A stretch of 64,000 nucleotides of DNA, from contig CAVQYU010000004.1 in NCBI GenBank assembly GCA_963718285.1, forward strand, positions 86,838 through 150,837, in the 5' to 3' direction. The stretch comes from an uncultured Chloroflexia bacterium (lineage in GTDB: Bacteria > Chloroflexota > Limnocylindria > Limnocylindrales > CSP1-4). Positions 1 through 64,000 of the stretch are shown in pieces (the stretch's first letter is position 1; every line of letters begins with the position of its first letter). The notes beneath the pieces were generated by a model. That model saw only the letters and a program-made list of their open reading frames with translations. It had not been told where the DNA came from and did no database searches. The translations under genes were made by a program, and so were the position numbers.

Positions 1-1502
1 CTGCGCCGGCCGCGGCGCCGACCTGTTCGAATCGACGGCCGCCGAGAACATCGGGGCGATGATCCTGGGCGTCGCGGTCTACACGATCGCCAAGGCCGCC
101 GGCTGGGCCCATCCCGAGGCGTGGATCTTCTTCCCGCTCGTCGTCCGGGCGTTCGGCCTGCTGTCCACGATCGTGGCGATCTTCTTCGTCCGCGGGCGCG
201 AGGACGAGGACCCGATGAACATGCTCAACCGGGGCTACTGGGTCACGACCGCCCTGTCGGTCGTCGGCCTGCTGATCGCGACCAACGTGATGATGCAGAC
301 CGGCAGCCAGGTCGGGCGCAGCGGCATTCCCGACCTGGGTCTGGTTCTTCGGGGCCGGCGTGGTCGGCCTGGCCACCAGCGTCGCCTTCGTCTACATCAC
401 CCAGTTCTACACGGCCGGCTCGTACCGGCCGGTCCGGGAGATCGCCGAGGCGTCCAAGACGGGTCCGGCGACGAACATCATCTCGGGCGTCGCGGTCGGC
501 TTCGAGACCACCTTCGCCACCGCGATCACGATCGGCATCGCCCTCTTCGCCAGCCACTGGCTCGGCTCGCAGGCCGGCCTGACCGACGCCAACGGCACGA
601 ACGTGGGCGGGATCTTCGGCACCGCCGTGGCGACGATGGGCATGCTCATGACCACGGCCTACGTCCTGGCCATGGACACCTTCGGGCCGATCACCGACAA
701 CGCCGGCGGGATCGCCGAGTTCAGCCGGGCCGAGGCCGGCGCCCGCGAGATCACCGACCGGCTCGACGCCGTCGGCAACACGACCAAGGCCCTGACCAAG
801 GGCTACGCGATCGCGTCGGCCTCGCTGGCCGCGTTCCTGCTGTTCAGCGCCTACATCGACAAGGTCAACCTGATCCTCGGCCGCCAGATCGCCGCCGGCG
901 AGGCCGACGTCAAGCTGCTGACCTCGGTCGACCTGGCCAACGTCAACGTGTTCATCGCCGCCCTGCTGGCGGCGATGCTCGTCTACTTCTTCAGCTCGCT
1001 GGCCATCCGGGCGGTGGGCAAGACGGCCCAGGCGATCATCGTCGAGGTCCGCCGCCAGTTCCGGGAGATGCCCGGGATCATGGACTACACCCAGCGCCCG
1101 GACTACGCCCGGGTCGTCGACATCACCACCCGCGCCGCCCTGCGCGAGATGGTCCTGCCGGGCGTGGTCGCGGTCAGCACCCCGATCATCGTCGGCGTCC
1201 TGCTGGGCTACGAGGCCGTGGCCGGCATGCTGATGGTGGGCACGATCTCCGGGGTCATGCTGGCCACCGTCCTGAACAACAGCGGCGGGGCCTGGGACAA
1301 CGCCAAGAAGTACATCGAGTCGGGCCACCTCCTCGACGAGGCCGGCAACGTGCTCGGCAAGAAGACCGAGGCCCATGCCGCGGCGGTCGTCGGCGACACG
1401 GTCGGCGATCCGTTCAAGGACACGGCCGGCCCGTCGCTCCACGTCCTCGTCAAGCTGCTGGCCACCGTCACCCTCGTCCTGGCCCCGCTCTTCATCCGCT
1501 AG
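1..1502 (+). CDS. hppA: Membrane-bound H+-translocating pyrophosphatase, 5'-truncated by window edge; apparent frameshift near 314-316
   Basis: Frame-2 ORF 59-~340 and frame-3 ORF 360-1502 both read as H+-PPase (...MMQTGSQ / WVWFFGAGVVGLATSVAFVYITQFYT...GDTVGDPFKDTAGPSL). Removing one G from GGG at 314-316 joins the two frames. Confidence 0.8.
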
Positions 1503-1598
1503 GGAGCGACGCCTCCATCCGGTCGGGCCTCAGGGTCCGGCCGGCGGCCGGAGCCCGACGCCCCGACGCCTGAGCGCGGCCGGCCACCAGGAGGCCTC

Positions 1599-2426
1599 GT
1601 GGATATCACCTTCCAGGCGCTGATCATGGGCATCGTCCAGGGCCTGACCGAGTTCCTGCCCGTGTCCAGCTCGGGCCACCTCGTGATCGTGCCCTACCTG
1701 CTGGGCTGGACCGACCCGTTCATCACCTCGCTCGCGTTCAGCGTGATGCTCCACCTGGGCACGCTCGTCGCCCTGCTGGTCTACTTCTGGCGGACTGGCT
1801 CGTCATCGTGCCGGCCGGCTTCGCGACCCTGCGCGAGCGGTCGTTCAAGGGCGATCCGAACCGCCGCCTGGCCTGGCTGCTGGTCGTCGCCACGATCCCG
1901 GCCGTCATCGCCGGCCCGATCCTCAACGACCGGCTGGAGGCCGCGGTCCGGACCGCCGAGGACGTGGCCGTCGCGATGGTCATCGGCGCCGCGATCCTGT
2001 GGCTGGCCGACCAGGTCGGCCGCGAAGACGGTCGAGGTCGAGAAGGTCTCGTTTCCGCTCGCGCTCGTCATCGGCGTGGCCCAGTCGATCGCCCTCGTGC
2101 CGGGCATCAGCCGGGCCGGGATCACGATCTCGGCCGGCCTGTTCGCCGGCCTGACCCGCGAGGCGGCGGCCCGCTTCAGCTTCCTGATGGCCACGCCGAT
2201 CATCGCCGGGGCCGGGCTCTTCGAGGCGCGCAACCTGGTCGCGCGGCGAGGCCGGCGTCGCGGTCCAGGTCGGGCCGCTGGTGGTGGGCATGGTCGCCGC
2301 CCTCGTCGCCGGCCTGGTGGCGATCACCTGATGCTGCGCTACGTCCGGACGCGCTCGTACCTGGTCTTCGTGGCCGAACGGGTGGTGATCGCCGGCCTCG
2401 TCCTCGTCGTCTTCCTGTCGCGCTGA
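1599..2426 (+). CDS. uppP: Undecaprenyl-diphosphatase (UppP/BacA); at least 3 apparent frameshifts (~1792, ~2025, ~2255)
   Basis: MDITFQALIMGIVQGLTEFLPVSSSGHLVIVPYLLGW..., then PAGFATLRERSFKGDPNRRLAWLLVVATIPAVIAG in a second frame, then SFPLALVIGVAQSIALVPGISRAGITISAGLFAGLTREAAARFSFLMATPIIAG back in the first frame. Confidence 0.8.
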   Translation: MDITFQALIMGIVQGLTEFLPVSSSGHLVIVPYLLGWTDPFITSLAFSVMLHLGTLVALLVYFWRTGSSSCRPASRPCASGRSRAIRTAAWPGCWSSPRSRPSSPARSSTTGWRPRSGPPRTWPSRWSSAPRSCGWPTRSAAKTVEVEKVSFPLALVIGVAQSIALVPGISRAGITISAGLFAGLTREAAARFSFLMATPIIAGAGLFEARNLVARRGRRRGPGRAAGGGHGRRPRRRPGGDHLMLRYVRTRSYLVFVAERVVIAGLVLVVFLSR

Positions 2427-2478
2427 TGGCCAGTCAGGGCCGATCCGGGCAGATAAGCGAAGACCACTGGACGGCGCC

Positions 2479-3003
2479 ATGGAGGTGATGAAGCAGCTCC
2501 GCCAGCGCTCGATCCGGGACCTGGTCGACCAGCGCCTGATCCGGACGCAGCAGGAGCTCGCCGCGGCCCTCCGCGAGCGTGGCTTCCGGACGACCCAGGC
2601 GACGATCAGCCGCGACGTCGCCGAGCTGGGCCTGATCAAGGTCGGCCGCGAGGGGACCCAGGCCTACGCCCTGCCGCCGCGCCTCGTCGAGGCCGAGATC
2701 AGCGGCGAGGACCGGCTGCGCAAGCTGTTCCGCGACCTGCCGGTCGAGATCCGGGAGGCCGGCCTGCTGCTCGTCATCCGCACCCTGCCCGGCTCGGCGC
2801 ATGCGATCGCGGCCGCCCTCGACCGGGCCCGCTGGCCGGAGGTGGCCGGCTCGATCGCGGGCGACGACACCCTCTTCGTCGCGTTCACCGACCGCGGCTC
2901 GCTGGGCCGCGTCAAGCGGCGCCTGCTGCGCCTCACGAAGGACGGGCATCGAGCCGACGGCCCCGAGCGTCGCGCTTTGACACTGGGAGGGCCCGCGAAG
3001 TAG
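2479..3003 (+). CDS. argR: Arginine repressor ArgR
   Basis: 174 aa: RTQQELAAALRERGFRTTQATISRDVAELGLIKV...YALP, an ArgR N-terminal wHTH, plus a C-terminal oligomerisation region. Confidence 0.7.
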   Translation: MEVMKQLRQRSIRDLVDQRLIRTQQELAAALRERGFRTTQATISRDVAELGLIKVGREGTQAYALPPRLVEAEISGEDRLRKLFRDLPVEIREAGLLLVIRTLPGSAHAIAAALDRARWPEVAGSIAGDDTLFVAFTDRGSLGRVKRRLLRLTKDGHRADGPERRALTLGGPAK

Positions 3004-3026
3004 CATTCGGGCCGGCTGAACTTCAG

Positions 3027-3072
3027 GTCCGCCTCCAGCGGCGGAGGCCTGGAGTTCTTCGTTTACCAAGAC
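3027..3072 (+). terminator. Possible intrinsic terminator after argR
   Basis: GC-rich imperfect hairpin ...ccgCCTCCagcggcGGAGGcc... followed by a T-rich tract gttcttcgttt. Confidence 0.3.
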
Positions 3073-3099
3073 CCCGCTGGCCGTTGCGCCCAGATCCCC

Positions 3100-3583
3100 A
3101 TGGGGGCCCCCCACACCGTGAACAACAAGCCCACCTACCTCTCCCAGGGCGGCCTCGAGAAGCTCCGCGACGAGCTGGACGAGATGGTCCAGGTTCGGCG
3201 CGCCGAGGTCGCCGGCCGGATCCACGATGCCAAGGAGCACGGCGACCTCTCCGAGAACGCCGAGTACGAGGACGCCAAGAACGAGCAGGCGTTCGTCGAG
3301 GGCCGGATCCAGACCCTCGAGGCGCTGATCAAGAACGCCACGATCATCGACGAGCACCATTCCACCGAGCACGTCCAGATCGGCTCGACGGTCATCGTCG
3401 AGAGCGGCGACGGGACCGAGTCGTTCACGATCGTGGGCTCGGCCGAGGCGGCCCCGAGAGAGGGCCGGATCTCGAACGAGTCGCCGGTCGGGCGGGTCCT
3501 GCTGGGCAAGAAGAAGGGCGACAAGGTCGTCGTCAAGGTGCCCGGCCGGCGACTTCACCTACACGATCACCAAGATCAGCTGA
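3100..3583 (+). CDS. greA: Transcription elongation factor GreA; apparent frameshift near 3545
   Basis: LSQGGLEKLRDELDEMVQVRRAEVAGRIHDAKEHGDLSENAEYEDAKNEQAFVEGRIQTLE. The C-terminus ...VKVPAGDFTYTITKIS* is recovered in a second frame. Confidence 0.8.
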
Positions 3584-3610
3584 CCGGGTCCGACCCAGGG
3601 AGCTCGGGCC

Positions 3611-5235
3611 ATGGATTGGGCGGACGAGCTGGCCGCCTCGGTCGACGGGACCGCAGGTCGTCAACGACAGCAAGACACCATCGGGCACCGTCCACGTGGG
3701 CAGCCTGCGCGGGCCGGTGATCCTCGACGTGATCGCCCGGGCCCTGCGCGCCCGCGGGCACCGAGACGAGCCTGCTGCTACGGGATCGACGACCTCGATC
3801 CGATGGACGCCCAGGCGCTCCTGACGCCGGATGCCGTCGAGCACGAGATGGGCCGGCCGCTGGCCCACGTGCCCGACCAGGCCGGCGACTGCCACGCCTC
3901 GTACGCCCGCCACCACGCCCAGACGTTCATCGACACGTTCGCCGGCCTCGGCATCCAGCCCGATCGCTACTACTGGATGAGCGAGCTGTACGCCGCCGGC
4001 ACGGTCGACCCGTACATCCGGATCGCGCTCGACCGGGCCGAGGCCGTCCGGGCGATCTACCTGCGCGTCGCCAAGGTCCAGCATCCGGCCGACTGGCACC
4101 CGATCCAGGTCGATCTGCGAGAACTGCGGCCGGATCGGCACCACGATCGTGACGCGACTGGGACGGCCAGCGGATCTACTACGAATGCCGGCCGAACCTC
4201 GTCACCTGGGCCACGGGCTGCGGCCACAGCCGGCTGGGTCGAGCCGTTCGGCGGCCGGGCCAAGCTCGGCTGGAACCTCGAGTGGGCCGCCCAGTGGAGC
4301 ATCTTCGGGGTGACGATCGAGCCGTGCGGCAAGGACCTCGCCACGGCCGGCGGCTCGCGCGACCGGGCCGACGCGATCGCCCGCGAGATCTTCGAGCGCG
4401 AGCCGCCGCTCAACGTGCCGTACGAGTTCCTGAACATCGGCGGCCGCAAGATGTCGACCTCCAAGGGCCTCGGCGTCGCGGCCCACGAGATCGTCCGAGG
4501 TCGTCCCGCCCGAGCAGCTCCGCCTGCTCTTCCTGCGTCCGCGGCCGCAGACCGCGATCGAGTTCGACCCGGTCGGCACGGACGCGATCCCGCGCCTGTT
4601 CGACGAGTTCGACCGGCTGGCCGACGCGACGGCCGGGCGGCCCGTCCGGGGCGAGCTGCCGGCCGGCCACGAGAGCGTCTTCCGCTACTCGCTGCTCGAT
4701 CCGGCCGCCGACGTGGCGGCCGTCGCCGCGGCGTTCCGGCCGGCCTTCGGCCACCTGGCGCTCCTCCGCCAGATCCCGGGGGTCGACATCGACGCCCGGA
4801 TCGAGGCCGAGAAGGGCGGCCCGCTGACCGCCGGCCGAGGCGGCCACCTTGCGCGAGCGGATCGCCGCCGCCGATGCCTGGCTCGAGGCGTTTGCGCCCG
4901 GACAAGGTCGCGGATCGCGGTCCGCCGCGACGGCCTGCCCGACGAGGCCGCCGCGCTGGAGCGCGGACCAGCGGGCGTGGCTCGGCGGCCTGGCCGAGGC
5001 GGTCGCCGGCGGCCCGCCGGTCCGGCGTCCGGCGATGCCTGGCAGGCCCTGATCTTCTCGACCGCGACCGAGCGCCGGGCTGCCCCCCGGCGGGCCTTCG
5101 CGCGCGCTCTACCTGGCCTTCCTCGGGCCGCCCGAACGGGCCCCGGGCCGGCTGGCTGCTGGCCAGCCTCGAACCCGCCTTCGTGCAGGAGCGGCTGCGG
5201 GCCGCCGCGGCCGGAGCCGGCCGTGCAGGAGCCGC
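3611..5235 (+). CDS. lysK: Class I lysyl-tRNA synthetase (LysK-type); several apparent frameshifts; end approximate
   Basis: MDWADELA...[34 protein letters not shown] (HIGH-like motif) and [15 protein letters not shown] (KMSKS), distributed over 3 frames. C-terminal ...[21 protein letters not shown]. Confidence 0.75.
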
Positions 5236-6593
5236 ATGAGCGTCGGCCTGCAGCGCCTGCGCGACGATGCGCCGATGCGATCCGCCAGGGCGCGATCGAC
5301 AAGGGCGAGGACCCGGCGATCGTCGATGCGGCCCTGGCCGCCGACGCCCGCCGCCGGGAGCTGCTGGCCGAGGGCGACCGCCTCAAGGCCGAGCGCAACA
5401 CGGCGTCGAAGGCGATCGGCGAGGCGATCCGGGCCGGGGCCGACCCGACGGGCCCGAGACGCGCGGCCCTGCGGGCCCACTCGACCGCGGCCGGCGAGCG
5501 GATCGCGGCGATCGACGCCGAGCTGGCCGACGGTCGAGGCGAGCGTCGAGGACCTCCTCCTGCGGATCCCCAACCCGGCCGACCCCGACATCCCGGTCGG
5601 CGGCGAAGAGGCGAACGTCACGATCCGGGAGTGGGGCGAGCAGCTGCCCGGCGTCCAGCCGCTGAGCGGCGAGGTCGGCGCCGACGCCCCGCCCGGCGGC
5701 CCGAGCTGGGAGCGCCGGCCGCACTGGGAGGTCGGCGCCGGCCTCGGGATCTTCGATCTCGAGCGCGGCGCGAAGATCGCCGGCTCGGGCTTCCCCGTCT
5801 ATCGCGGCCTCGGGCTCGGCCCTCCAGCGCGCGCCTGATCAGCTGGTTCCTCGACGTCCACACCCGCGAGAACGGCTTCACCGAGATCTGGCCGCCGGCG
5901 GTGGTCAACGCCGCATCGGCCCGGGGCACCGGCCAGATCCCGGACAAGGAAGACCAGATGTACGTCGTCGGCCGCGACGACCTGTACCTCGTGCCGACGG
6001 CCGAGGTCCCGGTCACGAACCTCCACCGCGACGAGATCTTCGAGGCGTCCGAGCTGCCCGTCCGCTACGCGGCCTACTCGCCCTGCTTCCGGCGCGAGGC
6101 CGGCGCCGCCGGCAAGGACACCCGGGGGATCCTCCGCGTCCACCAGTTCGACAAGGTCGAGATGGTCCTCTTCGAGCGGCCCGAGGCGAGCCGCGGCGGC
6201 CCTCGAATGGATGACCGGGCGGGCCGAGGACCTCCTCCAGCGCCTCGGCCTGGCCTATCGGGTGCTGCTCATGGCCACCCGCGAGATGGGCTTCACCCAG
6301 GGCCGCAAGTACGACATCGAGGTCTGGGCGCCCGGCGTGGAGCGCTGGCTCGAGGTCAGCTCGTGCTCGAACTTCCGCGACTACCAGGCCCGCCGGATGG
6401 CCGTCCGCTACCGGCCCGAGCCCGGCGCCAAGCCCGAGCTCGTGCACACCCTCAACGGCTCGGGCCTGGCCCTGCCGCGGGTCGTCGCGGCGATCCTCGA
6501 GACGTTCCAGAACCCCGACGGCATCGGTGGCCGTGCCCGAGGTGCCTGCGGCCGTATCTCGGCCAGGCGGCGGAGCTTCGCCCGCCGGCCTGA
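5236..6593 (+). CDS. serS: Seryl-tRNA synthetase; several apparent frameshifts
   Basis: [19 protein letters not shown]...; [18 protein letters not shown]...[34 protein letters not shown]...[40 protein letters not shown] (class II motifs), read across 3 frames. Confidence 0.8.
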
Positions 6594-6614
6594 TCGCGCT
6601 ATCCTCGGGCCGCC

Positions 6615-6704
6615 GGAGAGGTGGCAGAGCGGTCGAATGCGGCGGTCTTGAAAACCGCAGAGGGTGCAAGCCTTCCCTGGGTTCGAATCCCAGCCTCTCC
6701 GCCA
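6615..6704 (+). tRNA. tRNA-Ser(UGA), type II with long variable arm, CCA encoded
   Basis: ggagaggtggcagagcggtcgaatgcggcggtcTTGAaaaccgc...gggttcgaatcccagcctctccgcca. Anticodon loop cuUGAaa. Confidence 0.85.
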
Positions 6705-7072
6705 GCCTGGCCGGCGCGTCGCTGTTGATCCTGGTGGGACAAAGCCGCCATTTCGCGTGCGGCCCACGCCGCGCGCCAGTCGGTACATCGTCAATTCATC
6801 CCGGCCCACGCTTGGCTCGGGATCGAATCCGGGCTATGAGTGCGCGGACGCCTGCTCGAACGGCGCGAAACCCTCGATTTGTCCCATCGAGATCAACATC
6901 GATACGACGCCGGCCCCGTCGCCGGGTCTGTGGCCCGGCCCCGCCTCCCACCGGGTGCCGCGGCCCCGGTACTTCCGGCGGCCCACCCTAGTACGATCAG
7001 TGAGCGCCGCGCCATACCCGGATGTGCCCTCCGAGCTGGTGCGCGACGAGTCAGGAAGCAGAGGGTCTGACC

Positions 7073-7777
7073 ATGCGAAGACTGATCGCCAGCACACTCG
7101 GTGCGCTCCTGCTCGTGGCCCTGATGGTGGCGCCCACCATGGCCCACACGGCCTCCGCCACCTGCGATCACATCACCCTGGGCAAGGTGCCCAACGGGGT
7201 CTCGGCCACGCTGACGCCGGGTCCGATCGTGATCAGCCCGCCCAACAAGACGACGTCGATCAACGGCACCTACGAAGTGCCTCCAGCCACCTACCAGATC
7301 GTCTTCTCCGACGGCTCGATCATTCACAGGATCACCGTCCCGTCCTGCCCGTCGCCGAGCCCGAGCACCTCACCCACGCCGACGCCAACGAGCAGCGCGA
7401 CGCCGAGCCCGTCCCCGGTCCCCAGTCCAAGCCCCTCGGGTGGTGGCCCGAGCCCGACGCCCAGTGCCAGCCCAACGCCCAGCAGCTCACCTAGCCCGAC
7501 GCCGAGCAGCTCACCCAGTGCCACGCCGTCCCCCAGCTCGGTCGTGACTCCGACTCCGCCGCCAACGCCCACCCCGACACCATCGTCGGGTCAGGTCCAG
7601 GGCGCGACAGCGACACCGAGGCCAACCGTCCCCGCGACCGACACGCTGGCCGACTCAGGCAGCGACGGGCTGTCGGCGGGCCTGCCGATCTTCCTCTTCC
7701 TGCTCATCGGGATCAACGTCAGCCTGACCCTGCTCCTGCGCACCCAGGGCCAGCCGGGTCGTCGCCGCCGGGGCTGA
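7073..7777 (+). CDS. Secreted Pro/Thr/Ser-rich surface protein with a C-terminal sorting-signal-like anchor (candidate sortase substrate)
   Basis: Signal peptide MRRLIASTLGALLLVALMVAPTMA, a small globular region, a ~100-aa (S/T/P)n linker, then ...TLADSGSDGLSAGLPIFLFLLIGINVSLTLLLRTQGQPGRRRRG* (hydrophobic helix plus basic tail). Confidence 0.55.
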   Translation: MRRLIASTLGALLLVALMVAPTMAHTASATCDHITLGKVPNGVSATLTPGPIVISPPNKTTSINGTYEVPPATYQIVFSDGSIIHRITVPSCPSPSPSTSPTPTPTSSATPSPSPVPSPSPSGGGPSPTPSASPTPSSSPSPTPSSSPSATPSPSSVVTPTPPPTPTPTPSSGQVQGATATPRPTVPATDTLADSGSDGLSAGLPIFLFLLIGINVSLTLLLRTQGQPGRRRRG

Positions 7778-7869
7778 ATCCCTTCAGCCCAACGAGGCCG
7801 GGAATCCGAGCCGGGAATCGAAACGGGCGCCGATTCCGGCGCCCGTTTCGGATGAGTCCTGGAAGCCTG

Positions 7870-8076
7870 TTAGACGCTATGCCCGACGTTGCTGAGGATC
7901 TTGGAAACCTGTCCGCCCAGGAAGATCAGGGCGATGATGGCGACGATCGCGATGAGGGCGAGGATGAGTGCGTATTCAGCGAGACCCTGACCAGCGGTCA
8001 GGAAGCGCCGGGTGCGCAATACAGCGGTAAGCGTCTCCGAAGAGATGCTGCTGTACCAGGAATACAGTCGAGTCAC
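7870..8076 (-). CDS. flp: Flp/Fap-family type IVb pilin (Tad pilus major pilin)
   Basis: 68 aa VTRLYSWYSSISSETLTAVLRTRRFLTAGQGLAEYALILALIAIVAIIALIFLGGQ... with the G/AEY processing motif. GTG start at 8076 with a perfect SD (AAGGAGGTGA) 5 nt upstream. Confidence 0.75.
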   Translation of the reverse strand: MTRLYSWYSSISSETLTAVLRTRRFLTAGQGLAEYALILALIAIVAIIALIFLGGQVSKILSNVGHSV

Positions 8077-8550
8077 GTTTTCACCTCCTTTCTTTCGGAT
8101 TTCGGAACATAGTACGTGCCGCCGTTAGGCTACTTGAGCCGTCTTTCGGGGGTCAACAGTACCGATGGCGTACTGGGTACGGCCCGCTCCTTCAGGAATG
8201 AGTCAGGAAGCTGCTAGACACTCCCGGCCTGTGCCGCTCGTGTGCTCACAGCCGCCAGATCCGCACCGCCCGCGGCTCGGTCTACTGGCTGTGCCAGCTG
8301 TCAACGATCGACCCGCGTTTCCCGCGCTACCCGGCCCTCCCGGTCCGAACCTGCTCTGGCTTCGAGCCATCCATCGGCCGGGTCCGGCCGGCGCCCGGGC
8401 CGACCCCCTCGAGGCCGAGCCTGGGTCGGAGCGGCACTGATTCGCCGGGCCCATTAGGCTTGAGTCCCGGGCCCACCAGGCCTGGCCTACGGAAGTCGGC
8501 CAGCAGACTGGGCCGGCACCAGACGCCACCCTCGACCACGGAGTCCGACC

Positions 8551-9185
8551 ATGACCGAGCAGCCGTCCTTCGAGCGCGAAGAGGACATCGTCGATGGCGA
8601 TGCCGCGACGCACCTCGAAGCCCTTGGCTTCGGCGCGGTCGTGCCGGCCCCCCAGGTCGCCCGCAGCGAGGGGCTCCCGCTCGAGCTCGTCGGCCAGCAC
8701 CTGCGCCTGTCGGGCACGGTCAACATCGGCTTCCACAATCGGCTGTCCGACTTCATGAACAACAACGACGGCCTGATCCACCTTCGCGACGTCACCGTGC
8801 TCCGGCGCAACGGTGATCCGACCAAGGTCACCTCCCCGGCATCTGGGTGAACCCCGAAGAGGTGACCCTGATCGGCGAGCTGTCCGACGTCGACGAGCCG
8901 GCCACCGGCAGTCACGAGTACCGGGAGAAGAAGGCCTTCTACCTGATCGTCGTCACCCCCGGTCACACCCTGACCGGCGCGATCCACCTGAACCCGCAGG
9001 CGGTCCTGTCGGCCTTCATCGAATCGCGCGATCCGATGTGGATTCCGATGACCGACGTACGCACCCGATCGCTGGCCGACCGGCGGGTGATCTCCCGCTA
9101 CGCCTTCACCGTAATCAATAGACGCCACATCGTGGCGGCTACCGAGCTGGCGCCCGGCCTCATCCGCGGGAAAGGCGTGCTGTAG
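8551..9185 (+). CDS. Hypothetical protein of unknown function; apparent frameshift near 8835
   Basis: ORF 8551-8850 and ORF 8847-9185 are adjacent in different frames and both protein-like (RLSGTVNIGFHNRLSDFMNNNDGLIHLRDVTVL / KKAFYLIVVTPGHTLTGAIHLNPQAVLSAFIESRDPMWIPMTDVRT). No family recognised. Confidence 0.45.
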
Positions 9186-9288
9186 GCGCTGCGGTGCGCA
9201 CTGGCAACGGGTGGTTAGCCGGGTCTGGACGAAACCGGGTGAGTCTGGAGTACGCTCCGCGTCCGGGCTAGGTGCATAGCGAGCGAAC

Positions 9289-10769
9289 ATGGCCAAGATG
9301 CGTGGATTCCTGAAGTCAAAACCGAAGATTGACGACGCCGAGTGGGCGCTTGCCCAATCCCGAACCGCAGAACGGCTGGCGGGCCTGTTCAACGATGCCA
9401 CCGAGGACGAGGCTGAACCCGCGGTCTCGCCACAGGCCGAGGCAGAGGCGTCGGGCGAGGTCGTAGCCGTGGGCAACGCGGGTGCCGAGCGGCCGCCGAT
9501 CGTGGTCGTCGGCGCGGGCCCCCTCGACCCGGGCCTGCCTGAGCTCGCCGAGAGCGAACCGGTCGCCCAGAAGGAGCCCGAGCCGGTGGCCGCGAACGAG
9601 CCCGAGCCGGTGGCCCAGCTCGTGACCGAGCCAGTGCCGGTCGCCGAGGTCGGGCCCGCTGTTGAGGTCGAGCCGGTAGGAGTGATGGCCGAGCCCGAGG
9701 ATCGATTCGACGAGAACGGCTGGCAGCTGCCCGCTCGATCGCCCGATGTCAAACCGGCCGGCCTCCCCCGGACCGCCCGGTCGGCCGCGACTGCGGGCAA
9801 GACCTCGGGCAAGACCTCGGGCAAGACCGCCGCCCAGGCCCCCGCCAGGAGCACCCACCAGGCCGGCGCATCGAAGCCGCGCCAGTCCGGCGCAGCCAGC
9901 CAGACCGCCAAACCTGCCCGTCCCAAGGCAACGGTCGCCGGCAGCCGCCCGCCGGTGCCTCCTGTCCACGCCAGCAAGCCCCGGGCCAAGCGCAAGGCCG
10001 CGGCCAAGGCGATGCCGGCCGCGGTCGCCCACTGCCCGTACTGCGCGCTCCTGCTCGAACCGCCCCGACCGCCAGCCGGCGCTGCGAGCGGTGCCGGCAG
10101 CGGATCATGGTCAAGCGGGTCGACGGCCGCGCGGTCTACCTTACCGAGGCCGCCGTGGCCGTCTTCGACGCAGAGCGCAAGCGCATCGCCAGCGGCGCCC
10201 GGCTCGGCGCGCGAGCGAGATCGCTGGCTGCAGCCTGGCAGCGTCCGCCCATGCGCCCGAGAACCGCCACGCCCAGCTGAGCGCGGCCCGGCTGTCCGAG
10301 GAGACCGTCGCCGCCTCGAAGGCGCTCTATTTCGGTGCCGTCGATCGGGCGTTCCGGGCGGCGCGGAAGGCCAAGGACTGGGATGCGGCGGCTCGGCTCC
10401 GGCGTGACCAGGCGGCCGCCCTGTTCCGTGCCGCCGAGGGATCGTCCAAGCCGCCGTCGCCGGAGGTGGTTGCGCTGTTTCGCGAGGGGGTGGCCTCCGA
10501 GCTCCGAGGGATCGCGGAGATCAGTCGCGATGCCGAGCTCGTGGCGGCGTCCTGCTGCGACGCCTGCCGGGCCGACGACCACCGGATCTTCAAGATCAGC
10601 ACGCGAGCTCCGCCAGCCGCGCCTGCCCCATGCCGCATGCCCCAAGGGACTCTGCCGCTGCCATTGGGACCTTGCCGCGCGCGACCGCACGATGATGCGC
10701 CGCTACCTGCGCCGCCGGCCGGCGGGCGAAGCCCGGCCCGGCGCCGTCGAGGTTGGCACGCCGGCCTGA
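9289..10769 (+). CDS. Hypothetical protein, paralog A: acidic/Pro-rich low-complexity N-region, double CxxC zinc-ribbon, C-terminal Cys-cluster domain; at least 2 apparent frameshifts
   Basis: CPYCALLLEPPRP...CERCRQRIMVKRVDGRAVYLTEAAVAVFDAERKRI ... ALYFGAVDRAFRAARKAKDWDAAARLRRDQAAALF...LFREGVASELRGIAEISRDAELVAASCCDACRADDHRIFKI...RLPHAACPKGLCRCHW, spread over 3 frames. Confidence 0.5.
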
Positions 10770-11683
10770 TCTCGGCGCGCTCTCGCGGTACGCTCGGCTG
10801 CCCCGGTCGAACGGCGGCCGCCAGCAGAGGTGGTCGATCTCGTTCCTGCGCAGGCTCCTGGGCTTGGACCGCTCCGAGCGCGACCGCCTTCCGCCGGTCG
10901 AGCCCGAACCGGTCGTGCCCGAGGTGGCGAGCCCGTTGCCCGCGCCCGTACCCGTCAGCGTTGCCTGCCCGAACTGCGGGGTGATCCTCGATCCGCCGCC
11001 GACCAGCAGCCGGCTCTGCCCGCGCTGCCGGCGCCGGATCGTCGTCCGCCATTCCGACGGGCCGGGCGATCTACCTGACCGAGGCCGCCGTCGAGGTCTT
11101 CGAGGCCGAGCGCCAGCGCGAGATCGACGAGCAGACCTGGACGCGCCAGCGGCGGACCTGGCTGCAGCTGGCCCGGCTCGTTGGCAGCGCCGGCCGATCG
11201 CCGCCAGAGCCTGGCCGCGGCTCCCCTCAGCGTGCCGCCGTCGAGGCCTCGGCCCAGGCCCTCTACCTGAGCGCCGCCGAGCGGGCCGCTCGGGCGGCCC
11301 GGCGGGAGAAGCGCTGGGAGGACGTCGCCCGCATCCGCCAACGCCAGGCCGCGGCCCTGTACGAAGACGCCGGATCCCCGCTGCCGCCGCCGGACCACGT
11401 CCTGGCCCTCTATCGCGAGGGTGTGACCGCCACGCTGCGCGGGCTGGCCAACCTGGCTCGCGAAGTGGAGCTCGTCGGGGCGAGCTGTTGCGCGGCCTGC
11501 CGGGCGGACAACGAGCGGATCTTCAGGATCGCCGCCGAGCTCAAGGTCGCCCGCCTGCCCCATCCGGACTGTCCCCGCGGCCTGTGCGCCTGCGACTGGT
11601 GGCCGGCCGTGCGCAAGCCGCCGCCACGGAAGCGCAGACCGCCCGGCGCGCGCCGGTTGACGCCGTCGCGGCGGCCCGTCTAG
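10753..11683 (+). CDS. Hypothetical protein, paralog B of 9289-10769 (same zinc-ribbon plus Cys-cluster architecture); 1 apparent frameshift
   Basis: CPNCGVILDPPPTSSRLCPRCRRRIVVRHSDGRAIYLTEAAVEVFEAERQRE ... ALYLSAAERAARAARREKRWEDVARIRQRQAAALY...LYREGVTATLRGLANLAREVELVGASCCAACRADNERIFRIAAELKVARLPHPDCPRGLCACDWW. Collinear with paralog A. Confidence 0.5.
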
Positions 11684-11712
11684 ACTCGCCGCCACATCAC
11701 GAATAACGGGCG

Positions 11713-11790
11713 ATGATCGGGACGAGTACCCGTCGCGCGTCGGCACAGAGACCCGGTGGCTGGTGGAAACCGGGGCGACGGCGGTGGTGA
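11713..11790 (+). promoter_or_regulatory. Candidate trp operon leader peptide (25 aa) with tandem Trp codons
   Basis: atg atc ggg acg agt acc cgt cgc gcg tcg gca cag aga ccc ggt ggc TGG TGG aaa ccg ggg cga cgg cgg TGG tga = MIGTSTRRASAQRPGGWWKPGRRRW*. Lies between paralog B and trpE. Confidence 0.5.
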
Positions 11791-12027
11791 ATGGACCCGG
11801 GAGCCTCCGGACCGAACGGCGAGCTCGACGGGCTCACCCAGTAGGCTCCGGCGCAGAGCGCCAGCGATAGAGGGCAGCGCCGATCGAACCCAGAGGTGGC
11901 CAGGCCACCCGGCTCCGTCGGTCAGAGTGCGGCAGATTGCCGAAGGCGGGTGGTACCGCGGAAGGTTCGACCTTTCGTCCCTGGGACGAGAGGTCGTATT
12001 GATTCCCGAGGAGGCTTCGCCGCCACG

Positions 12028-13627
12028 ATGAGCATCACGGATCCGCTCAGCCTGACCGAGGCGAAGCGCCTCGCGGGGGGCGCCGACACCGTGCTCCTGC
12101 GGGCGACGCGGGACGCCGACCTGGAGACGCCGATCGGCGCGTTCCTGCGCCTCGACGATGGCGGCCCGGCCTACCTGCTCGAATCGGTCGAGGGAGGCGA
12201 GCGGCTCGGTCGCTACAGCTTCCTGGGCATCGGCCCGCGCCGTCTGCTCGAGGTCCGCGGCGACCGGGCGACGATCCAGGCACGGCCCTTGAGCGTCGAT
12301 CGGTTCGAGCCGGACCTGCCGGTCGACGACGCTCGAGTCGATCGACCCGCTCAGCACGCTGCGGGCGTTCCTGCCCCGCCGGCGGGTCCTGCCCCTCGAG
12401 GGCATGCCCCGGTTCACCGGGGGTGCCGTGGGGGCCCTGGCCTATGACGCCGTCAGCGCGTTCGAGCCGAGCGTGCCCCAGCCGGCCGGCGATCCGGTCG
12501 GCGTGCCCCACGCCGCGTTCATCGAGTCGGACCTGGTCATCGTCTTCGACCACCTGACCCACACGATCAGCGCGATCGCCTCGCTGCACACCGAGGTGCC
12601 CGACCTGGACGGCCGCTACCGGATCGCCGAACGGGCGATCTTCGAGGCGCTCGACCGGACATCCGGCCGTCGGCCTCCGAGATGGCCGGGACGGCGGCGG
12701 GGCCGGCTGGCCGGACCGCGGCTGCCGAGCGGTGGGCCCGCCGGGTCGCGACCTCGATCGAGGCAACGGCGACGAGCCTCGGGCGGGACCAGTACATCCA
12801 CGCCGTCGAGGTGGCCAAGGACGCGATCGCGGCCGGCGAGGCGATCCAGGTCGTGCTGGCCCGGCGCCAGTCGTTCGAGCTGCCACCCGGCGCCGACGGG
12901 CGACCGGTCGACGGCATCGGCCTGTATCGCGCCCTGCGCCGGGTGAACCCCAGCCCGTACCTGTTCTTCATCCGGACGCCGGCCTTCGAGGTCGTCGGCG
13001 CGAGTCCCGAGCTGCTCCTCCAGGTCGAGGGCGACCGCGCTGACCACCCATCCGATCGCAGGCACCCGACCACGGGGCGCGACGGCTGCGGAGGACGACC
13101 TGCGCAGCGAGGAGCTCCAGCGCGACCCGAAGGAGAAGGCCGAGCACGTGATGCTGGTCGACCTCGGCCGGAACGACCTGGGCCGGGTCGCCCGGGCGGG
13201 CACGGTCCGGGTGACCAAGTACATGGAGGTCGAGCGCTACAGCCACGTCCTGCACCTGGTCAGCCACGTCGAGGCCCGCCTCCGGCCGGACCTGGACGCG
13301 CTCGACGCGCTGCGCTCGGTCTTCCCGGCCGGAACCCTGTCCGGGGCGCCCAAGGTCCGGGCGATGCAGCTGATCGCCGCCGCGGAGAACGAGCGCCGGG
13401 GACTGTACGGCGGAGCGGTCGGCTACCTCGGCTACGACGGCAACCTCGACACCGCGATCACGATCCGGAGCGCCGTCCTGCGCGACGGGATCGCCCACGT
13501 CCATACCGGAGCGGGGATCGTCGCCGGCTCGGTGCCCGAGCGCGAGTTCGAGGAGACCGAGCACAAGGCGGCCGCCCTGCGCCGGGCGATCGAGCTGGCC
13601 GGTGGCGGGCCGGAGCGGCTGCGATGA
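12028..13627 (+). CDS. trpE: Anthranilate synthase component I; multiple apparent frameshifts
   Basis: [69 protein letters not shown]...; later frames ...[16 protein letters not shown]..., ...[26 protein letters not shown]..., ...[45 protein letters not shown]...[15 protein letters not shown]... Confidence 0.85.
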
Positions 13628-14317
13628 TCCTGGTCGTCGACAACTACGACTCGTTCACGTTCAACCTGGTCCAGGCCCTGGAGGCCGCCGGCGCCGAGGT
13701 TCGGGTCGTCCGCAACGACGCCATCGATCGGGCCGGGATCGAGGCCCTGGCGGCCGATCCGGCCAGCGACCTGCGCGGGATCGTGATCTCGCCCGGGCCG
13801 GGCGACCCGTCGGCCGCCGGCGTCTCGGTCGAAGCCATCCAGGTCGCGGCCGCGCACGCGATCCCGCTGCTCGGCGTCTGCCTCGGGATGCAGTCGATGG
13901 CGGTCGCCTACGGTGGCACGATCGTGCGCGCGCCGACCCTCGTCCACGGCGAGGCGTCCGAGGTGAGCCACGACGGGCCGGGCCTGCTCCGGGCTGCCGC
14001 CCTCGTTCATGGCCGCCCGCTACCACTCCCTGGCCGTGGATCCGGGGGCGATCCCGGCCGAGCTCCTGGTCACCGCGATCTGCGAGGAGGACGGCGTGGT
14101 CATGGGCCTCCGCCATGTGACCCTGCCCCTCGAAGGCGTCCAGTTCCATCCCGAGTCGGTCCTGACGCCCGAGGGGCCGCACCTCCTGGCCAACTTCCTG
14201 CGCCGGGCGGGCGAGGGCGAGGCCAGCCGGCTCGACGCGGTCAGCGGCAGCTTCGCGACCGGCGGCATGGCCGAGCCGCTCGACCGGGACGGCGGTCCGA
14301 TCGGGTCGAGCCGATGA
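13624..14317 (+). CDS. trpG: Anthranilate synthase component II (glutamine amidotransferase); apparent frameshift
   Basis: [35 protein letters not shown]...[10 protein letters not shown]...[24 protein letters not shown]...; C-terminal part ...[61 protein letters not shown] in another frame. ATGA overlap with the trpE stop. Confidence 0.8.
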
Positions 14318-15352
14318 GCGAGCTCGTCCGGGCGGCCCTGGCCACCGTGGTCGAGGGCGGCACCCTGTCGATCGACGAAGCCCGCGACGGCGATGGGCGC
14401 GGTGATGGATGGCGAGGCGACCCCGGCCCAGCTGGCGGCGCTGCTGGTGGCCCTCCGGATGCGCGGCGAGACGATCGACGAGCTGGCCGGGTTCGCCCTG
14501 GCGATGCGCGCCCGAGTCCTGCGGGTCGACGCCCCGGCCGGCGCGATCGACGTGGTCGGCACCGGGCGGTGACCGGAGTGGCACGTTCAACATCTCGACG
14601 ACGGCGGCCCTCGTCGTGGCCGCGGCCGGGGTGCCCGTCGCCAAGCACGGCAATCGGGCGATCACCTCGCGCTCGGGCTCGGCCGACGTCCTCGAGGCGC
14701 TCGGCGTGCGGACCGATCACGACGAGGTCTCGGCCGCCGCGTCGCTGCGGGCCGGGGGCTTCGCCTTCCTGTTCGCGCCCAGCTTCCACCCGGCCATGAA
14801 GTTCGCCGGGCCGACCCGGCGCGAGATTGGCGTCCGGACGGCGTTCAACCTGATCGGACCGCTGACCAACCCGGCCGGCGTGACCCGGCTGATGGTGGGC
14901 GTCGGTGACGAGGCGGCCGCGCCCCGGATCGCCGAGGTGCTTCGCCTGCTGGGCCAGGAACGGGCGATCGTCGTCCACGGCGCGGGGGTCGATGAGCTGC
15001 CCCTCGACGGGTCCGGCCTGATCCACGATGTGACGCCCGAGCGGGGTGGAGCTCCTGTCGATCGACGCGGAGCTGGTCCGCAGCCTGGGGCTGCGAGCCG
15101 GCCCCGACCGGGGCGTTGGCCGGAGGCAGCCCGGCCGAGAACGCGGCCCTCGTCGAAGGCGTCCTGGCCGGCGATCCCGGGCCGCGCCGGGACGTGGTCC
15201 TGCTCAATGCCGCCGCCGCGTTCGTGGCCGCCGGCCGCGCGCCGGACCTGTCCGCGGGCGTCCGGCTGGCTGCCGCGCACGATCGACGACGGCGCCGCCT
15301 CGGGTCCTGCTCGCCCACCTCCGGGCAGCAGCGCGCGGCGGCGTCGGCATGA
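14314..15352 (+). CDS. trpD: Anthranilate phosphoribosyltransferase; apparent frameshifts; end approximate
   Basis: [24 protein letters not shown]...[29 protein letters not shown]...[54 protein letters not shown]...[16 protein letters not shown]..., read in 3 frames. Confidence 0.8.
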
Positions 15353-15376
15353 CCCTGGCGCCAGCCCCGCCGAGCG

Positions 15377-16180
15377 GTGGTGGACGAGATCGCGGCCCGC
15401 CGGGCGGCCGACCTGGCCGTCGAGCTCGAGGGCGTGAGCCTGGCCCAGCTCGAGCGGGCCGCGGCCGCTGCCCCGCCGGCACGACCGGTGGTGGACCGGC
15501 TGGCCGCCCCGGGCCTGGCCCTCATCGCCGAGGTCAAGCGTGCCTCGCCCTCGGCCGGCCAGATCGTGCCGGCCGGCGATGATCCCGTCGCCCGGGCGCG
15601 GGCCTACGCGGCCGGCGGCGCGGCCGTGATCTCGGTCCTGTGCGAGCCGCACTGGTTCGGCGGCTCGGTCGACGACCTGCGCGCGGTCCGGGCCGCGGTC
15701 AGCGTGCCGGTCCTGGCCAAGGAGTTCGTGGTCGACCGACGGCAGCTGCCGCTCCTGCGGGCCGCCGGCGCCGACGTCGTCCTGCTCCTCGCCAGCCTCC
15801 ATCCCGCGCGCCCGCCTCGGGCGCCTGGTCGAGGCCGCCCTGGGCCTCGGCCTGGAGCCGCTCGTCGAGGCGCACGATCGAGCGCGAGCTGGAGCGGGCG
15901 CTCGCGACGCGGCGCTCGCCTGATCGGCCTGAACAACCGCGACCTGCGGACGCTGGCGGTCGACCCCGAGCGGGCGGTCCGCCTGCGCGAGCTGGTGCCC
16001 GACGACCGCCTGGTCGTGGCCGAATCGGGCGTGCGCGAGCCGGCGACGGTCGCCGGCTGGCGGGCCCTCGGCTTCGACGCCGCGCTGGTCGGCGAGGCGC
16101 TCATGCGGGCGGCCGATCCAGCCGCGGCGGCTGCGCGCGTTCGTGGCCGCCGGCCGCCTGCCCGAGGATCGTCGCTGCCG
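15377..16180 (+). CDS. trpC: Indole-3-glycerol phosphate synthase; apparent frameshifts; end approximate
   Basis: ...PGLALIAEVKRASPSAGQIVPAGDDPVARARAYAAGGAAVISVLCEPHWFGGSVDDLRAVRAAVSVPVLAKEFVVDRRQL...; later ...LIGLNNRDLRTLAVDPERAVRLRELVPDDRLVVAESGVREPATVAGWRALGFDAALVGEALMRA. Confidence 0.75.
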
Positions 16181-16895
16181 AGGACCGGACGCCGTTCGTG
16201 AAGATCTGCGGGGTCACCGACGCGCCGGGGCATGCAGGCGGCCCTGCGCGGCCGGGCGGACGCGGTCGGCCTGAACCTGGTCCCCGGCACGCCCCGGGCC
16301 CTCGACCTCGAGGAGGCGGTTGCCCTGGCCCGGCTCGCTCGGAGCACCGCTCAGCCGGGCGGCGGCCCGCGCATCGTGGCGATCACCGCCGACGCCGATC
16401 TGGCCCGGCTGGACGCGATCATCGCAGCCCTCGATCCGGACGTGGTCCAGCTCTCCGGCGATGAGCCCGCTGGCCTCGTCGCCCGGCTCGGACGGCCCGT
16501 CTGGAAGGCGATCCGGCTGCCGGCCGAGGTCAGGCCCGAGGAGGTCGACCGCCAGGCGGCCCGGGCCATCCGGGCCGGGCGGGCTTACCTTGACGCTGGC
16601 GTCGAGCGGATCCTGCTCGACACGGCCGGCGGACCGCATCCGGGCGGCACCGGGACGCGCTCCTCGGCAGGCCTGGCGGCGGCGGTCGCCCGCGCGCTGC
16701 CGGTGATCCTGGCCGGCGGGCTCAGCCCGGCGAACGTGGGCGAGGCGGTGCTGGCGATTCCGGCGGTCGGGCGTGGACGTCGCCTCGGGGGTCGAGGCGC
16801 CCCGGGTCGCGGGCGAGCGGCCGCGCAAGGATCCGCTCCGGGTGGCGCTGTTCGCCAAGCGCGCCCGGGCGGCGCGCTGGGACCGGCCCAACCTC
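16180..16895 (+). CDS. trpF: Phosphoribosylanthranilate isomerase; apparent frameshifts; boundaries approximate
   Basis: ...PFVKICGVTD..., MQAALRGRADAVGLNLVPGTPRALDLEEAVALARLAR...PRIVAITADADLARLDAIIAALDPDVVQLSGDEPAGLVARLGRPVWKAIRL...ILLDTAGGPHPGGTGT...LPVILAGGLSPANVGEAVLAIP...GVDVASGVE. Confidence 0.7.
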
Positions 16896-18212
16896 GCGGC
16901 CCGGCCGACGCCGGTCTTCGCCGGCCTGCTCGAGGCGGACGAGGCCGGCCGCTGGGGCTGCAACCGCGAGTTCGGCGGCCGCTACGTGCCCGAGACGCTG
17001 ATGGCGGCCCTCGAGGGACTCGAGCGGGCCTACTTCGGCCCTGCGTCACGATCCGCGCTTCTGGGCCGAGTTCCGGGCGCTCCTGGCGACCTACTCCGGT
17101 CGGCCCACCCCGCTCTACCGGGCCGATCGCCTGGCGGCCGCCGCGTTGGCCGAGGCCAGCCGGCAGGTCGGCGCCGATGGGCCCGCGCCCGGTCGGATCC
17201 CGGCGATCCTGCGCCTCTACCTCAAGCGCGAGGACCTCGGCCACACCGGGGCCCACAAGATCAACAACGCCCTGGGCCAGGCGCTGCTCACCCGGCGGCT
17301 GGGCAAGTCGCGGGTGATCGCCGAGACCGGGGCCGGCCAGCACGGCGTCGCCACGGCCACGGCCTGCGCCCTGCTCGACCTGCCCTGCGTCGTGTTCATG
17401 GGCGCCGAGGACATCCGGCGCCAGGAGCCCAACGTGCTGCGGATGCGCGCGCTGGGTGCCGAGGTCCGGCCGGTCACCTCCGGCTCGGCCACCCTCAAGG
17501 ACGCGGTCAACGAGGCGATGCGCGACTGGGTCACGAACGTCGAGACGACCCACTATGTCCTGGGCTCGGCGATGGGGCCGCATCCCTATCCGACAATCGT
17601 GCGCGACCTCCAGCGGATCCTGGGCGACGAGGCGGCGGCCCAGTTCCAGGCTGTCGAGGGCCGTCTGCCCGACCTCGTCCTGGCCTGCGTCGGGGGCGGC
17701 TCGAACGCGATCGGCCTGCTCGATCGGTTCATCGGCGAGCCGGCCGTCCGCCTGGCCGTGGCCGAGGCGGCCGGTGACGGGATCGCGACCGGCCGCCATG
17801 CGGCCGCCGCTGGCCGGGGGTACGCCCGGGATCCTCCATGGTTCGCGTTCGCTCATGCTCCAGGACGCCGACGGCCAGGTGATCGAGGCCCATTCGATCT
17901 CGGCCGGCCTCGACTATCCGGGGGTCGGTCCGCAGATCGCGGCGCTCCTGACCGCGCGGCCGGCTCGAGCTGGCCGCGGCGACCGATGCCGAGGCGCTGG
18001 CGGCGCTGCGCCAGGTCGCCCGGCTCGAGGGGATCCTGCCGGCCCTCGAGACCGCCCACGCCTTCGCCGTCCTGCCCCGCCTCATCGCCGGCATCGAGGG
18101 CTCGGGCGCGGCCTATCCCGACGAGACGGCGATCCTGGTCGGCTTGTCGGGGCGGGGCGACAAGGACCTGGCCGCCCTGACCCTCGAGCCTGGCCGCGTC
18201 CGGAGCCCCCGG
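16895..18212 (+). CDS. trpB: Tryptophan synthase beta chain; apparent frameshifts; boundaries approximate
   Basis: ...[24 protein letters not shown]..., [84 protein letters not shown]...[28 protein letters not shown]..., ...[12 protein letters not shown]. Confidence 0.8.
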
Positions 18213-19058
18213 ATGACGACCGGGCTGATCGAGCAGGGCACGAACGGGACCGCCGGCGCCCGACGCATGGCCACCGCGTTCAGGCGGGCGGCCGGGGACG
18301 GCCGGATTGCCCTGATTCCGTACCTCGTGGCCGGCTATCCGGACGCCGAAACGAGCTTCCGGATCGCCCTGGCCGCGGCCGACGCCGGGGCCGACCTGCT
18401 CGAGGTGGGCCTGCCCTATTCCGATCCGCTGGCCGATGGGGCGACCCTCCAGCGGGCGTCGCAGGTGGCTCTGGCGGCCGGCGCGACGCTGGCCGGCTCG
18501 ATCGCCCTGCTCGAGCGCATCGCCGCCGCCCGGCCGGACCTTCCAATCGTGCCGATGGCCTACGCGAACCAGGTGATCGGGGGCGGAGACGGTGCCCGGA
18601 CGGCGGGCCAGCTGGCGACGGCCGGGGCGTCGGGCGTGATCGTGGCCGACCTGACCCCGGACGAAGGCGGCCGCTTCGAGGCGGTTGCCCGGGACGCCGG
18701 CCTGGCCGTCGTCTACCTCGTGGCGCCGACCACCCGGCCGGATCGACGGGCGCGCATCGCGGCCCGCTCGGGAGGCTTCCTGTACTGCGTCTCGCTGGTC
18801 GGGGTGACCGGCGCCCGGACGTCGTTGCCGAGCTCGGTCGGCCGGCTGGTCCGCGAGGTCAAGGCGGCCTCGCCCGTGCCGGTCGCGGTCGGCTTCGGGG
18901 TGAGCCGGCCCAGCCACGTCCGGGCGATCGCGGCCGCCGGAGCCGACGGCGTGATCGTGGCCTCTGCCCTGGTCGACGCCCTGGGCCCCCACGGCCGCGA
19001 TGTTAGGGCATTGTCCGAGCTCGTCCGCGCGCTTCGCGCCGCCACCGGGCGCGGGTAA
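18213..19058 (+). CDS. trpA: Tryptophan synthase alpha chain
   Basis: MTTGLIEQ...[63 protein letters not shown]...[16 protein letters not shown]...[32 protein letters not shown]. Contiguous. Confidence 0.85.
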
Positions 19059-19086
19059 AACGAGGCTGGCTGATCGCCGAGTCGGC

Positions 19087-19386
19087 TCAGTCGCTGGACC
19101 GGTCGTGCTGCTCGAGCGCGCGGGTCGCTGCGATCAGGCGCCGATAGATCGCCAGCAGGTCGGCCTGGGCGAGCGGCCCGAGATTGGCCAGGGCGACCCG
19201 CAGGAGGACCTCGCGCTCGCGTTCGATGTCCCGGACGGCGCGCCGGCCGCTCGACCGCTTGACCCGGCCAACCTGCCGGCCGAGCTCGGCCCGGTCGTTG
19301 AGGAGGCCCACGATCCGGCGATCGAGCGCGTCGATCCGGCGGCGCAGGCGGCGCAGCTCAGGCGTCTCGTCGACCGATTTGGTCAT
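19087..19386 (-). CDS. Chorismate mutase (small AroQ-class, ~99 aa)
   Basis: MTKSVDETPELRRLRRRIDALDRRIVGLLNDRAELGRQVGRVKRSSGRRAVRDIEREREVLLRV.... Last gene of the minus-strand aro operon. Confidence 0.7.
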   Translation of the reverse strand: MTKSVDETPELRRLRRRIDALDRRIVGLLNDRAELGRQVGRVKRSSGRRAVRDIEREREVLLRVALANLGPLAQADLLAIYRRLIAATRALEQHDRSSD

Positions 19387-19829
19387 CCGCCCAGCTCACC
19401 GTCGGCGGCCCGTCGGGCGATCGACTCGAGGGCCGTCGAGTAGCCCTCCGCGCCGTGGCCGACGATCGACTCGAGGGCGATGTCGGCCAGGAAGTTGACC
19501 TGCCGGAATGGCTCCCGGGTGGCCGGGTCCGAGAGGTGGACCTCGATGAACGGCCGCTCGACCGCCAGCAGGGCATCGCGCAGGCTGACGCTGGTATGGG
19601 TCAGGCCGCCGGCGTTGACGATCGCCACGTCGAAGTCCTTGCGCTGGACCCGGTCGATCAGGGCGCCTTCATAGTTCGACTGGAAGAAGTCGATGGCCAG
19701 GCCGAGGTCGCTCGCCTTCGCACTCAACCCGGCGTGGATCTCGGCCAGGGTCGCTCGCCCGTAGATCGCGGGCTCGCGCGTGCCCAGCAGGTTCAGGTTG
19801 GGGCCTTCGAGGACCAGGACGCTGGTCAT
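19383..19829 (-). CDS. aroQ: 3-dehydroquinate dehydratase, type II
   Basis: MTSVLVLEGPNLNLLGTREPAIYGRATLAEIHAGL...AIDFFQSNYEGALIDRVQRKDFDVAIVNAGGLTHTSVSLRDALLAVERPFIEVHLSDPATREPFRQVNFLADIA. Confidence 0.85.
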   Translation of the reverse strand: MTSVLVLEGPNLNLLGTREPAIYGRATLAEIHAGLSAKASDLGLAIDFFQSNYEGALIDRVQRKDFDVAIVNAGGLTHTSVSLRDALLAVERPFIEVHLSDPATREPFRQVNFLADIALESIVGHGAEGYSTALESIARRAADGELGG

Positions 19830-20965
19830 CGTCCGACCGACCCGGCCAGGCTCGGGGCCGGGGCCAGGAGCTCATCCGCGACCCTTGCCACCAGCTCGGG
19901 CGGCACGTCGCTCCGGATCTCGACTCCGCCGGCCGATGGCAGGACCCAGCGCAACTGGCCGTCGGCATGCTTCTTGTCTCCGGCCAGGGCGTCCAGCACG
20001 GCCGACCGGTCCAGGCCAAGGGCGGCCAGGCCGCCCGCCGGGGCCAGGGCCAGGTGGGTCAGGAGGCCTTCGATCCGACTGGCGCGATCGGCTGGTGTGA
20101 CCCCCAGCTCGAGCCCGATCCGGCAGGCCGCCCGCAGTCCGTAGGCCACGGCCTCCCCGTGGAGCAGCCGTTCGCCATAGCCGGCCGCCGCCTCGAAGCC
20201 ATGGCCCAGCGAATGGCCCAGGTTGAGCTTCAGCCGGCCCGCCGCTTCGCGCTCGTCGGCCTGGACGATCTCGATCTTGGCCCAGGCACAGCGTTCGACG
20301 AGCTCGGCCAGGGCCCCATGAGCGATCACCGACGCGTGCGCCCGGATGATCCCCTGGCCATCGCGCTCGAGCAGCTCGAACAGGGCCTCGTCCCCCAGGG
20401 CCGCCATCTTGACCGCCTCGCCCAGGGCGGCCCGTCGGTGTCGTTCCGGCAGGCCGGCCAGGACATCGACGTCGATCAGGATCGCGGCCGGCTGGTGGAA
20501 GGCGCCGAGCAGGTTCTTGCCGCCGGCCAGATCGACCGCCGTCTTGCCCCCAATCGAGCTGTCGAGCTGGGCGACCAGGGTGGTCGGGACGTGGATCAGG
20601 GGCACCCCGCGCAACCAGGTTGCAGCCAGGAAGCCGGCCGCGTCGCCCAGGGCCCCGCCGCCCAGCGCCACCAGCGGCTCGGCCCGCTCGAGGCGGAGCC
20701 TGGCCAGCTCGTCGGCGGCTGCCTCGATCACGCTCAGGCGTTTGGCCGCTTCGCCCGACGGCAGCAGGATCCGCTCGACGGTCAGGCCGGCACCAGCCAG
20801 GCCGGCGGCCAGGTCCTCGCCCACGGCCGCCCAGGCGACTGGCTCCGAGACGATCACCGCTCGGCGCGCCCCGAGCTCGGCCAGGCTGGCTTGGAGGGCT
20901 GTGAGCAGGAAGCCCGTCCCGATCCGGAGCCGGCCCAGGCTCGAAATCCGCCGCCAGCAGGACCG
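19826..20965 (-). CDS. aroB: 3-dehydroquinate synthase; N-terminal region frameshifted; start approximate
   Basis: ...LGRLRIGTGFLLTALQASLAELGARRAVIVSEPVAW..., LVALGGGALGDAAGFLAATWLRGVPLIHVPTTLVAQLDSSIGGKTAVDL...NLLGAFHQPAAILIDVDVLAGLPERHRRAALGEAVKMAAL...LKLNLGHSLGHGFEAAAGY..LLHGEAVAYG. Confidence 0.8.
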   Translation of the reverse strand, partial: RSCWRRISSLGRLRIGTGFLLTALQASLAELGARRAVIVSEPVAWAAVGEDLAAGLAGAGLTVERILLPSGEAAKRLSVIEAAADELARLRLERAEPLVALGGGALGDAAGFLAATWLRGVPLIHVPTTLVAQLDSSIGGKTAVDLAGGKNLLGAFHQPAAILIDVDVLAGLPERHRRAALGEAVKMAALGDEALFELLERDGQGIIRAHASVIAHGALAELVERCAWAKIEIVQADEREAAGRLKLNLGHSLGHGFEAAAGYGERLLHGEAVAYGLRAACRIGLELGVTPADRASRIEGLLTHLALAPAGGLAALGLDRSAVLDALAGDKKHADGQLRWVLPSAGGVEIRSDVPPELVARVADELLAPAPSLAGSVGR

Positions 20966-20969
20966 CGCC

Positions 20970-21491
20970 GGGCGCGGCCGGCTCGACCAGGAATGCGTCG
21001 AGGCGGTCCAGGACCGCCCCGACCTGGGACAGCCCGTTGAGCCGCAGGCCCGGGGCGTAGAAGCGCTCGCGCTTCACGGCCAGATCGCGGATCGCGCCAA
21101 CCGGGTCGCGGCCCTGGAGGAGGGGCCGCGGGTTGGGCGAGTTGCGCAGGCGCTGGGCCAGGACCTCGGGCGGGCTGTTGAGCCAGGCCACCCGGCGGTC
21201 GCGGTAGAGTGCCCACCGATTGGCCGGATCTACGACGGCGCCACCGCCCGTGGCGATGACCCGGCGCAGCTCGGGCGCCGGGTCGGGGCGGCCCAGGCCG
21301 GCCACCGCGATCCGCTCGCGGGCCCGGAAGCCGGTCTCGCCCTCGGCCTCGAACAGCTCGGCGATCGTCATCCCGGCGCTGGCCTCGATCGTTGCGTCGA
21401 GGTCGATGAAGCGAGCGTCGTGGCGGGCGGCCAGCCGCCGTCCGACAGCAGTCTTGCCGCTGCCGGGCAGGCCGACGAGGACGAGATCCAT
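20970..21491 (-). CDS. aroK: Shikimate kinase; 3' end approximate (runs into aroB, possibly fused or frameshifted)
   Basis: MDLVLVGLPGSGKTAVGRRLAARHDARFIDLDATIEASAGMTIAELFEAEGETGFRARERIAVAGLGRPD...RVIATGGGAVVDPANRWALYRDRRVAWLNSPPEVLAQRL. Confidence 0.75.
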
Positions 21492-21500
21492 CAGGCCGGC

Positions 21501-22814
21501 CTAGTCGTCGCCGCCGGAGCCGGCTTCGCCGTCTTCGGTCGGACCGGAACGGGCGCCCGCCTCTCCGGCTCCCGCCGTGCGCGGCCCGCCGGCGACCGGC
21601 GGCTCGGGCGCCTGGGCAATCCGGGCCTGATAGGTGGCCAGGTTGGCTCGCGTGTCATCGATCGAGTCGCCGCCGAACTTGTCGAGCACGAAGTCGGCCA
21701 GGATGAGCATGACCATGGCCTCGGCGACGACCCCGGCGGCGGGCACGACGCTGATGTCGCTCCGCTCGTAGTGAGCCTTGTCGACCGTCTCGCCGGTGAT
21801 CAGGTCGGCCGATGGCAGGGGCCGGGCCAGGGTGGAGATGGGCTTGACCGCCCCACGGACGACCAGCGGCTCGCCATTCGTGACCCCGCCGGTCAGGCCG
21901 CCGGCGTTGTTCGAGCGATGGATCCAGCGGCCACCCTCGCCCCGGCCGGCGATGACGTCATGGACGGCCGAGCCGAAGCGGCGGGTCTGCTCGAAGCCGA
22001 GCCCAAACTCCACGCCCTTGACGATGTTGATGCTCATGACCGCCGCAGCCAGGGCGGCATCGAGCCGGCGGTCCCAGTGGACGTAGCTGCCGAGGCCGAT
22101 CGGCAGGCCGTGGGCCACGACCTCGAACACGCCCCCGACGGTGTCCCCGTTCGCGCGGGCCTCGTCGATCCGGGCGATCATCCCGGCCTCCGCCTCGGGA
22201 TCCGGGCAGCGCAGCGGCAATTCGTCCGCTTCGGCCTGGCTTCGGCTGGCCCTGGCCGGATCCACGGCCACCCCACCGACCTCGGCGGTGAACGACCAGA
22301 CCTCGATGCCCAGCTCGGCCAGGAAGAGGCGAGCCACGCCGCCGGCGGCGACCCGAGCCGCCGTCTCGCGGGCGGACGCTCGCTCGAGCACGTCGCGGAC
22401 GTCGTTGAAGCCGTATTTCAAGGCGCCGGCCAGGTCGGCGTGGCCGGGCCGCACCCGGGTCACCGGGGTCGCTCGCTTGTTGCCCGCCTCGGCCAGGCCG
22501 GCCAGCTCGTCGGCCTCGGCGGCACCGAGCGGCTCGACCTGCATGACTCGGGTCCAATTCTCCCAGTCCCGATTGCGGACCAGGAGCAGGATCGGTGAAC
22601 CAAGCGTTCGACCGTGGCGAACGCCGGCCAGGATCTCGGCCCGGTCGTGCTCGATCGCCTGGCGGGCACCGCGCCCGTAGCCGCGCTGGCGGCGGGCCAG
22701 GTCGAGCGCGATCGCGTCGGCGGTCACGGTCAGACCGGCGGGCACCCCTTCCAGCGTTACCCCGAGGGCCGGTCCGTGCGACTCGCCGGCCGTCAGGAAC
22801 CGGAGCCGGCCCAT
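21501..22814 (-). CDS. aroC: Chorismate synthase (437 aa, intact, C-terminal Gly/Ala/Glu-rich extension)
   Basis: MGRLRFLTAGESHGPALGVTLEGVPAGL...DLARRQRGYGRGARQAIEHDRAEILAGVRHGRTLGSPI...GHADLAGALKYGFNDVRDVLERASARETAARVAAG...GDTVGGVFEVVAHGLPIGLGSYVHWDRRLDAALAAAVMSINIVKGVEFGLGFE. Confidence 0.9.
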   Translation of the reverse strand: MGRLRFLTAGESHGPALGVTLEGVPAGLTVTADAIALDLARRQRGYGRGARQAIEHDRAEILAGVRHGRTLGSPILLLVRNRDWENWTRVMQVEPLGAAEADELAGLAEAGNKRATPVTRVRPGHADLAGALKYGFNDVRDVLERASARETAARVAAGGVARLFLAELGIEVWSFTAEVGGVAVDPARASRSQAEADELPLRCPDPEAEAGMIARIDEARANGDTVGGVFEVVAHGLPIGLGSYVHWDRRLDAALAAAVMSINIVKGVEFGLGFEQTRRFGSAVHDVIAGRGEGGRWIHRSNNAGGLTGGVTNGEPLVVRGAVKPISTLARPLPSADLITGETVDKAHYERSDISVVPAAGVVAEAMVMLILADFVLDKFGGDSIDDTRANLATYQARIAQAPEPPVAGGPRTAGAGEAGARSGPTEDGEAGSGGDD

Positions 22815-23700
22815 CTAGGCCTCCGCGGCCACGCCGGTCGGCTCGCCCTCGGCCGACTCGATCCCCTCCGCCCGGGCCGCCGTGAGGGCGCCCTCCATGA
22901 CCTCCAGCGGAGCCGGCTGCCCGGTCCACAGGGTGAAGGCCGCGGCGCCCTGGTGGAGGAGCATCGTCGCCCCATCGGCCACGGTGGCGCCATTCGCCGC
23001 GGCATCCCGGAGCAGCTGGGTCCGGCGGTAGATCAGGTCCAGCACGAGCAGGTCGGCCGGGATGATCTCGCCGGGGATGGGCGATTCGTCACCGTGCAGG
23101 CCGATCGATGTCGCGTTGACCAGGACCTTGGTCTTGGCCAGCTCGGCCTCGATGATCGACTCGTGCCAGGGCATCGCCTTGAGCTCCATGTGGGCGGCAC
23201 TCTTGCCAAAGAACTTGACCAGCGACTCAGCCCGATGCAGGTGGCGATTGAAGACGATGATCCGGATGAAGCCGGCCGTGATCAGGCCGTGGATCACCGC
23301 CCGGCTGCCGCCCCCGGCCCCGAACACGACCGCCTGGCGGGGCATCTTCTGGCGGCCGACCAGCTTGTCGATCGCCTGCTTGAAGCCGGGCACATCGGTG
23401 TTGTGGCCGATCAGGCGCTTGCCCTCGCGGGTGATCGTGTTGACCGCGCCCGTGGCGTGGGCGTCCTCGGTCAGGCGATCGACCAGGGGCACCACCCGCT
23501 CCTTGTGCGGGATCGTGACGTTGGCGCCCAGGAACTCGTCCGAGCGCAGCTCGGCGATGGCGTCGGCCAGGTTGATCGGGGGCCGATCCCAGAGCTCATA
23601 GCGGGCATCGATCCCGAGCGAATCGAAAGCGGCCTGCTGCATCGCCCCGGACAGCGAATGATTGACCGGATGGCCGATCAGGACGACCCGCTTGGTCATG
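22815..23700 (-). CDS. aroE: Shikimate dehydrogenase (NADP+)
   Basis: [89 protein letters not shown]...GHNTDVPGFKQAI...QAVVFGAGGGSRAVIHGL. Confidence 0.85.
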
Positions 23701-25085
23701 CTCGCACTCCTTCGAGTACCGCGAAGAACCCGGGATAGGAGATCGACGCGCAGCCCGGATCGCTGATCGTCGTGGCGCCCGTGGCGATGAGCCCGGCAAT
23801 GGCGAAGGTCATGGCCAGGCGATGGTCGGAGCAGCTGTCGGTGGAGGCGCCAACCAGCGTGGTCGGCCCGGTGATCAACAGGTCGTCGCCGTCTACCGTG
23901 ACGTCCGCGCCGAGTGCGCGCAGCCCGCGGGCAATCCCGGCGATCCGGTCGGACTCCTTGGTCCGCAGCTCGCCCGCGCCCCGGATCGTGGTCGTGCCGC
24001 GGGCCTGGCTGGCGGCCAGGCACAGGATCGGGATCTCATCGATCGCCTGGGCCACGTCGGCCGCTGAGACGTCGATCGCCTGGAGCTGACTCGAGCTGGC
24101 CGTGAGGTTGGCCAGCGGCTCGCCGGTCTGGGCGTCGTGCCTCGCGCCCGCGATCGGCTCCTCCTCGATCCGGGCGCCCATCGGACGAGGAGGTCGATGA
24201 TCGCCCGGCGGGTGGGGTTGACACCGACGCCGGCAAGCTCAGCCGGCGTCGGGGTGGATCGCGCCGGCGACCAGCCAGAAGGCGGCGGCCGACGGATCAG
24301 CGGGCACGACCTCGTCCAGCGGTTGCACGGACCCGCCGCCGGCTCCAGACTGACCGACACCTGCCCGTCCCTCGATTGCTCGCTCAGCACCGCGATCCCG
24401 CGCGCCCGGAGCATCCGCTCGGTGTGATCGCGGGTCGCGACCGCTTCGCGCACCGTGCGTCCGGCCCTCCGCCGCGCAGGGCGGCGAGCAGGATGGCCGA
24501 CTTCACCTGGGCGCTGGGGACGCCGTCATAGAACTGTCGATCGCCCGGAGCGGGGTGTGACCGACCACGGTCATCGGCAGGAGGGTGTTGGACCGGCGCG
24601 CGTGGACTTCGGCACCCATCGCTCGCAGTGGCTCGATGATACGGGCGAGGGGTCGTCGGCGCAACGAGGCGTCGCCGTCGAGGACGTGGTAGCCGGGCAG
24701 CCCGGCCAGGATCCCGGCGATCAGCCGGGTGGTCGTCCCGGAGTTGCCGCAATCGAGGATCCCGTCCGGCCTCGTGAAGCCCGTCGATGCCCGGCGAGAC
24801 GACCAGGTAGTCGACCCGGCGGCCGTCACCGGCCCGCCGCTCGACGCTCGCTCCGAGCTGGCTGATCAGGCCGGCGGTGGTCCGCACGTCGGCGCCGTCG
24901 CCGGCTGCATGGATCTCCGAGCGCGCCGTTGGCCAGCGGCGGCCAGGAGCAGGGCCCGATGGCTGATCGACTTGTCGCCGGGCAGGCCGGGGCTGGCCGC
25001 GCAGGCGGGCGGCGGGGCGGACGCCGGCCACGTCCGGCTCTGGCCCGCCGGCCAGGTTGGGCTGGATCACGGCGGTCATTGCCTG
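23696..25085 (-). CDS. aroA: 3-phosphoshikimate 1-carboxyvinyltransferase (EPSP synthase); several apparent frameshifts; start approximate
   Basis: ...[48 protein letters not shown]...; ...[14 protein letters not shown]...; C-terminal ...[54 protein letters not shown]...[39 protein letters not shown], in 3 frames. Confidence 0.8.
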
Positions 25086-25094
25086 GCCCCGCCG

Positions 25095-26154
25095 ACCTTG
25101 AGCACGGCGTTCGGCAGGACCGGATCGCCGTGGCAGGTCGCCAACCTGGGCGTGGACGGCCCGCAGGCCGGTCATCAGGTCGGCGAACTGGTCGAGGGTG
25201 ATCGACTGCTCGCCGTCGGACAGCGCCTCGTCCGGCCGCGGGTGGACCTCGACCATGACCCCGTCGGCGCCCGCCGCCACCCCGGCCATGGACATCGGCT
25301 TGATCAGCCAGCGCTTGCCGGTCGCGTGGGACGGGTCGACGATCACCGGCAGGTGGGTCAGGTGGTGGAGGAGAGGCACGGCCGCCAGGTCGAGCGTGTT
25401 GCGGGTGTACGTCTCGAAGGTGCGGATGCCCCGCTCGCACAGGATCACGTTCGGGATTGCCCGAGCTGACGATGTACTCGGCGGACATCAGCCACTCCTC
25501 GATCGTGGCCCCGTAGCCGCGCTTGAGCATGACCGGCCGGCTGACCCGGCCGACGGCCGTCAGGAGCGAGTAGTTCTGCATGTTCCGGGTGCCGACCTGG
25601 AGGATGTCGGCGTACTCGGCCACGATGTCGACCTGGTTCGGCTCCATCACCTCGGTGATGACCGGCAGGCCGGTCGCGCTCGCGCTCCTCGGCCAGGTAG
25701 CGCAGGCCTTCGACGCCCAGGCCCTGGAAGGAGTAGGGGCTGGTGCGCGGCTTGAAGGCACCGCCCCGGATGATCGTGGCCCCGGCGGCGATTGACCCCG
25801 TCGACCGTCTCCCGGAGCTGCTCCCGGCTCTCGATCGAGCAGGGCCCGGCCATCACCGTCAGGCCTGCCGTCGCCGATCGACCGCGTCGAGGATCCGGAT
25901 GACCGTGTCCTCGGGATGGAACTCGCGCGAGGTAAGCTTGAACGGGCGGCTGATCGGGGTGACCGTCTCGACCCCGCCGAGCGCCTCCAGGCGGCTGATC
26001 AGGACCGGCTTGCGGGCGCCGATCTCGCCGACGACGGCGATCACGACGCGCTGCTCGCCGACGTGGTCGTACGGCTGAGTCCCTCGGCCAGGATCAGGCT
26101 CTTGACCGCGTTCGCCTCGGCCGGAGTGGCCGTGGCACTCATCACCACGAACAT
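25095..26154 (-). CDS. aroG: DAHP synthase, type I-beta, with an N-terminal FL regulatory domain (Thermotoga DAHPS architecture); apparent frameshifts; boundaries approximate
   Basis: N-terminal [26 protein letters not shown]...[57 protein letters not shown]. Core [13 protein letters not shown]...[72 protein letters not shown]...[81 protein letters not shown]. Confidence 0.8.
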
Positions 26155-26215
26155 CGCTGCTGCGCGTCCTTTCGCGTCGGTTCAGGGCTGCTGCGCGCTG
26201 GCCGGACCTCGCTCG

Positions 26216-26250
26216 GCCAACAAAAAAAGCAGAGGTCTGACCTCTGCTCA
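26216..26250 (-). terminator. Intrinsic terminator (attenuator) between the aro leader peptide and the DAHP synthase start
   Basis: Minus-strand sequence gggatgaGCAGAGGTCagaCCTCTGCTTTTTTTgttgg: a 9-bp GC-rich hairpin immediately followed by T7, ~45 nt upstream of the DAHPS start codon. Confidence 0.6.
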
Positions 26251-26294
26251 TCCCGGCACGACCCGTGCTCCCGGGTCTCAGTCTCCGGGTTCGG

Positions 26295-26333
26295 TCATGC
26301 CGGGCGTTGGTAGGTAAAAAAGAGGGTGTGCAT
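26295..26333 (-). promoter_or_regulatory. Candidate aro operon leader peptide (12 aa) rich in Phe/Tyr: MHTLFFTYQRPA
   Basis: Minus-strand atg cac acc ctc ttt ttt acc tac caa cgc ccg gca tga. GGAG is 6 nt upstream of the ATG. The stop lies ~45 nt upstream of the terminator hairpin. Confidence 0.55.
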
Positions 26334-26345
26334 GTGCGTCTCCGA

Positions 26346-26375
26346 ACGGTAGTCGAGGGCGAGCGCCGCTGTCAA
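26346..26375 (-). promoter_or_regulatory. Candidate sigma-70-like promoter for the aro leader/operon
   Basis: Minus-strand TTGACA (26375-26370), an 18-nt spacer, then TACCGT (26351-26346). The -10 is very close to the leader ATG, so the leader would be nearly leaderless. Speculative. Confidence 0.3.
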
Positions 26376-26696
26376 CGCGCGTAGCGTGCGAGTCCTTGGC
26401 CCGTCGCCGGTTTCTGTGCGTGTCGTGGCCGGCCGAGCCTCGCTGGTGCTCGCCACGCGACAAAAGGCGCCGGGCCGACCGAGCCGACCCTCTTTTGAGC
26501 CCGCGCGGCGCCAATCATGCACGACCTGAGCGTGGTTCGGGACAGGTTCGCGACCCGGCCTGGCCAACGCGTGCTCCGGCGAGTCGAATCGCGGCGTTTG
26601 TCGCACCCCACGCACCGTCGTGGCCGTCGCGGCCCGTCCGGACCCGCCCCCAAGTCGCCCTCGGACCTCATGCTATTCTGGCCGCCGCGGTTCCGC

Positions 26697-26788
26697 GGAG
26701 AGGTCGCATAGAGGCCTAGTGCAGCGGTTTGCTAAACCGCCAAGTGGGGTAACCTGCTTCGAGGGTTCGAATCCCTCCCTCTCCGCCA
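26697..26788 (+). tRNA. tRNA-Ser(GCU), type II
   Basis: ggagaggtcgcatagaggcctagtgcagcggttTGCTaaaccgcc...gagggttcgaatccctccctctccgcca. Anticodon loop uuGCUaa. Confidence 0.8.
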
Positions 26789-26798
26789 CTCTCGCATT

Positions 26799-26874
26799 GC
26801 GCCCGTAGCTCAGCGGATAGAGCGTTAGGTTGCGGACCTAAAGGTCGTGGGTTCGAGTCCCGCCGGGCGCGCCA
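26799..26874 (+). tRNA. tRNA-Arg with anticodon GCG as read (unusual; ACG expected)
   Basis: gcgcccgtagctcagcggatagagcgttaggTTGCGGAcctaaaggtcgtgggttcgagtcccgccgggcgcgcca. The cloverleaf folds cleanly: anticodon stem ttagg/cctaa, loop uuGCGga. Confidence 0.7.
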
Positions 26875-27262
26875 GCATCTCCCCATCGGGCCCGCCATCC
26901 TTGGGTCCCAAGCTGCACCCTGCCAAGGCCTGGTTCTGGGTCCTACCTCCCGCACTCAGGCTGCGGCCTGACCCTTAGCCACGCTCGATGCGATTCCAGC
27001 GCGCGCCCAACGTGCGCCCCGGAGCCCGACCTGCGTCCGGAGCGCCCTGGTGTGCGTCCGGCGCGCGTAGCTCACCAGGGCCGGCCCCGATTGGTCGTCC
27101 GGTTGCCCCGGACGCACGAGCTCGCCCGATCCAGGTCGAATTTGGTCGAATCTGTGCACGGCACGCACGAAATCGACTAGACATCGGGGAAACACGTCAG
27201 TTGTGCGCTTCACACGCACGTCTACCCGGCCACGACCTGAGGCCGCCGGCCTGACCTCCGGC

Positions 27263-28132
27263 TCAGGTGGCCGCCAGCATGATGTGGGCGATCGAGCCGA
27301 CCCGCAGGCCATCGCGTCGCCCGTCGAAATAGCGCTGGTTGATGGCCCGGCCGTCGAGATCCACGATCCGGTTGGCCCCCAGCGAGGCGAGTCCCTGCTG
27401 CAGCTCATCCGGATCGAAGAATGCCGTCCAGGGCTCGCCTGCCCGGCCGACGCGGTTGGCGAAGCGCGACACGATCAGCCGCTCGATCGGATTGAGCCGG
27501 CCCGGCGAGAGCGCGTAGTCGAACACGACCGCGCTGCCTGGCGGGCGGTCCATCAGGTAGCCGAGGACCGACCAGACCGACGACTCGGCCAGGTACATCG
27601 TGACCCCTAGCCAGGCGAAGATGGCCGGTTCGTCCGGGCGAAAGCCGGCGGCCAGCAGCTCATGGTCGAGGCGCTGCTGGTCGAAGTCGACGGCGACGAA
27701 GGTCACGCCGGCTGAGTCGTCCGGGAGCCCGATCCCGGCCATGTGCAGGCAGGCCCGCTTCCAGGCTTGGGTGGCCGGGTGGTCGACCTCGAAGACGTGC
27801 ACATGGGCCAGCGGATTGCGATAGGCGAACGTGTCCAGACCGGCACCCAGGACGACGTACTGGCGGACGCCGCCCGCCGCGGCGGCCAGGGTGTCTTCGG
27901 CATAGCGACTGCGGGCAACAAGGAAGGCTCGCAACGCCCGGGCCACCGGCTGCTGCTCGGGGCTGGGCGGGAAGCGACGCCTGGCCCGCTCCTCGAGAGC
28001 CGCCCGCTCGCCGGCTCCGATGATTCGGAGAGCGAGGGGATCGTCGAGGACCAGGGGGTCGTCGAGCAGCTGGTGGGCCGCCCGCCGCCGCGCGACGCCG
28101 AGGGCCGTTCGGCTGGGTCGAGCCGGGATCAT
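27263..28132 (-). CDS. Class I SAM-dependent methyltransferase (LCM/O-methyltransferase-like, mycobacterial Mb/ML-type family), intact
   Basis: 289 aa: ...RSRYAEDTLAAAAGGVRQYVVLGAGLDTFAYR...VHVFEVDHPATQAWKRACL...VTFVAVDFDQ...PAIFAWLGVTMYLAE... Confidence 0.65.
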   Translation of the reverse strand: MIPARPSRTALGVARRRAAHQLLDDPLVLDDPLALRIIGAGERAALEERARRRFPPSPEQQPVARALRAFLVARSRYAEDTLAAAAGGVRQYVVLGAGLDTFAYRNPLAHVHVFEVDHPATQAWKRACLHMAGIGLPDDSAGVTFVAVDFDQQRLDHELLAAGFRPDEPAIFAWLGVTMYLAESSVWSVLGYLMDRPPGSAVVFDYALSPGRLNPIERLIVSRFANRVGRAGEPWTAFFDPDELQQGLASLGANRIVDLDGRAINQRYFDGRRDGLRVGSIAHIMLAAT

Positions 28133-28298
28133 CGGACGAGCCTAGCCTGCCTGCCTGGCCCGACTCACGCTGGGTGCCTCGCCGCCGGTGCCCGGGCTCA
28201 CCGCGGCCGGTGCCCGGGGACACCGCCACACCGCCCCGGTGGCTTGCGTCAATGTCGTCGACTGGCCGACCATCCCGTCAGCCCCAGCACGAGCCCAG

Positions 28299-30621
28299 AT
28301 GCCCAACCGCCCTGCTCACACCACATCGATCGTCGACCGGACCCGGCGGCTCCTGTCCACGGCCCTGCCTCGCGGCGCCCTGATCCTGTCGGTCCTCACC
28401 TTCGCGGGCTACCTCATGGGCCTGGTCCGGGACCGGATCTTTGCCCACACGTTTGGCGCCGGGCCTCGAGCTGGACGCCTACAACGCCGCGTTCATCCTG
28501 CCTGAGCTGGCCCTCGATGTCCTCGTGGCGGGCGGCCTGATCGCGCCGTTCGTGCCGATCTTTGTCGGCCTGCGCTCGGAGGCGGCCGAAGCCGCCGCTG
28601 CCTTCGGTCGGACGATCCTGACCCTGGCCATCGTGGTGATGGCGATCGCGGCGGGCCTCCTGTTCATCTTCGCCCCGCAAACGGTCGACCTGATCGCCCC
28701 GGGCTTCCAGCCGGACCAGCGGGCGATGTACGTCGAGCTGTTCCGGATCATGTGCATCACGCCGGTGATCTTCGCGGCCTCCCTGGTCCTGGGCGAGATC
28801 CTGGTCTCGGAACGCAGCTTCGTGGCGTACGGCCTGGCGCCCCTGATGTACAACGCCGGGATCGTCGCCGGGACGCTCGTCCTCGGCCCGCGCTACGGCG
28901 TCTTCGGGGCTGCGGTCGGGGCAGTGATCGGGGCACTCGGCCACCTGGCCGTCCGGCCATCGGGATCTGGCGGGTCCAGTTCCGGCCAAGGCCCAGCCTG
29001 GCCCTCCGGACCAAGGGGGTCGGCGAGTTCCTGCGACTGATGTTGCCCAAGATGATCAGCCACCCGGTCGAGCCCCTGATGTTCCTGTACTTCACCGCGC
29101 TGGCCTCGACCCTCGAGCCTGGCTCCGTCACCTCGCTCAGCTTTGCCCACAACTTCCAGAGCGTGCCGGTCAGCCTGATCGGGGCCTCATTTGCGATCGC
29201 CGCGTTTCCCGTCCTGTCGGCGTCTGCAGCCGCCGGTGACCGACCGGCGTTCGTCCGCCAGTTCCGGACGAGCCTGATCACGATCACCCTCCTGACCACA
29301 GTCGCGGCAATCGGCCTGTTCCTGGTCAGCGAGGTGGCCATCCGGGTGCTCCTCGGCGGCGGCGCATTCGACGATGCCGACGTTGCCCGGACGAGCGGGA
29401 TCCTGGCTGTCTTCGCGCTCTCGGTTCCGCTGGAGAGCGTGATCCAGCTCGTCAGCCGGGCGATCTACGCGACCCACAACACGATCGTGCCACGGTCGCC
29501 TCGATCGCCGGCTTCATTGCCACGGTCATCGTGGCCGAGCTGCTGGTGGCCCCGATCGGAGTGGCCGCGATTCCCGCTGCGTTCGCCGCGGGCCTGGCCG
29601 TCGAGCTGGCGATCATGGCTGTCGGCCTCGTCCCGCGCATGGCCCGGATCGGGACCCGGCCGGCGGCCGCCCGGCGAATCAGCCCGTCCGGCGTCCGGAC
29701 ATCTGGCCGCCGGTCGCGGTCCGGCCGCGGCTCGGGCGGGCCGTCGGCGATCGCCCTGGGGGTCGTGCTCCTGGGCGCCGGCGCGGTCTACGCCACCGAC
29801 CTGACCCTGACGAGCGGGGCGACGATCGCGGTCGACCCACTGGTGACGCCCTGGGCGCGCCCGGACGCCCTGATCCCGTCGAGCCAGCCGACAGCCGATC
29901 CGGCGACGGTCCTCCCGAGCGCCGGCTCGCCCTCGGCCCGACCCGGCTCGAGCCCGGGCCCGGGCGCCGGTCCCGGCGGGTCGCCCGCGGCGAGCCCGGC
30001 GCCATCAGCCTCACCATCAGCCAGGCCCGGGCCCATTCGCGATGGACCTCTATCGCAAGGGCGACTACGTGGGTGAGCTGAAGGACACCTGGTGCGTGCC
30101 GGCCGCGATGCAGACGTCGATGAACATCATGAATACCGCCGCCGACACGAGCCAGCGCACCCAGGCCCGGATCTTCGCCCTGGCTCGTTCGATCGCGCCG
30201 GCGCCCGACGGGGCGGCCGAGCCGGAAGCCTGGGCGACCGGCCTGACGCGAGCTCGGCTACGGCAACTACCAGGTGACCCAGAAGGCTTCGGTCGCGGAG
30301 GCGATCCACCTCGCCGCGCGCCAGGTCCGGCTGACCAATCGGCCGGCGGGCCTGATGGTCTGGCGGGGCGCTCATTCGTGGGTGATGTCGGGCTTCACCG
30401 CCACGGCCGACCCGGCGGTCAACCCCAACTTCACGGTCATCGCCGTCCGGATCGAGGACGTCTGGTATCCGCGCTTCTCCTCGATCTGGGGCTACTCGCG
30501 GCCGCCGGATTCGCTGGTCCCCGTGGCCGCCCTGGCCCGCGACTACCTGCCCTGGAAGCGTCCGACCGGGGCGTATCCGGCCAAGGATGGCAAGTTCGTC
30601 CTGGTGATCCCGACGACCTGA
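28299..30621 (+). CDS. murJ: MurJ/MviN lipid II flippase with a long C-terminal extension (linker, extra TM, Pro/Ser-rich spacer, papain/C39-like domain); apparent frameshifts; may be two genes
   Basis: MPNRPAHTTSIVDRTRRLLSTALPRGALILSVLTFAGYLMGLVRDRIFAHTFGAGPELDAYNAAFILPELALDVLVAGGLIAPFVPIF...GLAPLMYNAGIVAGTLVLGP... (MviN). Then ...GGPSAIALGVVLLGAGAVYA (TM), an (S/P/A)n spacer, DLYRKGDYVGELKDTWCVPAAMQTSMNIMN...WRGAHSWVMSGFTA...DVWYPRF. Confidence 0.6.
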
Positions 30622-30632
30622 GCGACGCCGGC

Positions 30633-31886
30633 TTAGGAGTTGGGCGACGACCGGGCGGTGGTTCGACGTCGGCTGCGGCGCTCGGCCGGCTTGGGATCGG
30701 CAGCCGGCTCGGGGCTCGCTGACCGGGCGGCGGCCTGCGGCCACGGCGGCGGCTTCGGTGGCCTCGCGCTCACGGGCTGCGGCGGCCGCCGCAGTCGCGG
30801 CGGCGAAGGCGCCCATGGCGACATCGGATTCGATCGAAGCCGAAACGTCGGACTGGGCGGGCGCGACCGAGCGACCGGCGCGACCACGGGTGGCGAGGCA
30901 GCCGGGCTCTGGCGGGGCGCCGGCGGCGCGATCGTATCCTCGGGCGACTGGAGGGTCGTCCGGTGGATCCAGCCCTCGGTCCCGAGGGGCGTCCGGACCT
31001 GGACCCAGGCGCCCCGCCGCTCGAGCAGCTCGACCTCGTCGTTGGCCTGGAGCTGGCCGACCTGCGTGCCCCGGATCTCATCGGGGATGTCGGTGAGCGC
31101 CACCAGGTCGTAGCGCACGATCCGGCGTTCGAGGCCGGTGCTGGTCGCCCGGGCGAAGGTCATCGCCGGCGAGGGCAGGGCCGTGATCTTGGGCGTCTCA
31201 TAGCGCGCCGTCTTGAGCGACGGCCTGCGCCAGCGGGGCATCAGCGCCTCGCCATACGGCTCGTCCAGGGCTGTGCTGGGTGCCGCCGCGATGGCGGCCG
31301 CCGACGTGGGCACCATCGGCGGGACGACCGGGATGACCGGGGCGGCCTTGTCGGCCTTCGACTTCCTGGCCTTGTCCGACTTGCCTGGCTTGGCCACGAC
31401 CGCTGCCGCGAGCGGCAGCGCCGGCGATGCCCCCTGGGCAGCGGCCCCTTGGGCGGCGGTCCGCCCGGCAACGGCGGGGCGACGCCACCGGCTGGCTCGG
31501 GCCCTCGGCGACGCTTGCGGGCAGAGGATCCAGAGCCACATCGCGACCATCGTCGAGGCGGCCAGCAGGATCAGGAGCGGCAGGCCGCCGCTGCTCGACG
31601 ATGAACCGGGCAGAAGCGGGCCGGCCGCACTGGGCGGGGTGCTGGGGCCGGCACTCGAGCCGCCGCCGATTGCCCCGATCAGGCCGTCGGTCGGGCTCGC
31701 CAGTCGCCTGGCCCGGGGTCGCCACCGGGCGCGGGCGTGGCGGCCGGGGTGCTGGCCGCGGTCGGCCTCGGAGTCGTCTTGGGCGTCACCCTGAGGCGTC
31801 GGCCTGGGCGTTGGCTTGGGGGTCGGCTTGGGCGTTGGCTTGGGCGTCGGCTTGGGCGTGGGCTTGGGCGTCGGCGTCGTCGTCAC
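30633..31886 (-). CDS. Membrane protein with N-terminal (TPKP)n repeats, one TM helix, a bacterial SH3-like domain and Pro-rich tail; boundaries uncertain
   Basis: MTTTPTPKPTPKPTPKPTPKPTPKPTPRPTP...LPLLILLAASTMVAMWLWIL...IVRYDLVALTDIPDEIRGTQVGQLQANDEVELLERRGAWVQVRTPLGTEGWIHRTTL (SH3b-like). Confidence 0.45.
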   Translation of the reverse strand: MTTTPTPKPTPKPTPKPTPKPTPKPTPRPTPQGDAQDDSEADRGQHPGRHARARWRPRARRLASPTDGLIGAIGGGSSAGPSTPPSAAGPLLPGSSSSSGGLPLLILLAASTMVAMWLWILCPQASPRARASRWRRPAVAGRTAAQGAAAQGASPALPLAAAVVAKPGKSDKARKSKADKAAPVIPVVPPMVPTSAAAIAAAPSTALDEPYGEALMPRWRRPSLKTARYETPKITALPSPAMTFARATSTGLERRIVRYDLVALTDIPDEIRGTQVGQLQANDEVELLERRGAWVQVRTPLGTEGWIHRTTLQSPEDTIAPPAPRQSPAASPPVVAPVARSRPPSPTFRLRSNPMSPWAPSPPRLRRPPQPVSARPPKPPPWPQAAARSASPEPAADPKPAERRSRRRTTARSSPNS

Positions 31887-32522
31887 GATCGGAGTGGGTG
31901 CACCGTGTTAGGCAGCGAAATGGATGTCGGCGCGTGGCCAGGTCGTCGCGGTGCCGTACGAGCTGACCGATCCCGGTCATGTGCTGGTCAGCAGTGAACG
32001 AGTACTTCCACGGCCCGGCGCTAGCGGGGTCGAATACGTGAATGTCACGCCCGTTGTGTTCAGACGCGGGTCGCCAGCAGCTGGGGTTGCCCGCCGACCG
32101 GTGTCGCGGGACGGGTCGATTGTGGACAGATGGCGACGTGATCGTCACGTCGCGCAGCGCGGCCCGCGTCTGCGGGCTGGTAGTCGTAGTAGACGACGGA
32201 GAACTGGAAGGGTCGAGGTGTCGTGCCCCCAGACGGGCGTCACGCGTCCCAGCACAGGTCCGTCTTGTAGGGCGTAGAACCGATTGGATTTGACGATGAG
32301 CACACCAGCGGCCAATGCCGGGCGCGCCGGAGCAGTGACCGTCAGTCCGACGGCCAGCAGCAGCGCCGCCAACGTTGCGACAGTGGCCCGAATCACAATG
32401 GTTGTTGCTTCTCCACGGCGTGGTCGCCCGAGCCTAGATCGGGCCGGGACCAATGTCCGTGGCCTATCCGTCCCGTTCGGTCGTAACCCTTTCGGGGACC
32501 GAGTGGGTCCTGCATGCACCAC
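31786..32522 (-). CDS. Hypothetical secreted protein (signal peptide), frameshifted; may be the N-terminal part of the 30633-31886 gene
   Basis: VIRATVATLAALLLAVGLTVTAPARPALAAGVLIVKSNRFYALQDGPVLGRVTPVWGHDTST..., then FQFSVVYYDYQPADAG... and ...HVFDPASAGPWKYSFTADQHMTGIGQLV in other frames, running into the TPKP repeat. Confidence 0.3.
31801..31872. repeat. Tandem 12-nt repeat (ggcttgggcgtc, 6 copies) encoding (TPKP)n on the minus strand
   Basis: ggcctgggcgtt ggcttgggggtc ggcttgggcgtt ggcttgggcgtc ggcttgggcgtg ggcttgggcgtc. Confidence 0.8.
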
Positions 32523-32589
32523 CCCCGTCCCCGGACCCGGCTCGCCGGCTCGTCCGCCGCGAGCCGCGCCGGTCGCCTAGAATCGATCG

Positions 32590-33473
32590 ATGGAACGGAT
32601 TGGCTTCGTTGGCCTGGGGACGATGGGCGCGGCCATGGCCGGCCACCTGGTGCGCTCCGCGGGCTCGGCCACCGTCTGGAACCGGAGCCCGGGCCGGGCC
32701 GCCGAGCTGGTCGAGCCTTGGGGCGATCGAGGTCGACAGCCCCGCGGCTGTGGCGTCGGCCAGCGACGTGGTCGTGCTGTGCGTGTCCGACACGCCCGAC
32801 GTCGAGTCGGTCCTGTTCGGGCCGGAGGGGCTGGCCGAGCGGGGCCAGCCCGGGCAGCCTGGTGATCGATTGCTCGACGATCGCCCCGGGCGCCACCCGG
32901 GACATGGCCGCCCGGCTGGCCGGCCAGGGGGTCCAGTTCGCCGACGCGCCCGTGTCGGGCGGCTCCGAGGGCGCCCAGAAGGCGACCCTGACGATCTTCG
33001 TCGGCGCCGAGCCGGCCGTCTTCGAGCGGGCTCGGCCGGTCCTCGAGGTCATGGGCAAGACGATCACCCACGTCGGTCCGGTCGGCAACGGCCAGGCGAC
33101 GAAGGCCGTCAACCAGGTGATCCTGGCCGGCACCTACCTGGGCGTGGCCGAAGGGATCGTCCTGGCCATCAAGGCCGGGCTGGATGTGGAGCAGGTGGTC
33201 GGTGCCCTCGGCGGCGGCGCCGCCCAGAGCTGGGTCCTGGCCAACCGCAGCGGCCGGATGCTGGCCAACGACTATCCGCTCGGCTTCAAGATCGAGCTCC
33301 ACCTCAAGGACCTGGGCATCGCCCTGGGCCTGGCGACCGAGTCCGGCGCCGAGCTGCCGGTCACCGAGCTGTGCGCCGAGATCGAGCGCGGCCTGGTGGC
33401 CGAGGGCCATGGCGACGACGACATCTCGGCCGTGGCCCGCCGGATCCGGGCCCTGGCCGGCCTGCCCGCCTGA
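32590..33473 (+). CDS. NAD(P)-dependent 3-hydroxyisobutyrate/2-hydroxy-3-oxopropionate reductase family oxidoreductase; 2 apparent frameshifts
   Basis: MERIGFVGLGTMGAAMAGHLVRSAGSATVWNRSPGRAAEL...DVVVLCVSDTPDVESVLFGPEGLAE...LVIDCSTIAPGATRDMAARLAGQGVQFADAPVSGGSEGAQKATLTIFVGAE...GPVGNGQATKAVNQVILAG. Confidence 0.7.
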
Positions 33474-33474
33474 G

Positions 33475-34666
33475 CTAGCTGCCGGGCGCCCCGAGGAGCA
33501 GGAGCGGCTCGCCCAGCTTGCCCGAGTAGATCGGCCGGAAGCGTTCCGTGTCGTACATCGTGGCGACGTCGACCGAGCGGGGCGGAACGCCCGGCTCGGG
33601 CAGGTGGGTCTGGGCGTAGCGGCCGTCCCGGATCGCGACCATCCGGCCGCTCACGCCGTCCCGGATCAGGTCCATGGCCACGTTGGCAAAGGTCATCGCG
33701 ACCATCTGGTCGAGCTGGTCGGCCTCGCCGCTGCGCAGGTCGTAGGTCAGCTCGCTGGCGACGGACTCGATGCCGGTCCGCTTGCGCAGCTCGTCGGCCA
33801 GGACCTCGCCGATGTTGACCTTGTGGCGATGGCCGAACGAGTCCGCCTCGCCCCATTCGGCCAGGGTCGGCGCCCTGCCAGATCGCGCCCTCGGCCGTGA
33901 TCACGAACGCATACCGGCTGGGGTTGTTGTGCCAGTCGGCCTTGAGCAGCTCGGCCAGCGCGTCCAGGTCGAACGGCGCCTCGGGGATGACGCAGCGACC
34001 CGAGGCGACATAGGCCGTGAACAGGGCGGTGAAGCCACAATCTCGGCCGAAGATCCGGAAGACGCCGATCCGCTCGTGCGAACCCGAGGGTGGTCCGCTG
34101 CCGGTTGATCAGCTCCTTGGCCCGGGTGATCGCCGTCGAGAAGCCGATGCAGTACTCGGTGCCCTGGACGTCGTTGTCCATCGTCTTGGGGATGCCCGTC
34201 AATGGGAATCCCCGCGTCGACCAGGACCCGGGCGAAGCTGAGGGTGTCGTCGCCGCCGATGGCGACCAGGTGGTCGATCCCGAGGGCCTCGATGTGATCC
34301 AGGACGAGCGGAGTCAGGTCGATAGCGGTCCTCGCCCGCTGGCGTACTGGGCGGCGTCGGCCGGGGCCAGCCAGGCCGGCAGGTTGCGGCCGGCGATCTT
34401 GCGCGGGTTGGTCCGCGAGGTGTGCAGCCACGTCCCGCCGGTCCGGTCGATCGTCCTGGTGTTGATCCGATCCAGCCGCCGGACGTAGGCCGGGTCGAGG
34501 TCCGGGCCCGGGCTGCATGTGGGTCAGTCCTTCCCAGCCACGGCGGATGCCGAGGACGTCGTAGCCCAGCTCGGTCGAGCGATAGACCACGCCCTTGATG
34601 ACCGAGTTGAGGCCCGGCACGTCGCCGCCGCCCGTGAGAATCCCGATCCGCCGGGTCCGGGCCATG
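33475..34666 (-). CDS. pfkA: 6-phosphofructokinase (ATP/PPi-dependent PFK family); multiple apparent frameshifts
   Basis: [47 protein letters not shown]...[61 protein letters not shown]...; C-terminal [17 protein letters not shown]. Perfect SD AAGGAG 6 nt upstream of the ATG at 34666. Confidence 0.75.
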
Positions 34667-34723
34667 CACTGCTCCTTCGTCAATTGTTGCGTCGACTGAA
34701 TCGTACTCGGCTACCATCCCCCC

Positions 34724-35225
34724 ATGAACTACGAGCTGTTCATGGGCGAAGCGTTGGCCGAAGCGGGCCTGGCCCTGGCCGCCGGCGAGCGGCCGGTGGC
34801 CGCCGTGGCTGTCGTCAACGATGCCATGGTCGCCCGCGCCCGCGATCGGGTCCAGCGCGACCAAGGACCCGACGGCCCACGCCGTCGTGACCGCCCTGCG
34901 TGAGGCGGCCCGCCGGCTGGGTCCCGGTGCGCTCGCCGATGCGACCGTGTTCTGCACCCGCGAACCCTGTCCGATGTGCGTCGGTGCCCTGCTCGAGAGC
35001 GACGTCGGGGCGCTCGTCTACGCCGTCCCGAACATCGTCGACGGGGCCGCCGGAACGGTCATCCAGCTTGCCCAGCACCCGGGCCTGCGCCGCCGGCTCC
35101 AGGTCGTCAGCGGCATTCGCCAGGCCGAGGCCGAGGAGCTCTTCGCCAGCCACCGGGCGGCGCTGGGCGTCGCCGATGGCTACGCTGCCGGGCTGGCCGA
35201 AGAGGGGCTCGCGGCCCGGGCCTGA
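34724..35225 (+). CDS. tadA: tRNA-specific adenosine deaminase (CDA-fold); 1 apparent frameshift
   Basis: MNYELFMGEALAEAGLALAAGERPVAAVAVVNDAMVA...; then ...AVVTALREAARRLG...LADATVFCTREPCPMCVGALLESDVGALVYAV (PCxxC zinc motif). Confidence 0.7.
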
Positions 35226-35247
35226 GCCGCTTTGGTATCCTCCCCGC

Positions 35248-35333
<86 letters not shown>

Positions 35334-35380
35334 ACGTTCCCTACCGGTCGGCTCCGACGGCCGCGTCGCGACGTCATTCC

Positions 35381-35468
35381 GGAGAGGTCGCCTAGTGGCC
35401 TATGGCGCCGCATTGGAAATGCGGTTCGGGGCAACCCGTCGGGGGTTCGAATCCCCCCCTCTCCGCCA
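35381..35468 (+). tRNA. tRNA-Ser(GGA), type II
   Basis: ggagaggtcgcctagtggcctatggcgccgcaTTGGAAAtgcggttcggggcaacccgtcgggggttcgaatccccccctctccgcca. Confidence 0.8.
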
Positions 35469-35526
35469 TCACCGCGAGTCCGGCTCGCAAGCACGCTGGC
35501 CCTGGTCGGACCCGGCCGGCGCCCCT

Positions 35527-35790
35527 GCTATGATTCCGGGGCCGTGCTAGGCGGGGAACTAGCGGTGCCCTGTACCTGCAATCCGCTCCAGCAGGGCTGA
35601 ATTCCCTCCCGAGGTCTCCGTTCTCGAAAGCCGCTGTCACGAGCGACGTTGAGGGCCGGGTCCCGCGCAGCGGCGACTCGTGAACCGTGTCAGGTCCGGA
35701 AGGAAGCAGCACTAAGCGATCTTCGCCGGGTGCCGCGGAACGGCCTGGTCCGAGCCGCTTGTGATGGAGGGCGCGGGGGCGTTCTGGTCG
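35527..35790 (+). ncRNA. ffs: Signal recognition particle RNA, long Bacillus-type with Alu domain
   Basis: 5' gccgtgctaggcggggaactagcggtgccctgtacctgcaatccgctccagcagggc (Alu-domain consensus), domain IV gtgtcaGGTCCGGAAGGAAGCAGCactaag, 3' end ...ggagggtgcacggc. Position tRNA-Ser-ffs-dnaX is conserved. Confidence 0.8.
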
Positions 35791-35861
35791 ACGGAGGGTG
35801 CACGGCAATCTGAACCTGGTGGACGGCTCTTGAACCCGACCGAGCTCGCAGCCCGGTCCCG

Positions 35862-37561
35862 GTGAGCCGACGCGTGCTCGCCCCGCACCGGGCGCTGTAC
35901 CGCCGCTGGCGGGCCCAGACGTTCTGCGGAGATCGTCGGCCAGGAAGCCGTGGTCACCACCCTCCGGAATGCCGTCCGCACCAACCGGCTGGCCCACGGC
36001 CTGCTGTTCGTCGGGCCGCGGGGCACGGGCAAGACCTCGCTCGCCCGGATCGTGGCCAAGGCCATCAACTGCCCCTTCGTAGCCGACGGGGAGCCTGCGA
36101 CGTGTGCGAAGCGTGCGTGGCCATCCGCGAGGGTCGGGCGCTCGACGTGATCGAGATGGACGCCGCCTCGAACAACAAGGTCGACGACATGCGGGAGCTG
36201 CTCGAGCGGACCTGGACCGCTCCGTCCGACCTGGCCCGCAAGGTCTACATCGTCGACGAGGTCCAGCGGATCAAGGAGGGCTGGGACGTCCTTCTCAAGA
36301 CCCTCGAGGAGCCGCCCGACCATGTCGTGTTCATCTTCTGCACGACCGATGCCAGCCAGATCCGGCCGGCCGTCCTGTCCCGTGTCCAGCGCTTCGACTT
36401 CACTCGCCTGAGCGTCGACCAGATCGCCGGCAAGCTCGACCGGATCCTGGCCGCCGACGGCCGGACCGCCGAGCCCGGGGCCGTCCAGCTGGTCGCCCGG
36501 CTGGCCGCCGGGGGGATGCGCGACGCCGAGTCGATCCTCGACCAGGTGCTGGCGTCGGGGGACGAGCTCCTGACCGAGGCCCAGGTCGGCGAGCTGCTCG
36601 GCCTGGTCGACGCCGAGACCGTGACCGGCTTTCTGGACGCGCTCGTGCGGGGCGATGCCCTGGCCGGCCTGGCCGCGATCGACGGCCTCGAGGAGCGCGG
36701 CCGCGACCTCCACGTCTTCCTCGACCAGGTCGTCGACGCCGTCCGCCTCGCGCTGACCAGCCGCCTCGGTGGCGGACCGGCGGCCAATCCGGGCAGCCCG
36801 GGGTCGGTCTCGGACGCCTGGCCCATCGCGAGCCTGATCGCTGTCGCGCGCCGGCTGGCGGCGATCGACCCGAGCCGGGCCATCGATCGGGGGGCTGCGC
36901 TTCCAGCTCGAGCTGGCCCTCCTCGAAGCCAGTCCTCGCCCCGAGCTTGCCCCGCCTGCGCCGGCAGCCTGCCACGGCCCAGCCCGCGGCGACGAAGCGG
37001 GCCAAGGCCCCCGAACCGGCGGTCGAACCGGTCGTCGGGCCGGCCGAGCCGGCCGTCGAGCCGGGTAAAGGCGCGCCAGCCGAGCCGCCTGCCAAGGCAC
37101 CGGTCGCAGTCCCTGTGGCGTCGGGCCGGCCGACTCGGCCAAGGTCCGGGCGAACGGCCCGATTGGAACCTCCGCTCGCCGCGGATGGACCGGTCGCTGC
37201 CGCCGACGCGAGCCCGGGCCTGGCCAGCCTGATCGAGGCCTGGCCCCGGATCGTGGCCGAGCTGAGCAGCAGCCCGCCGATGAAGCCGCTGGTCGAGGCC
37301 TGCCGGCCGATCGAGATGACCGGCAACCAGGTGGTCCTCGGCTTCCCCGAGGGCAAGGCCTTCCTGCGCGACGTCGCCGAGCGTCGCCGGACCCACCTCG
37401 AGGAAGGCATCGGGCGGGTCCTCGGCCGCCCCGTGGCCGTCCGGCTCGTGGCGACCAACCTCGACCTGCTGCCCGCACCGGCGGCCGAGGAGGCCGATCT
37501 CCTGACGATGGCCCGCCGGATCTTCGCCGACGACCTGGTCGATGCCGACGAGGTCCGCTGA
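35862..37561 (+). CDS. dnaX: DNA polymerase III subunits gamma/tau; apparent frameshifts
   Basis: ...[57 protein letters not shown]...[38 protein letters not shown]...[37 protein letters not shown]...SRVQRFDF; tau-type C-terminal region. Confidence 0.85.
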
Positions 37562-37635
37562 GACTGGGCCTGCAGCTGCCCGCGTCATCCGCCAGACTGT
37601 CCAGCGCATAGCGACTCACGGAGGGTTCAGCGCAC

Positions 37636-37941
37636 ATGAGCATGGCCAACCTGCAGCGGATGGCACAGCAGATGCAGCAGGAGATGCTGCGGGTCCAGGG
37701 CGAGCTCGCCACGCTGACCGTCGATGGCTCGGCCGGCGGCGGCGTGGTCAAGGCGACCGTCACCGGCAAGCAGGAGCTGGTCAGCGTCACGATCGACCCG
37801 TCGGCCGTCGATCCGGCCGACGTCGAGATGCTCCAGGACCTGGTCACGGCGGCCGTCAACGACGCGCTCAATGCCTCGCGTGAGCTGGCCGAGTCGAAGA
37901 TGGCGGCCGTGACCGGCGGCATGCGCCTGCCGGGGATGTAG
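37636..37941 (+). CDS. ybaB: Nucleoid-associated protein YbaB/EbfC
   Basis: MSMANLQRMAQQMQQEMLRVQGELATLTVDGSAGGGVVKATVTGKQELVSVTIDPSAVDPADVEMLQDLVTAAVNDALNASRELAESKMAAVTGGMRLPGM. Confidence 0.85.
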   Translation: MSMANLQRMAQQMQQEMLRVQGELATLTVDGSAGGGVVKATVTGKQELVSVTIDPSAVDPADVEMLQDLVTAAVNDALNASRELAESKMAAVTGGMRLPGM

Positions 37942-37952
37942 GCGGAGCCGGC

Positions 37953-38576
37953 GTGTCCAGCCCTGTCATCGAGCCCGTCGCGCGCCTGATCGAGGCGTTC
38001 TCGCGCCTGCCCGGCATCGGACCGAAGACGGCCCAGCGCCTGACCTTCCACCTCCTCCGGGCGCCCGACGCCGAGGCCCGGGTGCTGGCCGCTGCGCTGG
38101 TCGCGGTACGCGACGAGGTCGTCTTCTGCGATCGCTGCTTCAACATCAGCGATGCCCCGCTCTGCCCGCTGTGTCGCGACCCGGCCCGTGACGGCCGCCG
38201 GCTGTGCGTCGTCGAGGAGCCGCTGGATGTCCTGGCCCTGGAGCGGACCGGCGAGTTCAAGGGCCTCTACCACGTCCTCCACGGGGCGATCTCGCCGATC
38301 GACGGGATCGGCCCGGAGCGCCTCCGGATCGCGGAGCTGCTGCGCCGGGTCGAGGAGGCGTTCGCCGCCGGCGAGCCATTCGAGGAGGTCATCCTGGCCA
38401 CCAACCCGACCCTCGAGGGCGAGGCGACCGCGATGTTCCTGGACGAGCGACTCGACGGCCGCGTTGGCAGCGTCAGCCGGATCGCCCGGGGCATTCCGGT
38501 CGGCGGCGACCTCGAGTACGCCGACGAGGTGACCCTGATCCGGGCCCTCCAGGGCCGTCGCGCGATCCGGGCCTAG
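37953..38576 (+). CDS. recR: Recombination protein RecR
   Basis: ...LIEAFSRLPGIGPKTAQRLTFHLL...CDRCFNISDAPLCPLC (zinc finger)...LCVVEEPLDVLALERTGEFKGLYHVLHGAISPIDGIGPERLRIAELL...VILATNPTLEGEATAMFL (Toprim). Confidence 0.9.
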   Translation: MSSPVIEPVARLIEAFSRLPGIGPKTAQRLTFHLLRAPDAEARVLAAALVAVRDEVVFCDRCFNISDAPLCPLCRDPARDGRRLCVVEEPLDVLALERTGEFKGLYHVLHGAISPIDGIGPERLRIAELLRRVEEAFAAGEPFEEVILATNPTLEGEATAMFLDERLDGRVGSVSRIARGIPVGGDLEYADEVTLIRALQGRRAIRA

Positions 38577-38591
38577 GCCGAGCCTGCAGCC

Positions 38592-38777
38592 GTGAGCAAC
38601 CTGGTCAACGAGATCCTGCTCCGCCTGGCCAAGGCCGGAGCGGCGGCCCTGGTCGGGCTGCTGGTCTACCTGCTCGCGATCGGCCCGGGCGGTGCGGCCG
38701 GCTCGGTCGAGCTCGCCCTGCTGTGCTGGATGTCGGGTGCGGCCTTCGTCCTGCTGGTCGAGTCCTCGCCCTTCTGA
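38592..38777 (+). CDS. Small hypothetical membrane protein (61 aa)
   Basis: VSNLVNEILLRLAKAGAAALVGLLVYLLAIGPGGAAGSVELALLCWMSGAAFVLLVESSPF: two predicted TM helices. Ab initio only. Confidence 0.3.
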   Translation: MSNLVNEILLRLAKAGAAALVGLLVYLLAIGPGGAAGSVELALLCWMSGAAFVLLVESSPF

Positions 38778-38820
38778 CGGCGGGCCATCGGCCCAGGCCC
38801 GGTTGGCCGGCGAGCATCGT

Positions 38821-38849
38821 TTGACACCCCCGCCAGGCTCACCTACCAT
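38821..38849 (+). promoter_or_regulatory. Candidate rRNA operon promoter P1
   Basis: TTGACA (38821-26), 17 nt, TACCAT (38844-49), ~240 nt upstream of 16S. A second cgTTTGACAg repeat at 38920-25 is a possible P2. Confidence 0.4.
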
Positions 38850-39086
38850 TCGGCCTCGCGCCCCCGGAATTGCCGGGTCTCCGCTCGGGCCGGATCACCG
38901 GTCCACCCGTCCCCGTCGTTTGACAGGGCGGGTTCCGATGCGTCAACATTGACGCTTGCGCCCGGTGCATTCGTGCCCCGGACCGCTGCACCTTAACAAT
39001 TGAAGAGTGACAGGAAATCCGGGTAAGGAAATGTGCGAGCGGTCAAACCCTCGAAATTGGAGTCCCGGCCGCAAGGTCGGGTCTTT

Positions 39087-40589
<1,503 letters not shown>

Positions 40590-40852
40590 GGGAGATCCGA
40601 GTCGAAGACGTTTGGTGGGTCTTCGGCGTTGATGGCTCCTAGGGTTGATCGCAGGGTCGTTCGCGTCTTCCGCCAGGTGGGACGCGCCGGCCGGTTCCTT
40701 CGGGATCCGGACGGAGGCCAATCTGCGAACGTGGTAAGAAACACCGAAACCCGTTCAAACATTCCGAGCCCGATATTTCCTGTCACTCTTCAATCGTTAA
40801 GGGTGCAGCCGCCGGCCGACGACGTGTCGACCCGAGTCGGCACGGCCCCGGC

Positions 40853-40929
40853 GGGCGTTTAGCTCAGCTGGTTAGAGCACTGCCCTGATAAGGCAGAGGT
40901 CTCTGGTTCGAGTCCAGAAACGCCCACCA
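40853..40929 (+). tRNA. tRNA-Ile(GAU) in the 16S-23S spacer
   Basis: gggcgtttagctcagctggttagagcactgcccTGATAAggcagaggtctctggttcgagtccagaaacgcccacca. Confidence 0.9.
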
Positions 40930-40943
40930 CCTCCTACCGGCAA

Positions 40944-41019
40944 GGGGACGTAGCTCAGTTGGCAGAGCATCTCCTTTGCAAGGAGAGGGTCAGGAGTTCG
41001 AGTCTCCTCGTCTCCACCA
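40944..41019 (+). tRNA. tRNA-Ala(UGC) in the 16S-23S spacer
   Basis: ggggacgtagctcagttggcagagcatctccTTTGCAAggagagggtcaggagttcgagtctcctcgtctccacca. Confidence 0.9.
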
Positions 41020-41365
41020 ACAACTGCCGGATCGCCGAAGTTCCACGCCACCCTTGAACCAAATCGAATAGCACCGCTCGAGCCTGGATCCGGAGACGCC
41101 GGCCGGACTCGAGCACTGATCTGTCAGCGCATCAAGCCCTTGATCCGTGCCCTCGAGATTCGAGGCCACCGACCAGCGGTTCGCTGGAGACGATCCCGGC
41201 CTCGTGCCGAGCTCGTGGCCCGTTTCGGCGGGCAGCACCTTTACAACTGGAAGATGTCGTTCGGTAGTAAATCGAATCTTCGATTTCGCCGAGTTAATTT
41301 CAAGGTGTAATCCCAAAACAAATGGAGCCCCTCGGCGGCTGATCGCTTGATCAGAGGCTGAAGGG

Positions 41366-44443
<3,078 letters not shown>

Positions 44444-44572
44444 TTCAGCTACTGATCAAGGATCAGCGGCTGGCTCCGAAGGGATTCACCGCGTGCCAGG
44501 GGCACGCCGGAATGAACTCGTCGAGATCGAAGACTTCAGACCGCCGAACGACATCGACCAGACGCATGAAAT

Positions 44573-44688
<116 letters not shown>

Positions 44689-45155
44689 ATTTTTGCGTTT
44701 CAGGGGTCTCCGGCGCCGGCGAGCCCGGGTCGCCCATCCGTCCCGCGGCCCGGCCACCGGCCAGTGCCGTCGGACGTCGACGCCGCCGGACCACCCCGTC
44801 AGGCCCGGAGGACGACCGGATTCGCCCTGCGAGGCCCCTGCGGCGGCTCGAAGGCCGCTCGGCTCGCCCTGTGCAGGATTGGCTTCCGGGGCCAGGCAGG
44901 GCCGCGCGAAAGCACCAGCCGTTGATGCCAAATTCCGCTGACAGCCGCCTTATGGTGGCTCGACCTCGGCCGTTGCTCCTACTCCGCAGGGCGCGGCCGA
45001 CGTGCGTGACCATCCGGCCTGACCCGCGAGACCACCCGTCGAAGCCACGGTCGACCATAGGGCGCCCTGACGGAGGCCGACCGAGGCGAGCCGTCTTCCG
45101 TCGTGCGAGCCCGCCGGACGCCCAACGAGCCGCGGCGGACCGTTATCCTTACCCG

Positions 45156-45851
45156 ATGACCGAGCCGAACGACGAGCTGGCCACGCCACTGCCGCGGACG
45201 ACCGCGAGCCGTCCGAGCTCGCCTCGCCGGTCTCGACCGCGACCCCGTCGAGGCAGCCGACCGCCGGATCCGCCGGGCCTCCCAACCGGCGCCGCCGCCA
45301 CGTCGCCCGCCGCCGCCACGGCCCGTGCCGCCGACGTCACCGGCGCCGCCGCGTCACCCGCTGTGGCTGCCACGATCCTCGTCGGTCGGCGTCACTTCGC
45401 CCGGACGACGCCGGTCGTCGTCGACCGCGGCCGGGCCTCGTTTGGCCTGCCCTCACTCGCCGATCGTCGCCAGGCCGGCCAGATCGGACTGGTCGTGCTG
45501 ATGATTGCGGCCCTCGGCGCGATCCTTCTGGCGCGCGGCGGCGGGACGGGGTCGCCCGGGATCGCCGGTGGTGGCTCGCCTTCGCCCCAGGCCTCGCTCG
45601 CCGCCAGCCCGCAGCCGACGCCCCGGCCATCGCCGTCGCCGTCCGGCAGTGCCGGTCCCGGCCCGAGCGCCGCCCCGGCCAGTGCCAAGCCGTCGCCGAC
45701 GGCCAAGCCGCGGACCTACACCGTCAAGTCCGGCGACACCTTGTCCGGGATCGCCAGTCGCTTCCACACGACCCCCAAGGCGATCGAGCGGGCCAACGGC
45801 CTCAAGAGCCCGTACGTGATCCATCCCGGTCAGGTCCTCAAGCTGCCCTGA
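45156..45851 (+). CDS. LysM domain-containing membrane protein
   Basis: MTEPNDELA..., TM IGLVVLMIAALGAILLA, a Pro/Ser/Ala linker, C-terminal LysM YTVKSGDTLSGIASRFHTTPKAIERANGLKSPYVIHPGQVLKLP. Confidence 0.6.
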   Translation: MTEPNDELATPLPRTTASRPSSPRRSRPRPRRGSRPPDPPGLPTGAAATSPAAATARAADVTGAAASPAVAATILVGRRHFARTTPVVVDRGRASFGLPSLADRRQAGQIGLVVLMIAALGAILLARGGGTGSPGIAGGGSPSPQASLAASPQPTPRPSPSPSGSAGPGPSAAPASAKPSPTAKPRTYTVKSGDTLSGIASRFHTTPKAIERANGLKSPYVIHPGQVLKLP

Positions 45852-45876
45852 GCCTTGCTGCGACGGGCGCCCGCGA

Positions 45877-46767
45877 TCAGCGCTGGCAGCCCCGGCAGAA
45901 CGAGGTCACGAAACCGCCCGGGCTGACCTCGCTGATCCTGGTGCCGCACCTGGGACAAGCCTGGCCGCCCTTGTTATGGACCGCCAGAAAGTCCCGGACC
46001 TGGGTCTCGAAGGTCGGCGGGACACGCCGGCGCAGGACCTCGATCGCGTTGGCCAGGGTGGTACCGGTCGCCGCGTGGAGCGCGCTGACCTCTTCCGGCG
46101 CGAGCGTTGCCCGACGGCGGAAGGGCAGCAGCCGGGCAGCGTGCAGGATCTCGTCGCTGTAGGCGTTGCCGATGCCGGCGACGAAGGCCTGGTTCTTGAG
46201 CAGGTTCTTGAGCTCGCCCGGGTGTCGCCGGATGCGTTCCTGCCACACCGCCAGGGTCAGGCCCGGGTCGTCGGCGTCCGGTCCGAGATCGCCGTCGAGG
46301 CCCGGGATCGGCCTCTCGACGCCCTCCGGCACGAGGTAGACCTTGCCCATCTGGGTCGGGTCGCGATAGCGAATCTCGACCAAGTCCTCGTCGCTGGGCA
46401 GCCAGCTGGCGCCCCGGGTCCAGGCCGCCCTGGCGGTTCCGGAGCGGCGGGCGGGCTTGCCGGGCGGGCGCCCGCCGAAGCCCAGCACCAGGGCCGTCTT
46501 GGACGGCAGCTTGGCGCCGGGCGCAGCGAGCTGGAACCGGCCGGTCAGCATGGGGTTGAACACCAGTCGGTCCAGGTCGAGCTCGATCAGGAGGAACTTG
46601 CCGCGCTGGGTGACCGCCTCGACCCGCCGTCCGACGAGCGCCGCCAGTTCGGCCGGCGTCCCTCGGACCGCGAGCGGCGCATGGCTGACGGCCGACTCGA
46701 TCCGGCGGCCGGCCAGGGCCGCCTGGAAGGCTTCGGCTACGATCGTGAGGTCGGGCAATTCAGGCAC
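45877..46767 (-). CDS. mutM: Formamidopyrimidine-DNA glycosylase / Nei-family DNA glycosylase
   Basis: MPELPDLTIVAEAF... (catalytic Pro2/Glu3), H2TH ...KNLLKNQAFVAGIGNAYSDEILHAARLLPF..., C-terminal zinc finger CPRCGTRISEVSPGGFVTSFCRGCQR. Confidence 0.75.
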   Translation of the reverse strand: MPELPDLTIVAEAFQAALAGRRIESAVSHAPLAVRGTPAELAALVGRRVEAVTQRGKFLLIELDLDRLVFNPMLTGRFQLAAPGAKLPSKTALVLGFGGRPPGKPARRSGTARAAWTRGASWLPSDEDLVEIRYRDPTQMGKVYLVPEGVERPIPGLDGDLGPDADDPGLTLAVWQERIRRHPGELKNLLKNQAFVAGIGNAYSDEILHAARLLPFRRRATLAPEEVSALHAATGTTLANAIEVLRRRVPPTFETQVRDFLAVHNKGGQACPRCGTRISEVSPGGFVTSFCRGCQR

Positions 46768-46981
46768 GCGGCCACGATTGTAGGCCGCGAAAATCCTGTG
46801 CTAGACTCTCCCGGCCCACGAGGCAGGACAGCAGAAGATCGTCGCCTGCGGCCATCGATCACGAAGGAGCGAACTGAGGCCCCACCGGACCTGACTCGCG
46901 AAATCGTTCGTCAACGGCTCGAGCGGCGCTCGGGCCGTTCCTGTTTCCCGGGGTAATCCCCGACAAGGAGAAACCACCAAA

Positions 46982-49177
46982 TTGACTGACCAGCAGCAGG
47001 ACGGGCCGGCGCCCGACGTCGAGGCAACCGCCGCGACGCAGCAGGCCGCCGAAGACAGCCCGGCGACGGTCGCCGTTGCCGACGAGCCCGCCAACGAGAC
47101 CGAGACCCCCACAGGCCAGGCACCCGAGGAGGCTGCCCCAGCAGCCACCGCCGCTCCGGCCGATGCCGAGCCGGCAGCCGAGGCTGAGGCGCCCGTCGAG
47201 CCGGCAGCCGACGCTGAGGCACCCGTCGAAGCATCAGCCGAGGCTGAGGCGCCCGCCGCCGCCGAGCCCGAGGCGACGGTCGAAGCGACCGCGGAGGCCG
47301 AGCCTGAATCGGCTCCCCAGAGCGAGGGTTCGGCCGAACGTGCGGCGGAGACCCCAACTGCCGTGGCCAACCCCGACTCGGCCGGATCCAACGGGATCGG
47401 CTCCGATGTTGACGCCGCCGAGCTGGCGGCCGAGCTGGCCGATGCGCCGGCCGCCGCCGACGAGGAGGAGCCGGAGCCCGTCCGCGACCTTGGCCCGGAG
47501 CCGACCACGATGGAGGAGCTGCTCGCCGAGCAGGACTCCGACATCAAGAGCTTCAAGCACGGCGATGTCGTCGAAGGCACGGTCGTCCGGATCGACAAGG
47601 ACGAGATCCTGGTCGACATCGGAGCCAAGAGCGAAGGGGTCGTCTCGAATCGCGAGCTGTACGGCCGGAATGCCGAGAGCTCTCCCCAGCTCGCGATCGG
47701 CGACGTCGTCCTGGTCTACGTCCTCCAGCCCGAATTGCAGGAGGGCCACGTGGTCCTGTCCCTGCGCCGAGCCGGCCTCGAGCGCAAGTGGCGCTCGATG
47801 CAGGAGCAGTTCGAGTCGGGCGTGATCATCGAGGCGCCGGTCATCGACCACAACAAGGGTGGCTTGATCGTCGACTGCGGCATCCGCGGCTTCGTGCCGA
47901 TCAGCCAGATCGTGGACTTCCCGCGCCGGCCCCAGAACGACCAGCCTCGGGACGCCGCCCAGGAGATCGCCGAGAAGCTCCAGCCGTTCGTTGGACGCAA
48001 GCTCCGGTTGAAGATCCTCGAGGTCAATCGCAAGGCCAACCGCCTGATCCTGTCCGAGAAGGTGGCGCTCTACGAGGAGCGCCGCGAGAAGCGCGACGAG
48101 CTGTTCAGCAGCCTCCAGGTTGGCCAGAAGGTCACCGGCTCGGTTCGCTCGATCGCACCCTTCGGCGTGTTCATCGACCTGGGCGGGATCGACGGCCTGG
48201 TCCACAAGAGCGAGCTGTCCTGGAACAAGGTCAACAACCCGGAGTCCGGCTACAAGGTCGGCGAGGAGGTCGAGGCCGAGGTCATCGACATCAACCACGA
48301 GCGTGGCCGGATCAGCCTGTCGATCCGCCGCCTGCAGCCGGACCCGTGGCACTCCACGGTGGCCGACTTCAAGGTCGGCGACATCATCGATGGCACCGTG
48401 ACCAAGCTGGTCAACTTCGGCGCCTTCGTCCGGGTCCGCGACGGGCTCGAAGGCCTGATCCACATCAGCGAGCTGTCCCAGCAGCGGGTCGCCCACCCGG
48501 GTGACGTCGTCCACGAGGGCCAGACGCTCAAGCTCAAGATCATCAGCCTCGACTCCGAGCGGCATCGCCTTGGCCTCAGCCTGAAGCAGGCCGAGGAGGC
48601 CCCGGCCCGGCCGGCTCCGGTCGAGAGCAGTGCCCCAAGCGCAGCGCCGGCCCGCGAAGCCCGGCCCGAGCGGCGGCCCCGGACCGACCGGCCCGAGCGT
48701 GGCTACTCGATGGCCGACGCCGTCCAGGAGCCCGAGGGCGGGATCGACAACACCCTGGCCGCGGCCTTCGCCCAGGTTCGCCAGCAGATGGCGGCGGCCG
48801 AGGCCGAGGACATCGAGTCCACGGTGGTGGCCGACGAGGTTGCCGAAGAGTCGGCTGCGGCCGAGGTCATCAGCGAGATCGTCGAGACCGTCGCTGCCGA
48901 TGAGGCCGAGCTCGAGGCCGCAGCCGGCGAGGAGCTCGACCGGATCGAAGATGCCGCGGCGGCCAACGAGGCCAACGAGGAGCCGGCCGCGGACGCCGAG
49001 GCCGACGTGATCGAGGCCGTGACCGAGGCTGAAGCCGGCGAAGAGCAGGCCGCCTCGGATGCGATCGCCGAGATCGTCGAGACCGTGGCCACCGACGAGG
49101 CCAACGAGGAGGCCGCCGCCTCGGAGGCGATCAAGGAGATCGCGCGCGAGACAATGGAGGCCAACACCGAGGGCTGA
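46982..49177 (+). CDS. rpsA: 30S ribosomal protein S1 (four S1 domains) with ~170-aa acidic N-terminal and ~180-aa acidic C-terminal low-complexity extensions; intact
   Basis: TTG start with a strong SD (AAGGAG) 11 nt upstream. Core FKHGDVVEGTVVRIDKDEILVDIGAKSEGVV...; GFVPISQI...; VGQKVTGSVRSIAPFGVFIDLGGIDGLVHKSELSW...; VGDIIDGTVTKLVNFGAFVRVRDGLEGLIHISEL.... Tails rich in A/E/P/T. Confidence 0.85.
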   Translation: MTDQQQDGPAPDVEATAATQQAAEDSPATVAVADEPANETETPTGQAPEEAAPAATAAPADAEPAAEAEAPVEPAADAEAPVEASAEAEAPAAAEPEATVEATAEAEPESAPQSEGSAERAAETPTAVANPDSAGSNGIGSDVDAAELAAELADAPAAADEEEPEPVRDLGPEPTTMEELLAEQDSDIKSFKHGDVVEGTVVRIDKDEILVDIGAKSEGVVSNRELYGRNAESSPQLAIGDVVLVYVLQPELQEGHVVLSLRRAGLERKWRSMQEQFESGVIIEAPVIDHNKGGLIVDCGIRGFVPISQIVDFPRRPQNDQPRDAAQEIAEKLQPFVGRKLRLKILEVNRKANRLILSEKVALYEERREKRDELFSSLQVGQKVTGSVRSIAPFGVFIDLGGIDGLVHKSELSWNKVNNPESGYKVGEEVEAEVIDINHERGRISLSIRRLQPDPWHSTVADFKVGDIIDGTVTKLVNFGAFVRVRDGLEGLIHISELSQQRVAHPGDVVHEGQTLKLKIISLDSERHRLGLSLKQAEEAPARPAPVESSAPSAAPAREARPERRPRTDRPERGYSMADAVQEPEGGIDNTLAAAFAQVRQQMAAAEAEDIESTVVADEVAEESAAAEVISEIVETVAADEAELEAAAGEELDRIEDAAAANEANEEPAADAEADVIEAVTEAEAGEEQAASDAIAEIVETVATDEANEEAAASEAIKEIARETMEANTEG

Positions 49178-49331
49178 TCGGGCGGGCCGTGCCCGAGACC
49201 GCGCAACCTGACGGCCCGCCGGATCGCCCGGTGGGTCGTTCGATTCGGTGGCTGGGGTCGCGTCCGGCAATCCGCCCGGAGCCTGGACGCGAATGACAGA
49301 CTGCCGCTACCGGGACCGGCGACCGGATCGG

Positions 49332-49364
49332 TTGCGCAGCGTGGTCAAGGTGCTAGCATGACCA
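49332..49364 (+). promoter_or_regulatory. Candidate clpC promoter with overlapping palindrome TGGTCA-N11-TGACCA
   Basis: TTGCGC (49332-37), 16 nt, TAGCAT. Inverted repeat tggtca (49342-47) / tgacca (49359-64) spans the -10. ~50 nt upstream of the clpC ATG. Confidence 0.3.
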
Positions 49365-49412
49365 GACAGGCGTCCCCCGGACGCTCAAACGAGGAACAGG
49401 CGTTCGAACTCG

Positions 49413-51890
<2,478 letters not shown>

Positions 51891-51907
51891 CGGCCGGCAC
51901 CGGGAGG

Positions 51908-53359
51908 ATGGCCAGGGCCCAGAGTCGCTACGTCTGCCAGCAGTGCGGCGAGGCGTACCTGCGCTGGGAGGGCCAGTGCCGCAATTGTGGTGGCTGGAAC
52001 AGCCTCGTCGAGACGCTTGTCCGCGAGCCCTCCAAGGCCAGCCGGGCCAGCCGGCCGGGTGCTGTCGCAGGCGCCAGTTCGGGTCGCGACCAGCCCGAGG
52101 CCTTGGCCCGGGTCACCGACGTCGACCTGCCCCGCCTGTCGGTCGAGCTGCCTGAGCTGGACCGCGTTCTGGGCGGGGGATTGGTGCCCGGCTCGGTCGT
52201 CCTGGTCGGGGGCGAGCCGGGCATCGGCAAGTCCACCCTGCTGCTCCAGGCGGCGGCCGGCGTCGCCCGGTCGGGCTCGGTCCTGTACGCCAGTGGCGAG
52301 GAGTCGGCGGCCCAGGTCCGCCTCCGGGCGACCCGCCTCGGCCTGGTCGACGGCGCGGCCGGCGAGCGGGTCCGGGTCGTTGCCGAGGCGTCGATCGATC
52401 GAATCGTGGACCTCGCCCTGGCCGAACGGCCGAGCCTCCTGATCGTCGACTCGATCCAGACCGCCACCGTCGACGATCTCGACGGCGCGGCCGGTAGCGT
52501 GGGCCAGGTCCGCGAGTCCACCCTGCGCCTGATGGAGCTGGCCAAGAGCGGCGGCCAGAGCGGCCGCCAGGCCGATGGGCGAGCCAACCGGCCGGGGGAC
52601 GACCGGGCGATCGCCGTGGTCGTCGTCGGCCACGTCACCAAGGACGGCTCGCTGGCCGGGCCAAAGACGCTCGAGCACCTCGTCGATGCCGTGATCGGGC
52701 TGGAAGGCGAGCGCTTCGCCACCCTGCGCCTCCTGCGGGCGACGAAGAACCGCTTCGGGTCGACCGAGGAGGTTGGCGTCCTGGAGATGGGCGAGCTCGG
52801 CCTGTCGGCCCTGGGCGATCCCGCCCGGGCGTTCCTGACCGAGCACGACGGGAGCGCCTCGGGGAGTGTCGTCGCGCCGACCCTCGAAGGCTCGCGGCCG
52901 CTCATGGTCGAGGTCCAGGCCCTGACCGCCTCGACCGCCTACGGCACGCCCCGCCGGACCGCCAGCGGGATCGACCAGAACCGACTGGCCCTGCTCGTGG
53001 CCGTCCTCGGCCGGCGGGCCGGGATCGGCCTGGGCAGCCACGACGTCTACGCCAACCTGGCCGGCGGCCTGGCCCTCGACGAGCCAGCCCTCGACCTGCC
53101 CGTCGCCCTTGCCCTGGCCAGCTCGTTCCGGGATCGTCCGGTGCGCCCGGGCACCGTCGCGATCGGCGAGGTCGGCCTGCTCGGCGAGCTGCGCTCGGTT
53201 GTCGGCCTGGAGCGGCGCCTGCGCGAGGCCGCCCGGCTCGGCTTCGATCGGGCGATCGTGCCCCGGCCGGGCCGGGCCGGCTCGATCCCCCCGATCGACG
53301 GCCTGGAGGTCGTGGCCGTGGCCACCCTGCGCGAGGCTGTCGAGCGCGCCCTCGCCTGA
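51908..53359 (+). CDS. radA: DNA repair protein RadA (Sms), intact
   Basis: YVCQQCGEAYLRWEGQCRNCGGWNSL (zinc finger), GGEPGIGKSTLLLQAA (Walker A), RATKNRFG (KNRFG motif), Lon-like C-terminal. Confidence 0.9.
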   Translation: MARAQSRYVCQQCGEAYLRWEGQCRNCGGWNSLVETLVREPSKASRASRPGAVAGASSGRDQPEALARVTDVDLPRLSVELPELDRVLGGGLVPGSVVLVGGEPGIGKSTLLLQAAAGVARSGSVLYASGEESAAQVRLRATRLGLVDGAAGERVRVVAEASIDRIVDLALAERPSLLIVDSIQTATVDDLDGAAGSVGQVRESTLRLMELAKSGGQSGRQADGRANRPGDDRAIAVVVVGHVTKDGSLAGPKTLEHLVDAVIGLEGERFATLRLLRATKNRFGSTEEVGVLEMGELGLSALGDPARAFLTEHDGSASGSVVAPTLEGSRPLMVEVQALTASTAYGTPRRTASGIDQNRLALLVAVLGRRAGIGLGSHDVYANLAGGLALDEPALDLPVALALASSFRDRPVRPGTVAIGEVGLLGELRSVVGLERRLREAARLGFDRAIVPRPGRAGSIPPIDGLEVVAVATLREAVERALA

Positions 53360-53471
53360 CGATTCGAACCGGACGATGGCCGGCCGGCGATGCTAGGCTG
53401 ACCGCTCGTCGGGGCTCGCACCCGGGTCTGGCCACGTTCGGCCGTTTGCCCGCAGCACCTCTTGAGGGACC

Positions 53472-54533
53472 GTGATCCGCATCATTCGCCTGCTGGGCGC
53501 TGCGCTCGGCGCGTTCATCGGGCTCGGCCTGGCGACCGCGAGCGGCCTGTTCCAGGAGACCGGCAGCTCCTACGGCCTGATCCTGGCCGCCTGGACGGTC
53601 GCCTGGCTCATCGTCGGCTTCGCCATCCTGCCCTACCTCACGATCGTGCCGGCGACCTGGATCGTGCGCAGCGTCCAGGCCCTGTCCACGGCCGAGTTCG
53701 TGACGGCCGTGGTCGGCCTGCTCATCGGCCTGCTGATGGGCCTCCTGCTGGGCGCCCCGCTCTCGAACTTTCCCGATCCGCTGGGCCGCTGGCTGCCCCT
53801 GGCGACGTCCATCGGCTTCGGCCTGGGGATGGTCGGCCTGACAGTCGCCAAGCGCCAGGACCTGATCGTGGCGGCCGAGGCGATCGGGGTCTTCCGGCGG
53901 CCCGAGGTGGCCGATGCGGCGGCGATTCGCAAGGGCGACCCGCACATCATCGTGGACACCAGCGCGATCATCGACGGCCGGATCAAGGAGATCGTCGAAT
54001 CCGGGTTCATCTACGGCACCCTGGTCGTTCCGCGTTTCGTCCTCGAGGAGCTCCAGCACATCGCCGACAGCTCCGACACCCTGCGCCGCAATCGAGGCCG
54101 GCGAGGCCTCGAGATCCTGGCCCAGATGCAGAAGGACTCGCCGACCCCCGTGGAGATCGTCGAGGATGAGGTCCGCGATGTGACCGAGGTCGATGCCAAG
54201 CTGGTCGCCCTGGCCAAGCGCTACAGCGGAGCGATCCTGACCAACGACTTCAACCTCAACCGGGTGGCCGAGCTGCAGGGCCTGCGGGTCCTCAACATCA
54301 ACTCCTTGGCCAACGCGGTCAAGCCGGCCGTGCTGCCCGGCGAAGGCCTCCACGTCAAGGTGATCCAGGACGGCAAGGAAGCCGGCCAGGGGGTGGGCTT
54401 CCTCGACGACGGCACGATGATCGTGGTCGAGGGCGGCGCCCGGTTCATCGACCGTGAGCTCGAGGTGACGGTCACCCGCGTCCTCCAGACGGTGGCCGGG
54501 CGGATGGTCTTCGCCCAGCCGCGCACCGAGTGA
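53472..54533 (+). CDS. PIN/TRAM-domain membrane protein (YacL-like)
   Basis: N-terminal TM helices ([20 protein letters not shown]...), PIN region [42 protein letters not shown]..., C-terminal TRAM-like [33 protein letters not shown]. Sits between radA and ispDF, as yacL does in Bacillus. Confidence 0.7.
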
Positions 54534-55792
54534 CCCCGGCGGCCGGTCCGCCCCAACCCGGCAGCGTCGATGTCGTGGTGGTGGCGGCCGGAGCCAGCCG
54601 GCGGATGTCCGGCCGGGACAAGCTGGCCGCGGTCATCGGTGGTCGGCCGCTCCTGGCCTGGACGCTCGAGCGCCTGGCCGCCGCGGCCGAGGTTGGCCGG
54701 ATCGTCGTCGTGACTTCGACCGAGCGGCTCCCGGACCTGCGCCTGGCGGCCTGGCTGCCGGCCTCGGTCGTGGACGTGGTGGCCGGGGGAGCCCGACGCC
54801 AGGAATTGGTCGCGGCCGGCGTCGAGCGTCTCGCCCGCGAAGCCGGCGGGACGGCCCCGGATCGGCTGATCCTGGTCCACGACGGGGCCCGCCCGCTGAT
54901 CTCGACCGAGCTGGTCGCTGCGGTGGCCGAAGCCACCCGCCGGCATGGGGCGGCGATCCCCGTCCTGGCCCTGGCCGAGACGGTCAAGCGGATCGCCGGT
55001 GACGACGTGGTCGAGACCGTCGACCGGACCGGCCTGGCCACCGCCCAGACGCCGCAGGGCATCAGGCGCGATCTGCTCGAGCGCGCCTGGGCCTCCTTTC
55101 CGGCCGCCGGCCCGAGGACGTTCACCGATGAGGCCAGCCTCCTGGAGGCTTGTAGAATCCCGGTCCATGCCGTCCCAGGCGACCCCGTGAACATCAAGGT
55201 GACCGTGCCCGAGGATCTCGGCCGGGCGGCCGCCGCATTGCTCGGGAAGGGGGCGCCGGCAGGCGCCGGCCGGCCGGCCATCCGGGTCGGCTTCGGGTCC
55301 GATGAGCATCCGTTCGGGCCGGGCCGTTCGCTGGCCCTGGCTGGGATCACGATCTCCGGCAGCCCCTCGCTGCACGGCCACTCGGACGGCGACGTCGCCC
55401 TTCACGCAATCGCCGACGCCCTGCTTGGCGCGTGCGGGCTGGGCGATCTCGGGCGGCTGTTCCCGGCCGGTCCGGAGACGCCCCGCGGCGCGGCCAGCGG
55501 GCCGATGCTCGGCACGGTCCTCGAGCGGGTCCGCGCGGCCGGCTATGCGCCGACTTCGCTCGACCTGACGATCGTGGCGGCCCGGCCGCGCCTCGCCGAG
55601 CACCTCGACGCGATGCGCCTGGCCGTTGCCGAGCTGGTCGGGCTGGCGCCGGCGCGGGTCAACGTCAAGGCCTCGAGCGGCAACCTCGAGGGCTGGCAGG
55701 GCGCGGGCCGGGGGATCAGCGCGACGGCCGTGGCCGTGGTCGAGGCCGTGGTCGAGGCTGTGCCCGAGGCTTTCGTCGAGGCCGGGCCGTGA
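54530..55792 (+). CDS. ispDF: Bifunctional IspD/IspF (MEP cytidylyltransferase / MEcPP synthase), intact
   Basis: IspD: [22 protein letters not shown]...[16 protein letters not shown]...[10 protein letters not shown]. IspF: [11 protein letters not shown]...[30 protein letters not shown]. Confidence 0.85.
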
Positions 55793-57198
55793 TCAACCTG
55801 CTCGACACGCTGACCGGCCAGAAACGAGAGCTCGTGCCCCTTGAGCCCGGTCACGTCCGGATCTACTCCTGCGGGCCAACGGTCTACGGTCCGGCCCACA
55901 TCGGCAACTTCCGCTCGTTCCTGTTCGCCGACCTGCTCGTGCGCTACCTGCGCTACCGCGGCCTGCGCGTCACCTGGGTGATGAACATCACCGACATCGA
56001 CGACAAGATCATTCGCGGCGCGGCAGCCCAGGGGATCTCGATCGGCCAGCTGACCGGGCGTTGGACCGACCGATTCCTGGCCGATGCCGCAGCGCTCCGG
56101 ATGACCCCGCCAGAAGTTCTGCCGCGGGCAACCGAGCACATTCCCGAGATCACCGCCCTGATCGAGACGCTGATCGCGGGCGGCCATGCCTACCGGGCCG
56201 ACGACGGCTCGATCTTCTTCCGGATCGCCTCCTGGCCGACCTACGGCCGGCTCGCCCGCCTGGACCCGGACCAGCTCCGGGTGGGCGAGCGGGTCGAAGC
56301 CGACGAGTACGCCAAGGACGACATCCGGGACTTCGCCTTGTGGAAGGGTCCCAAGCCGGGCGAGCCGGTCTATGCCACCTCGATCGGCGAAGGAAGGCCG
56401 GGCTGGCATATCGAATGCTCGGCGATGAGCATGAAACACCTCGGCCCGTCCTTCGACATCCACACCGGGGCGGTCGACCTGATCTTCCCCCACCACGAAG
56501 ACGAGCTGGCCCAGAGCGAGGCGGCGACCGGGCTGCCCTTCGTCCAGACCTGGCTGCACTGCGCCCATCTCCAGATGGCCGGCTCGAAGATGGCCAAGTC
56601 GACCGGCAACATCGAGCGGGTCGGGGACCTGCTCGAGCGGGGCGTGTCGGCCCGGGCCCTGCGCTACGTCCTGATCTCGGTTCATTACCGGGCCGCCCTG
56701 AACTACACGGAGGCGTCGCTGGGGGCGGCCGGATCGGCCCTCGATCGCCTCGACGCCCTGCTGGCGGCCCTGGCCTCGTACCACGAGGACCGGCCGGATG
56801 ACGCGGGCTTGGTCGAGCTCGTCGACTCCACCCGGGCCGGCTTCGAGCGGGCGCTCGACGACGACCTGAACATCGCTCCGGCGCTGGGCGTGGTGTTCGA
56901 TTTCATCCGCGAAGTGAATCGCCGAATCGACGGCCGGGCTCTGTCCACCGTCGACGCCGCAACCGTGACATCCTTCCTGCACGATCTCGATCGCGTCCTC
57001 GGGATCGGGCCGGACCTCGTCGACGAGGGGATCGAGCCCGAGATCGAGGCGCTCCTGGCGGCCCGGACGGCGGCTCGGACCGCTCGCCAATGGGCGGAGT
57101 CGGATCGCCTCCGGGATGAGCTCGCCGCGCGCGGGGTTGTCGTCGAGGACACGCGCGACGGCCAGCGATGGCGTCGACTGGAGGCAACCCATGGCTGA
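55789..57198 (+). CDS. cysS: Cysteinyl-tRNA synthetase, intact
   Basis: VINLLDTL...VRIYSCGPTVYGPAHIGNFRSFLFADLLVRYLRYRGLRVTWVMNITDIDDKI... (HIGN), GWHIECSAMS, KMAKSTGN (KMSKS). GTGA overlap with the ispDF stop. Confidence 0.9.
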   Translation: MINLLDTLTGQKRELVPLEPGHVRIYSCGPTVYGPAHIGNFRSFLFADLLVRYLRYRGLRVTWVMNITDIDDKIIRGAAAQGISIGQLTGRWTDRFLADAAALRMTPPEVLPRATEHIPEITALIETLIAGGHAYRADDGSIFFRIASWPTYGRLARLDPDQLRVGERVEADEYAKDDIRDFALWKGPKPGEPVYATSIGEGRPGWHIECSAMSMKHLGPSFDIHTGAVDLIFPHHEDELAQSEAATGLPFVQTWLHCAHLQMAGSKMAKSTGNIERVGDLLERGVSARALRYVLISVHYRAALNYTEASLGAAGSALDRLDALLAALASYHEDRPDDAGLVELVDSTRAGFERALDDDLNIAPALGVVFDFIREVNRRIDGRALSTVDAATVTSFLHDLDRVLGIGPDLVDEGIEPEIEALLAARTAARTARQWAESDRLRDELAARGVVVEDTRDGQRWRRLEATHG

Positions 57199-59303
57199 CG
57201 GCGAGAGCTCGAGTCCCCGCCCCAAACGAGTCAAGCCTGACCGGCCCCGACCGGCCGGGGGATCGGGCCGGCCGGCATCCGGAGGTTCGCGCGGCGGCGG
57301 ACCGCGCGCTGGCGGTTCCCGTCCCGGCGGGCCCCGTCCGGGCGGCTCCGGTTTCGGCGGCCAGCGGAGCGGCGGCGGTCGCCCGGAGGCGGGTCAGCGT
57401 CCCGAAGGCCAGCGTCCGGGCCGTCCCGGTCCGGCGATTCCGCGCGGGCCGGGCGGCCGACCAGGCTTCGTCCGTCCCGATTTCGCCCGTCCGGATTTCG
57501 ATCGACCCGCCTTCGACCGTTCGGGCCAGGATCGCTCCGGCCCCGATCGGTCCCCATCCGACCGGGGAGGAGATCGCCCGCGCTTCGATCGGCCCAGGTT
57601 CGAAGGTCCGAGGTCCGACAGTCCGAGATTCGAACGTCCTCGTCCGGCCCGTTCAGGCTTTGGCTTCCAGGGTGGCTCAGGCCGGCCCGAGCGGTCCGGG
57701 CCAGAGCACGGCCGCCCGACCGGCTCTCCCGATCGCCCCCGCCACTCTGGGCCGCCCGACCGGTCCCCGGATCGATCGACGGAGCGGGCCGGCAGGCCAT
57801 TTGGGCGACCCGACGCGGTCCGGGAACGGATCTTCGATCGGGCCGCCGCCCCATTCGACGGTCCGCCGCATGGTCCAGGACCTTCGGGTCGGCCCGTTGG
57901 CCGGCCATCGGGTCCCCGGCCGCCGTTCCAGCGCGCCGCTGGTCCCGGCCGCGACCTTCCGCCCGGGCCGCGTCCCGCGCCGAGCCGATCATTCGGCCGG
58001 CCCGACCGGCCCAATCAGCCATGGGCCGAACGCGCCCGGCCGGCTGCCTTCAACCGACCGGTTCTGGCGCCGGCCGAAGCCGGTTTGGTCGAGGCGGGTG
58101 ACGAGATCGTGGCCGGCCGCCGGCCCGTCGAGGAGGCCTTCGTCGCCCGCCGCGAAGCACGCCGGCTGCTGGTTGTGCCCCAGCGCCGCGATGCGCTCGA
58201 GAAGCTCGTCCTGCACGCCACCAGCCTGCGCATCCCGATCGTCGAGGTCGAGGGCGGGTCCCTGACCGGGCTGACCGGCTTCGATGGCCATCAGGGCATC
58301 GCCCTCGTCGTGGCCCCGCGCCGTTACGCCACGGTTGCCGACATCCTGGCCCGGGCGGTCGAGCGCTCCGAGCCGCCGTTCGTGCTCGTCCTCGACTCGC
58401 TCGAGGATCCCCAGAACGTGGGCACCCTGTTGCGCAGCGCCGAGGCGGCCGGCGCCCACGGCGTCCTCTTCCCGACCCATCGCCAGGCGCCCCTCACCCC
58501 GGCCGCGGTCAAGGCCTCGGCCGGGGCCGTGGAGCACCTCCTGCTGGCCCCGGTCGATGACCTGGCCGGCGCTCTGGCCGACCTCCACGTGGCCGGGCTG
58601 CGGGTCGTCGGGGCCGAGGCGGACGCCCCGCTGACCGTGCGCGAGGCCGACCTGCGTGGTCCGATCGCCCTGGTCGTCGGCAGCGAAGGCCAGGGCCTCG
58701 GCCCGGCCGTCCGGCGCCGCTGCGACCTGATGGTCAGGATCCCGATGCGTGGCGCGATCGGCTCGCTCAACGCCTCGGTGGCCGGCTCGATCCTGCTGTT
58801 CGAGGCGACGACCCAGCGGGTCGGCCTGGGGACGGGGCCCGTTCCGGCGGCGTCGCCCGCGGCAGAGGCGTCGGTCGCCGAGGAGCCGGCCGAGGAGGCG
58901 CAAGGCGCGGAGCCCAAGCCGGCCAAGGCTGCCAGGGTCACCCGGCCGAAGTCCGCGAAGGCGGAAGAACCGGCCAGCCCCAAGGTGGCTACCGCCAAGG
59001 TGACGGCCGCCAAGCCGGACGGGCCAAAGGTTGCCAAGGCCGCCAAACCGATCAGCGCCAAGGCCGCTGCCGCCAAGACGCCGAAACCGGCCAAGGCGAC
59101 AGCGGCCAGCGCAGCCAAGGCCAGCGCAGCCAAGACCGCGGCCAAGCTCAGCCAAACTCGTCAAGGCGGCCAAACCCGCCAGCGCAGCCAAACCCGTTAA
59201 GGCGGCCAAACCCGCCAAGGCGGCCAAGGTGGGCCGGACGGCCAAGCAACCCAGGCACAAGGCCGCCGTCGCCACCGACTCGGGCGACGAGCTGCTCCCC
59301 TGA
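57191..59303 (+). CDS. rlmB: SpoU/TrmH-family RNA 2'-O-methyltransferase (RlmB-like) flanked by a ~330-aa Arg/Gly/Pro/Asp-rich disordered N-region and a Lys/Ala/Pro-rich C-terminal tail; probable frameshift near 59150
   Basis: ATGGCTGA overlap with the cysS stop. N-region ...RPDFARPDFDRPAFDRSGQDRSGPDRSPSDRGGDRPRFDRPRFEGPRSDSPRFERP.... Core VVAGRRPVEEAF...LEDPQNVGTLLRSAEAAGAHGVLFP...ALVVGSEGQGLGPAVRRRCDLMVRIPMRGAIGSLNASVAGSILLFE. Tail ...AKPDGPKVAKAAKPISAKAAAAKTPKPAKA.... Confidence 0.7.
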
Positions 59304-59453
59304 CCCCGGGCCAGCCACCCGACCGAACTCTTGCCATTCAGCAGCGCCGGTGCTGGCAGGGAGAATCAGGCCGATGGGCCGGGCCCGCAGCCGGGGGACC
59401 GCTGGATCGTGGAAACTCGGCCAGGCACGGCAATCAGGCCCGGCTGGGCGCGC

Positions 59454-59483
59454 TTGACCCGTTCGGGCGCTGAGCCCTATCAT
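59454..59483 (+). promoter_or_regulatory. Candidate promoter for the tRNA-Thr/Tyr/Thr-tuf transcription unit
   Basis: TTGACC (59454-59), 18 nt, TATCAT (59478-83), ~40 nt upstream of tRNA-Thr. Confidence 0.4.
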
Positions 59484-59524
59484 TCGCGGGCGCCACGGGA
59501 CCTTCCTGCGGTATGGTTCTGCGC

Positions 59525-59600
59525 GCCGACGTAGCTCAATTGGTAGAGCAGCGGTTTTGTAAACCGCCGGTTCCGGGTTCGAGTCCCGTCGTCGGCTCCA
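59525..59600 (+). tRNA. tRNA-Thr(UGU)
   Basis: gccgacgtagctcaattggtagagcagcggtTTTGTAAaccgccggttccgggttcgagtcccgtcgtcggctcca. Confidence 0.85.
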
Positions 59601-59661
59601 ACGCGAATAACGCTCGTTTCCCGGTCCACCGCGGGCCGCAGCCCGATCGGGAACGTTTCAT

Positions 59662-59746
59662 GGGTAGGTTGAGCAGGTGGTGAGCTCTGCTGACTGTAGA
59701 TCAGCTGTCTTCGACTGTGGGGGTTCGATTCCCTTCCTGCCCACCA
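59662..59746 (+). tRNA. tRNA-Tyr(GUA), type II
   Basis: gggtaggttgagcaggtggtgagctctgctgaCTGTAGAtcagctgtcttcgactgtgggggttcgattcccttcctgcccacca. Confidence 0.8.
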
Positions 59747-59777
59747 AGTTCCGGCTCGTGAATCGGAAGGATCCCTG

Positions 59778-59853
59778 GCCCACATAGCTCAGCTGGCAGA
59801 GCACTTCCTTGGTAAGGAAGAGGTCATCGGTTCAAGTCCGATTGTGGGCTCCA
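59778..59853 (+). tRNA. tRNA-Thr(GGU)
   Basis: gcccacatagctcagctggcagagcacttccTTGGTAAggaagaggtcatcggttcaagtccgattgtgggctcca. Confidence 0.85.
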
Positions 59854-59974
59854 GCACCGCGGCGAGGCCGCAGTTGACCCCGAGATCGGGACGTAACTCA
59901 AAGACCCGAAATGATGGACCGGACGGGCTCTGCTGCCCGACCGGCACCTCGACAGATGGAGTGAAGGCGCTCAC

Positions 59975-61171
<1,197 letters not shown>

Positions 61172-61177
61172 GACGAC

Positions 61178-61342
61178 ATGGCCAAGACCGAGAACCGGCC
61201 GGTGATCCTGCTGGCCTGCACCGAGTGCAAGGAACGGACCTACACCACGCGCAAGAACAAGAAGAACGATCCCAACCGGCTCGAGCTTCGGAAGTATTGT
61301 CCGCGTGATCGTCGGCACACCCTCCACCGGGAGGCCAAGTAG
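61178..61342 (+). CDS. rpmG: 50S ribosomal protein L33
   Basis: [54 protein letters not shown]. Confidence 0.85.
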
Positions 61343-61353
61343 CGATCCACCGG

Positions 61354-61430
61354 AGGCGCGTAGCTCAATTTGGCAGAGCTCTGGTCTCCAAAACCAGTGG
61401 TTGTCGGTTCGAGTCCGGCCGCGCCTGCCA
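61354..61430 (+). tRNA. tRNA-Trp(CCA)
   Basis: aggcgcgtagctcaatttggcagagctctggtCTCCAAAaccagtggttgtcggttcgagtccggccgcgcctgcca. Confidence 0.9.
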
Positions 61431-61471
61431 CATCCCACCCACATCCGTAGCCCCAGAGAAGGCACCATCCC

Positions 61472-61664
61472 CGTGATCCAACGCTTCCGTCGATATCTCG
61501 ACGAGTCGTGGTCCGAACTGAAGAAGGTCACCTGGCCCACCCGCCAGCAGACGATCAACCTGACGGTGCTCGTGTTCGTCGTCAGCCTGGTCGTGGGCGT
61601 CTTCATCTCGATCTTCGACTTCATCTTCAGCCAGGGCCTGACCCTGCTGAGCGGGCTCGGCTGA
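61472..61664 (+). CDS. secE: Preprotein translocase subunit SecE
   Basis: [63 protein letters not shown]. Confidence 0.85.
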
Positions 61665-61665
61665 G

Positions 61666-62244
61666 ATGACCGACATGACGACCGAGACGCGGATCCCCGC
61701 GCCGGAGAAGCACTGGTACGTGATCCACACGTACTCGGGCTACGAGAACAAGGTCAAGGCCAACCTCGAGCACCGGATCGAATCGATGGGCATGGAGGAC
61801 CGGATCTTCCAGGTGCTCGTCCCGATGGAGGACGAGATCGAGATCCGGCAGGGCCAGCGCCACACCGTCCAGAAGAAGGTCTACCCGGGCTACGTCCTGG
61901 TCGAGATGATCCTCGACCCCGACTCCTGGTTCGTCGTCCGCAACACGCCGGGCGTGACCAGCTTCGTCGGTGGCGGCAACATCCCCGGCCAGCGCAACGA
62001 GCCGATCCCGCTGGCCGAGCACGAAGTCAAGCAGATCCTCCGGACCATGGGCGTCGAGACACCCAAGTACCGGGTCGCCTTCACCAAGGGCCAGAGCGTG
62101 CGCGTCACTGATGGCCCATTCGCCGAGTTCATCGGCACCGTCGACGAGGTCAACCCCGAGCGCAACAAGGTGAAGGTCCTCGTCAGCATCTTCGGCCGGG
62201 AGACCCCAGTCGAGCTCGACTTCCTGCAGGTCGAGAAGCTCTGA
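61666..62244 (+). CDS. nusG: Transcription termination/antitermination factor NusG
   Basis: ...[67 protein letters not shown]...; KOW motif ...[53 protein letters not shown]. Confidence 0.9.
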
Positions 62245-62288
62245 CCATTCCCGCCCCCGGGCGGACCTGACCGAGAGGCGCAACAACC

Positions 62289-62714
62289 GTGGCCAAGAAG
62301 ATCCGCATCGTGCTCACCCTGCAGCTGCCCGCTGGCAAGGCCACCCCGGCCCCGCCGGTCGGGACGGCCCTGGGCCCGCACGGCATCAACATCGTCGAAT
62401 TCACCAAGTCCTACAACGAGAAGACTGCCGACAAGGCCGGCCAGATCATCCCGGCCCAGATCACCGTCTTCGAGGATCGCTCGTTCTCGTTCGTGCTCAA
62501 GACGCCACCCGCGGCCGACCTCCTGCGCAAGGCGGCCGGCCTGGACAAGGGCGGCGCGACGCCCAAGCGCGAGACCGTGGGCAAGGTCACCCGTGACCAG
62601 CTGCGCGAGATCGCCGCGGTCAAGATGGTCGACCTGAACGCCAACGACGTCGACGCGGCGGCCCGCCAGATCGAGGGCACCGCCCGGAGCATGGGCATCG
62701 AGGTCATCGGCTAG
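62289..62714 (+). CDS. rplK: 50S ribosomal protein L11 (GTG start)
   Basis: [79 protein letters not shown]. Confidence 0.9.
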
Positions 62715-62815
62715 CCCGCCCGGCACTCAGCAACCTGCCAGCCGGCGGCCTGCCGGCCGTCCACCCCGCGCCAGGGGAAGGTGGGACCGCTCACCGCAGC
62801 AAAGGGAACAACAGC

Positions 62816-63523
62816 ATGGCTCACGGCAAGAAATATCGCGAGGTCGCCAAGCTGGTCGATCACGACCAGGTCTATCCGCCGGCCGAGGCCGTCGACCTGC
62901 TCAAGCAGACGAGCGTGGTCAACTTCGACCCGACGGTCGAGGCCCACGTCAGGCTGGGCGTCGATCCGCGCCACGCCGACCAGATGGTCCGGGGCACCGT
63001 CGTCCTGCCGCACGGCACGGGCAAGGTCGTCCGGGTCGCCGTCTTCGCCCAGGGCGAGAAGGCCCAGGAGGCGCTCCGCGGCGGGGCCGACGAGGTCGGG
63101 GCCGAGGACCTGGTCAAGAAGATCGAAGCCGGCTGGCTCGAGTTCGACGTCGCCCTGGCCACGCCGGACACAATGGGCATGGTCGGCCGGTTGGGCAAGA
63201 TCCTGGGCCGGCGCGGGCTCATGCCCAATCCCAAGTCGGGCACGATCACGTTCGACATCGAACGCGCCCTTCGCGAGGTCAAGGCCGGCCGGGTCGAGTT
63301 CAAGGTGGACAAGGGCGGGATCATCCATGTCCCGTTCGGCAAGGCCGGCTTCAGCCAGGCCGACCTGAACGAGAACCTGGCAGCCCTGCTCGATGCGATC
63401 AACCGGGCCAAGCCCGCCGGAGCCAAGGGCCACTATCTCCAGGGCCTGACCATTGCCAGTACGATGGGCCCCGGAATCCGGGTTGACGTGCCCGCCCTCC
63501 TGGCGGCTGCCGCCGCGGCCTGA
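62816..63523 (+). CDS. rplA: 50S ribosomal protein L1
   Basis: [70 protein letters not shown]... Confidence 0.9.
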
Positions 63524-63863
63524 CCGCCGGCCCCCCACCATACGCGGTGACGCGTTCGATCAGGGATCGGACGGCGCCACCTGACAACTGAACAACGACG
63601 GACGCCCAAGACAGCCTGCGCCCGCGGACCGCGCCTCACGCCAATCGGCGGGGGAGCGGTCGGGGCTTGAACCGCCGAACGGATCGGTGCCGGAATGACC
63701 GGCCCGGGGACGCCGGCGAGCACGCCAAGGCAGGACGAGCCTCCCAGGCGGGAGTGCGTCGACCCCTGCAGACGCGATTGGACCGTCGCAGGGGCAGAGC
63801 CAGCCACGGCCGGCTCCGCACCGCCGCCGCGCGCCGGCTGCGCGCCAGACATCGGAGGTATGC
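63524..63863 (+). promoter_or_regulatory. rplJ 5' leader region (expected site of the L10(L12)4 autoregulatory leader and antitermination elements)
   Basis: 340-nt structured GC-rich spacer between rplA and rplJ. The position matches the conserved r-protein L10 leader. Assigned by context, not folded. Confidence 0.35.
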
Positions 63864-64000
63864 ATGCCAACCGAGGCCAAGCGGGAGACCGTGGCCGAGC
63901 TGCGCGAGGAGCTCTCGCGCAACCCGACCCTGATCGTCTCGGAATACCGGGGCCTCACCGTCAGCGAGCTGGCCGAGATCCGGCGCGCCCTGCGCAAGCA
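63864..64000 (+). CDS. rplJ: 50S ribosomal protein L10, 3'-truncated by window
   Basis: MPTEAKRETVAELREELSRNPTLIVSEYRGLTVSELAEIRRALRK. GGAGG SD upstream. Confidence 0.8.
   Translation, partial: MPTEAKRETVAELREELSRNPTLIVSEYRGLTVSELAEIRRALRK

Follow-up and report, generated by a model that had tools for sequence, protein, structure and literature searches.

An ancient pair of orphan paralogs with a predicted zinc ribbon, linked to a DUF6812 gene in Limnocylindria (Chloroflexota)

Two neighboring genes, A and B, in the 64,000-nt stretch of DNA analyzed here (the window) raise the question of what kind of protein they encode and with which partner it works. Both are located on the forward strand and both are interrupted by frame breaks, four in A (at 10064, ~10207, 10231 and 10604) and five in B (at ~10837, 11059, ~11189, 11233 and 11649), so that the need for correction recognized in an earlier, sequence-only reading was confirmed. 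Nine breaks within the 2.4 kb of the pair, at 73–76% GC where spurious long ORFs are common, could indicate decaying pseudogenes or a noisy high-GC assembly artefact. However, the adjacent genes serS (seven frame breaks per 1.35 kb) and trpE (three per 1.6 kb) are equally broken, which implies window-wide assembly noise rather than pseudogenization. Moreover, the corrected core of A is ~75% identical to ortholog P0121 and corrected B is ~90% identical to P0001, and both products retain all of the invariant residues when compared with intact orthologs on other contigs. The pseudogene or artefact explanation is refuted for practical purposes: A and B are intact genes, and their frame breaks are assembly errors. 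Gene A occupies positions 9289–10769 (~494 aa after correction of its four indels), as originally delimited. Gene B was previously placed at 10753–11683, but the N-terminus of its homologs and the C-terminus of P0001 assign it to 10830–11706 (~291 aa after correction of its five indels). It starts with a GTG at 10830, immediately followed by a 1-nt indel, and its homologs begin with M-V-x-I-x-F-L-R-R-L-L-G; the stop at 11683 lies downstream of the indel near 11649, and the true C-terminus, ...PVDAVAAARLDSPPHHE followed by a stop, agrees with P0001. With these limits for B, the two genes do not overlap.

The frame-corrected products share 52% identity across 223 aa (BLASTP, E 1e-59), in agreement with the proposal that the two adjacent same-strand genes are divergent tandem paralogs of collinear architecture. 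Homology searches identified 264 homologs for B and 266 for A, together with 79 loci in species-representative genomes of GTDB, of which all but one carry a Chloroflexota label; of 1.84 billion cluster representatives, only 694 matched at E<=1e-3. All relatives with taxon-bearing source names belong to Chloroflexota or Ca. Limnocylindrales, and no relatives were detected on 2.9 million viral contigs (IMG/VR). Core identity was 0.68 within the A-type, 0.73 within the B-type and 0.53 between the types, and the nearest neighbor was of the same type for 89 out of 89 sequences. A-type and B-type proteins form separate clades, and the duplication is therefore old; all nine genomes that were sampled twice carried both paralogs. 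To date, the orphan family to which these ancient paralogs belong has been encountered exclusively in MAGs of Limnocylindria, a class of Chloroflexota. Ten long or odd members of the family contain no Pfam domain, their extra length being disordered spacer.

The two proteins share a common plan: both begin with a FLRRLLG-like peptide, continue through a disordered spacer and a core with a constant length of 208 aa, and end in a basic tail. The core consists of one C4 zinc ribbon, an Arg-rich five-helix bundle and a CCxxC...PHxxCPxGLCxC cluster. The sequence-only reading had described a double zinc ribbon with CPxC-N14-C spacing, and eight conserved Cys residues plus a His. The N-terminal motif is instead CPxC-x13-CxxC, a single C4 ribbon; the His was recovered, whereas the number of Cys residues that are invariant across 89 A- and B-type sequences is ten (four in the ribbon and six in the cluster). 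R106, W109, W160 and R167 are invariant as well. The shared motifs are preserved after indel correction and represent invariant columns of a family with several hundred members. In the AF2 model of ortholog P0003 (mean pLDDT 84; 95–99 over the ribbon and the helical bundle), the four invariant ribbon ligands C45, C48, C62 and C65 (P0003 numbering) are surrounded by strands with pLDDT of 95–98, and the modeled motif corresponds to the generic C4 zinc-ribbon fold class, which is defined by two CxxC knuckles on beta-hairpins at a spacing of 10–20 residues. The same model places strands at residues 68–74 and 77–82 and helices at 83–115, 120–128, 133–156, 160–177 and 186–206.

In gene B, the N-terminal peptide M-V-x-I-S-F-L-R-R-L-L-G-L (10830–10866, + strand, as are all features of the pair) is predicted to form a helix at residues 2–9. 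In 93 B-type proteins, FLRRLLG or a close variant lies within the 60 N-terminal residues, and a peptide of this type is still present in the most divergent lineages. It is followed by a Pro-rich disordered linker (10867–10965) that varies in sequence among homologs; the B-type spacer comprises ~40 aa, and the linker of P0003 has pLDDT of 56–61 at residues 11–30, rising to as much as 79 at residues 31–40 beside the ribbon. Next come the C4 ribbon CPNC...x13...CPRC (10966–11028), the beta-hairpin and Arg-rich five-helix bundle (11029–11485, from the AF2 model of P0003), and the Cys6-His cluster CCAACRADNERIFRIAAELKVARLPHPDCPRGLCAC (11486–11593), which has pLDDT of 71–84 in a model computed without metal. 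The protein ends with DWWPAV and a basic tail (RKPPPRKRR...) with a variable end (11594–11706; median tail charge +3).

In gene A, the conserved N-terminal peptide MAKMRGFLKSKPKIDDAEWALAQSRTAERLAGLF (9289–9390; consensus MpkMRGfLrsrPKI.DEaEwaLAqSRtAARLA.lF in 98 A-type proteins) precedes a disordered spacer (9391–10032) that is acidic and Pro-rich, then Lys/Ala-rich. The low-complexity N-region of A, originally estimated at ~200 aa, is real, comprises ~245 aa and recurs as a conserved feature in the A-type orthologs, in which the N-terminal peptide and spacer together span 156–524 aa. Conservation within this region is concentrated in residues 1–34 and in two spacer islands, RPPIVVVG (9490–9513) and EPVGVMAEPEDRFDENGWQLP (9670–9732; EPVGVMA.P.D...W.LP). 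The C4 ribbon CPYC...x13...CERC (10033–10094), whose four Cys are invariant, is broken by the indel at 10064. It is followed by the beta-hairpin (RIMVKRVDGRAVYLTE) and Arg-rich five-helix bundle (10101–10549), homologous to P0003 residues 66–213, by the Cys6-His cluster CCDACRADDHRIFKIS.ELRQPRLPHAACPKGLCRC (10553–10661), in which C, C, C, P, H, C, C and C are invariant in 70 non-redundant fragments, and by a basic C-terminal segment, HWDLAARDRTMMRRYLRRRP... (10662–10769), which is specific to the A-type and conserved among its orthologs.

Searches against Pfam, NCBIfam, PHROGs, PADLOC, PDB sequences, PDB structures (Foldseek) and BFVD revealed no significant match to a characterized family, consistent with the earlier failure to assign either protein, and no resemblance to a known enzyme was seen. 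The family is real and new, and its members are for now conserved hypothetical proteins. Several specific identities were rejected. A SWIM zinc finger (PF04434, CxCxnCxH) differs in ligand order from the CCxxC...HxxC....CxC found here and yielded no Pfam match at E<=10; the SWIM match in BFVD had E 0.25 and probability 0.25. Neither the HxxxCxxC motif of ZAS proteins nor the four-Cys pattern of WhiB occurs in the alignment, and neither family matched in Pfam. RpoP/Rpb12 (NF001605) scored 20.1 bits with B and 12.2 bits with A against a curated cutoff of 63. The top whole-chain Foldseek matches (AKMT, 14-3-3, FKBP TPR and SMYD2) share an antiparallel helical bundle with A and B, as do TPR, 14-3-3 and SMYD scaffolds in general, but these matches are not real (E >= 0.1, TM 0.1–0.25): A and B lack a repeat signature, TPR_7 reached only E 0.93, and TPR membership has neither motif nor profile support.

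Derivation from a phage, as a MuF/SPP1 gp7-like module, or an identity as a defense or mobile element was considered because by eye CxxC-R-x-D-x-x-R-I-F...P-H...C-R-C resembles gp7 R-x-x-H-R-x-L-D-G-K-I-I...C-R-C: the spacing of metal-ligand-like residues is loosely similar, with a D-G-x-I-F-like stretch ending in CRC. PF04233 (Phage_Mu_F) was also the only Pfam family recurring on C-terminal fragments (4 of 70, best E 0.21). Nevertheless, the sampled MuF members carry RxxH where A and B carry CxxC, and hhalign gave a probability of <1% against a 12-sequence MuF alignment (gp7 plus 11 varied MuF domains taken from phage records) and of 0.3% against gp7 alone. PADLOC returned zero matches, PHROGs nothing better than E 0.1 to a family of unknown function, and BFVD no fold match; together with IMG/VR, all of these searches were negative for a phage gene or defense system. 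A and B lack phage context, their surroundings are those of the core genome, with genes such as serS and trpE, and we regard this origin as highly improbable.

The neighborhood provides the only functional lead for A and B. The pair had been described as lying between a flp pilin and the trp leader; the trp leader is a T-box match, and the pair does not directly adjoin flp, as a DUF6812 (PF20660) gene intervenes (8551–9185, + strand). This gene, missed in the sequence-only reading, matches PF20660 in two stretches (50.5 bits, E 2e-13; gathering threshold 27.1), and contains one assembly indel near 8840; once a single frame correction is made, it shares 90% identity with P0377. Its product is acidic (pI ~5.6) and consists of two internal ~75-aa repeats that align to each other, and all 58 of the homologs scanned match PF20660. 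All-vs-all ORF clustering at 83 loci showed that DUF6812 is the only recurrent neighbor of A and B; no other neighbor is conserved at these loci (the next, an ABC ATPase, was found at 14), no sigma factor gene was among the recurrent neighbors, and trp and serS neighbors are confined to close relatives. Of 46 B genes in species-representative genomes, 31 have DUF6812 within 1.8 kb, so that the linkage extends to about two thirds of species, and the gene order takes several forms. About a third of B genes and most A genes have no adjacent DUF6812, and divergent family members are solitary. The top 50 Foldseek-PDB matches of the DUF6812 model are all Sm, LSm or SmAP proteins (probability 0.57–1.00, >=0.9 in 45 of the 50; TMt 0.35–0.66; E 0.02–0.3), although the model itself is poor (pLDDT 48.7). 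A profile of the DUF6812 repeat found no Sm chain among PDB sequences, and no LSM or Hfq Pfam match was obtained at E<=10. The annotation of DUF6812 as a putative Sm-like protein is provisional.

We tentatively propose, as a possible reading that we hold well short of probable, that A and B are non-enzymatic, zinc-stabilized RNA- or DNA-binding adaptors that work with the Sm-like DUF6812 protein. Each would carry a short conserved amphipathic N-terminal peptide on a flexible spacer, and the single C4 ribbon would pack on the Arg-rich five-helix bundle to form a rigid 208-aa core. The strongly basic cores (~33 Arg, net charge +9 to +13, pI 9.4–9.7) and tails may bind nucleic acid, with RNA favored. 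High-GC genomes are Arg-rich in any case, which counts against this explanation. In this scheme, A and B would act in a lineage-specific ribonucleoprotein or chaperone-type complex that includes the acidic DUF6812 protein with its putative tandem Sm-like domains, and the tethered peptide (FLRRLLG in B, MRGFLKSK... in A) would dock them to either the Sm-like protein or the membrane. As a test of docking, co-variation of the N-terminal motif with DUF6812 subtype counts against this proposal, since it amounts to a weak trend at most, with LLG degraded beside a divergent DUF6812 group. In archaea, lsm genes commonly adjoin, and are co-transcribed with, the gene of the zinc-ribbon RNA-binding protein L37e (PMC10221803). 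That arrangement pairs an Sm-fold gene with a small basic zinc-ribbon protein, much as DUF6812 (Sm-like by Foldseek) is paired here with A and B; however, A and B are not homologs of L37e, DUF6812 has a tandem two-domain structure whose Sm-like assignment is provisional, and the present organisms are bacteria.

Alternatively, A and B could be DNA-binding nucleoid-associated proteins or transcription factors, including RNA-polymerase-associated factors with an RpoP/Rpb12-like ribbon, in which case DUF6812 would be a mere neighbor. Rpb12, RpoP and RPA12 ribbons, LysW and ZifS share with A and B a CPxC-x13-CxxC motif followed by a beta-hairpin and were the best, sub-threshold, sequence matches; the Rpb12/RPA12/RpoP ribbons represent the sole sequence similarities (NCBIfam E 4e-4; PDB sequences E 0.04–0.06, Rpb12 at 0.06), and the only domain-sized Foldseek match of the model was LysW (3vpb_E, TMt 0.52 over 46 columns). 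A basic core and tail also favor this explanation, as does the occurrence of two paralogs in each twice-sampled genome, a situation shared with many nucleoid proteins. Nevertheless, the likeness spans ~35 of the 208 core residues, and the proteins concerned lack the helical bundle, the Cys6-His cluster, the N-terminal peptide and the basic tail. The scores remain far under the cutoff (20 vs 63 bits) and concern ~30 residues of generic fold, A and B lack an HTH or other DNA-reading domain, RNAP and sigma genes are not linked to them, and the conservation of the DUF6812 linkage in several gene orders argues against the mere-neighbor view. We consider this explanation quite unlikely.

The Cys6-His cluster is probably the site of one or two additional metal ions, for which structural zinc is the simplest candidate, and from its residues it could equally be the holder of an Fe-S cluster. 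The earlier suggestion of a nucleic-acid or redox role remains a plausible hypothesis, and we lean toward nucleic acid because of the Arg-rich basic core and the putative Sm-like partner. As a redox or metal sensor, CCxxC...HxxC....CxC would hold an Fe-S cluster or form a thiol–zinc switch whose state controls partner binding, as it does in WhiB or ZAS anti-sigma proteins. Seven invariant potential ligands within 40 residues, including vicinal CC and a CP motif, and the drop of AF2 confidence at the cluster when it is modeled without cofactor are consistent with such a sensor. On the other hand, the motifs and Pfam matches of WhiB and ZAS are absent, the adjacent genes include neither a sigma factor nor an Fe-S assembly gene, the neighborhood is of housekeeping character, and no feature sets the cluster apart from structural zinc, which leaves a sensor role improbable.

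The N-terminal peptide could alternatively act at the inner membrane face. MinD and Noc attach to the membrane through amphipathic helices at one end of the protein, and a peptide of this type would anchor A and B while the spacer holds the basic zinc module and its bound DNA, RNA or DUF6812, contributing to nucleoid or cell-envelope organization. FLRRLLG of B matches five of the seven positions of FLKRLFG in the C-terminal GFLKRLFGG of E. coli MinD (NC_000913), and A begins with MRGFLKSK. Both the MinD and the B motifs are terminal, followed by Gly and carried on a flexible linker, which is Pro-rich in B, where the motif is predicted to be helical. However, the MinD motif is located at the C-terminus of an ATPase and FLRRLLG at the N-terminus; its hydrophobic moment of 0.41 is ordinary (the background has a median of 0.29, and its 95th percentile lies at 0.63), and no membrane-related gene linkage was found around A and B. 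The residues F-L-R-R-L-L-G are also conserved more strictly, over deep divergence, than is usual for a generic membrane helix, which points to a specific protein partner. We judge the membrane-tethered scaffold to be rather unlikely. Within the adaptor reading, the most elaborate version is unlikely as well: a class-specific machine in three parts, in which an acidic tandem-Sm ring of DUF6812 would carry two zinc-clamped Arg-rich adaptors of new fold, docked by FLRRLLG-type helices, and organize RNA, possibly at the membrane. If true, it would represent a bacterial counterpart of Sm/Hfq-based ribonucleoprotein assemblies with unrelated partner proteins.

Limnocylindria are abundant in soils and lakes, uncultured, and almost unstudied at the molecular level. 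The pair and its strongly conserved partner have been retained throughout the part of the class that has been sampled, and a confident predicted structure matches no solved fold; they therefore offer a concrete entry point to lineage-specific cell biology. Many such conserved hypothetical proteins exist in poorly studied phyla, and the surprise is accordingly moderate. Even if its function proves mundane, the combination of zinc ribbon, five-helix bundle and Cys6-His cluster merits a database entry of its own. If the Sm-like link is true, these genes would point to a bacterial RNA-handling assembly built differently from Hfq, and the annotation of DUF6812 could be upgraded to Sm-like once confirmed.

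Gene B, as corrected against its orthologs, occupies 10830-11706 on the plus strand, downstream of gene A (9289-10769). The sequence-only reading had placed both genes on one strand, and its interval for A is retained, whereas its overlap between A and B is not. Homologs of B share the N-terminus M-V-x-I-x-F-L-R-R-L-L-G; in the window, B starts with a GTG at 10830, a base is missing directly after it, and the true C-terminus, ...PVDAVAAARLDSPPHHE, with its stop at 11704-11706, is accessible only once the last indel is corrected. With these ends, B does not overlap A. Frame breaks had rightly been reported in both genes: six-frame translation shows the A product switching frame four times, and frameshift-aware alignment to the closest orthologs placed the breaks at 10064, ~10207, 10231 and 10604. 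Those of B lie at ~10837, 11059, ~11189, 11233 and 11649. In the corrected products, x stands for a residue at an indel (LLLEPxPTA in A, which runs from MAKMRGF to VEVGTPA; MVxISFLRR at the start of B). The corrected A core is ~75% identical to the A-type ortholog P0121, and corrected B is ~90% identical to the B-type ortholog P0001.

Single-base indels occur in all window genes examined (within 5150-6750, 8500-9250, 9250-11760 and 11850-13800). Frameshift-aware alignment revealed seven in 1.35 kb of serS and three in 1.6 kb of trpE, and the upstream DUF6812 gene contains one; including A and B, the spacing is ~200-600 nt. The indels often coincide with short G/C runs, and GC content around A and B is 68-76%. 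The presence of indels in serS and trpE leaves a negligible probability that A and B are pseudogenes: their frame breaks are assembly noise and not gene decay. The window has the look of a long-read assembly that has not been polished; every ORF call in it therefore needs frameshift-aware handling. Public MAG entries of the family are affected as well, since an A-type gene that is intact in one contig (L002, 11557-13721; 680 aa called, 721-aa ORF) is split into two ORFs in a near-identical contig from a different sample (L003, 11557-13722). A 506-aa ORF at 8487-10007 on the minus strand, antisense to the DUF6812 gene and A, is almost certainly spurious, an effect of high GC; at related loci, similar antisense ORFs recur only as shadows of real genes.

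A and B are two intact, ancient paralogs. The tandem divergent paralogy proposed earlier is borne out by 52% identity over 223 residues (E 1e-59) between the corrected products. In an alignment of 89 sequences, the nearest neighbor of every sequence was of the same type, and core identity was 68% within A-type, 73% within B-type and 53% between types, indicating that the duplication is older than the sampled radiation. Two separate loci were found in nine genomes of a survey that took one genome from each GTDB species; those checked carry one A-type and one B-type gene each (e.g., L030/L056 and L035/L067). The 264 matches to B (57-85% identity) and 266 to A are all unnamed or 'hypothetical', none carries a precomputed Pfam domain, and wherever the source name gives a taxon it is Candidatus Limnocylindrales. 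This survey yielded 79 family loci, all labelled Chloroflexota of some kind except for one, on a contig assigned to a Sulfotelmatobacter bin. Among 1.84 billion cluster representatives, searched exhaustively by HMM, only 694 proteins matched at E<=1e-3, 163 of them at E<=1e-30. Within the data searched, the family is restricted to a single bacterial class that has been little studied.

The columns invariant across both types, in the numbering of the B-type ortholog P0003, comprise an N-terminal C45-P46-x-C48...C62-x-x-C65 motif, a C-terminal C217-C218-x-x-C221...L240-P241-H242-x-x-C245-x4-C250-x-C252 cluster, and L81, R106, W109, A154, W160, R167, P183 and L200. The metal-ligand-type residues thus number ten Cys and one His, rather than eight Cys and one His, and the N-terminal motif is one C4 zinc ribbon in place of the double ribbon first described. 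The AlphaFold2 model of P0003, built from the 89-sequence alignment (mean pLDDT 84, pTM 0.73), consists of a short helix (residues 2-9; pLDDT 69 for block 1-10), a Pro-rich disordered linker (11-40; 56-61, up to 79 beside the ribbon), the ribbon with a beta-hairpin and five helices (about 43-206; 95-99), a Cys-rich domain modelled metal-free (about 207-257; 71-84), and a basic disordered tail (from about 258; 47-63). The core is 208 residues long in nearly all members, with ~33 Arg, a net charge of +9 to +13 and a pI of 9.4-9.7. The region preceding the ribbon spans 156-524 aa in A-type proteins versus about 43 aa in B. The low-complexity N-region noted in A is a conserved A-type trait. Conservation within the pre-ribbon region is seen in its first 34 residues, an N-terminal peptide, and in two islands of the disordered spacer that follows (RPPIVV.G and EPVGVMA.PGDD..W.LP). 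A-type proteins also have a basic C-terminal segment of their own, W-D-L-A-x-R-D-R-x-x-x-R-R-Y-L-R-R-R. Both proteins are a rigid, strongly basic, metal-ligand-rich module on a flexible tether with a conserved terminal peptide.

The earlier failure to assign a family was upheld. Pfam gave only sub-threshold ribbon matches (E 0.03-1.5), and NCBIfam only RpoP (20 bits, the cutoff being 63 bits). Sequence-profile searches of the PDB reached no more than the Rpb12/RPA12 ribbons (E 0.04-0.06), and PHROGs and PADLOC gave nothing; a DNA- or RNAP-associated factor is an improbable reading. The Cys-cluster domain alone had zero PDB sequence-profile matches, Foldseek with the confident model found nothing below E 0.1 in PDB or BFVD, and ten unusually long members carry no extra domains. 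No catalytic signature was seen in A or B, and a redox or Fe-S sensor built on the cysteines is slightly less probable than the DNA- or RNAP-associated factor. By eye, the Cys cluster resembles the motif at the C-terminus of phage MuF/SPP1 gp7, but this relationship is rejected: hhalign gave a probability below 1% both against gp7 and against a 12-member MuF alignment assembled from phage records; PF04233 was the only Pfam family recurring on isolated C-terminal fragments (4/70, E>=0.21). A phage origin has negligible probability; no relative was found on 2.9 million viral contigs. Within the reach of these tests, nothing of known function or known fold is related to the family. This and its restriction to one class recommend it for a new family entry and for a small biochemical study; on present evidence it is no surprising biological system. 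The finding itself is real, and its first description was largely right in substance.

That description set A and B between an orphan flp pilin, which lies at 7870-8076 on the minus strand, and the trp leader, and omitted the DUF6812 gene (PF20660, 50.5 bits; 8551-9185, plus strand) between the pilin and A. DUF6812, A and B are spaced by 104 and 61 nt. Common orders among the 79 loci are DUF-B (22), A alone (14) and DUF-A-B (12), with others such as B-DUF-A. Among the 46 B genes with sufficient flanking sequence, DUF6812 lies within 1.8 kb of 31 and A of 23, and clustering of all ORFs in the loci revealed no other recurrent neighbor. The linkage to this acidic (pI 5.6), probably Sm-like protein is conserved, although some divergent members are solitary: the most divergent ones checked (L096, 6001-7044; L097, 6001-6963) lack both DUF6812 and a paralog within 6 kb, and their surroundings are unrelated genes such as nucleotide cyclases, transporters and GGDEF genes. 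DUF6812 is much more conserved than A or B (65-90% identity over the best 120 matches; mean column identity 58%) and comprises two mutually alignable repeats, a ~75-aa unit having been duplicated internally. A second, divergent subgroup (HMM score about 140 versus about 400) adjoins B-type genes in other Limnocylindria lineages; these observations concern the window gene and loci L037, L041, L042, L054, L066, L072 and L073. The AlphaFold2 model of DUF6812 is poor (pLDDT 48.7), with a strand-strand-helix-strand-strand-strand pattern that occurs twice. In Foldseek against PDB, Sm, LSm and archaeal SmAP proteins filled 50 of the 50 top places (probability 0.57-1.00, at least 0.9 in 45; target-normalised TM 0.35-0.66; E 0.02-0.3). 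By eye, each repeat resembles Sm1/Sm2 (...G-x-V...R-L-S-D-F-x-N...L-x-D-V..., then ...V-N-x-x-E-V-T-L-I), while sequence profiles from DUF6812 fail to reach Sm proteins. A tandem Sm-like assignment of DUF6812 is likely but provisional. From composition, linkage and this low-confidence fold match, we tentatively propose that A and B are adaptors in an RNP-type complex. In this proposal, structural zinc would occupy the cysteines, with a single ion in the ribbon plus one or two more in the Cys6His cluster. Nucleic acid would be bound through the basic core and tail, and A, B and DUF6812 would operate as a complex, with the N-terminal peptide possibly docking onto DUF6812. Archaeal lsm genes are widely adjacent to, and co-transcribed with, the gene for the zinc-ribbon RNA-binding protein L37e (PMC10221803), an analogy to the DUF6812-A/B pairing and not a homology.

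The FLRRLLG motif at the B N-terminus is kept even in the most divergent lineages, and the peptide may alternatively be a membrane-targeting helix. The terminal FLKRLFG of E. coli MinD is its membrane anchor, and FLRRLLG matches it at 5/7 positions; a membrane-tethered scaffold, to which this likeness points, is unlikely, and the adaptor reading carries the highest, though still modest, probability.

Upstream, the seryl-tRNA synthetase gene is closely followed by a tRNA-Ser (anticodon TGA; 6615-6704). The plus-strand ORF at 7022-7777 encodes a putatively secreted protein that is rich in Pro, Ser and Thr over a long region and has a hydrophobic segment at its C-terminal end. It adjoins the small, oppositely oriented Flp-type pilin ORF; the few kb inspected showed no further pilus assembly genes. 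Downstream, a T-box leader (RF00230; 11704-11985) directly follows the B stop and precedes trpE, in agreement with the trp leader first described. Its score (63.5 bits, E 2e-12) falls short of the gathering score of 93 bits, probably on account of indels. The 3' end of B contains a sigma-70-like promoter match (11657-11686), and a strong terminator-like hairpin lies at 11968-11996.

Follow-up and report, generated by a model that had tools for sequence, protein, structure and literature searches.

Organization of the aro operon

The window, by which the whole 64-kb stretch of DNA under analysis is meant, carries an aro operon of seven genes, one for each step of the shikimate pathway, with the gene for a DAHP synthase (DAHPS) at its head, as assigned by Pfam on ORF translations (Table 1). 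An earlier note on this DNA had described a DAHPS-led shikimate operon covering all the steps, which agrees with the Pfam matches except that seven genes were found and not the eight then counted. The DAHPS gene changes frame at least six times in the window assembly, as judged from the ORF translations, this assembly being indel-rich and error-prone; the 12-codon frame of the leader ORF (ORF1) is supported by an independent contig of the same layout (L190), which holds the closest copy of ORF1 and reads MHTNFFAYQRPA. The DAHPS protein of another relative (L021) is itself frameshifted. The reconstructed DAHPS of the window matches PF00793 and PF18152 (E 2.9e-10 for PF18152) and aligns full-length with the T. 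maritima enzyme 1RZM, which bears out the earlier assignment of a ferredoxin-like (FL) regulatory domain. A T-box (RF00230) is present upstream of trpE in the same window, and the leader-peptide element, the trp-operon T-box and the allosteric FL domain are all three found within this one stretch.

Table 1. Coordinates of the aro leader features and of the operon genes, in transcription order.
Feature	Position	Strand	Basis and remarks
-35 hexamer TTGACA of the leader promoter	26370..26375	-	read from sequence
-10 hexamer TACCGT	26346..26351	-	read from sequence; spacer of 18 nt from the -35
Leader ORF1, MHTLFFTYQRPA and UGA stop	26295..26333	-	ATG CAC ACC CTC TTT TTT ACC TAC CAA CGC CCG GCA TGA
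Phe codons UUU UUU, candidate sensor codons	26316..26321	-	UUU bias of leaders
Tyr codon UAC, last aromatic codon	26310..26312	-	5 nt ahead of P1; spacing conserved in relatives
P1 5' arm, CCCGGCAUGACC	26293..26304	-	MFE and centroid structure; holds the ORF1 stop UGA and the ORF2 AUG (AUGA overlap)
Mini-ORF2, AUG ACC GAA CCC GGA GAC UGA (MTEPGD*)	26278..26298	-	reading frame; stop in the P1a loop
Inner hairpin P1a (CCCGG-N10-CCGGG)	26270..26289	-	folding
P1 3' arm, GGUCGUGCCGGG	26252..26263	-	folding, conservation
Intrinsic terminator T	26222..26249	-	terminator scan, folding; GCAGAGG 26247-26241, loop, CCUCUGC 26235-26229, U7 26228-26222
DAHP synthase, type I-beta, with N-terminal ferredoxin-like domain (operon gene 1)	25140..26154	-	frameshifted in assembly
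EPSP synthase, shikimate dehydrogenase, chorismate synthase, shikimate kinase, DHQ synthase, DHQ dehydratase II	19383..25140	-	Pfam matches, ORF translations

Terminator and conservation of the element

The DAHPS gene is preceded by an intrinsic terminator (T), returned by the terminator scan as GAGCAGAGGTCAGACCTCTGCTT with a T-run at 26249-26227, the U7 ending at 26222. A strong hairpin with U7 about 45 nt past the ORF1 stop had been described before and is indeed found (46 nt); the distance given from there to the DAHPS start, also about 45 nt, needs correction, as 67 nt separate the end of the U-run from the DAHPS ATG (26154), which itself lies 179 nt from the ATG of ORF1. Hairpins of -12 kcal/mol or below followed by at least five U occur only twice in the 64 kb, both strands included, namely T and one before the 16S rRNA. 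As strong canonical terminators are otherwise very rare in the genome, T appears to be there in order to be regulated. No further attenuator of the same build was found in the 64-kb window, the sole other hairpin with a U-run adjoining the 16S rRNA. The arms of T are invariant in 29 genomes. In contigs with enough downstream sequence the DAHPS ATG follows the T-run by 23-115 nt, mostly 27-55, with a median of about 38 nt, too little to hold a promoter for DAHPS alone.

The window belongs to Limnocylindria, an uncultured class of Chloroflexota that is abundant in soil and freshwater. An F/Y-rich ORF followed by a terminator is kept in 28 of 30 related genome loci of this class and on about 109 metagenome contigs, in keeping with the conservation that the attenuator proposal called for, and DAHPS lies 23-115 nt downstream of the element in 97 of the 98 contigs with enough downstream sequence. 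Because the sequences are phylogenetically related these counts overstate their independence, and the metagenome set, having been retrieved with a pattern that requires the P1 and T 5'-arm sequences, is silent on the variability of those segments. Rfam gave no match in the leader at the gathering threshold, applied to the whole window, and none in 25000-28000 at E <=10 beyond tRNAs and chance matches. In at least six other phyla, too, genes for FL-type DAHP synthases are preceded by aromatic leader ORFs.

Promoter and start context

A TTGAC(A/G/T) hexamer is positioned 38-43 nt before the leader start codon in all 28 element-bearing related genome loci, and the -10 position is occupied in relatives by TACCGT, TAGTGT, TATCGT or CACACT, so that the conserved promoter of the family reads TTGACA-N17/18-TAnnnT. 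The -10 hexamer of the window, TACCGT, had been missed by a consensus promoter scan because just three of its six bases match TATAAT. In relatives the leader start codon follows the conserved -10 hexamer by 8-13 nt; judged from this spacing, transcription would start near 26339 with a 5'UTR of about 6 nt in the window, and of about 3-6 nt across the family. The GGAG at 26343-26340, 6 nt ahead of the leader ATG, had been taken for a Shine-Dalgarno (SD) sequence; it is present in the window but is not conserved in relatives, and it lies at or before the predicted transcription start, which argues against that role. It is unusual for an ORF to start after a 5'UTR of 3-6 nt and with no SD.

The leader ORF and its aromatic codons

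Five aromatic codons had been claimed for ORF1; its sequence and position stand, whereas the count comes to three (F, F, Y), His being left out since it is not made by the shikimate pathway. Three or more aromatic codons among 11 would be expected with P = 0.014 at a background aromatic codon frequency of 4.8%. An in-frame ORF of 11-12 codons, starting with ATG or GTG and ending ...CCG GCA TGA, is present in 28 genome loci and in 91 distinct metagenome leaders; it has 12 codons in the window and 11 in most relatives, and contains three to four aromatic codons per leader throughout the family, where such codons make up 33% of leader codons vs 4.8% in the DAHPS genes. The order of F, Y and W interchanges among leaders (FYF, YWF, FWY, FFFY, YRF, YTF), with synonymous changes, FYF being the commonest motif and the window having FF-Y.

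Phe is encoded by UUU and UUC in a ratio of 27:29 in 29 leaders vs 1:265 in the DAHPS genes of the relatives (Fisher 1e-22), and the last aromatic codon of the distinct metagenome leaders is UUU in 61, UAC in 17, UAU in 11 and UUC in one. In 86 of 91 distinct leaders the ORF continues for exactly four codons past the last aromatic one, and in a distant subfamily (L054/L057/L066) the last aromatic codon likewise lies 5 nt from the base of P1. With 5 nt between this codon and P1, a ribosome stalled there would leave P1 intact.

Hairpin P1 and the overlapping mini-ORF

Between ORF1 and T lies the hairpin P1, with a 9-bp core that does not vary and that is paired in every one of 29 sequences. Pairing of P1 and T amounts to 98% across 29 genomes, against 35-50% in a control in which the 3' partner was slid; covariation statistics are uninformative for both helices because both are invariant. 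Outside the core, the pair that extends P1 varies (GC 52, GU 20, AU 13), and the interior of P1a is represented by 99 distinct sequences among 115 leaders, every one of which gives a hairpin with 6-13 bp. Counted from the end of the extended P1 helix, the T helix begins after an effective spacer of 0-4 nt in all 115 leaders. The UCRUGCC motif of the P1 3' arm is retained even in the distant subfamily (L054/L057/L066/L039), in which three members show the same geometry with a different sequence (L054/L057/L066) and the fourth has one ORF reading through the P1 5' arm into the apical loop (L039).

The ORF1 stop overlaps the start of a mini-ORF (ORF2), which is found in 91 of 91 metagenome leaders with CAUG and is six codons long in 80 of them, and which is missing where the AUG has been lost (L020, L089, L132). 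It ends in UAG (52), UGA (33) or UAA (5); the distance of its stop from that of ORF1 is 5, 14, 17 or 20 nt, each of which holds the frame, and its stop lies 30-42 nt upstream of T across the family.

Search for an antiterminator

The leader had been likened to the classical pheL architecture, with GC hairpins between peptide and terminator (cccgg...ccggg and gcacgg...gtgcc) as possible antiterminators. By folding and alignment these hairpins lie wholly upstream of T and share no bases with it, and the likeness to pheL is unsupported on three counts: no antiterminator was found, the aromatic codons are outside the hairpin and no SD is conserved. When the full-length leader is folded to equilibrium under ribosome masks, T forms with no ribosome, with a stalled one and with one at the stop codon alike; as this procedure fails on E. 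coli trpL too, it was replaced by ribosome-masked folding of transcripts truncated before the T 3' arm, with the pairing of the T 5' arm as the measure. In the aro leaders a ribosome placed on the aromatic codons brought no rise in sequestration of the T 5' arm in these truncated transcripts, the pairing probability in the stalled-ribosome model being 0.08-0.6 with the arm mostly free. For E. coli trpL, run as a control, the same measure was 0.62 in the stalled state and 0.03 with the ribosome at the stop; for three Acidobacteriota DAHPS leaders (L059, L065, L072) it was 0.73-1.0 and 0.32-0.39, respectively. The mutually exclusive terminator and antiterminator folds for which a check had been suggested thus did not appear in aro leaders by a method that is positive for trpL and for the Acidobacteriota, and in these folding models no RNA antiterminator overlapping T was found.

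A classical antiterminator might nevertheless be hidden in a duplex that extends P1, formed by the aromatic-codon stretch CUUCUACUUU and a segment made up of the spacer and the T 5' arm (GAAGCAGAGG), or in a pseudoknot. The T 5' arm does pair with the aromatic codons in ribosome-free truncated transcripts of most homologues (about 0.8), it is purine-rich in all subfamilies while the codons are pyrimidine-rich, and such pairing could account for the invariance of T. However, in 27 of 29 leaders composition-matched shuffles do at least as well as the actual duplex, which is also weak beside T and would work in the wrong direction, starvation leading to termination, because a stalled ribosome covers those very codons; moreover, the T 5' arm stays free in the stalled models of a method that detects genuine antiterminators. 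Pseudoknots were assessed by eye only. This explanation is consequently considered unlikely, although it fares best among the alternatives.

Several other devices were considered and set aside. Judged by eye, the homologues share neither kissing loops between P1a and T, nor imitation of the T 5' arm by the internal loop of P1, nor TRAP-like GAG repeats. Complementarity between the region downstream of T and the P1 3' arm occurs in one subclade only and would be transcribed too late to matter. A +1 frameshift through T, at a hungry codon or at UUU-CGA, has no tie to aromatic limitation and is not general.

A model for attenuation of the aro operon

Conservation, linkage to DAHPS, aromatic enrichment and UUU bias give good support to a ribosome-mediated mechanism, and the element is probably a transcription attenuator of the aro operon that responds to the charging of tRNA-Phe and tRNA-Tyr and, in some relatives, also to that of tRNA-Trp. 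The central idea of the earlier note, a translated Phe/Tyr leader and a terminator acting together as a ribosome-mediated attenuator, is in this way sustained by comparative and codon-level evidence. The frame conservation suggests that ORF1 is translated, and the element most likely switches the operon on when aromatic amino acids run short, a physiological direction that we infer.

According to the proposed mechanism, a sigma-70-type promoter would start the transcript a few bases before ORF1, making it a near-leaderless ORF. Its last aromatic codon, usually the otherwise avoided UUU, would be read 5 nt ahead of the GC-rich P1 enclosing P1a, with T following 0-8 nt past P1 and the DAHPS start about 30-70 nt after T; because T sits between the promoter and the DAHPS start, the operon would be expressible only by read-through of T. 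With Phe and Tyr plentiful, the ribosome would run into P1, where the ORF1 stop lies inside the 5' arm, and the overlapping AUGA could take it six more codons, into P1a; P1 would be held open, T would fold freely and transcription would stop. With Phe and Tyr scarce, the ribosome would stall on the aromatic codons, its front touching the foot of an intact P1, and read-through would result.

On this model an intact P1 would block T, and our best guess for the route is a steric one, in which the T hairpin could not be completed in the RNA-exit channel of the RNA polymerase, as in coupling-type (pyrBI-like) attenuation. Since P1 loops out about 50 nt, a stalled ribosome would be 0-8 nt, along the RNA path, from the T 5' arm. 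It is conceivable, and offered here only tentatively, that P1 serves as a bridge in a new, antiterminator-free kind of attenuator, the ribosome stalled on the last and purposely slow aromatic codon sterically blocking T and the melting of P1 through the AUGA hand-over allowing T to work. The invariance of P1 and T would then reflect contacts with the ribosome or the polymerase and not alternative pairings. No precedent for the steric model came up in a literature search, and the literature on attenuators without antiterminator and on Chloroflexi leader peptides yielded nothing specific.

The lack of a detectable antiterminator would also suit an ermC-type 5' stabiliser, in which T is a constitutive partial terminator while a parked ribosome and P1 shield the read-through mRNA from 5'-end-dependent decay and thereby raise expression on starvation, the more so as a ribosome stalled on a near-leaderless ORF1 would cover the whole 5' end. 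Such a device leaves unexplained why the ORF1 stop and ORF2 are built into P1, why the gap to P1 is exactly 5 nt and that between P1 and T 0-4 nt, and why a strong canonical terminator is used where these are very rare elsewhere in the genome, and it is regarded as improbable. A TnaC-like arrest peptide that senses the free aromatic amino acids, stalling at ...P-A-UGA and so holding P1 open for termination, would fit the invariant C-terminal ...Pro-Ala-UGA of the main family and its fixed spacing from the aromatic cluster, and would act in the right direction without an antiterminator, provided that an intact P1 is itself anti-terminating. It is very improbable, given that which aromatic residues occur, and in what order, is free to vary (FYF, YWF, FWY, YRF, YTF), that P-A-stop is missing in a sister subfamily (...FYG*, ...YYT*) and is accounted for by the sequence of the P1 arm, and that the extreme preference for the rare synonymous UUU is a signature at the level of codons, not of the peptide. 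Least credible is an incidental ORF1, with P1 and T making up either a regulatory RNA that binds a protein or ligand or a small RNA gene of its own: invariant P1 and T arms between variable flanks could mark a binding site, and there is no Rfam match, but more than 100 sequences preserve the start codon, the frame and length of the ORF, its enrichment in aromatic codons, its synonymous changes and its bias to a rare codon, the ORF2 frame is kept with all three stop codons, and the median T-ATG gap offers no space for a separate DAHPS promoter. Ribosome-mediated attenuation by aromatic tRNA charging remains the preferred reading.

Comparison with known systems

That such an element exists is unsurprising, since leader-peptide attenuation is textbook knowledge and FYF leaders of DAHPS genes are known in Corynebacterium; what it adds is a record of how Limnocylindria govern their synthesis of aromatic amino acids, and aromatic leader ORFs upstream of FL-type DAHPS may aid metagenome annotation. 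With T-boxes (RF00230) it shares the tRNA-charging-dependent control of an aromatic pathway operon that is proposed here, but the aro leader has no T-box sequence, specifier architecture or Rfam match and has a putatively translated ORF instead.

The aroR-aroF attenuator of C. glutamicum is reportedly due to Neshat et al. in 2014. As described, a Phe-Tyr-Phe leader peptide (aroR) lies directly upstream of a DAHPS gene, and aroF transcription was reported to rise when ribosomes stall at the FYF codons under Phe limitation (PMC11802643, PMC4046766). Taken by this description, aroR-aroF is the closest known relative of the present element: in both an aromatic leader stands directly upstream of DAHPS, with FYF as the commonest motif in the Chloroflexota family. 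By the same description the two differ in phylum (Chloroflexota vs Actinomycetota) and in the FL-domain DAHPS and complete seven-gene operon found here; further differences are the near-leaderless ORF of 11-12 codons, the stop within a hairpin, the overlapping mini-ORF and the lack of a detectable antiterminator, the comparison being one of leader peptide and gene context.

Leaderless or near-leaderless leader peptides have been described in Deinococcus deserti (PMC4007540) and for C. glutamicum ilvB (cited in PMC4046766), and the poly-Cys sORFs of mycobacteria are of this kind as well (bioRxiv 10.1101/834739). Like these, ORF1 encodes about 10 aa, has no SD, is at or next to the 5' end and is enriched in the relevant amino acid; unlike these, it concerns other amino acids, genes and phyla, and has, by promoter spacing, 3-6 nt before the AUG vs 0-1 nt.

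In trpL and pheL four segments are present, the 2:3 antiterminator shares bases with the terminator, the codons lie in segment 1 and the leader is SD-led. The aro leader resembles these in its end-product codons, in a terminator before the first gene, in a hairpin over the leader end and in the use of ribosome position as input; it differs in having the codons 5 nt upstream of the hairpin, no bases shared between hairpin and terminator, no conserved SD and no Rfam leader match. More than 100 natural variants thus present an architecture outside the standard four-segment model, which leaves unexplained the lack of shared bases, the fixed spacing on both sides of the hairpin, the ultra-rare stall codon and the AUGA overlap.

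In E. coli pyrBI the terminator lies within the leader ORF and is physically covered by the translating ribosome. Under the steric model the aro leader would be akin to pyrBI/pyrE, as the terminator would be beaten by ribosome bulk behind the polymerase and not by an alternative pairing; unlike in pyrBI, ORF1 ends about 46 nt upstream of T, and the proximity would need P1 to be looped out. The aro leader offers a well-defined, easily mutable system in which to ask if a terminator can be blocked at a distance by a ribosome via an RNA bridge.

Architecture of the leader region

The leader ORF and intrinsic terminator that the earlier note placed 5' of the DAHP synthase-led aro operon were recovered, both on re-reading and in a terminator scan, with the coordinates and sequences reported there. 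The product of the leader ORF (ORF1), MHTLFFTYQRPA*, has three aromatic residues encoded in the window rather than the five first counted, and 67 nt separate the end of the U7 tract from the DAHP synthase ATG. Over both strands of the 64-kb window, hairpins of -12 kcal/mol or below followed by at least five U number two: the terminator (T) and one lying 3 nt 5' of the 16S rRNA start, which is probably part of an rRNA leader or processing stem and not a terminator.

Features of the aro leader and its neighbourhood in the window
Feature	Position	Strand	Basis or detail
-35 hexamer TTGACA	26375-26370	minus	read in sequence; followed by 18-nt spacer
-10 hexamer TACCGT	26351-26346	minus	12 nt before leader ATG
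ORF1, ATG CAC ACC CTC TTT TTT ACC TAC CAA CGC CCG GCA TGA	26333-26295	minus	
P1 arms CCCGGCAUGACC and GGUCGUGCCGGG	26304-26293 and 26263-26252	minus	leader folding
ORF2, AUG ACC GAA CCC GGA GAC UGA	26298-26278	minus	AUGA overlap with ORF1 stop UGA
P1a, hairpin within P1	26289-26270	minus	leader folding
Terminator T, GAGCAGAGGTCAGACCTCTGCTT + T-run	26249-26227	minus	terminator scan; U7 end at 26222
DAHP synthase gene	26154 to ~25140	minus	ATG at 26154
aro operon	26154 to 19383	minus	
tRNA-Ser(GCU) and tRNA-Arg(GCG)	26697-26874	plus	
Promoter-like TTGACG-18-TAGACT	11657-11686		precedes trpE T-box
T-box leader 5' of trpE	11704-11985	plus	RF00230, 63.5 bits, E 1.3e-13; gathering score 93 not reached
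trp genes	12682-19058	plus	
Hairpin + U-run	39084	plus	16S rRNA start at 39087

The promoter is conserved in the relatives as TTGACA, a 17-18-nt spacer and TAnnnT (or CACACT), and the ORF1 start codon lies 8-13 nt past the -10 hexamer in the window and relatives alike. With the transcription start placed by promoter spacing, this predicts a 5'UTR of only about 3-6 nt, possibly zero in some relatives. The GGAG proposed earlier as the Shine-Dalgarno (SD) sequence of the leader is not conserved and falls at or 5' of the predicted transcription start, so that this assignment is unsupported. Leader peptides without an SD have been reported in Deinococcus deserti (PMC4007540), in mycobacteria (bioRxiv 10.1101/834739) and, as cited in PMC4046766, for ilvB of C. 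glutamicum.

The aro operon and its neighbourhood

The window has a G+C content of 70%, and its assembly is error-prone and rich in indels. At least six reading-frame changes occur within 1 kb of the DAHP synthase gene, the trp genes are likewise split into overlapping ORFs, and a long-read MAG (L021) has the same problem; these breaks look like sequencing error rather than pseudogenisation. After frame correction, the DAHP synthase matches PF00793 (DAHP_synth_1, E 4e-81) and PF18152 (DAHPS ferredoxin-like domain, E 2.9e-10) and aligns over its full length to Thermotoga maritima DAHPS (1RZM/3PG9), which bears out the ferredoxin-like (FL) regulatory domain suggested earlier. It is followed by genes for EPSP synthase, shikimate dehydrogenase, chorismate synthase, shikimate kinase, DHQ synthase and type II dehydroquinase; the operon thus has seven genes, not eight, and covers all 7 steps to chorismate.

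Two tRNA genes are divergent from the aro leader promoter, and the synteny of tRNA-Ser with the aro leader extends to at least nine relatives (L006, L008, L009, L011, L014, L017, L022, L028 and L046). The trp operon, convergent with the aro operon, carries a T-box leader containing GGGUGGUACCGCG; trp would therefore be tRNA-sensed by a T-box and the common aro operon by a leader peptide.

Conservation among relatives

A protein-guided scan that covered one genome per species yielded 80 loci. In 30 of them, from Candidatus Limnocylindria / Chloroflexota MAGs, DAHPS is 70-83% identical to that of the window, and the complete element lies 5' of the gene in 28; one contig (L001) is cut within the element and one locus (L024) lacks it. 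ORF1 and its aromatic codons are kept in these 28, as the earlier note would expect of related aro leaders. A DNA pattern of the P1 arms and the terminator 5' arm matched at least 120 metagenome stretches, a set thus chosen by its P1 and T motifs, of which at least 109 or so are true elements with a full terminator; the matches listed hold 91 distinct leader ORFs, and the sequences compared share ancestry, so that counts are not independent. The element is linked to DAHPS only: in 97 of the 98 cases among the matches listed whose 3' flank is long enough to tell, an FL-type DAHPS starts 23-115 nt (mostly 27-55) past the T-run, too short a distance for a promoter of its own. An independent contig (L190) carries a 12-codon leader, MHTNFFAYQRPA, nearly that of the window; the latter is therefore no assembly artefact, homopolymer runs notwithstanding.

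In a distant Chloroflexota subfamily (L054/L057/L066) the P1 and T sequences differ and the geometry is the same, with 5 nt from the last aromatic codon to the P1 base, the stop at the P1 foot and a 4-5-nt spacer before T. FL-type DAHPS genes of Methylomirabilota, Rokubacteria, Acidobacteriota, Calditrichota and Gemmatimonadota (L032, L035, L039, L059, L063, L065, L070, L072, L074) likewise have aromatic-rich leader ORFs in front of them, such as MGTLTRTTSSYFYFTPESAHRL and MAAYAQSFYWFRFW.... Since such leaders occur in other phyla, and at least those of Acidobacteriota (three of four) are classical in folding, the Limnocylindria build is a lineage-specific variant of a widespread DAHPS-leader theme.

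Codon composition of ORF1

Among the 91 distinct metagenome leaders in the matches listed, ORF1 has 11 codons in 73 and 12 codons in 12; its start codon is ATG or GTG throughout, and its end is invariably ...CCG GCA TGA. Aromatic codons number 2-5 per leader, most often 3 or 4, and make up 33% of leader codons, compared with 4.8% in the relatives' DAHPS genes. Their order and identity shift with synonymous changes (FYF, YWF, FWY, FFFY, YRF, YTF), unlike the expectation for a specific peptide or RNA motif as the conserved unit; such interchange is what hungry-codon sensing of three pathway end products would be expected to leave. The most striking sign of a sensor ORF is codon bias: Phe is encoded by TTT once and TTC 265 times in 28 DAHPS genes, whereas the leaders of 29 genomes use TTT 27 and TTC 29 times (Fisher 1e-22). 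In the metagenome leaders among the matches listed, the last aromatic codon is TTT in 61, TAC in 17, TAT in 11 and TTC in 1, earlier Phe codons are mostly TTC, and in 86/91 the last aromatic codon is separated from the stop by exactly four codons (x-x-Pro-Ala). In one metagenome variant (L114) the last aromatic codon is followed by UGA, a mutated CGA, and ORF1 stops directly past ...WFYF; this is either a sequencing error or nature's own test of the spacing rule.

RNA structure and a second mini-ORF

Folding of the leader gives three helices (z-score -2.4 against shuffles): P1, which follows the last aromatic codon, P1a inside it, and T. Spacing is fixed on both sides of P1; T begins after 4 nt in the window and after 2-8 nt over the leaders, or 0-4 nt once both helices are extended (115/115 leaders). 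P1 and T are 98% paired in 29 genomes, versus 35-50% with the 3' partners slid; covariation cannot prove them because both are almost invariant, the sole varying P1 pair being a one-step extension (GC 52, GU 20, AU 13 of 115). The P1a sequence is free to vary, and the hairpin is kept in 99 distinct sequences. In one subclade (L005, L006, L009, L018, L021 and others) GUUUGGCCCGACCGACC, 3' of the T-run, is largely complementary to the P1 3' arm and spacer, and could wrap the terminator in a long helix in read-through mRNA; by eye, this pairing is unconserved in other subclades.

A second mini-ORF (ORF2) overlaps the ORF1 stop and ends after 6 codons in 80/91 leaders, else after 2, 5 or 7, with UAG 52, UGA 33 and UAA 5 times in about 90 distinct leaders (both among the matches listed), so that frame and stop are conserved even though all three stop codons occur. 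Its stop sits in the P1a loop, or 5' of P1a in the two-codon cases (L014, L023). AUG-less variants (GGCACGC..., L020/L089/L132) lack a frame-conserved stop in the loop, and their leader is longer by one codon. In L039, grouped with L054/L057/L066 in a sister subfamily from other Chloroflexota, one uninterrupted ORF extends across the P1 5' arm (GGC AUG ACG) as far as the apical loop; the division into two ORFs thus looks derived, and this locus looks like the unsplit ancestor form. ORF2 may serve as a ribosome hand-over that opens P1a, or its stop may be a safeguard against re-initiating ribosomes translating through T; in either role, it is indirect evidence that ribosomes get this far.

Search for an antiterminator

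The mutually exclusive terminator and antiterminator structures anticipated in the earlier note did not appear: there is no overlapping alternative pairing, and P1 and P1a have no bases in common with T. In equilibrium folding of the full leader, T is kept in every ribosome state, a test that is not discriminating, as the terminator is kept likewise in an E. coli trp leader control (in what we take to be its sequence). A sharper test was to fold the transcript cut just before the terminator 3' arm and to score 5'-arm pairing.

Pairing of the terminator 5' arm in truncated transcripts
Leader	Ribosome on regulatory codons	Ribosome at stop
E. coli trpL	0.62	0.03
Acidobacteriota L059, L065, L072	0.73-1.0	0.32-0.39
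Limnocylindria family	0.08-0.6 (mostly 0.2-0.4)	0.17-0.87, not below stalled in most
L054, L066	0.24-0.44	~0.5

Three of four Acidobacteriota leaders (L059, L065, L072) have a classical antiterminator in this test; none was found in the Limnocylindria leaders by truncated-transcript folding or, for pseudoknots, by eye. With no ribosome, 5'-arm pairing is about 0.8 in most Limnocylindria leaders, its source being pyrimidine-rich aromatic codons pairing with the purine-rich T 5' arm. As an antiterminator this pairing was rejected, since it does not exceed composition-matched shuffles in 27/29 and would be masked by the very stalled ribosome meant to induce read-through.

A possible mechanism

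With charged tRNA plentiful, the ribosome would enter P1 and hold it open, since the stop of ORF1 is located within the 5' arm and ORF2 extends into P1a; this would allow T to form and transcription to end. When Phe-tRNA or Tyr-tRNA runs short, the ribosome would stall, preferentially at the last, slow codon, leaving intact a P1 that starts at about +12 from the P site, the ribosome mRNA entrance. To make physiological sense this state would have to give read-through, a direction that agrees with C. glutamicum aroR (PMC11802643).

All that sets the stalled state apart from an untranslated leader is a ribosome at the P1 foot, which, with the sharp spacing on both sides, favours a steric mechanism. 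P1 would loop out about 50 nt and hold the stalled ribosome within a few nt of the T 5' arm, so that the terminator stem could not form fully within the exit channel of the polymerase. Such a bridge, with a P1-positioned stalled ribosome blocking T, is speculation that we rate as possible but rather doubtful. An unrecognised RNA pairing or pseudoknot could act in its place; the adjacent P1 helix could affect T directly; or the stalled ribosome could act as a 5'-stabiliser.

Comparison with known attenuators

All evidence on the element is in silico; judged on sequence comparison, the feature is genuine and conserved and has the look of a functional one. Its interest is moderate as such, and would be higher if an antiterminator-free, bridge-type mechanism were true. 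Rfam gave no family match for the aro leader. The element groups functionally with leader-peptide attenuators, and to this extent the earlier reading holds; the classical pheL build ascribed to it does not, as three defining features are absent. Compared with trpL/pheL, it is without an overlapping antiterminator, without regulatory codons inside segment 1 and without an SD. Among described systems, the FYF leader aroR 5' of aroF in C. glutamicum (PMC11802643, PMC4046766) comes closest. The steric mechanism proposed here would be alike in principle to pyrBI, where ribosome bulk acts at the terminator, but would achieve this via an RNA bridge.
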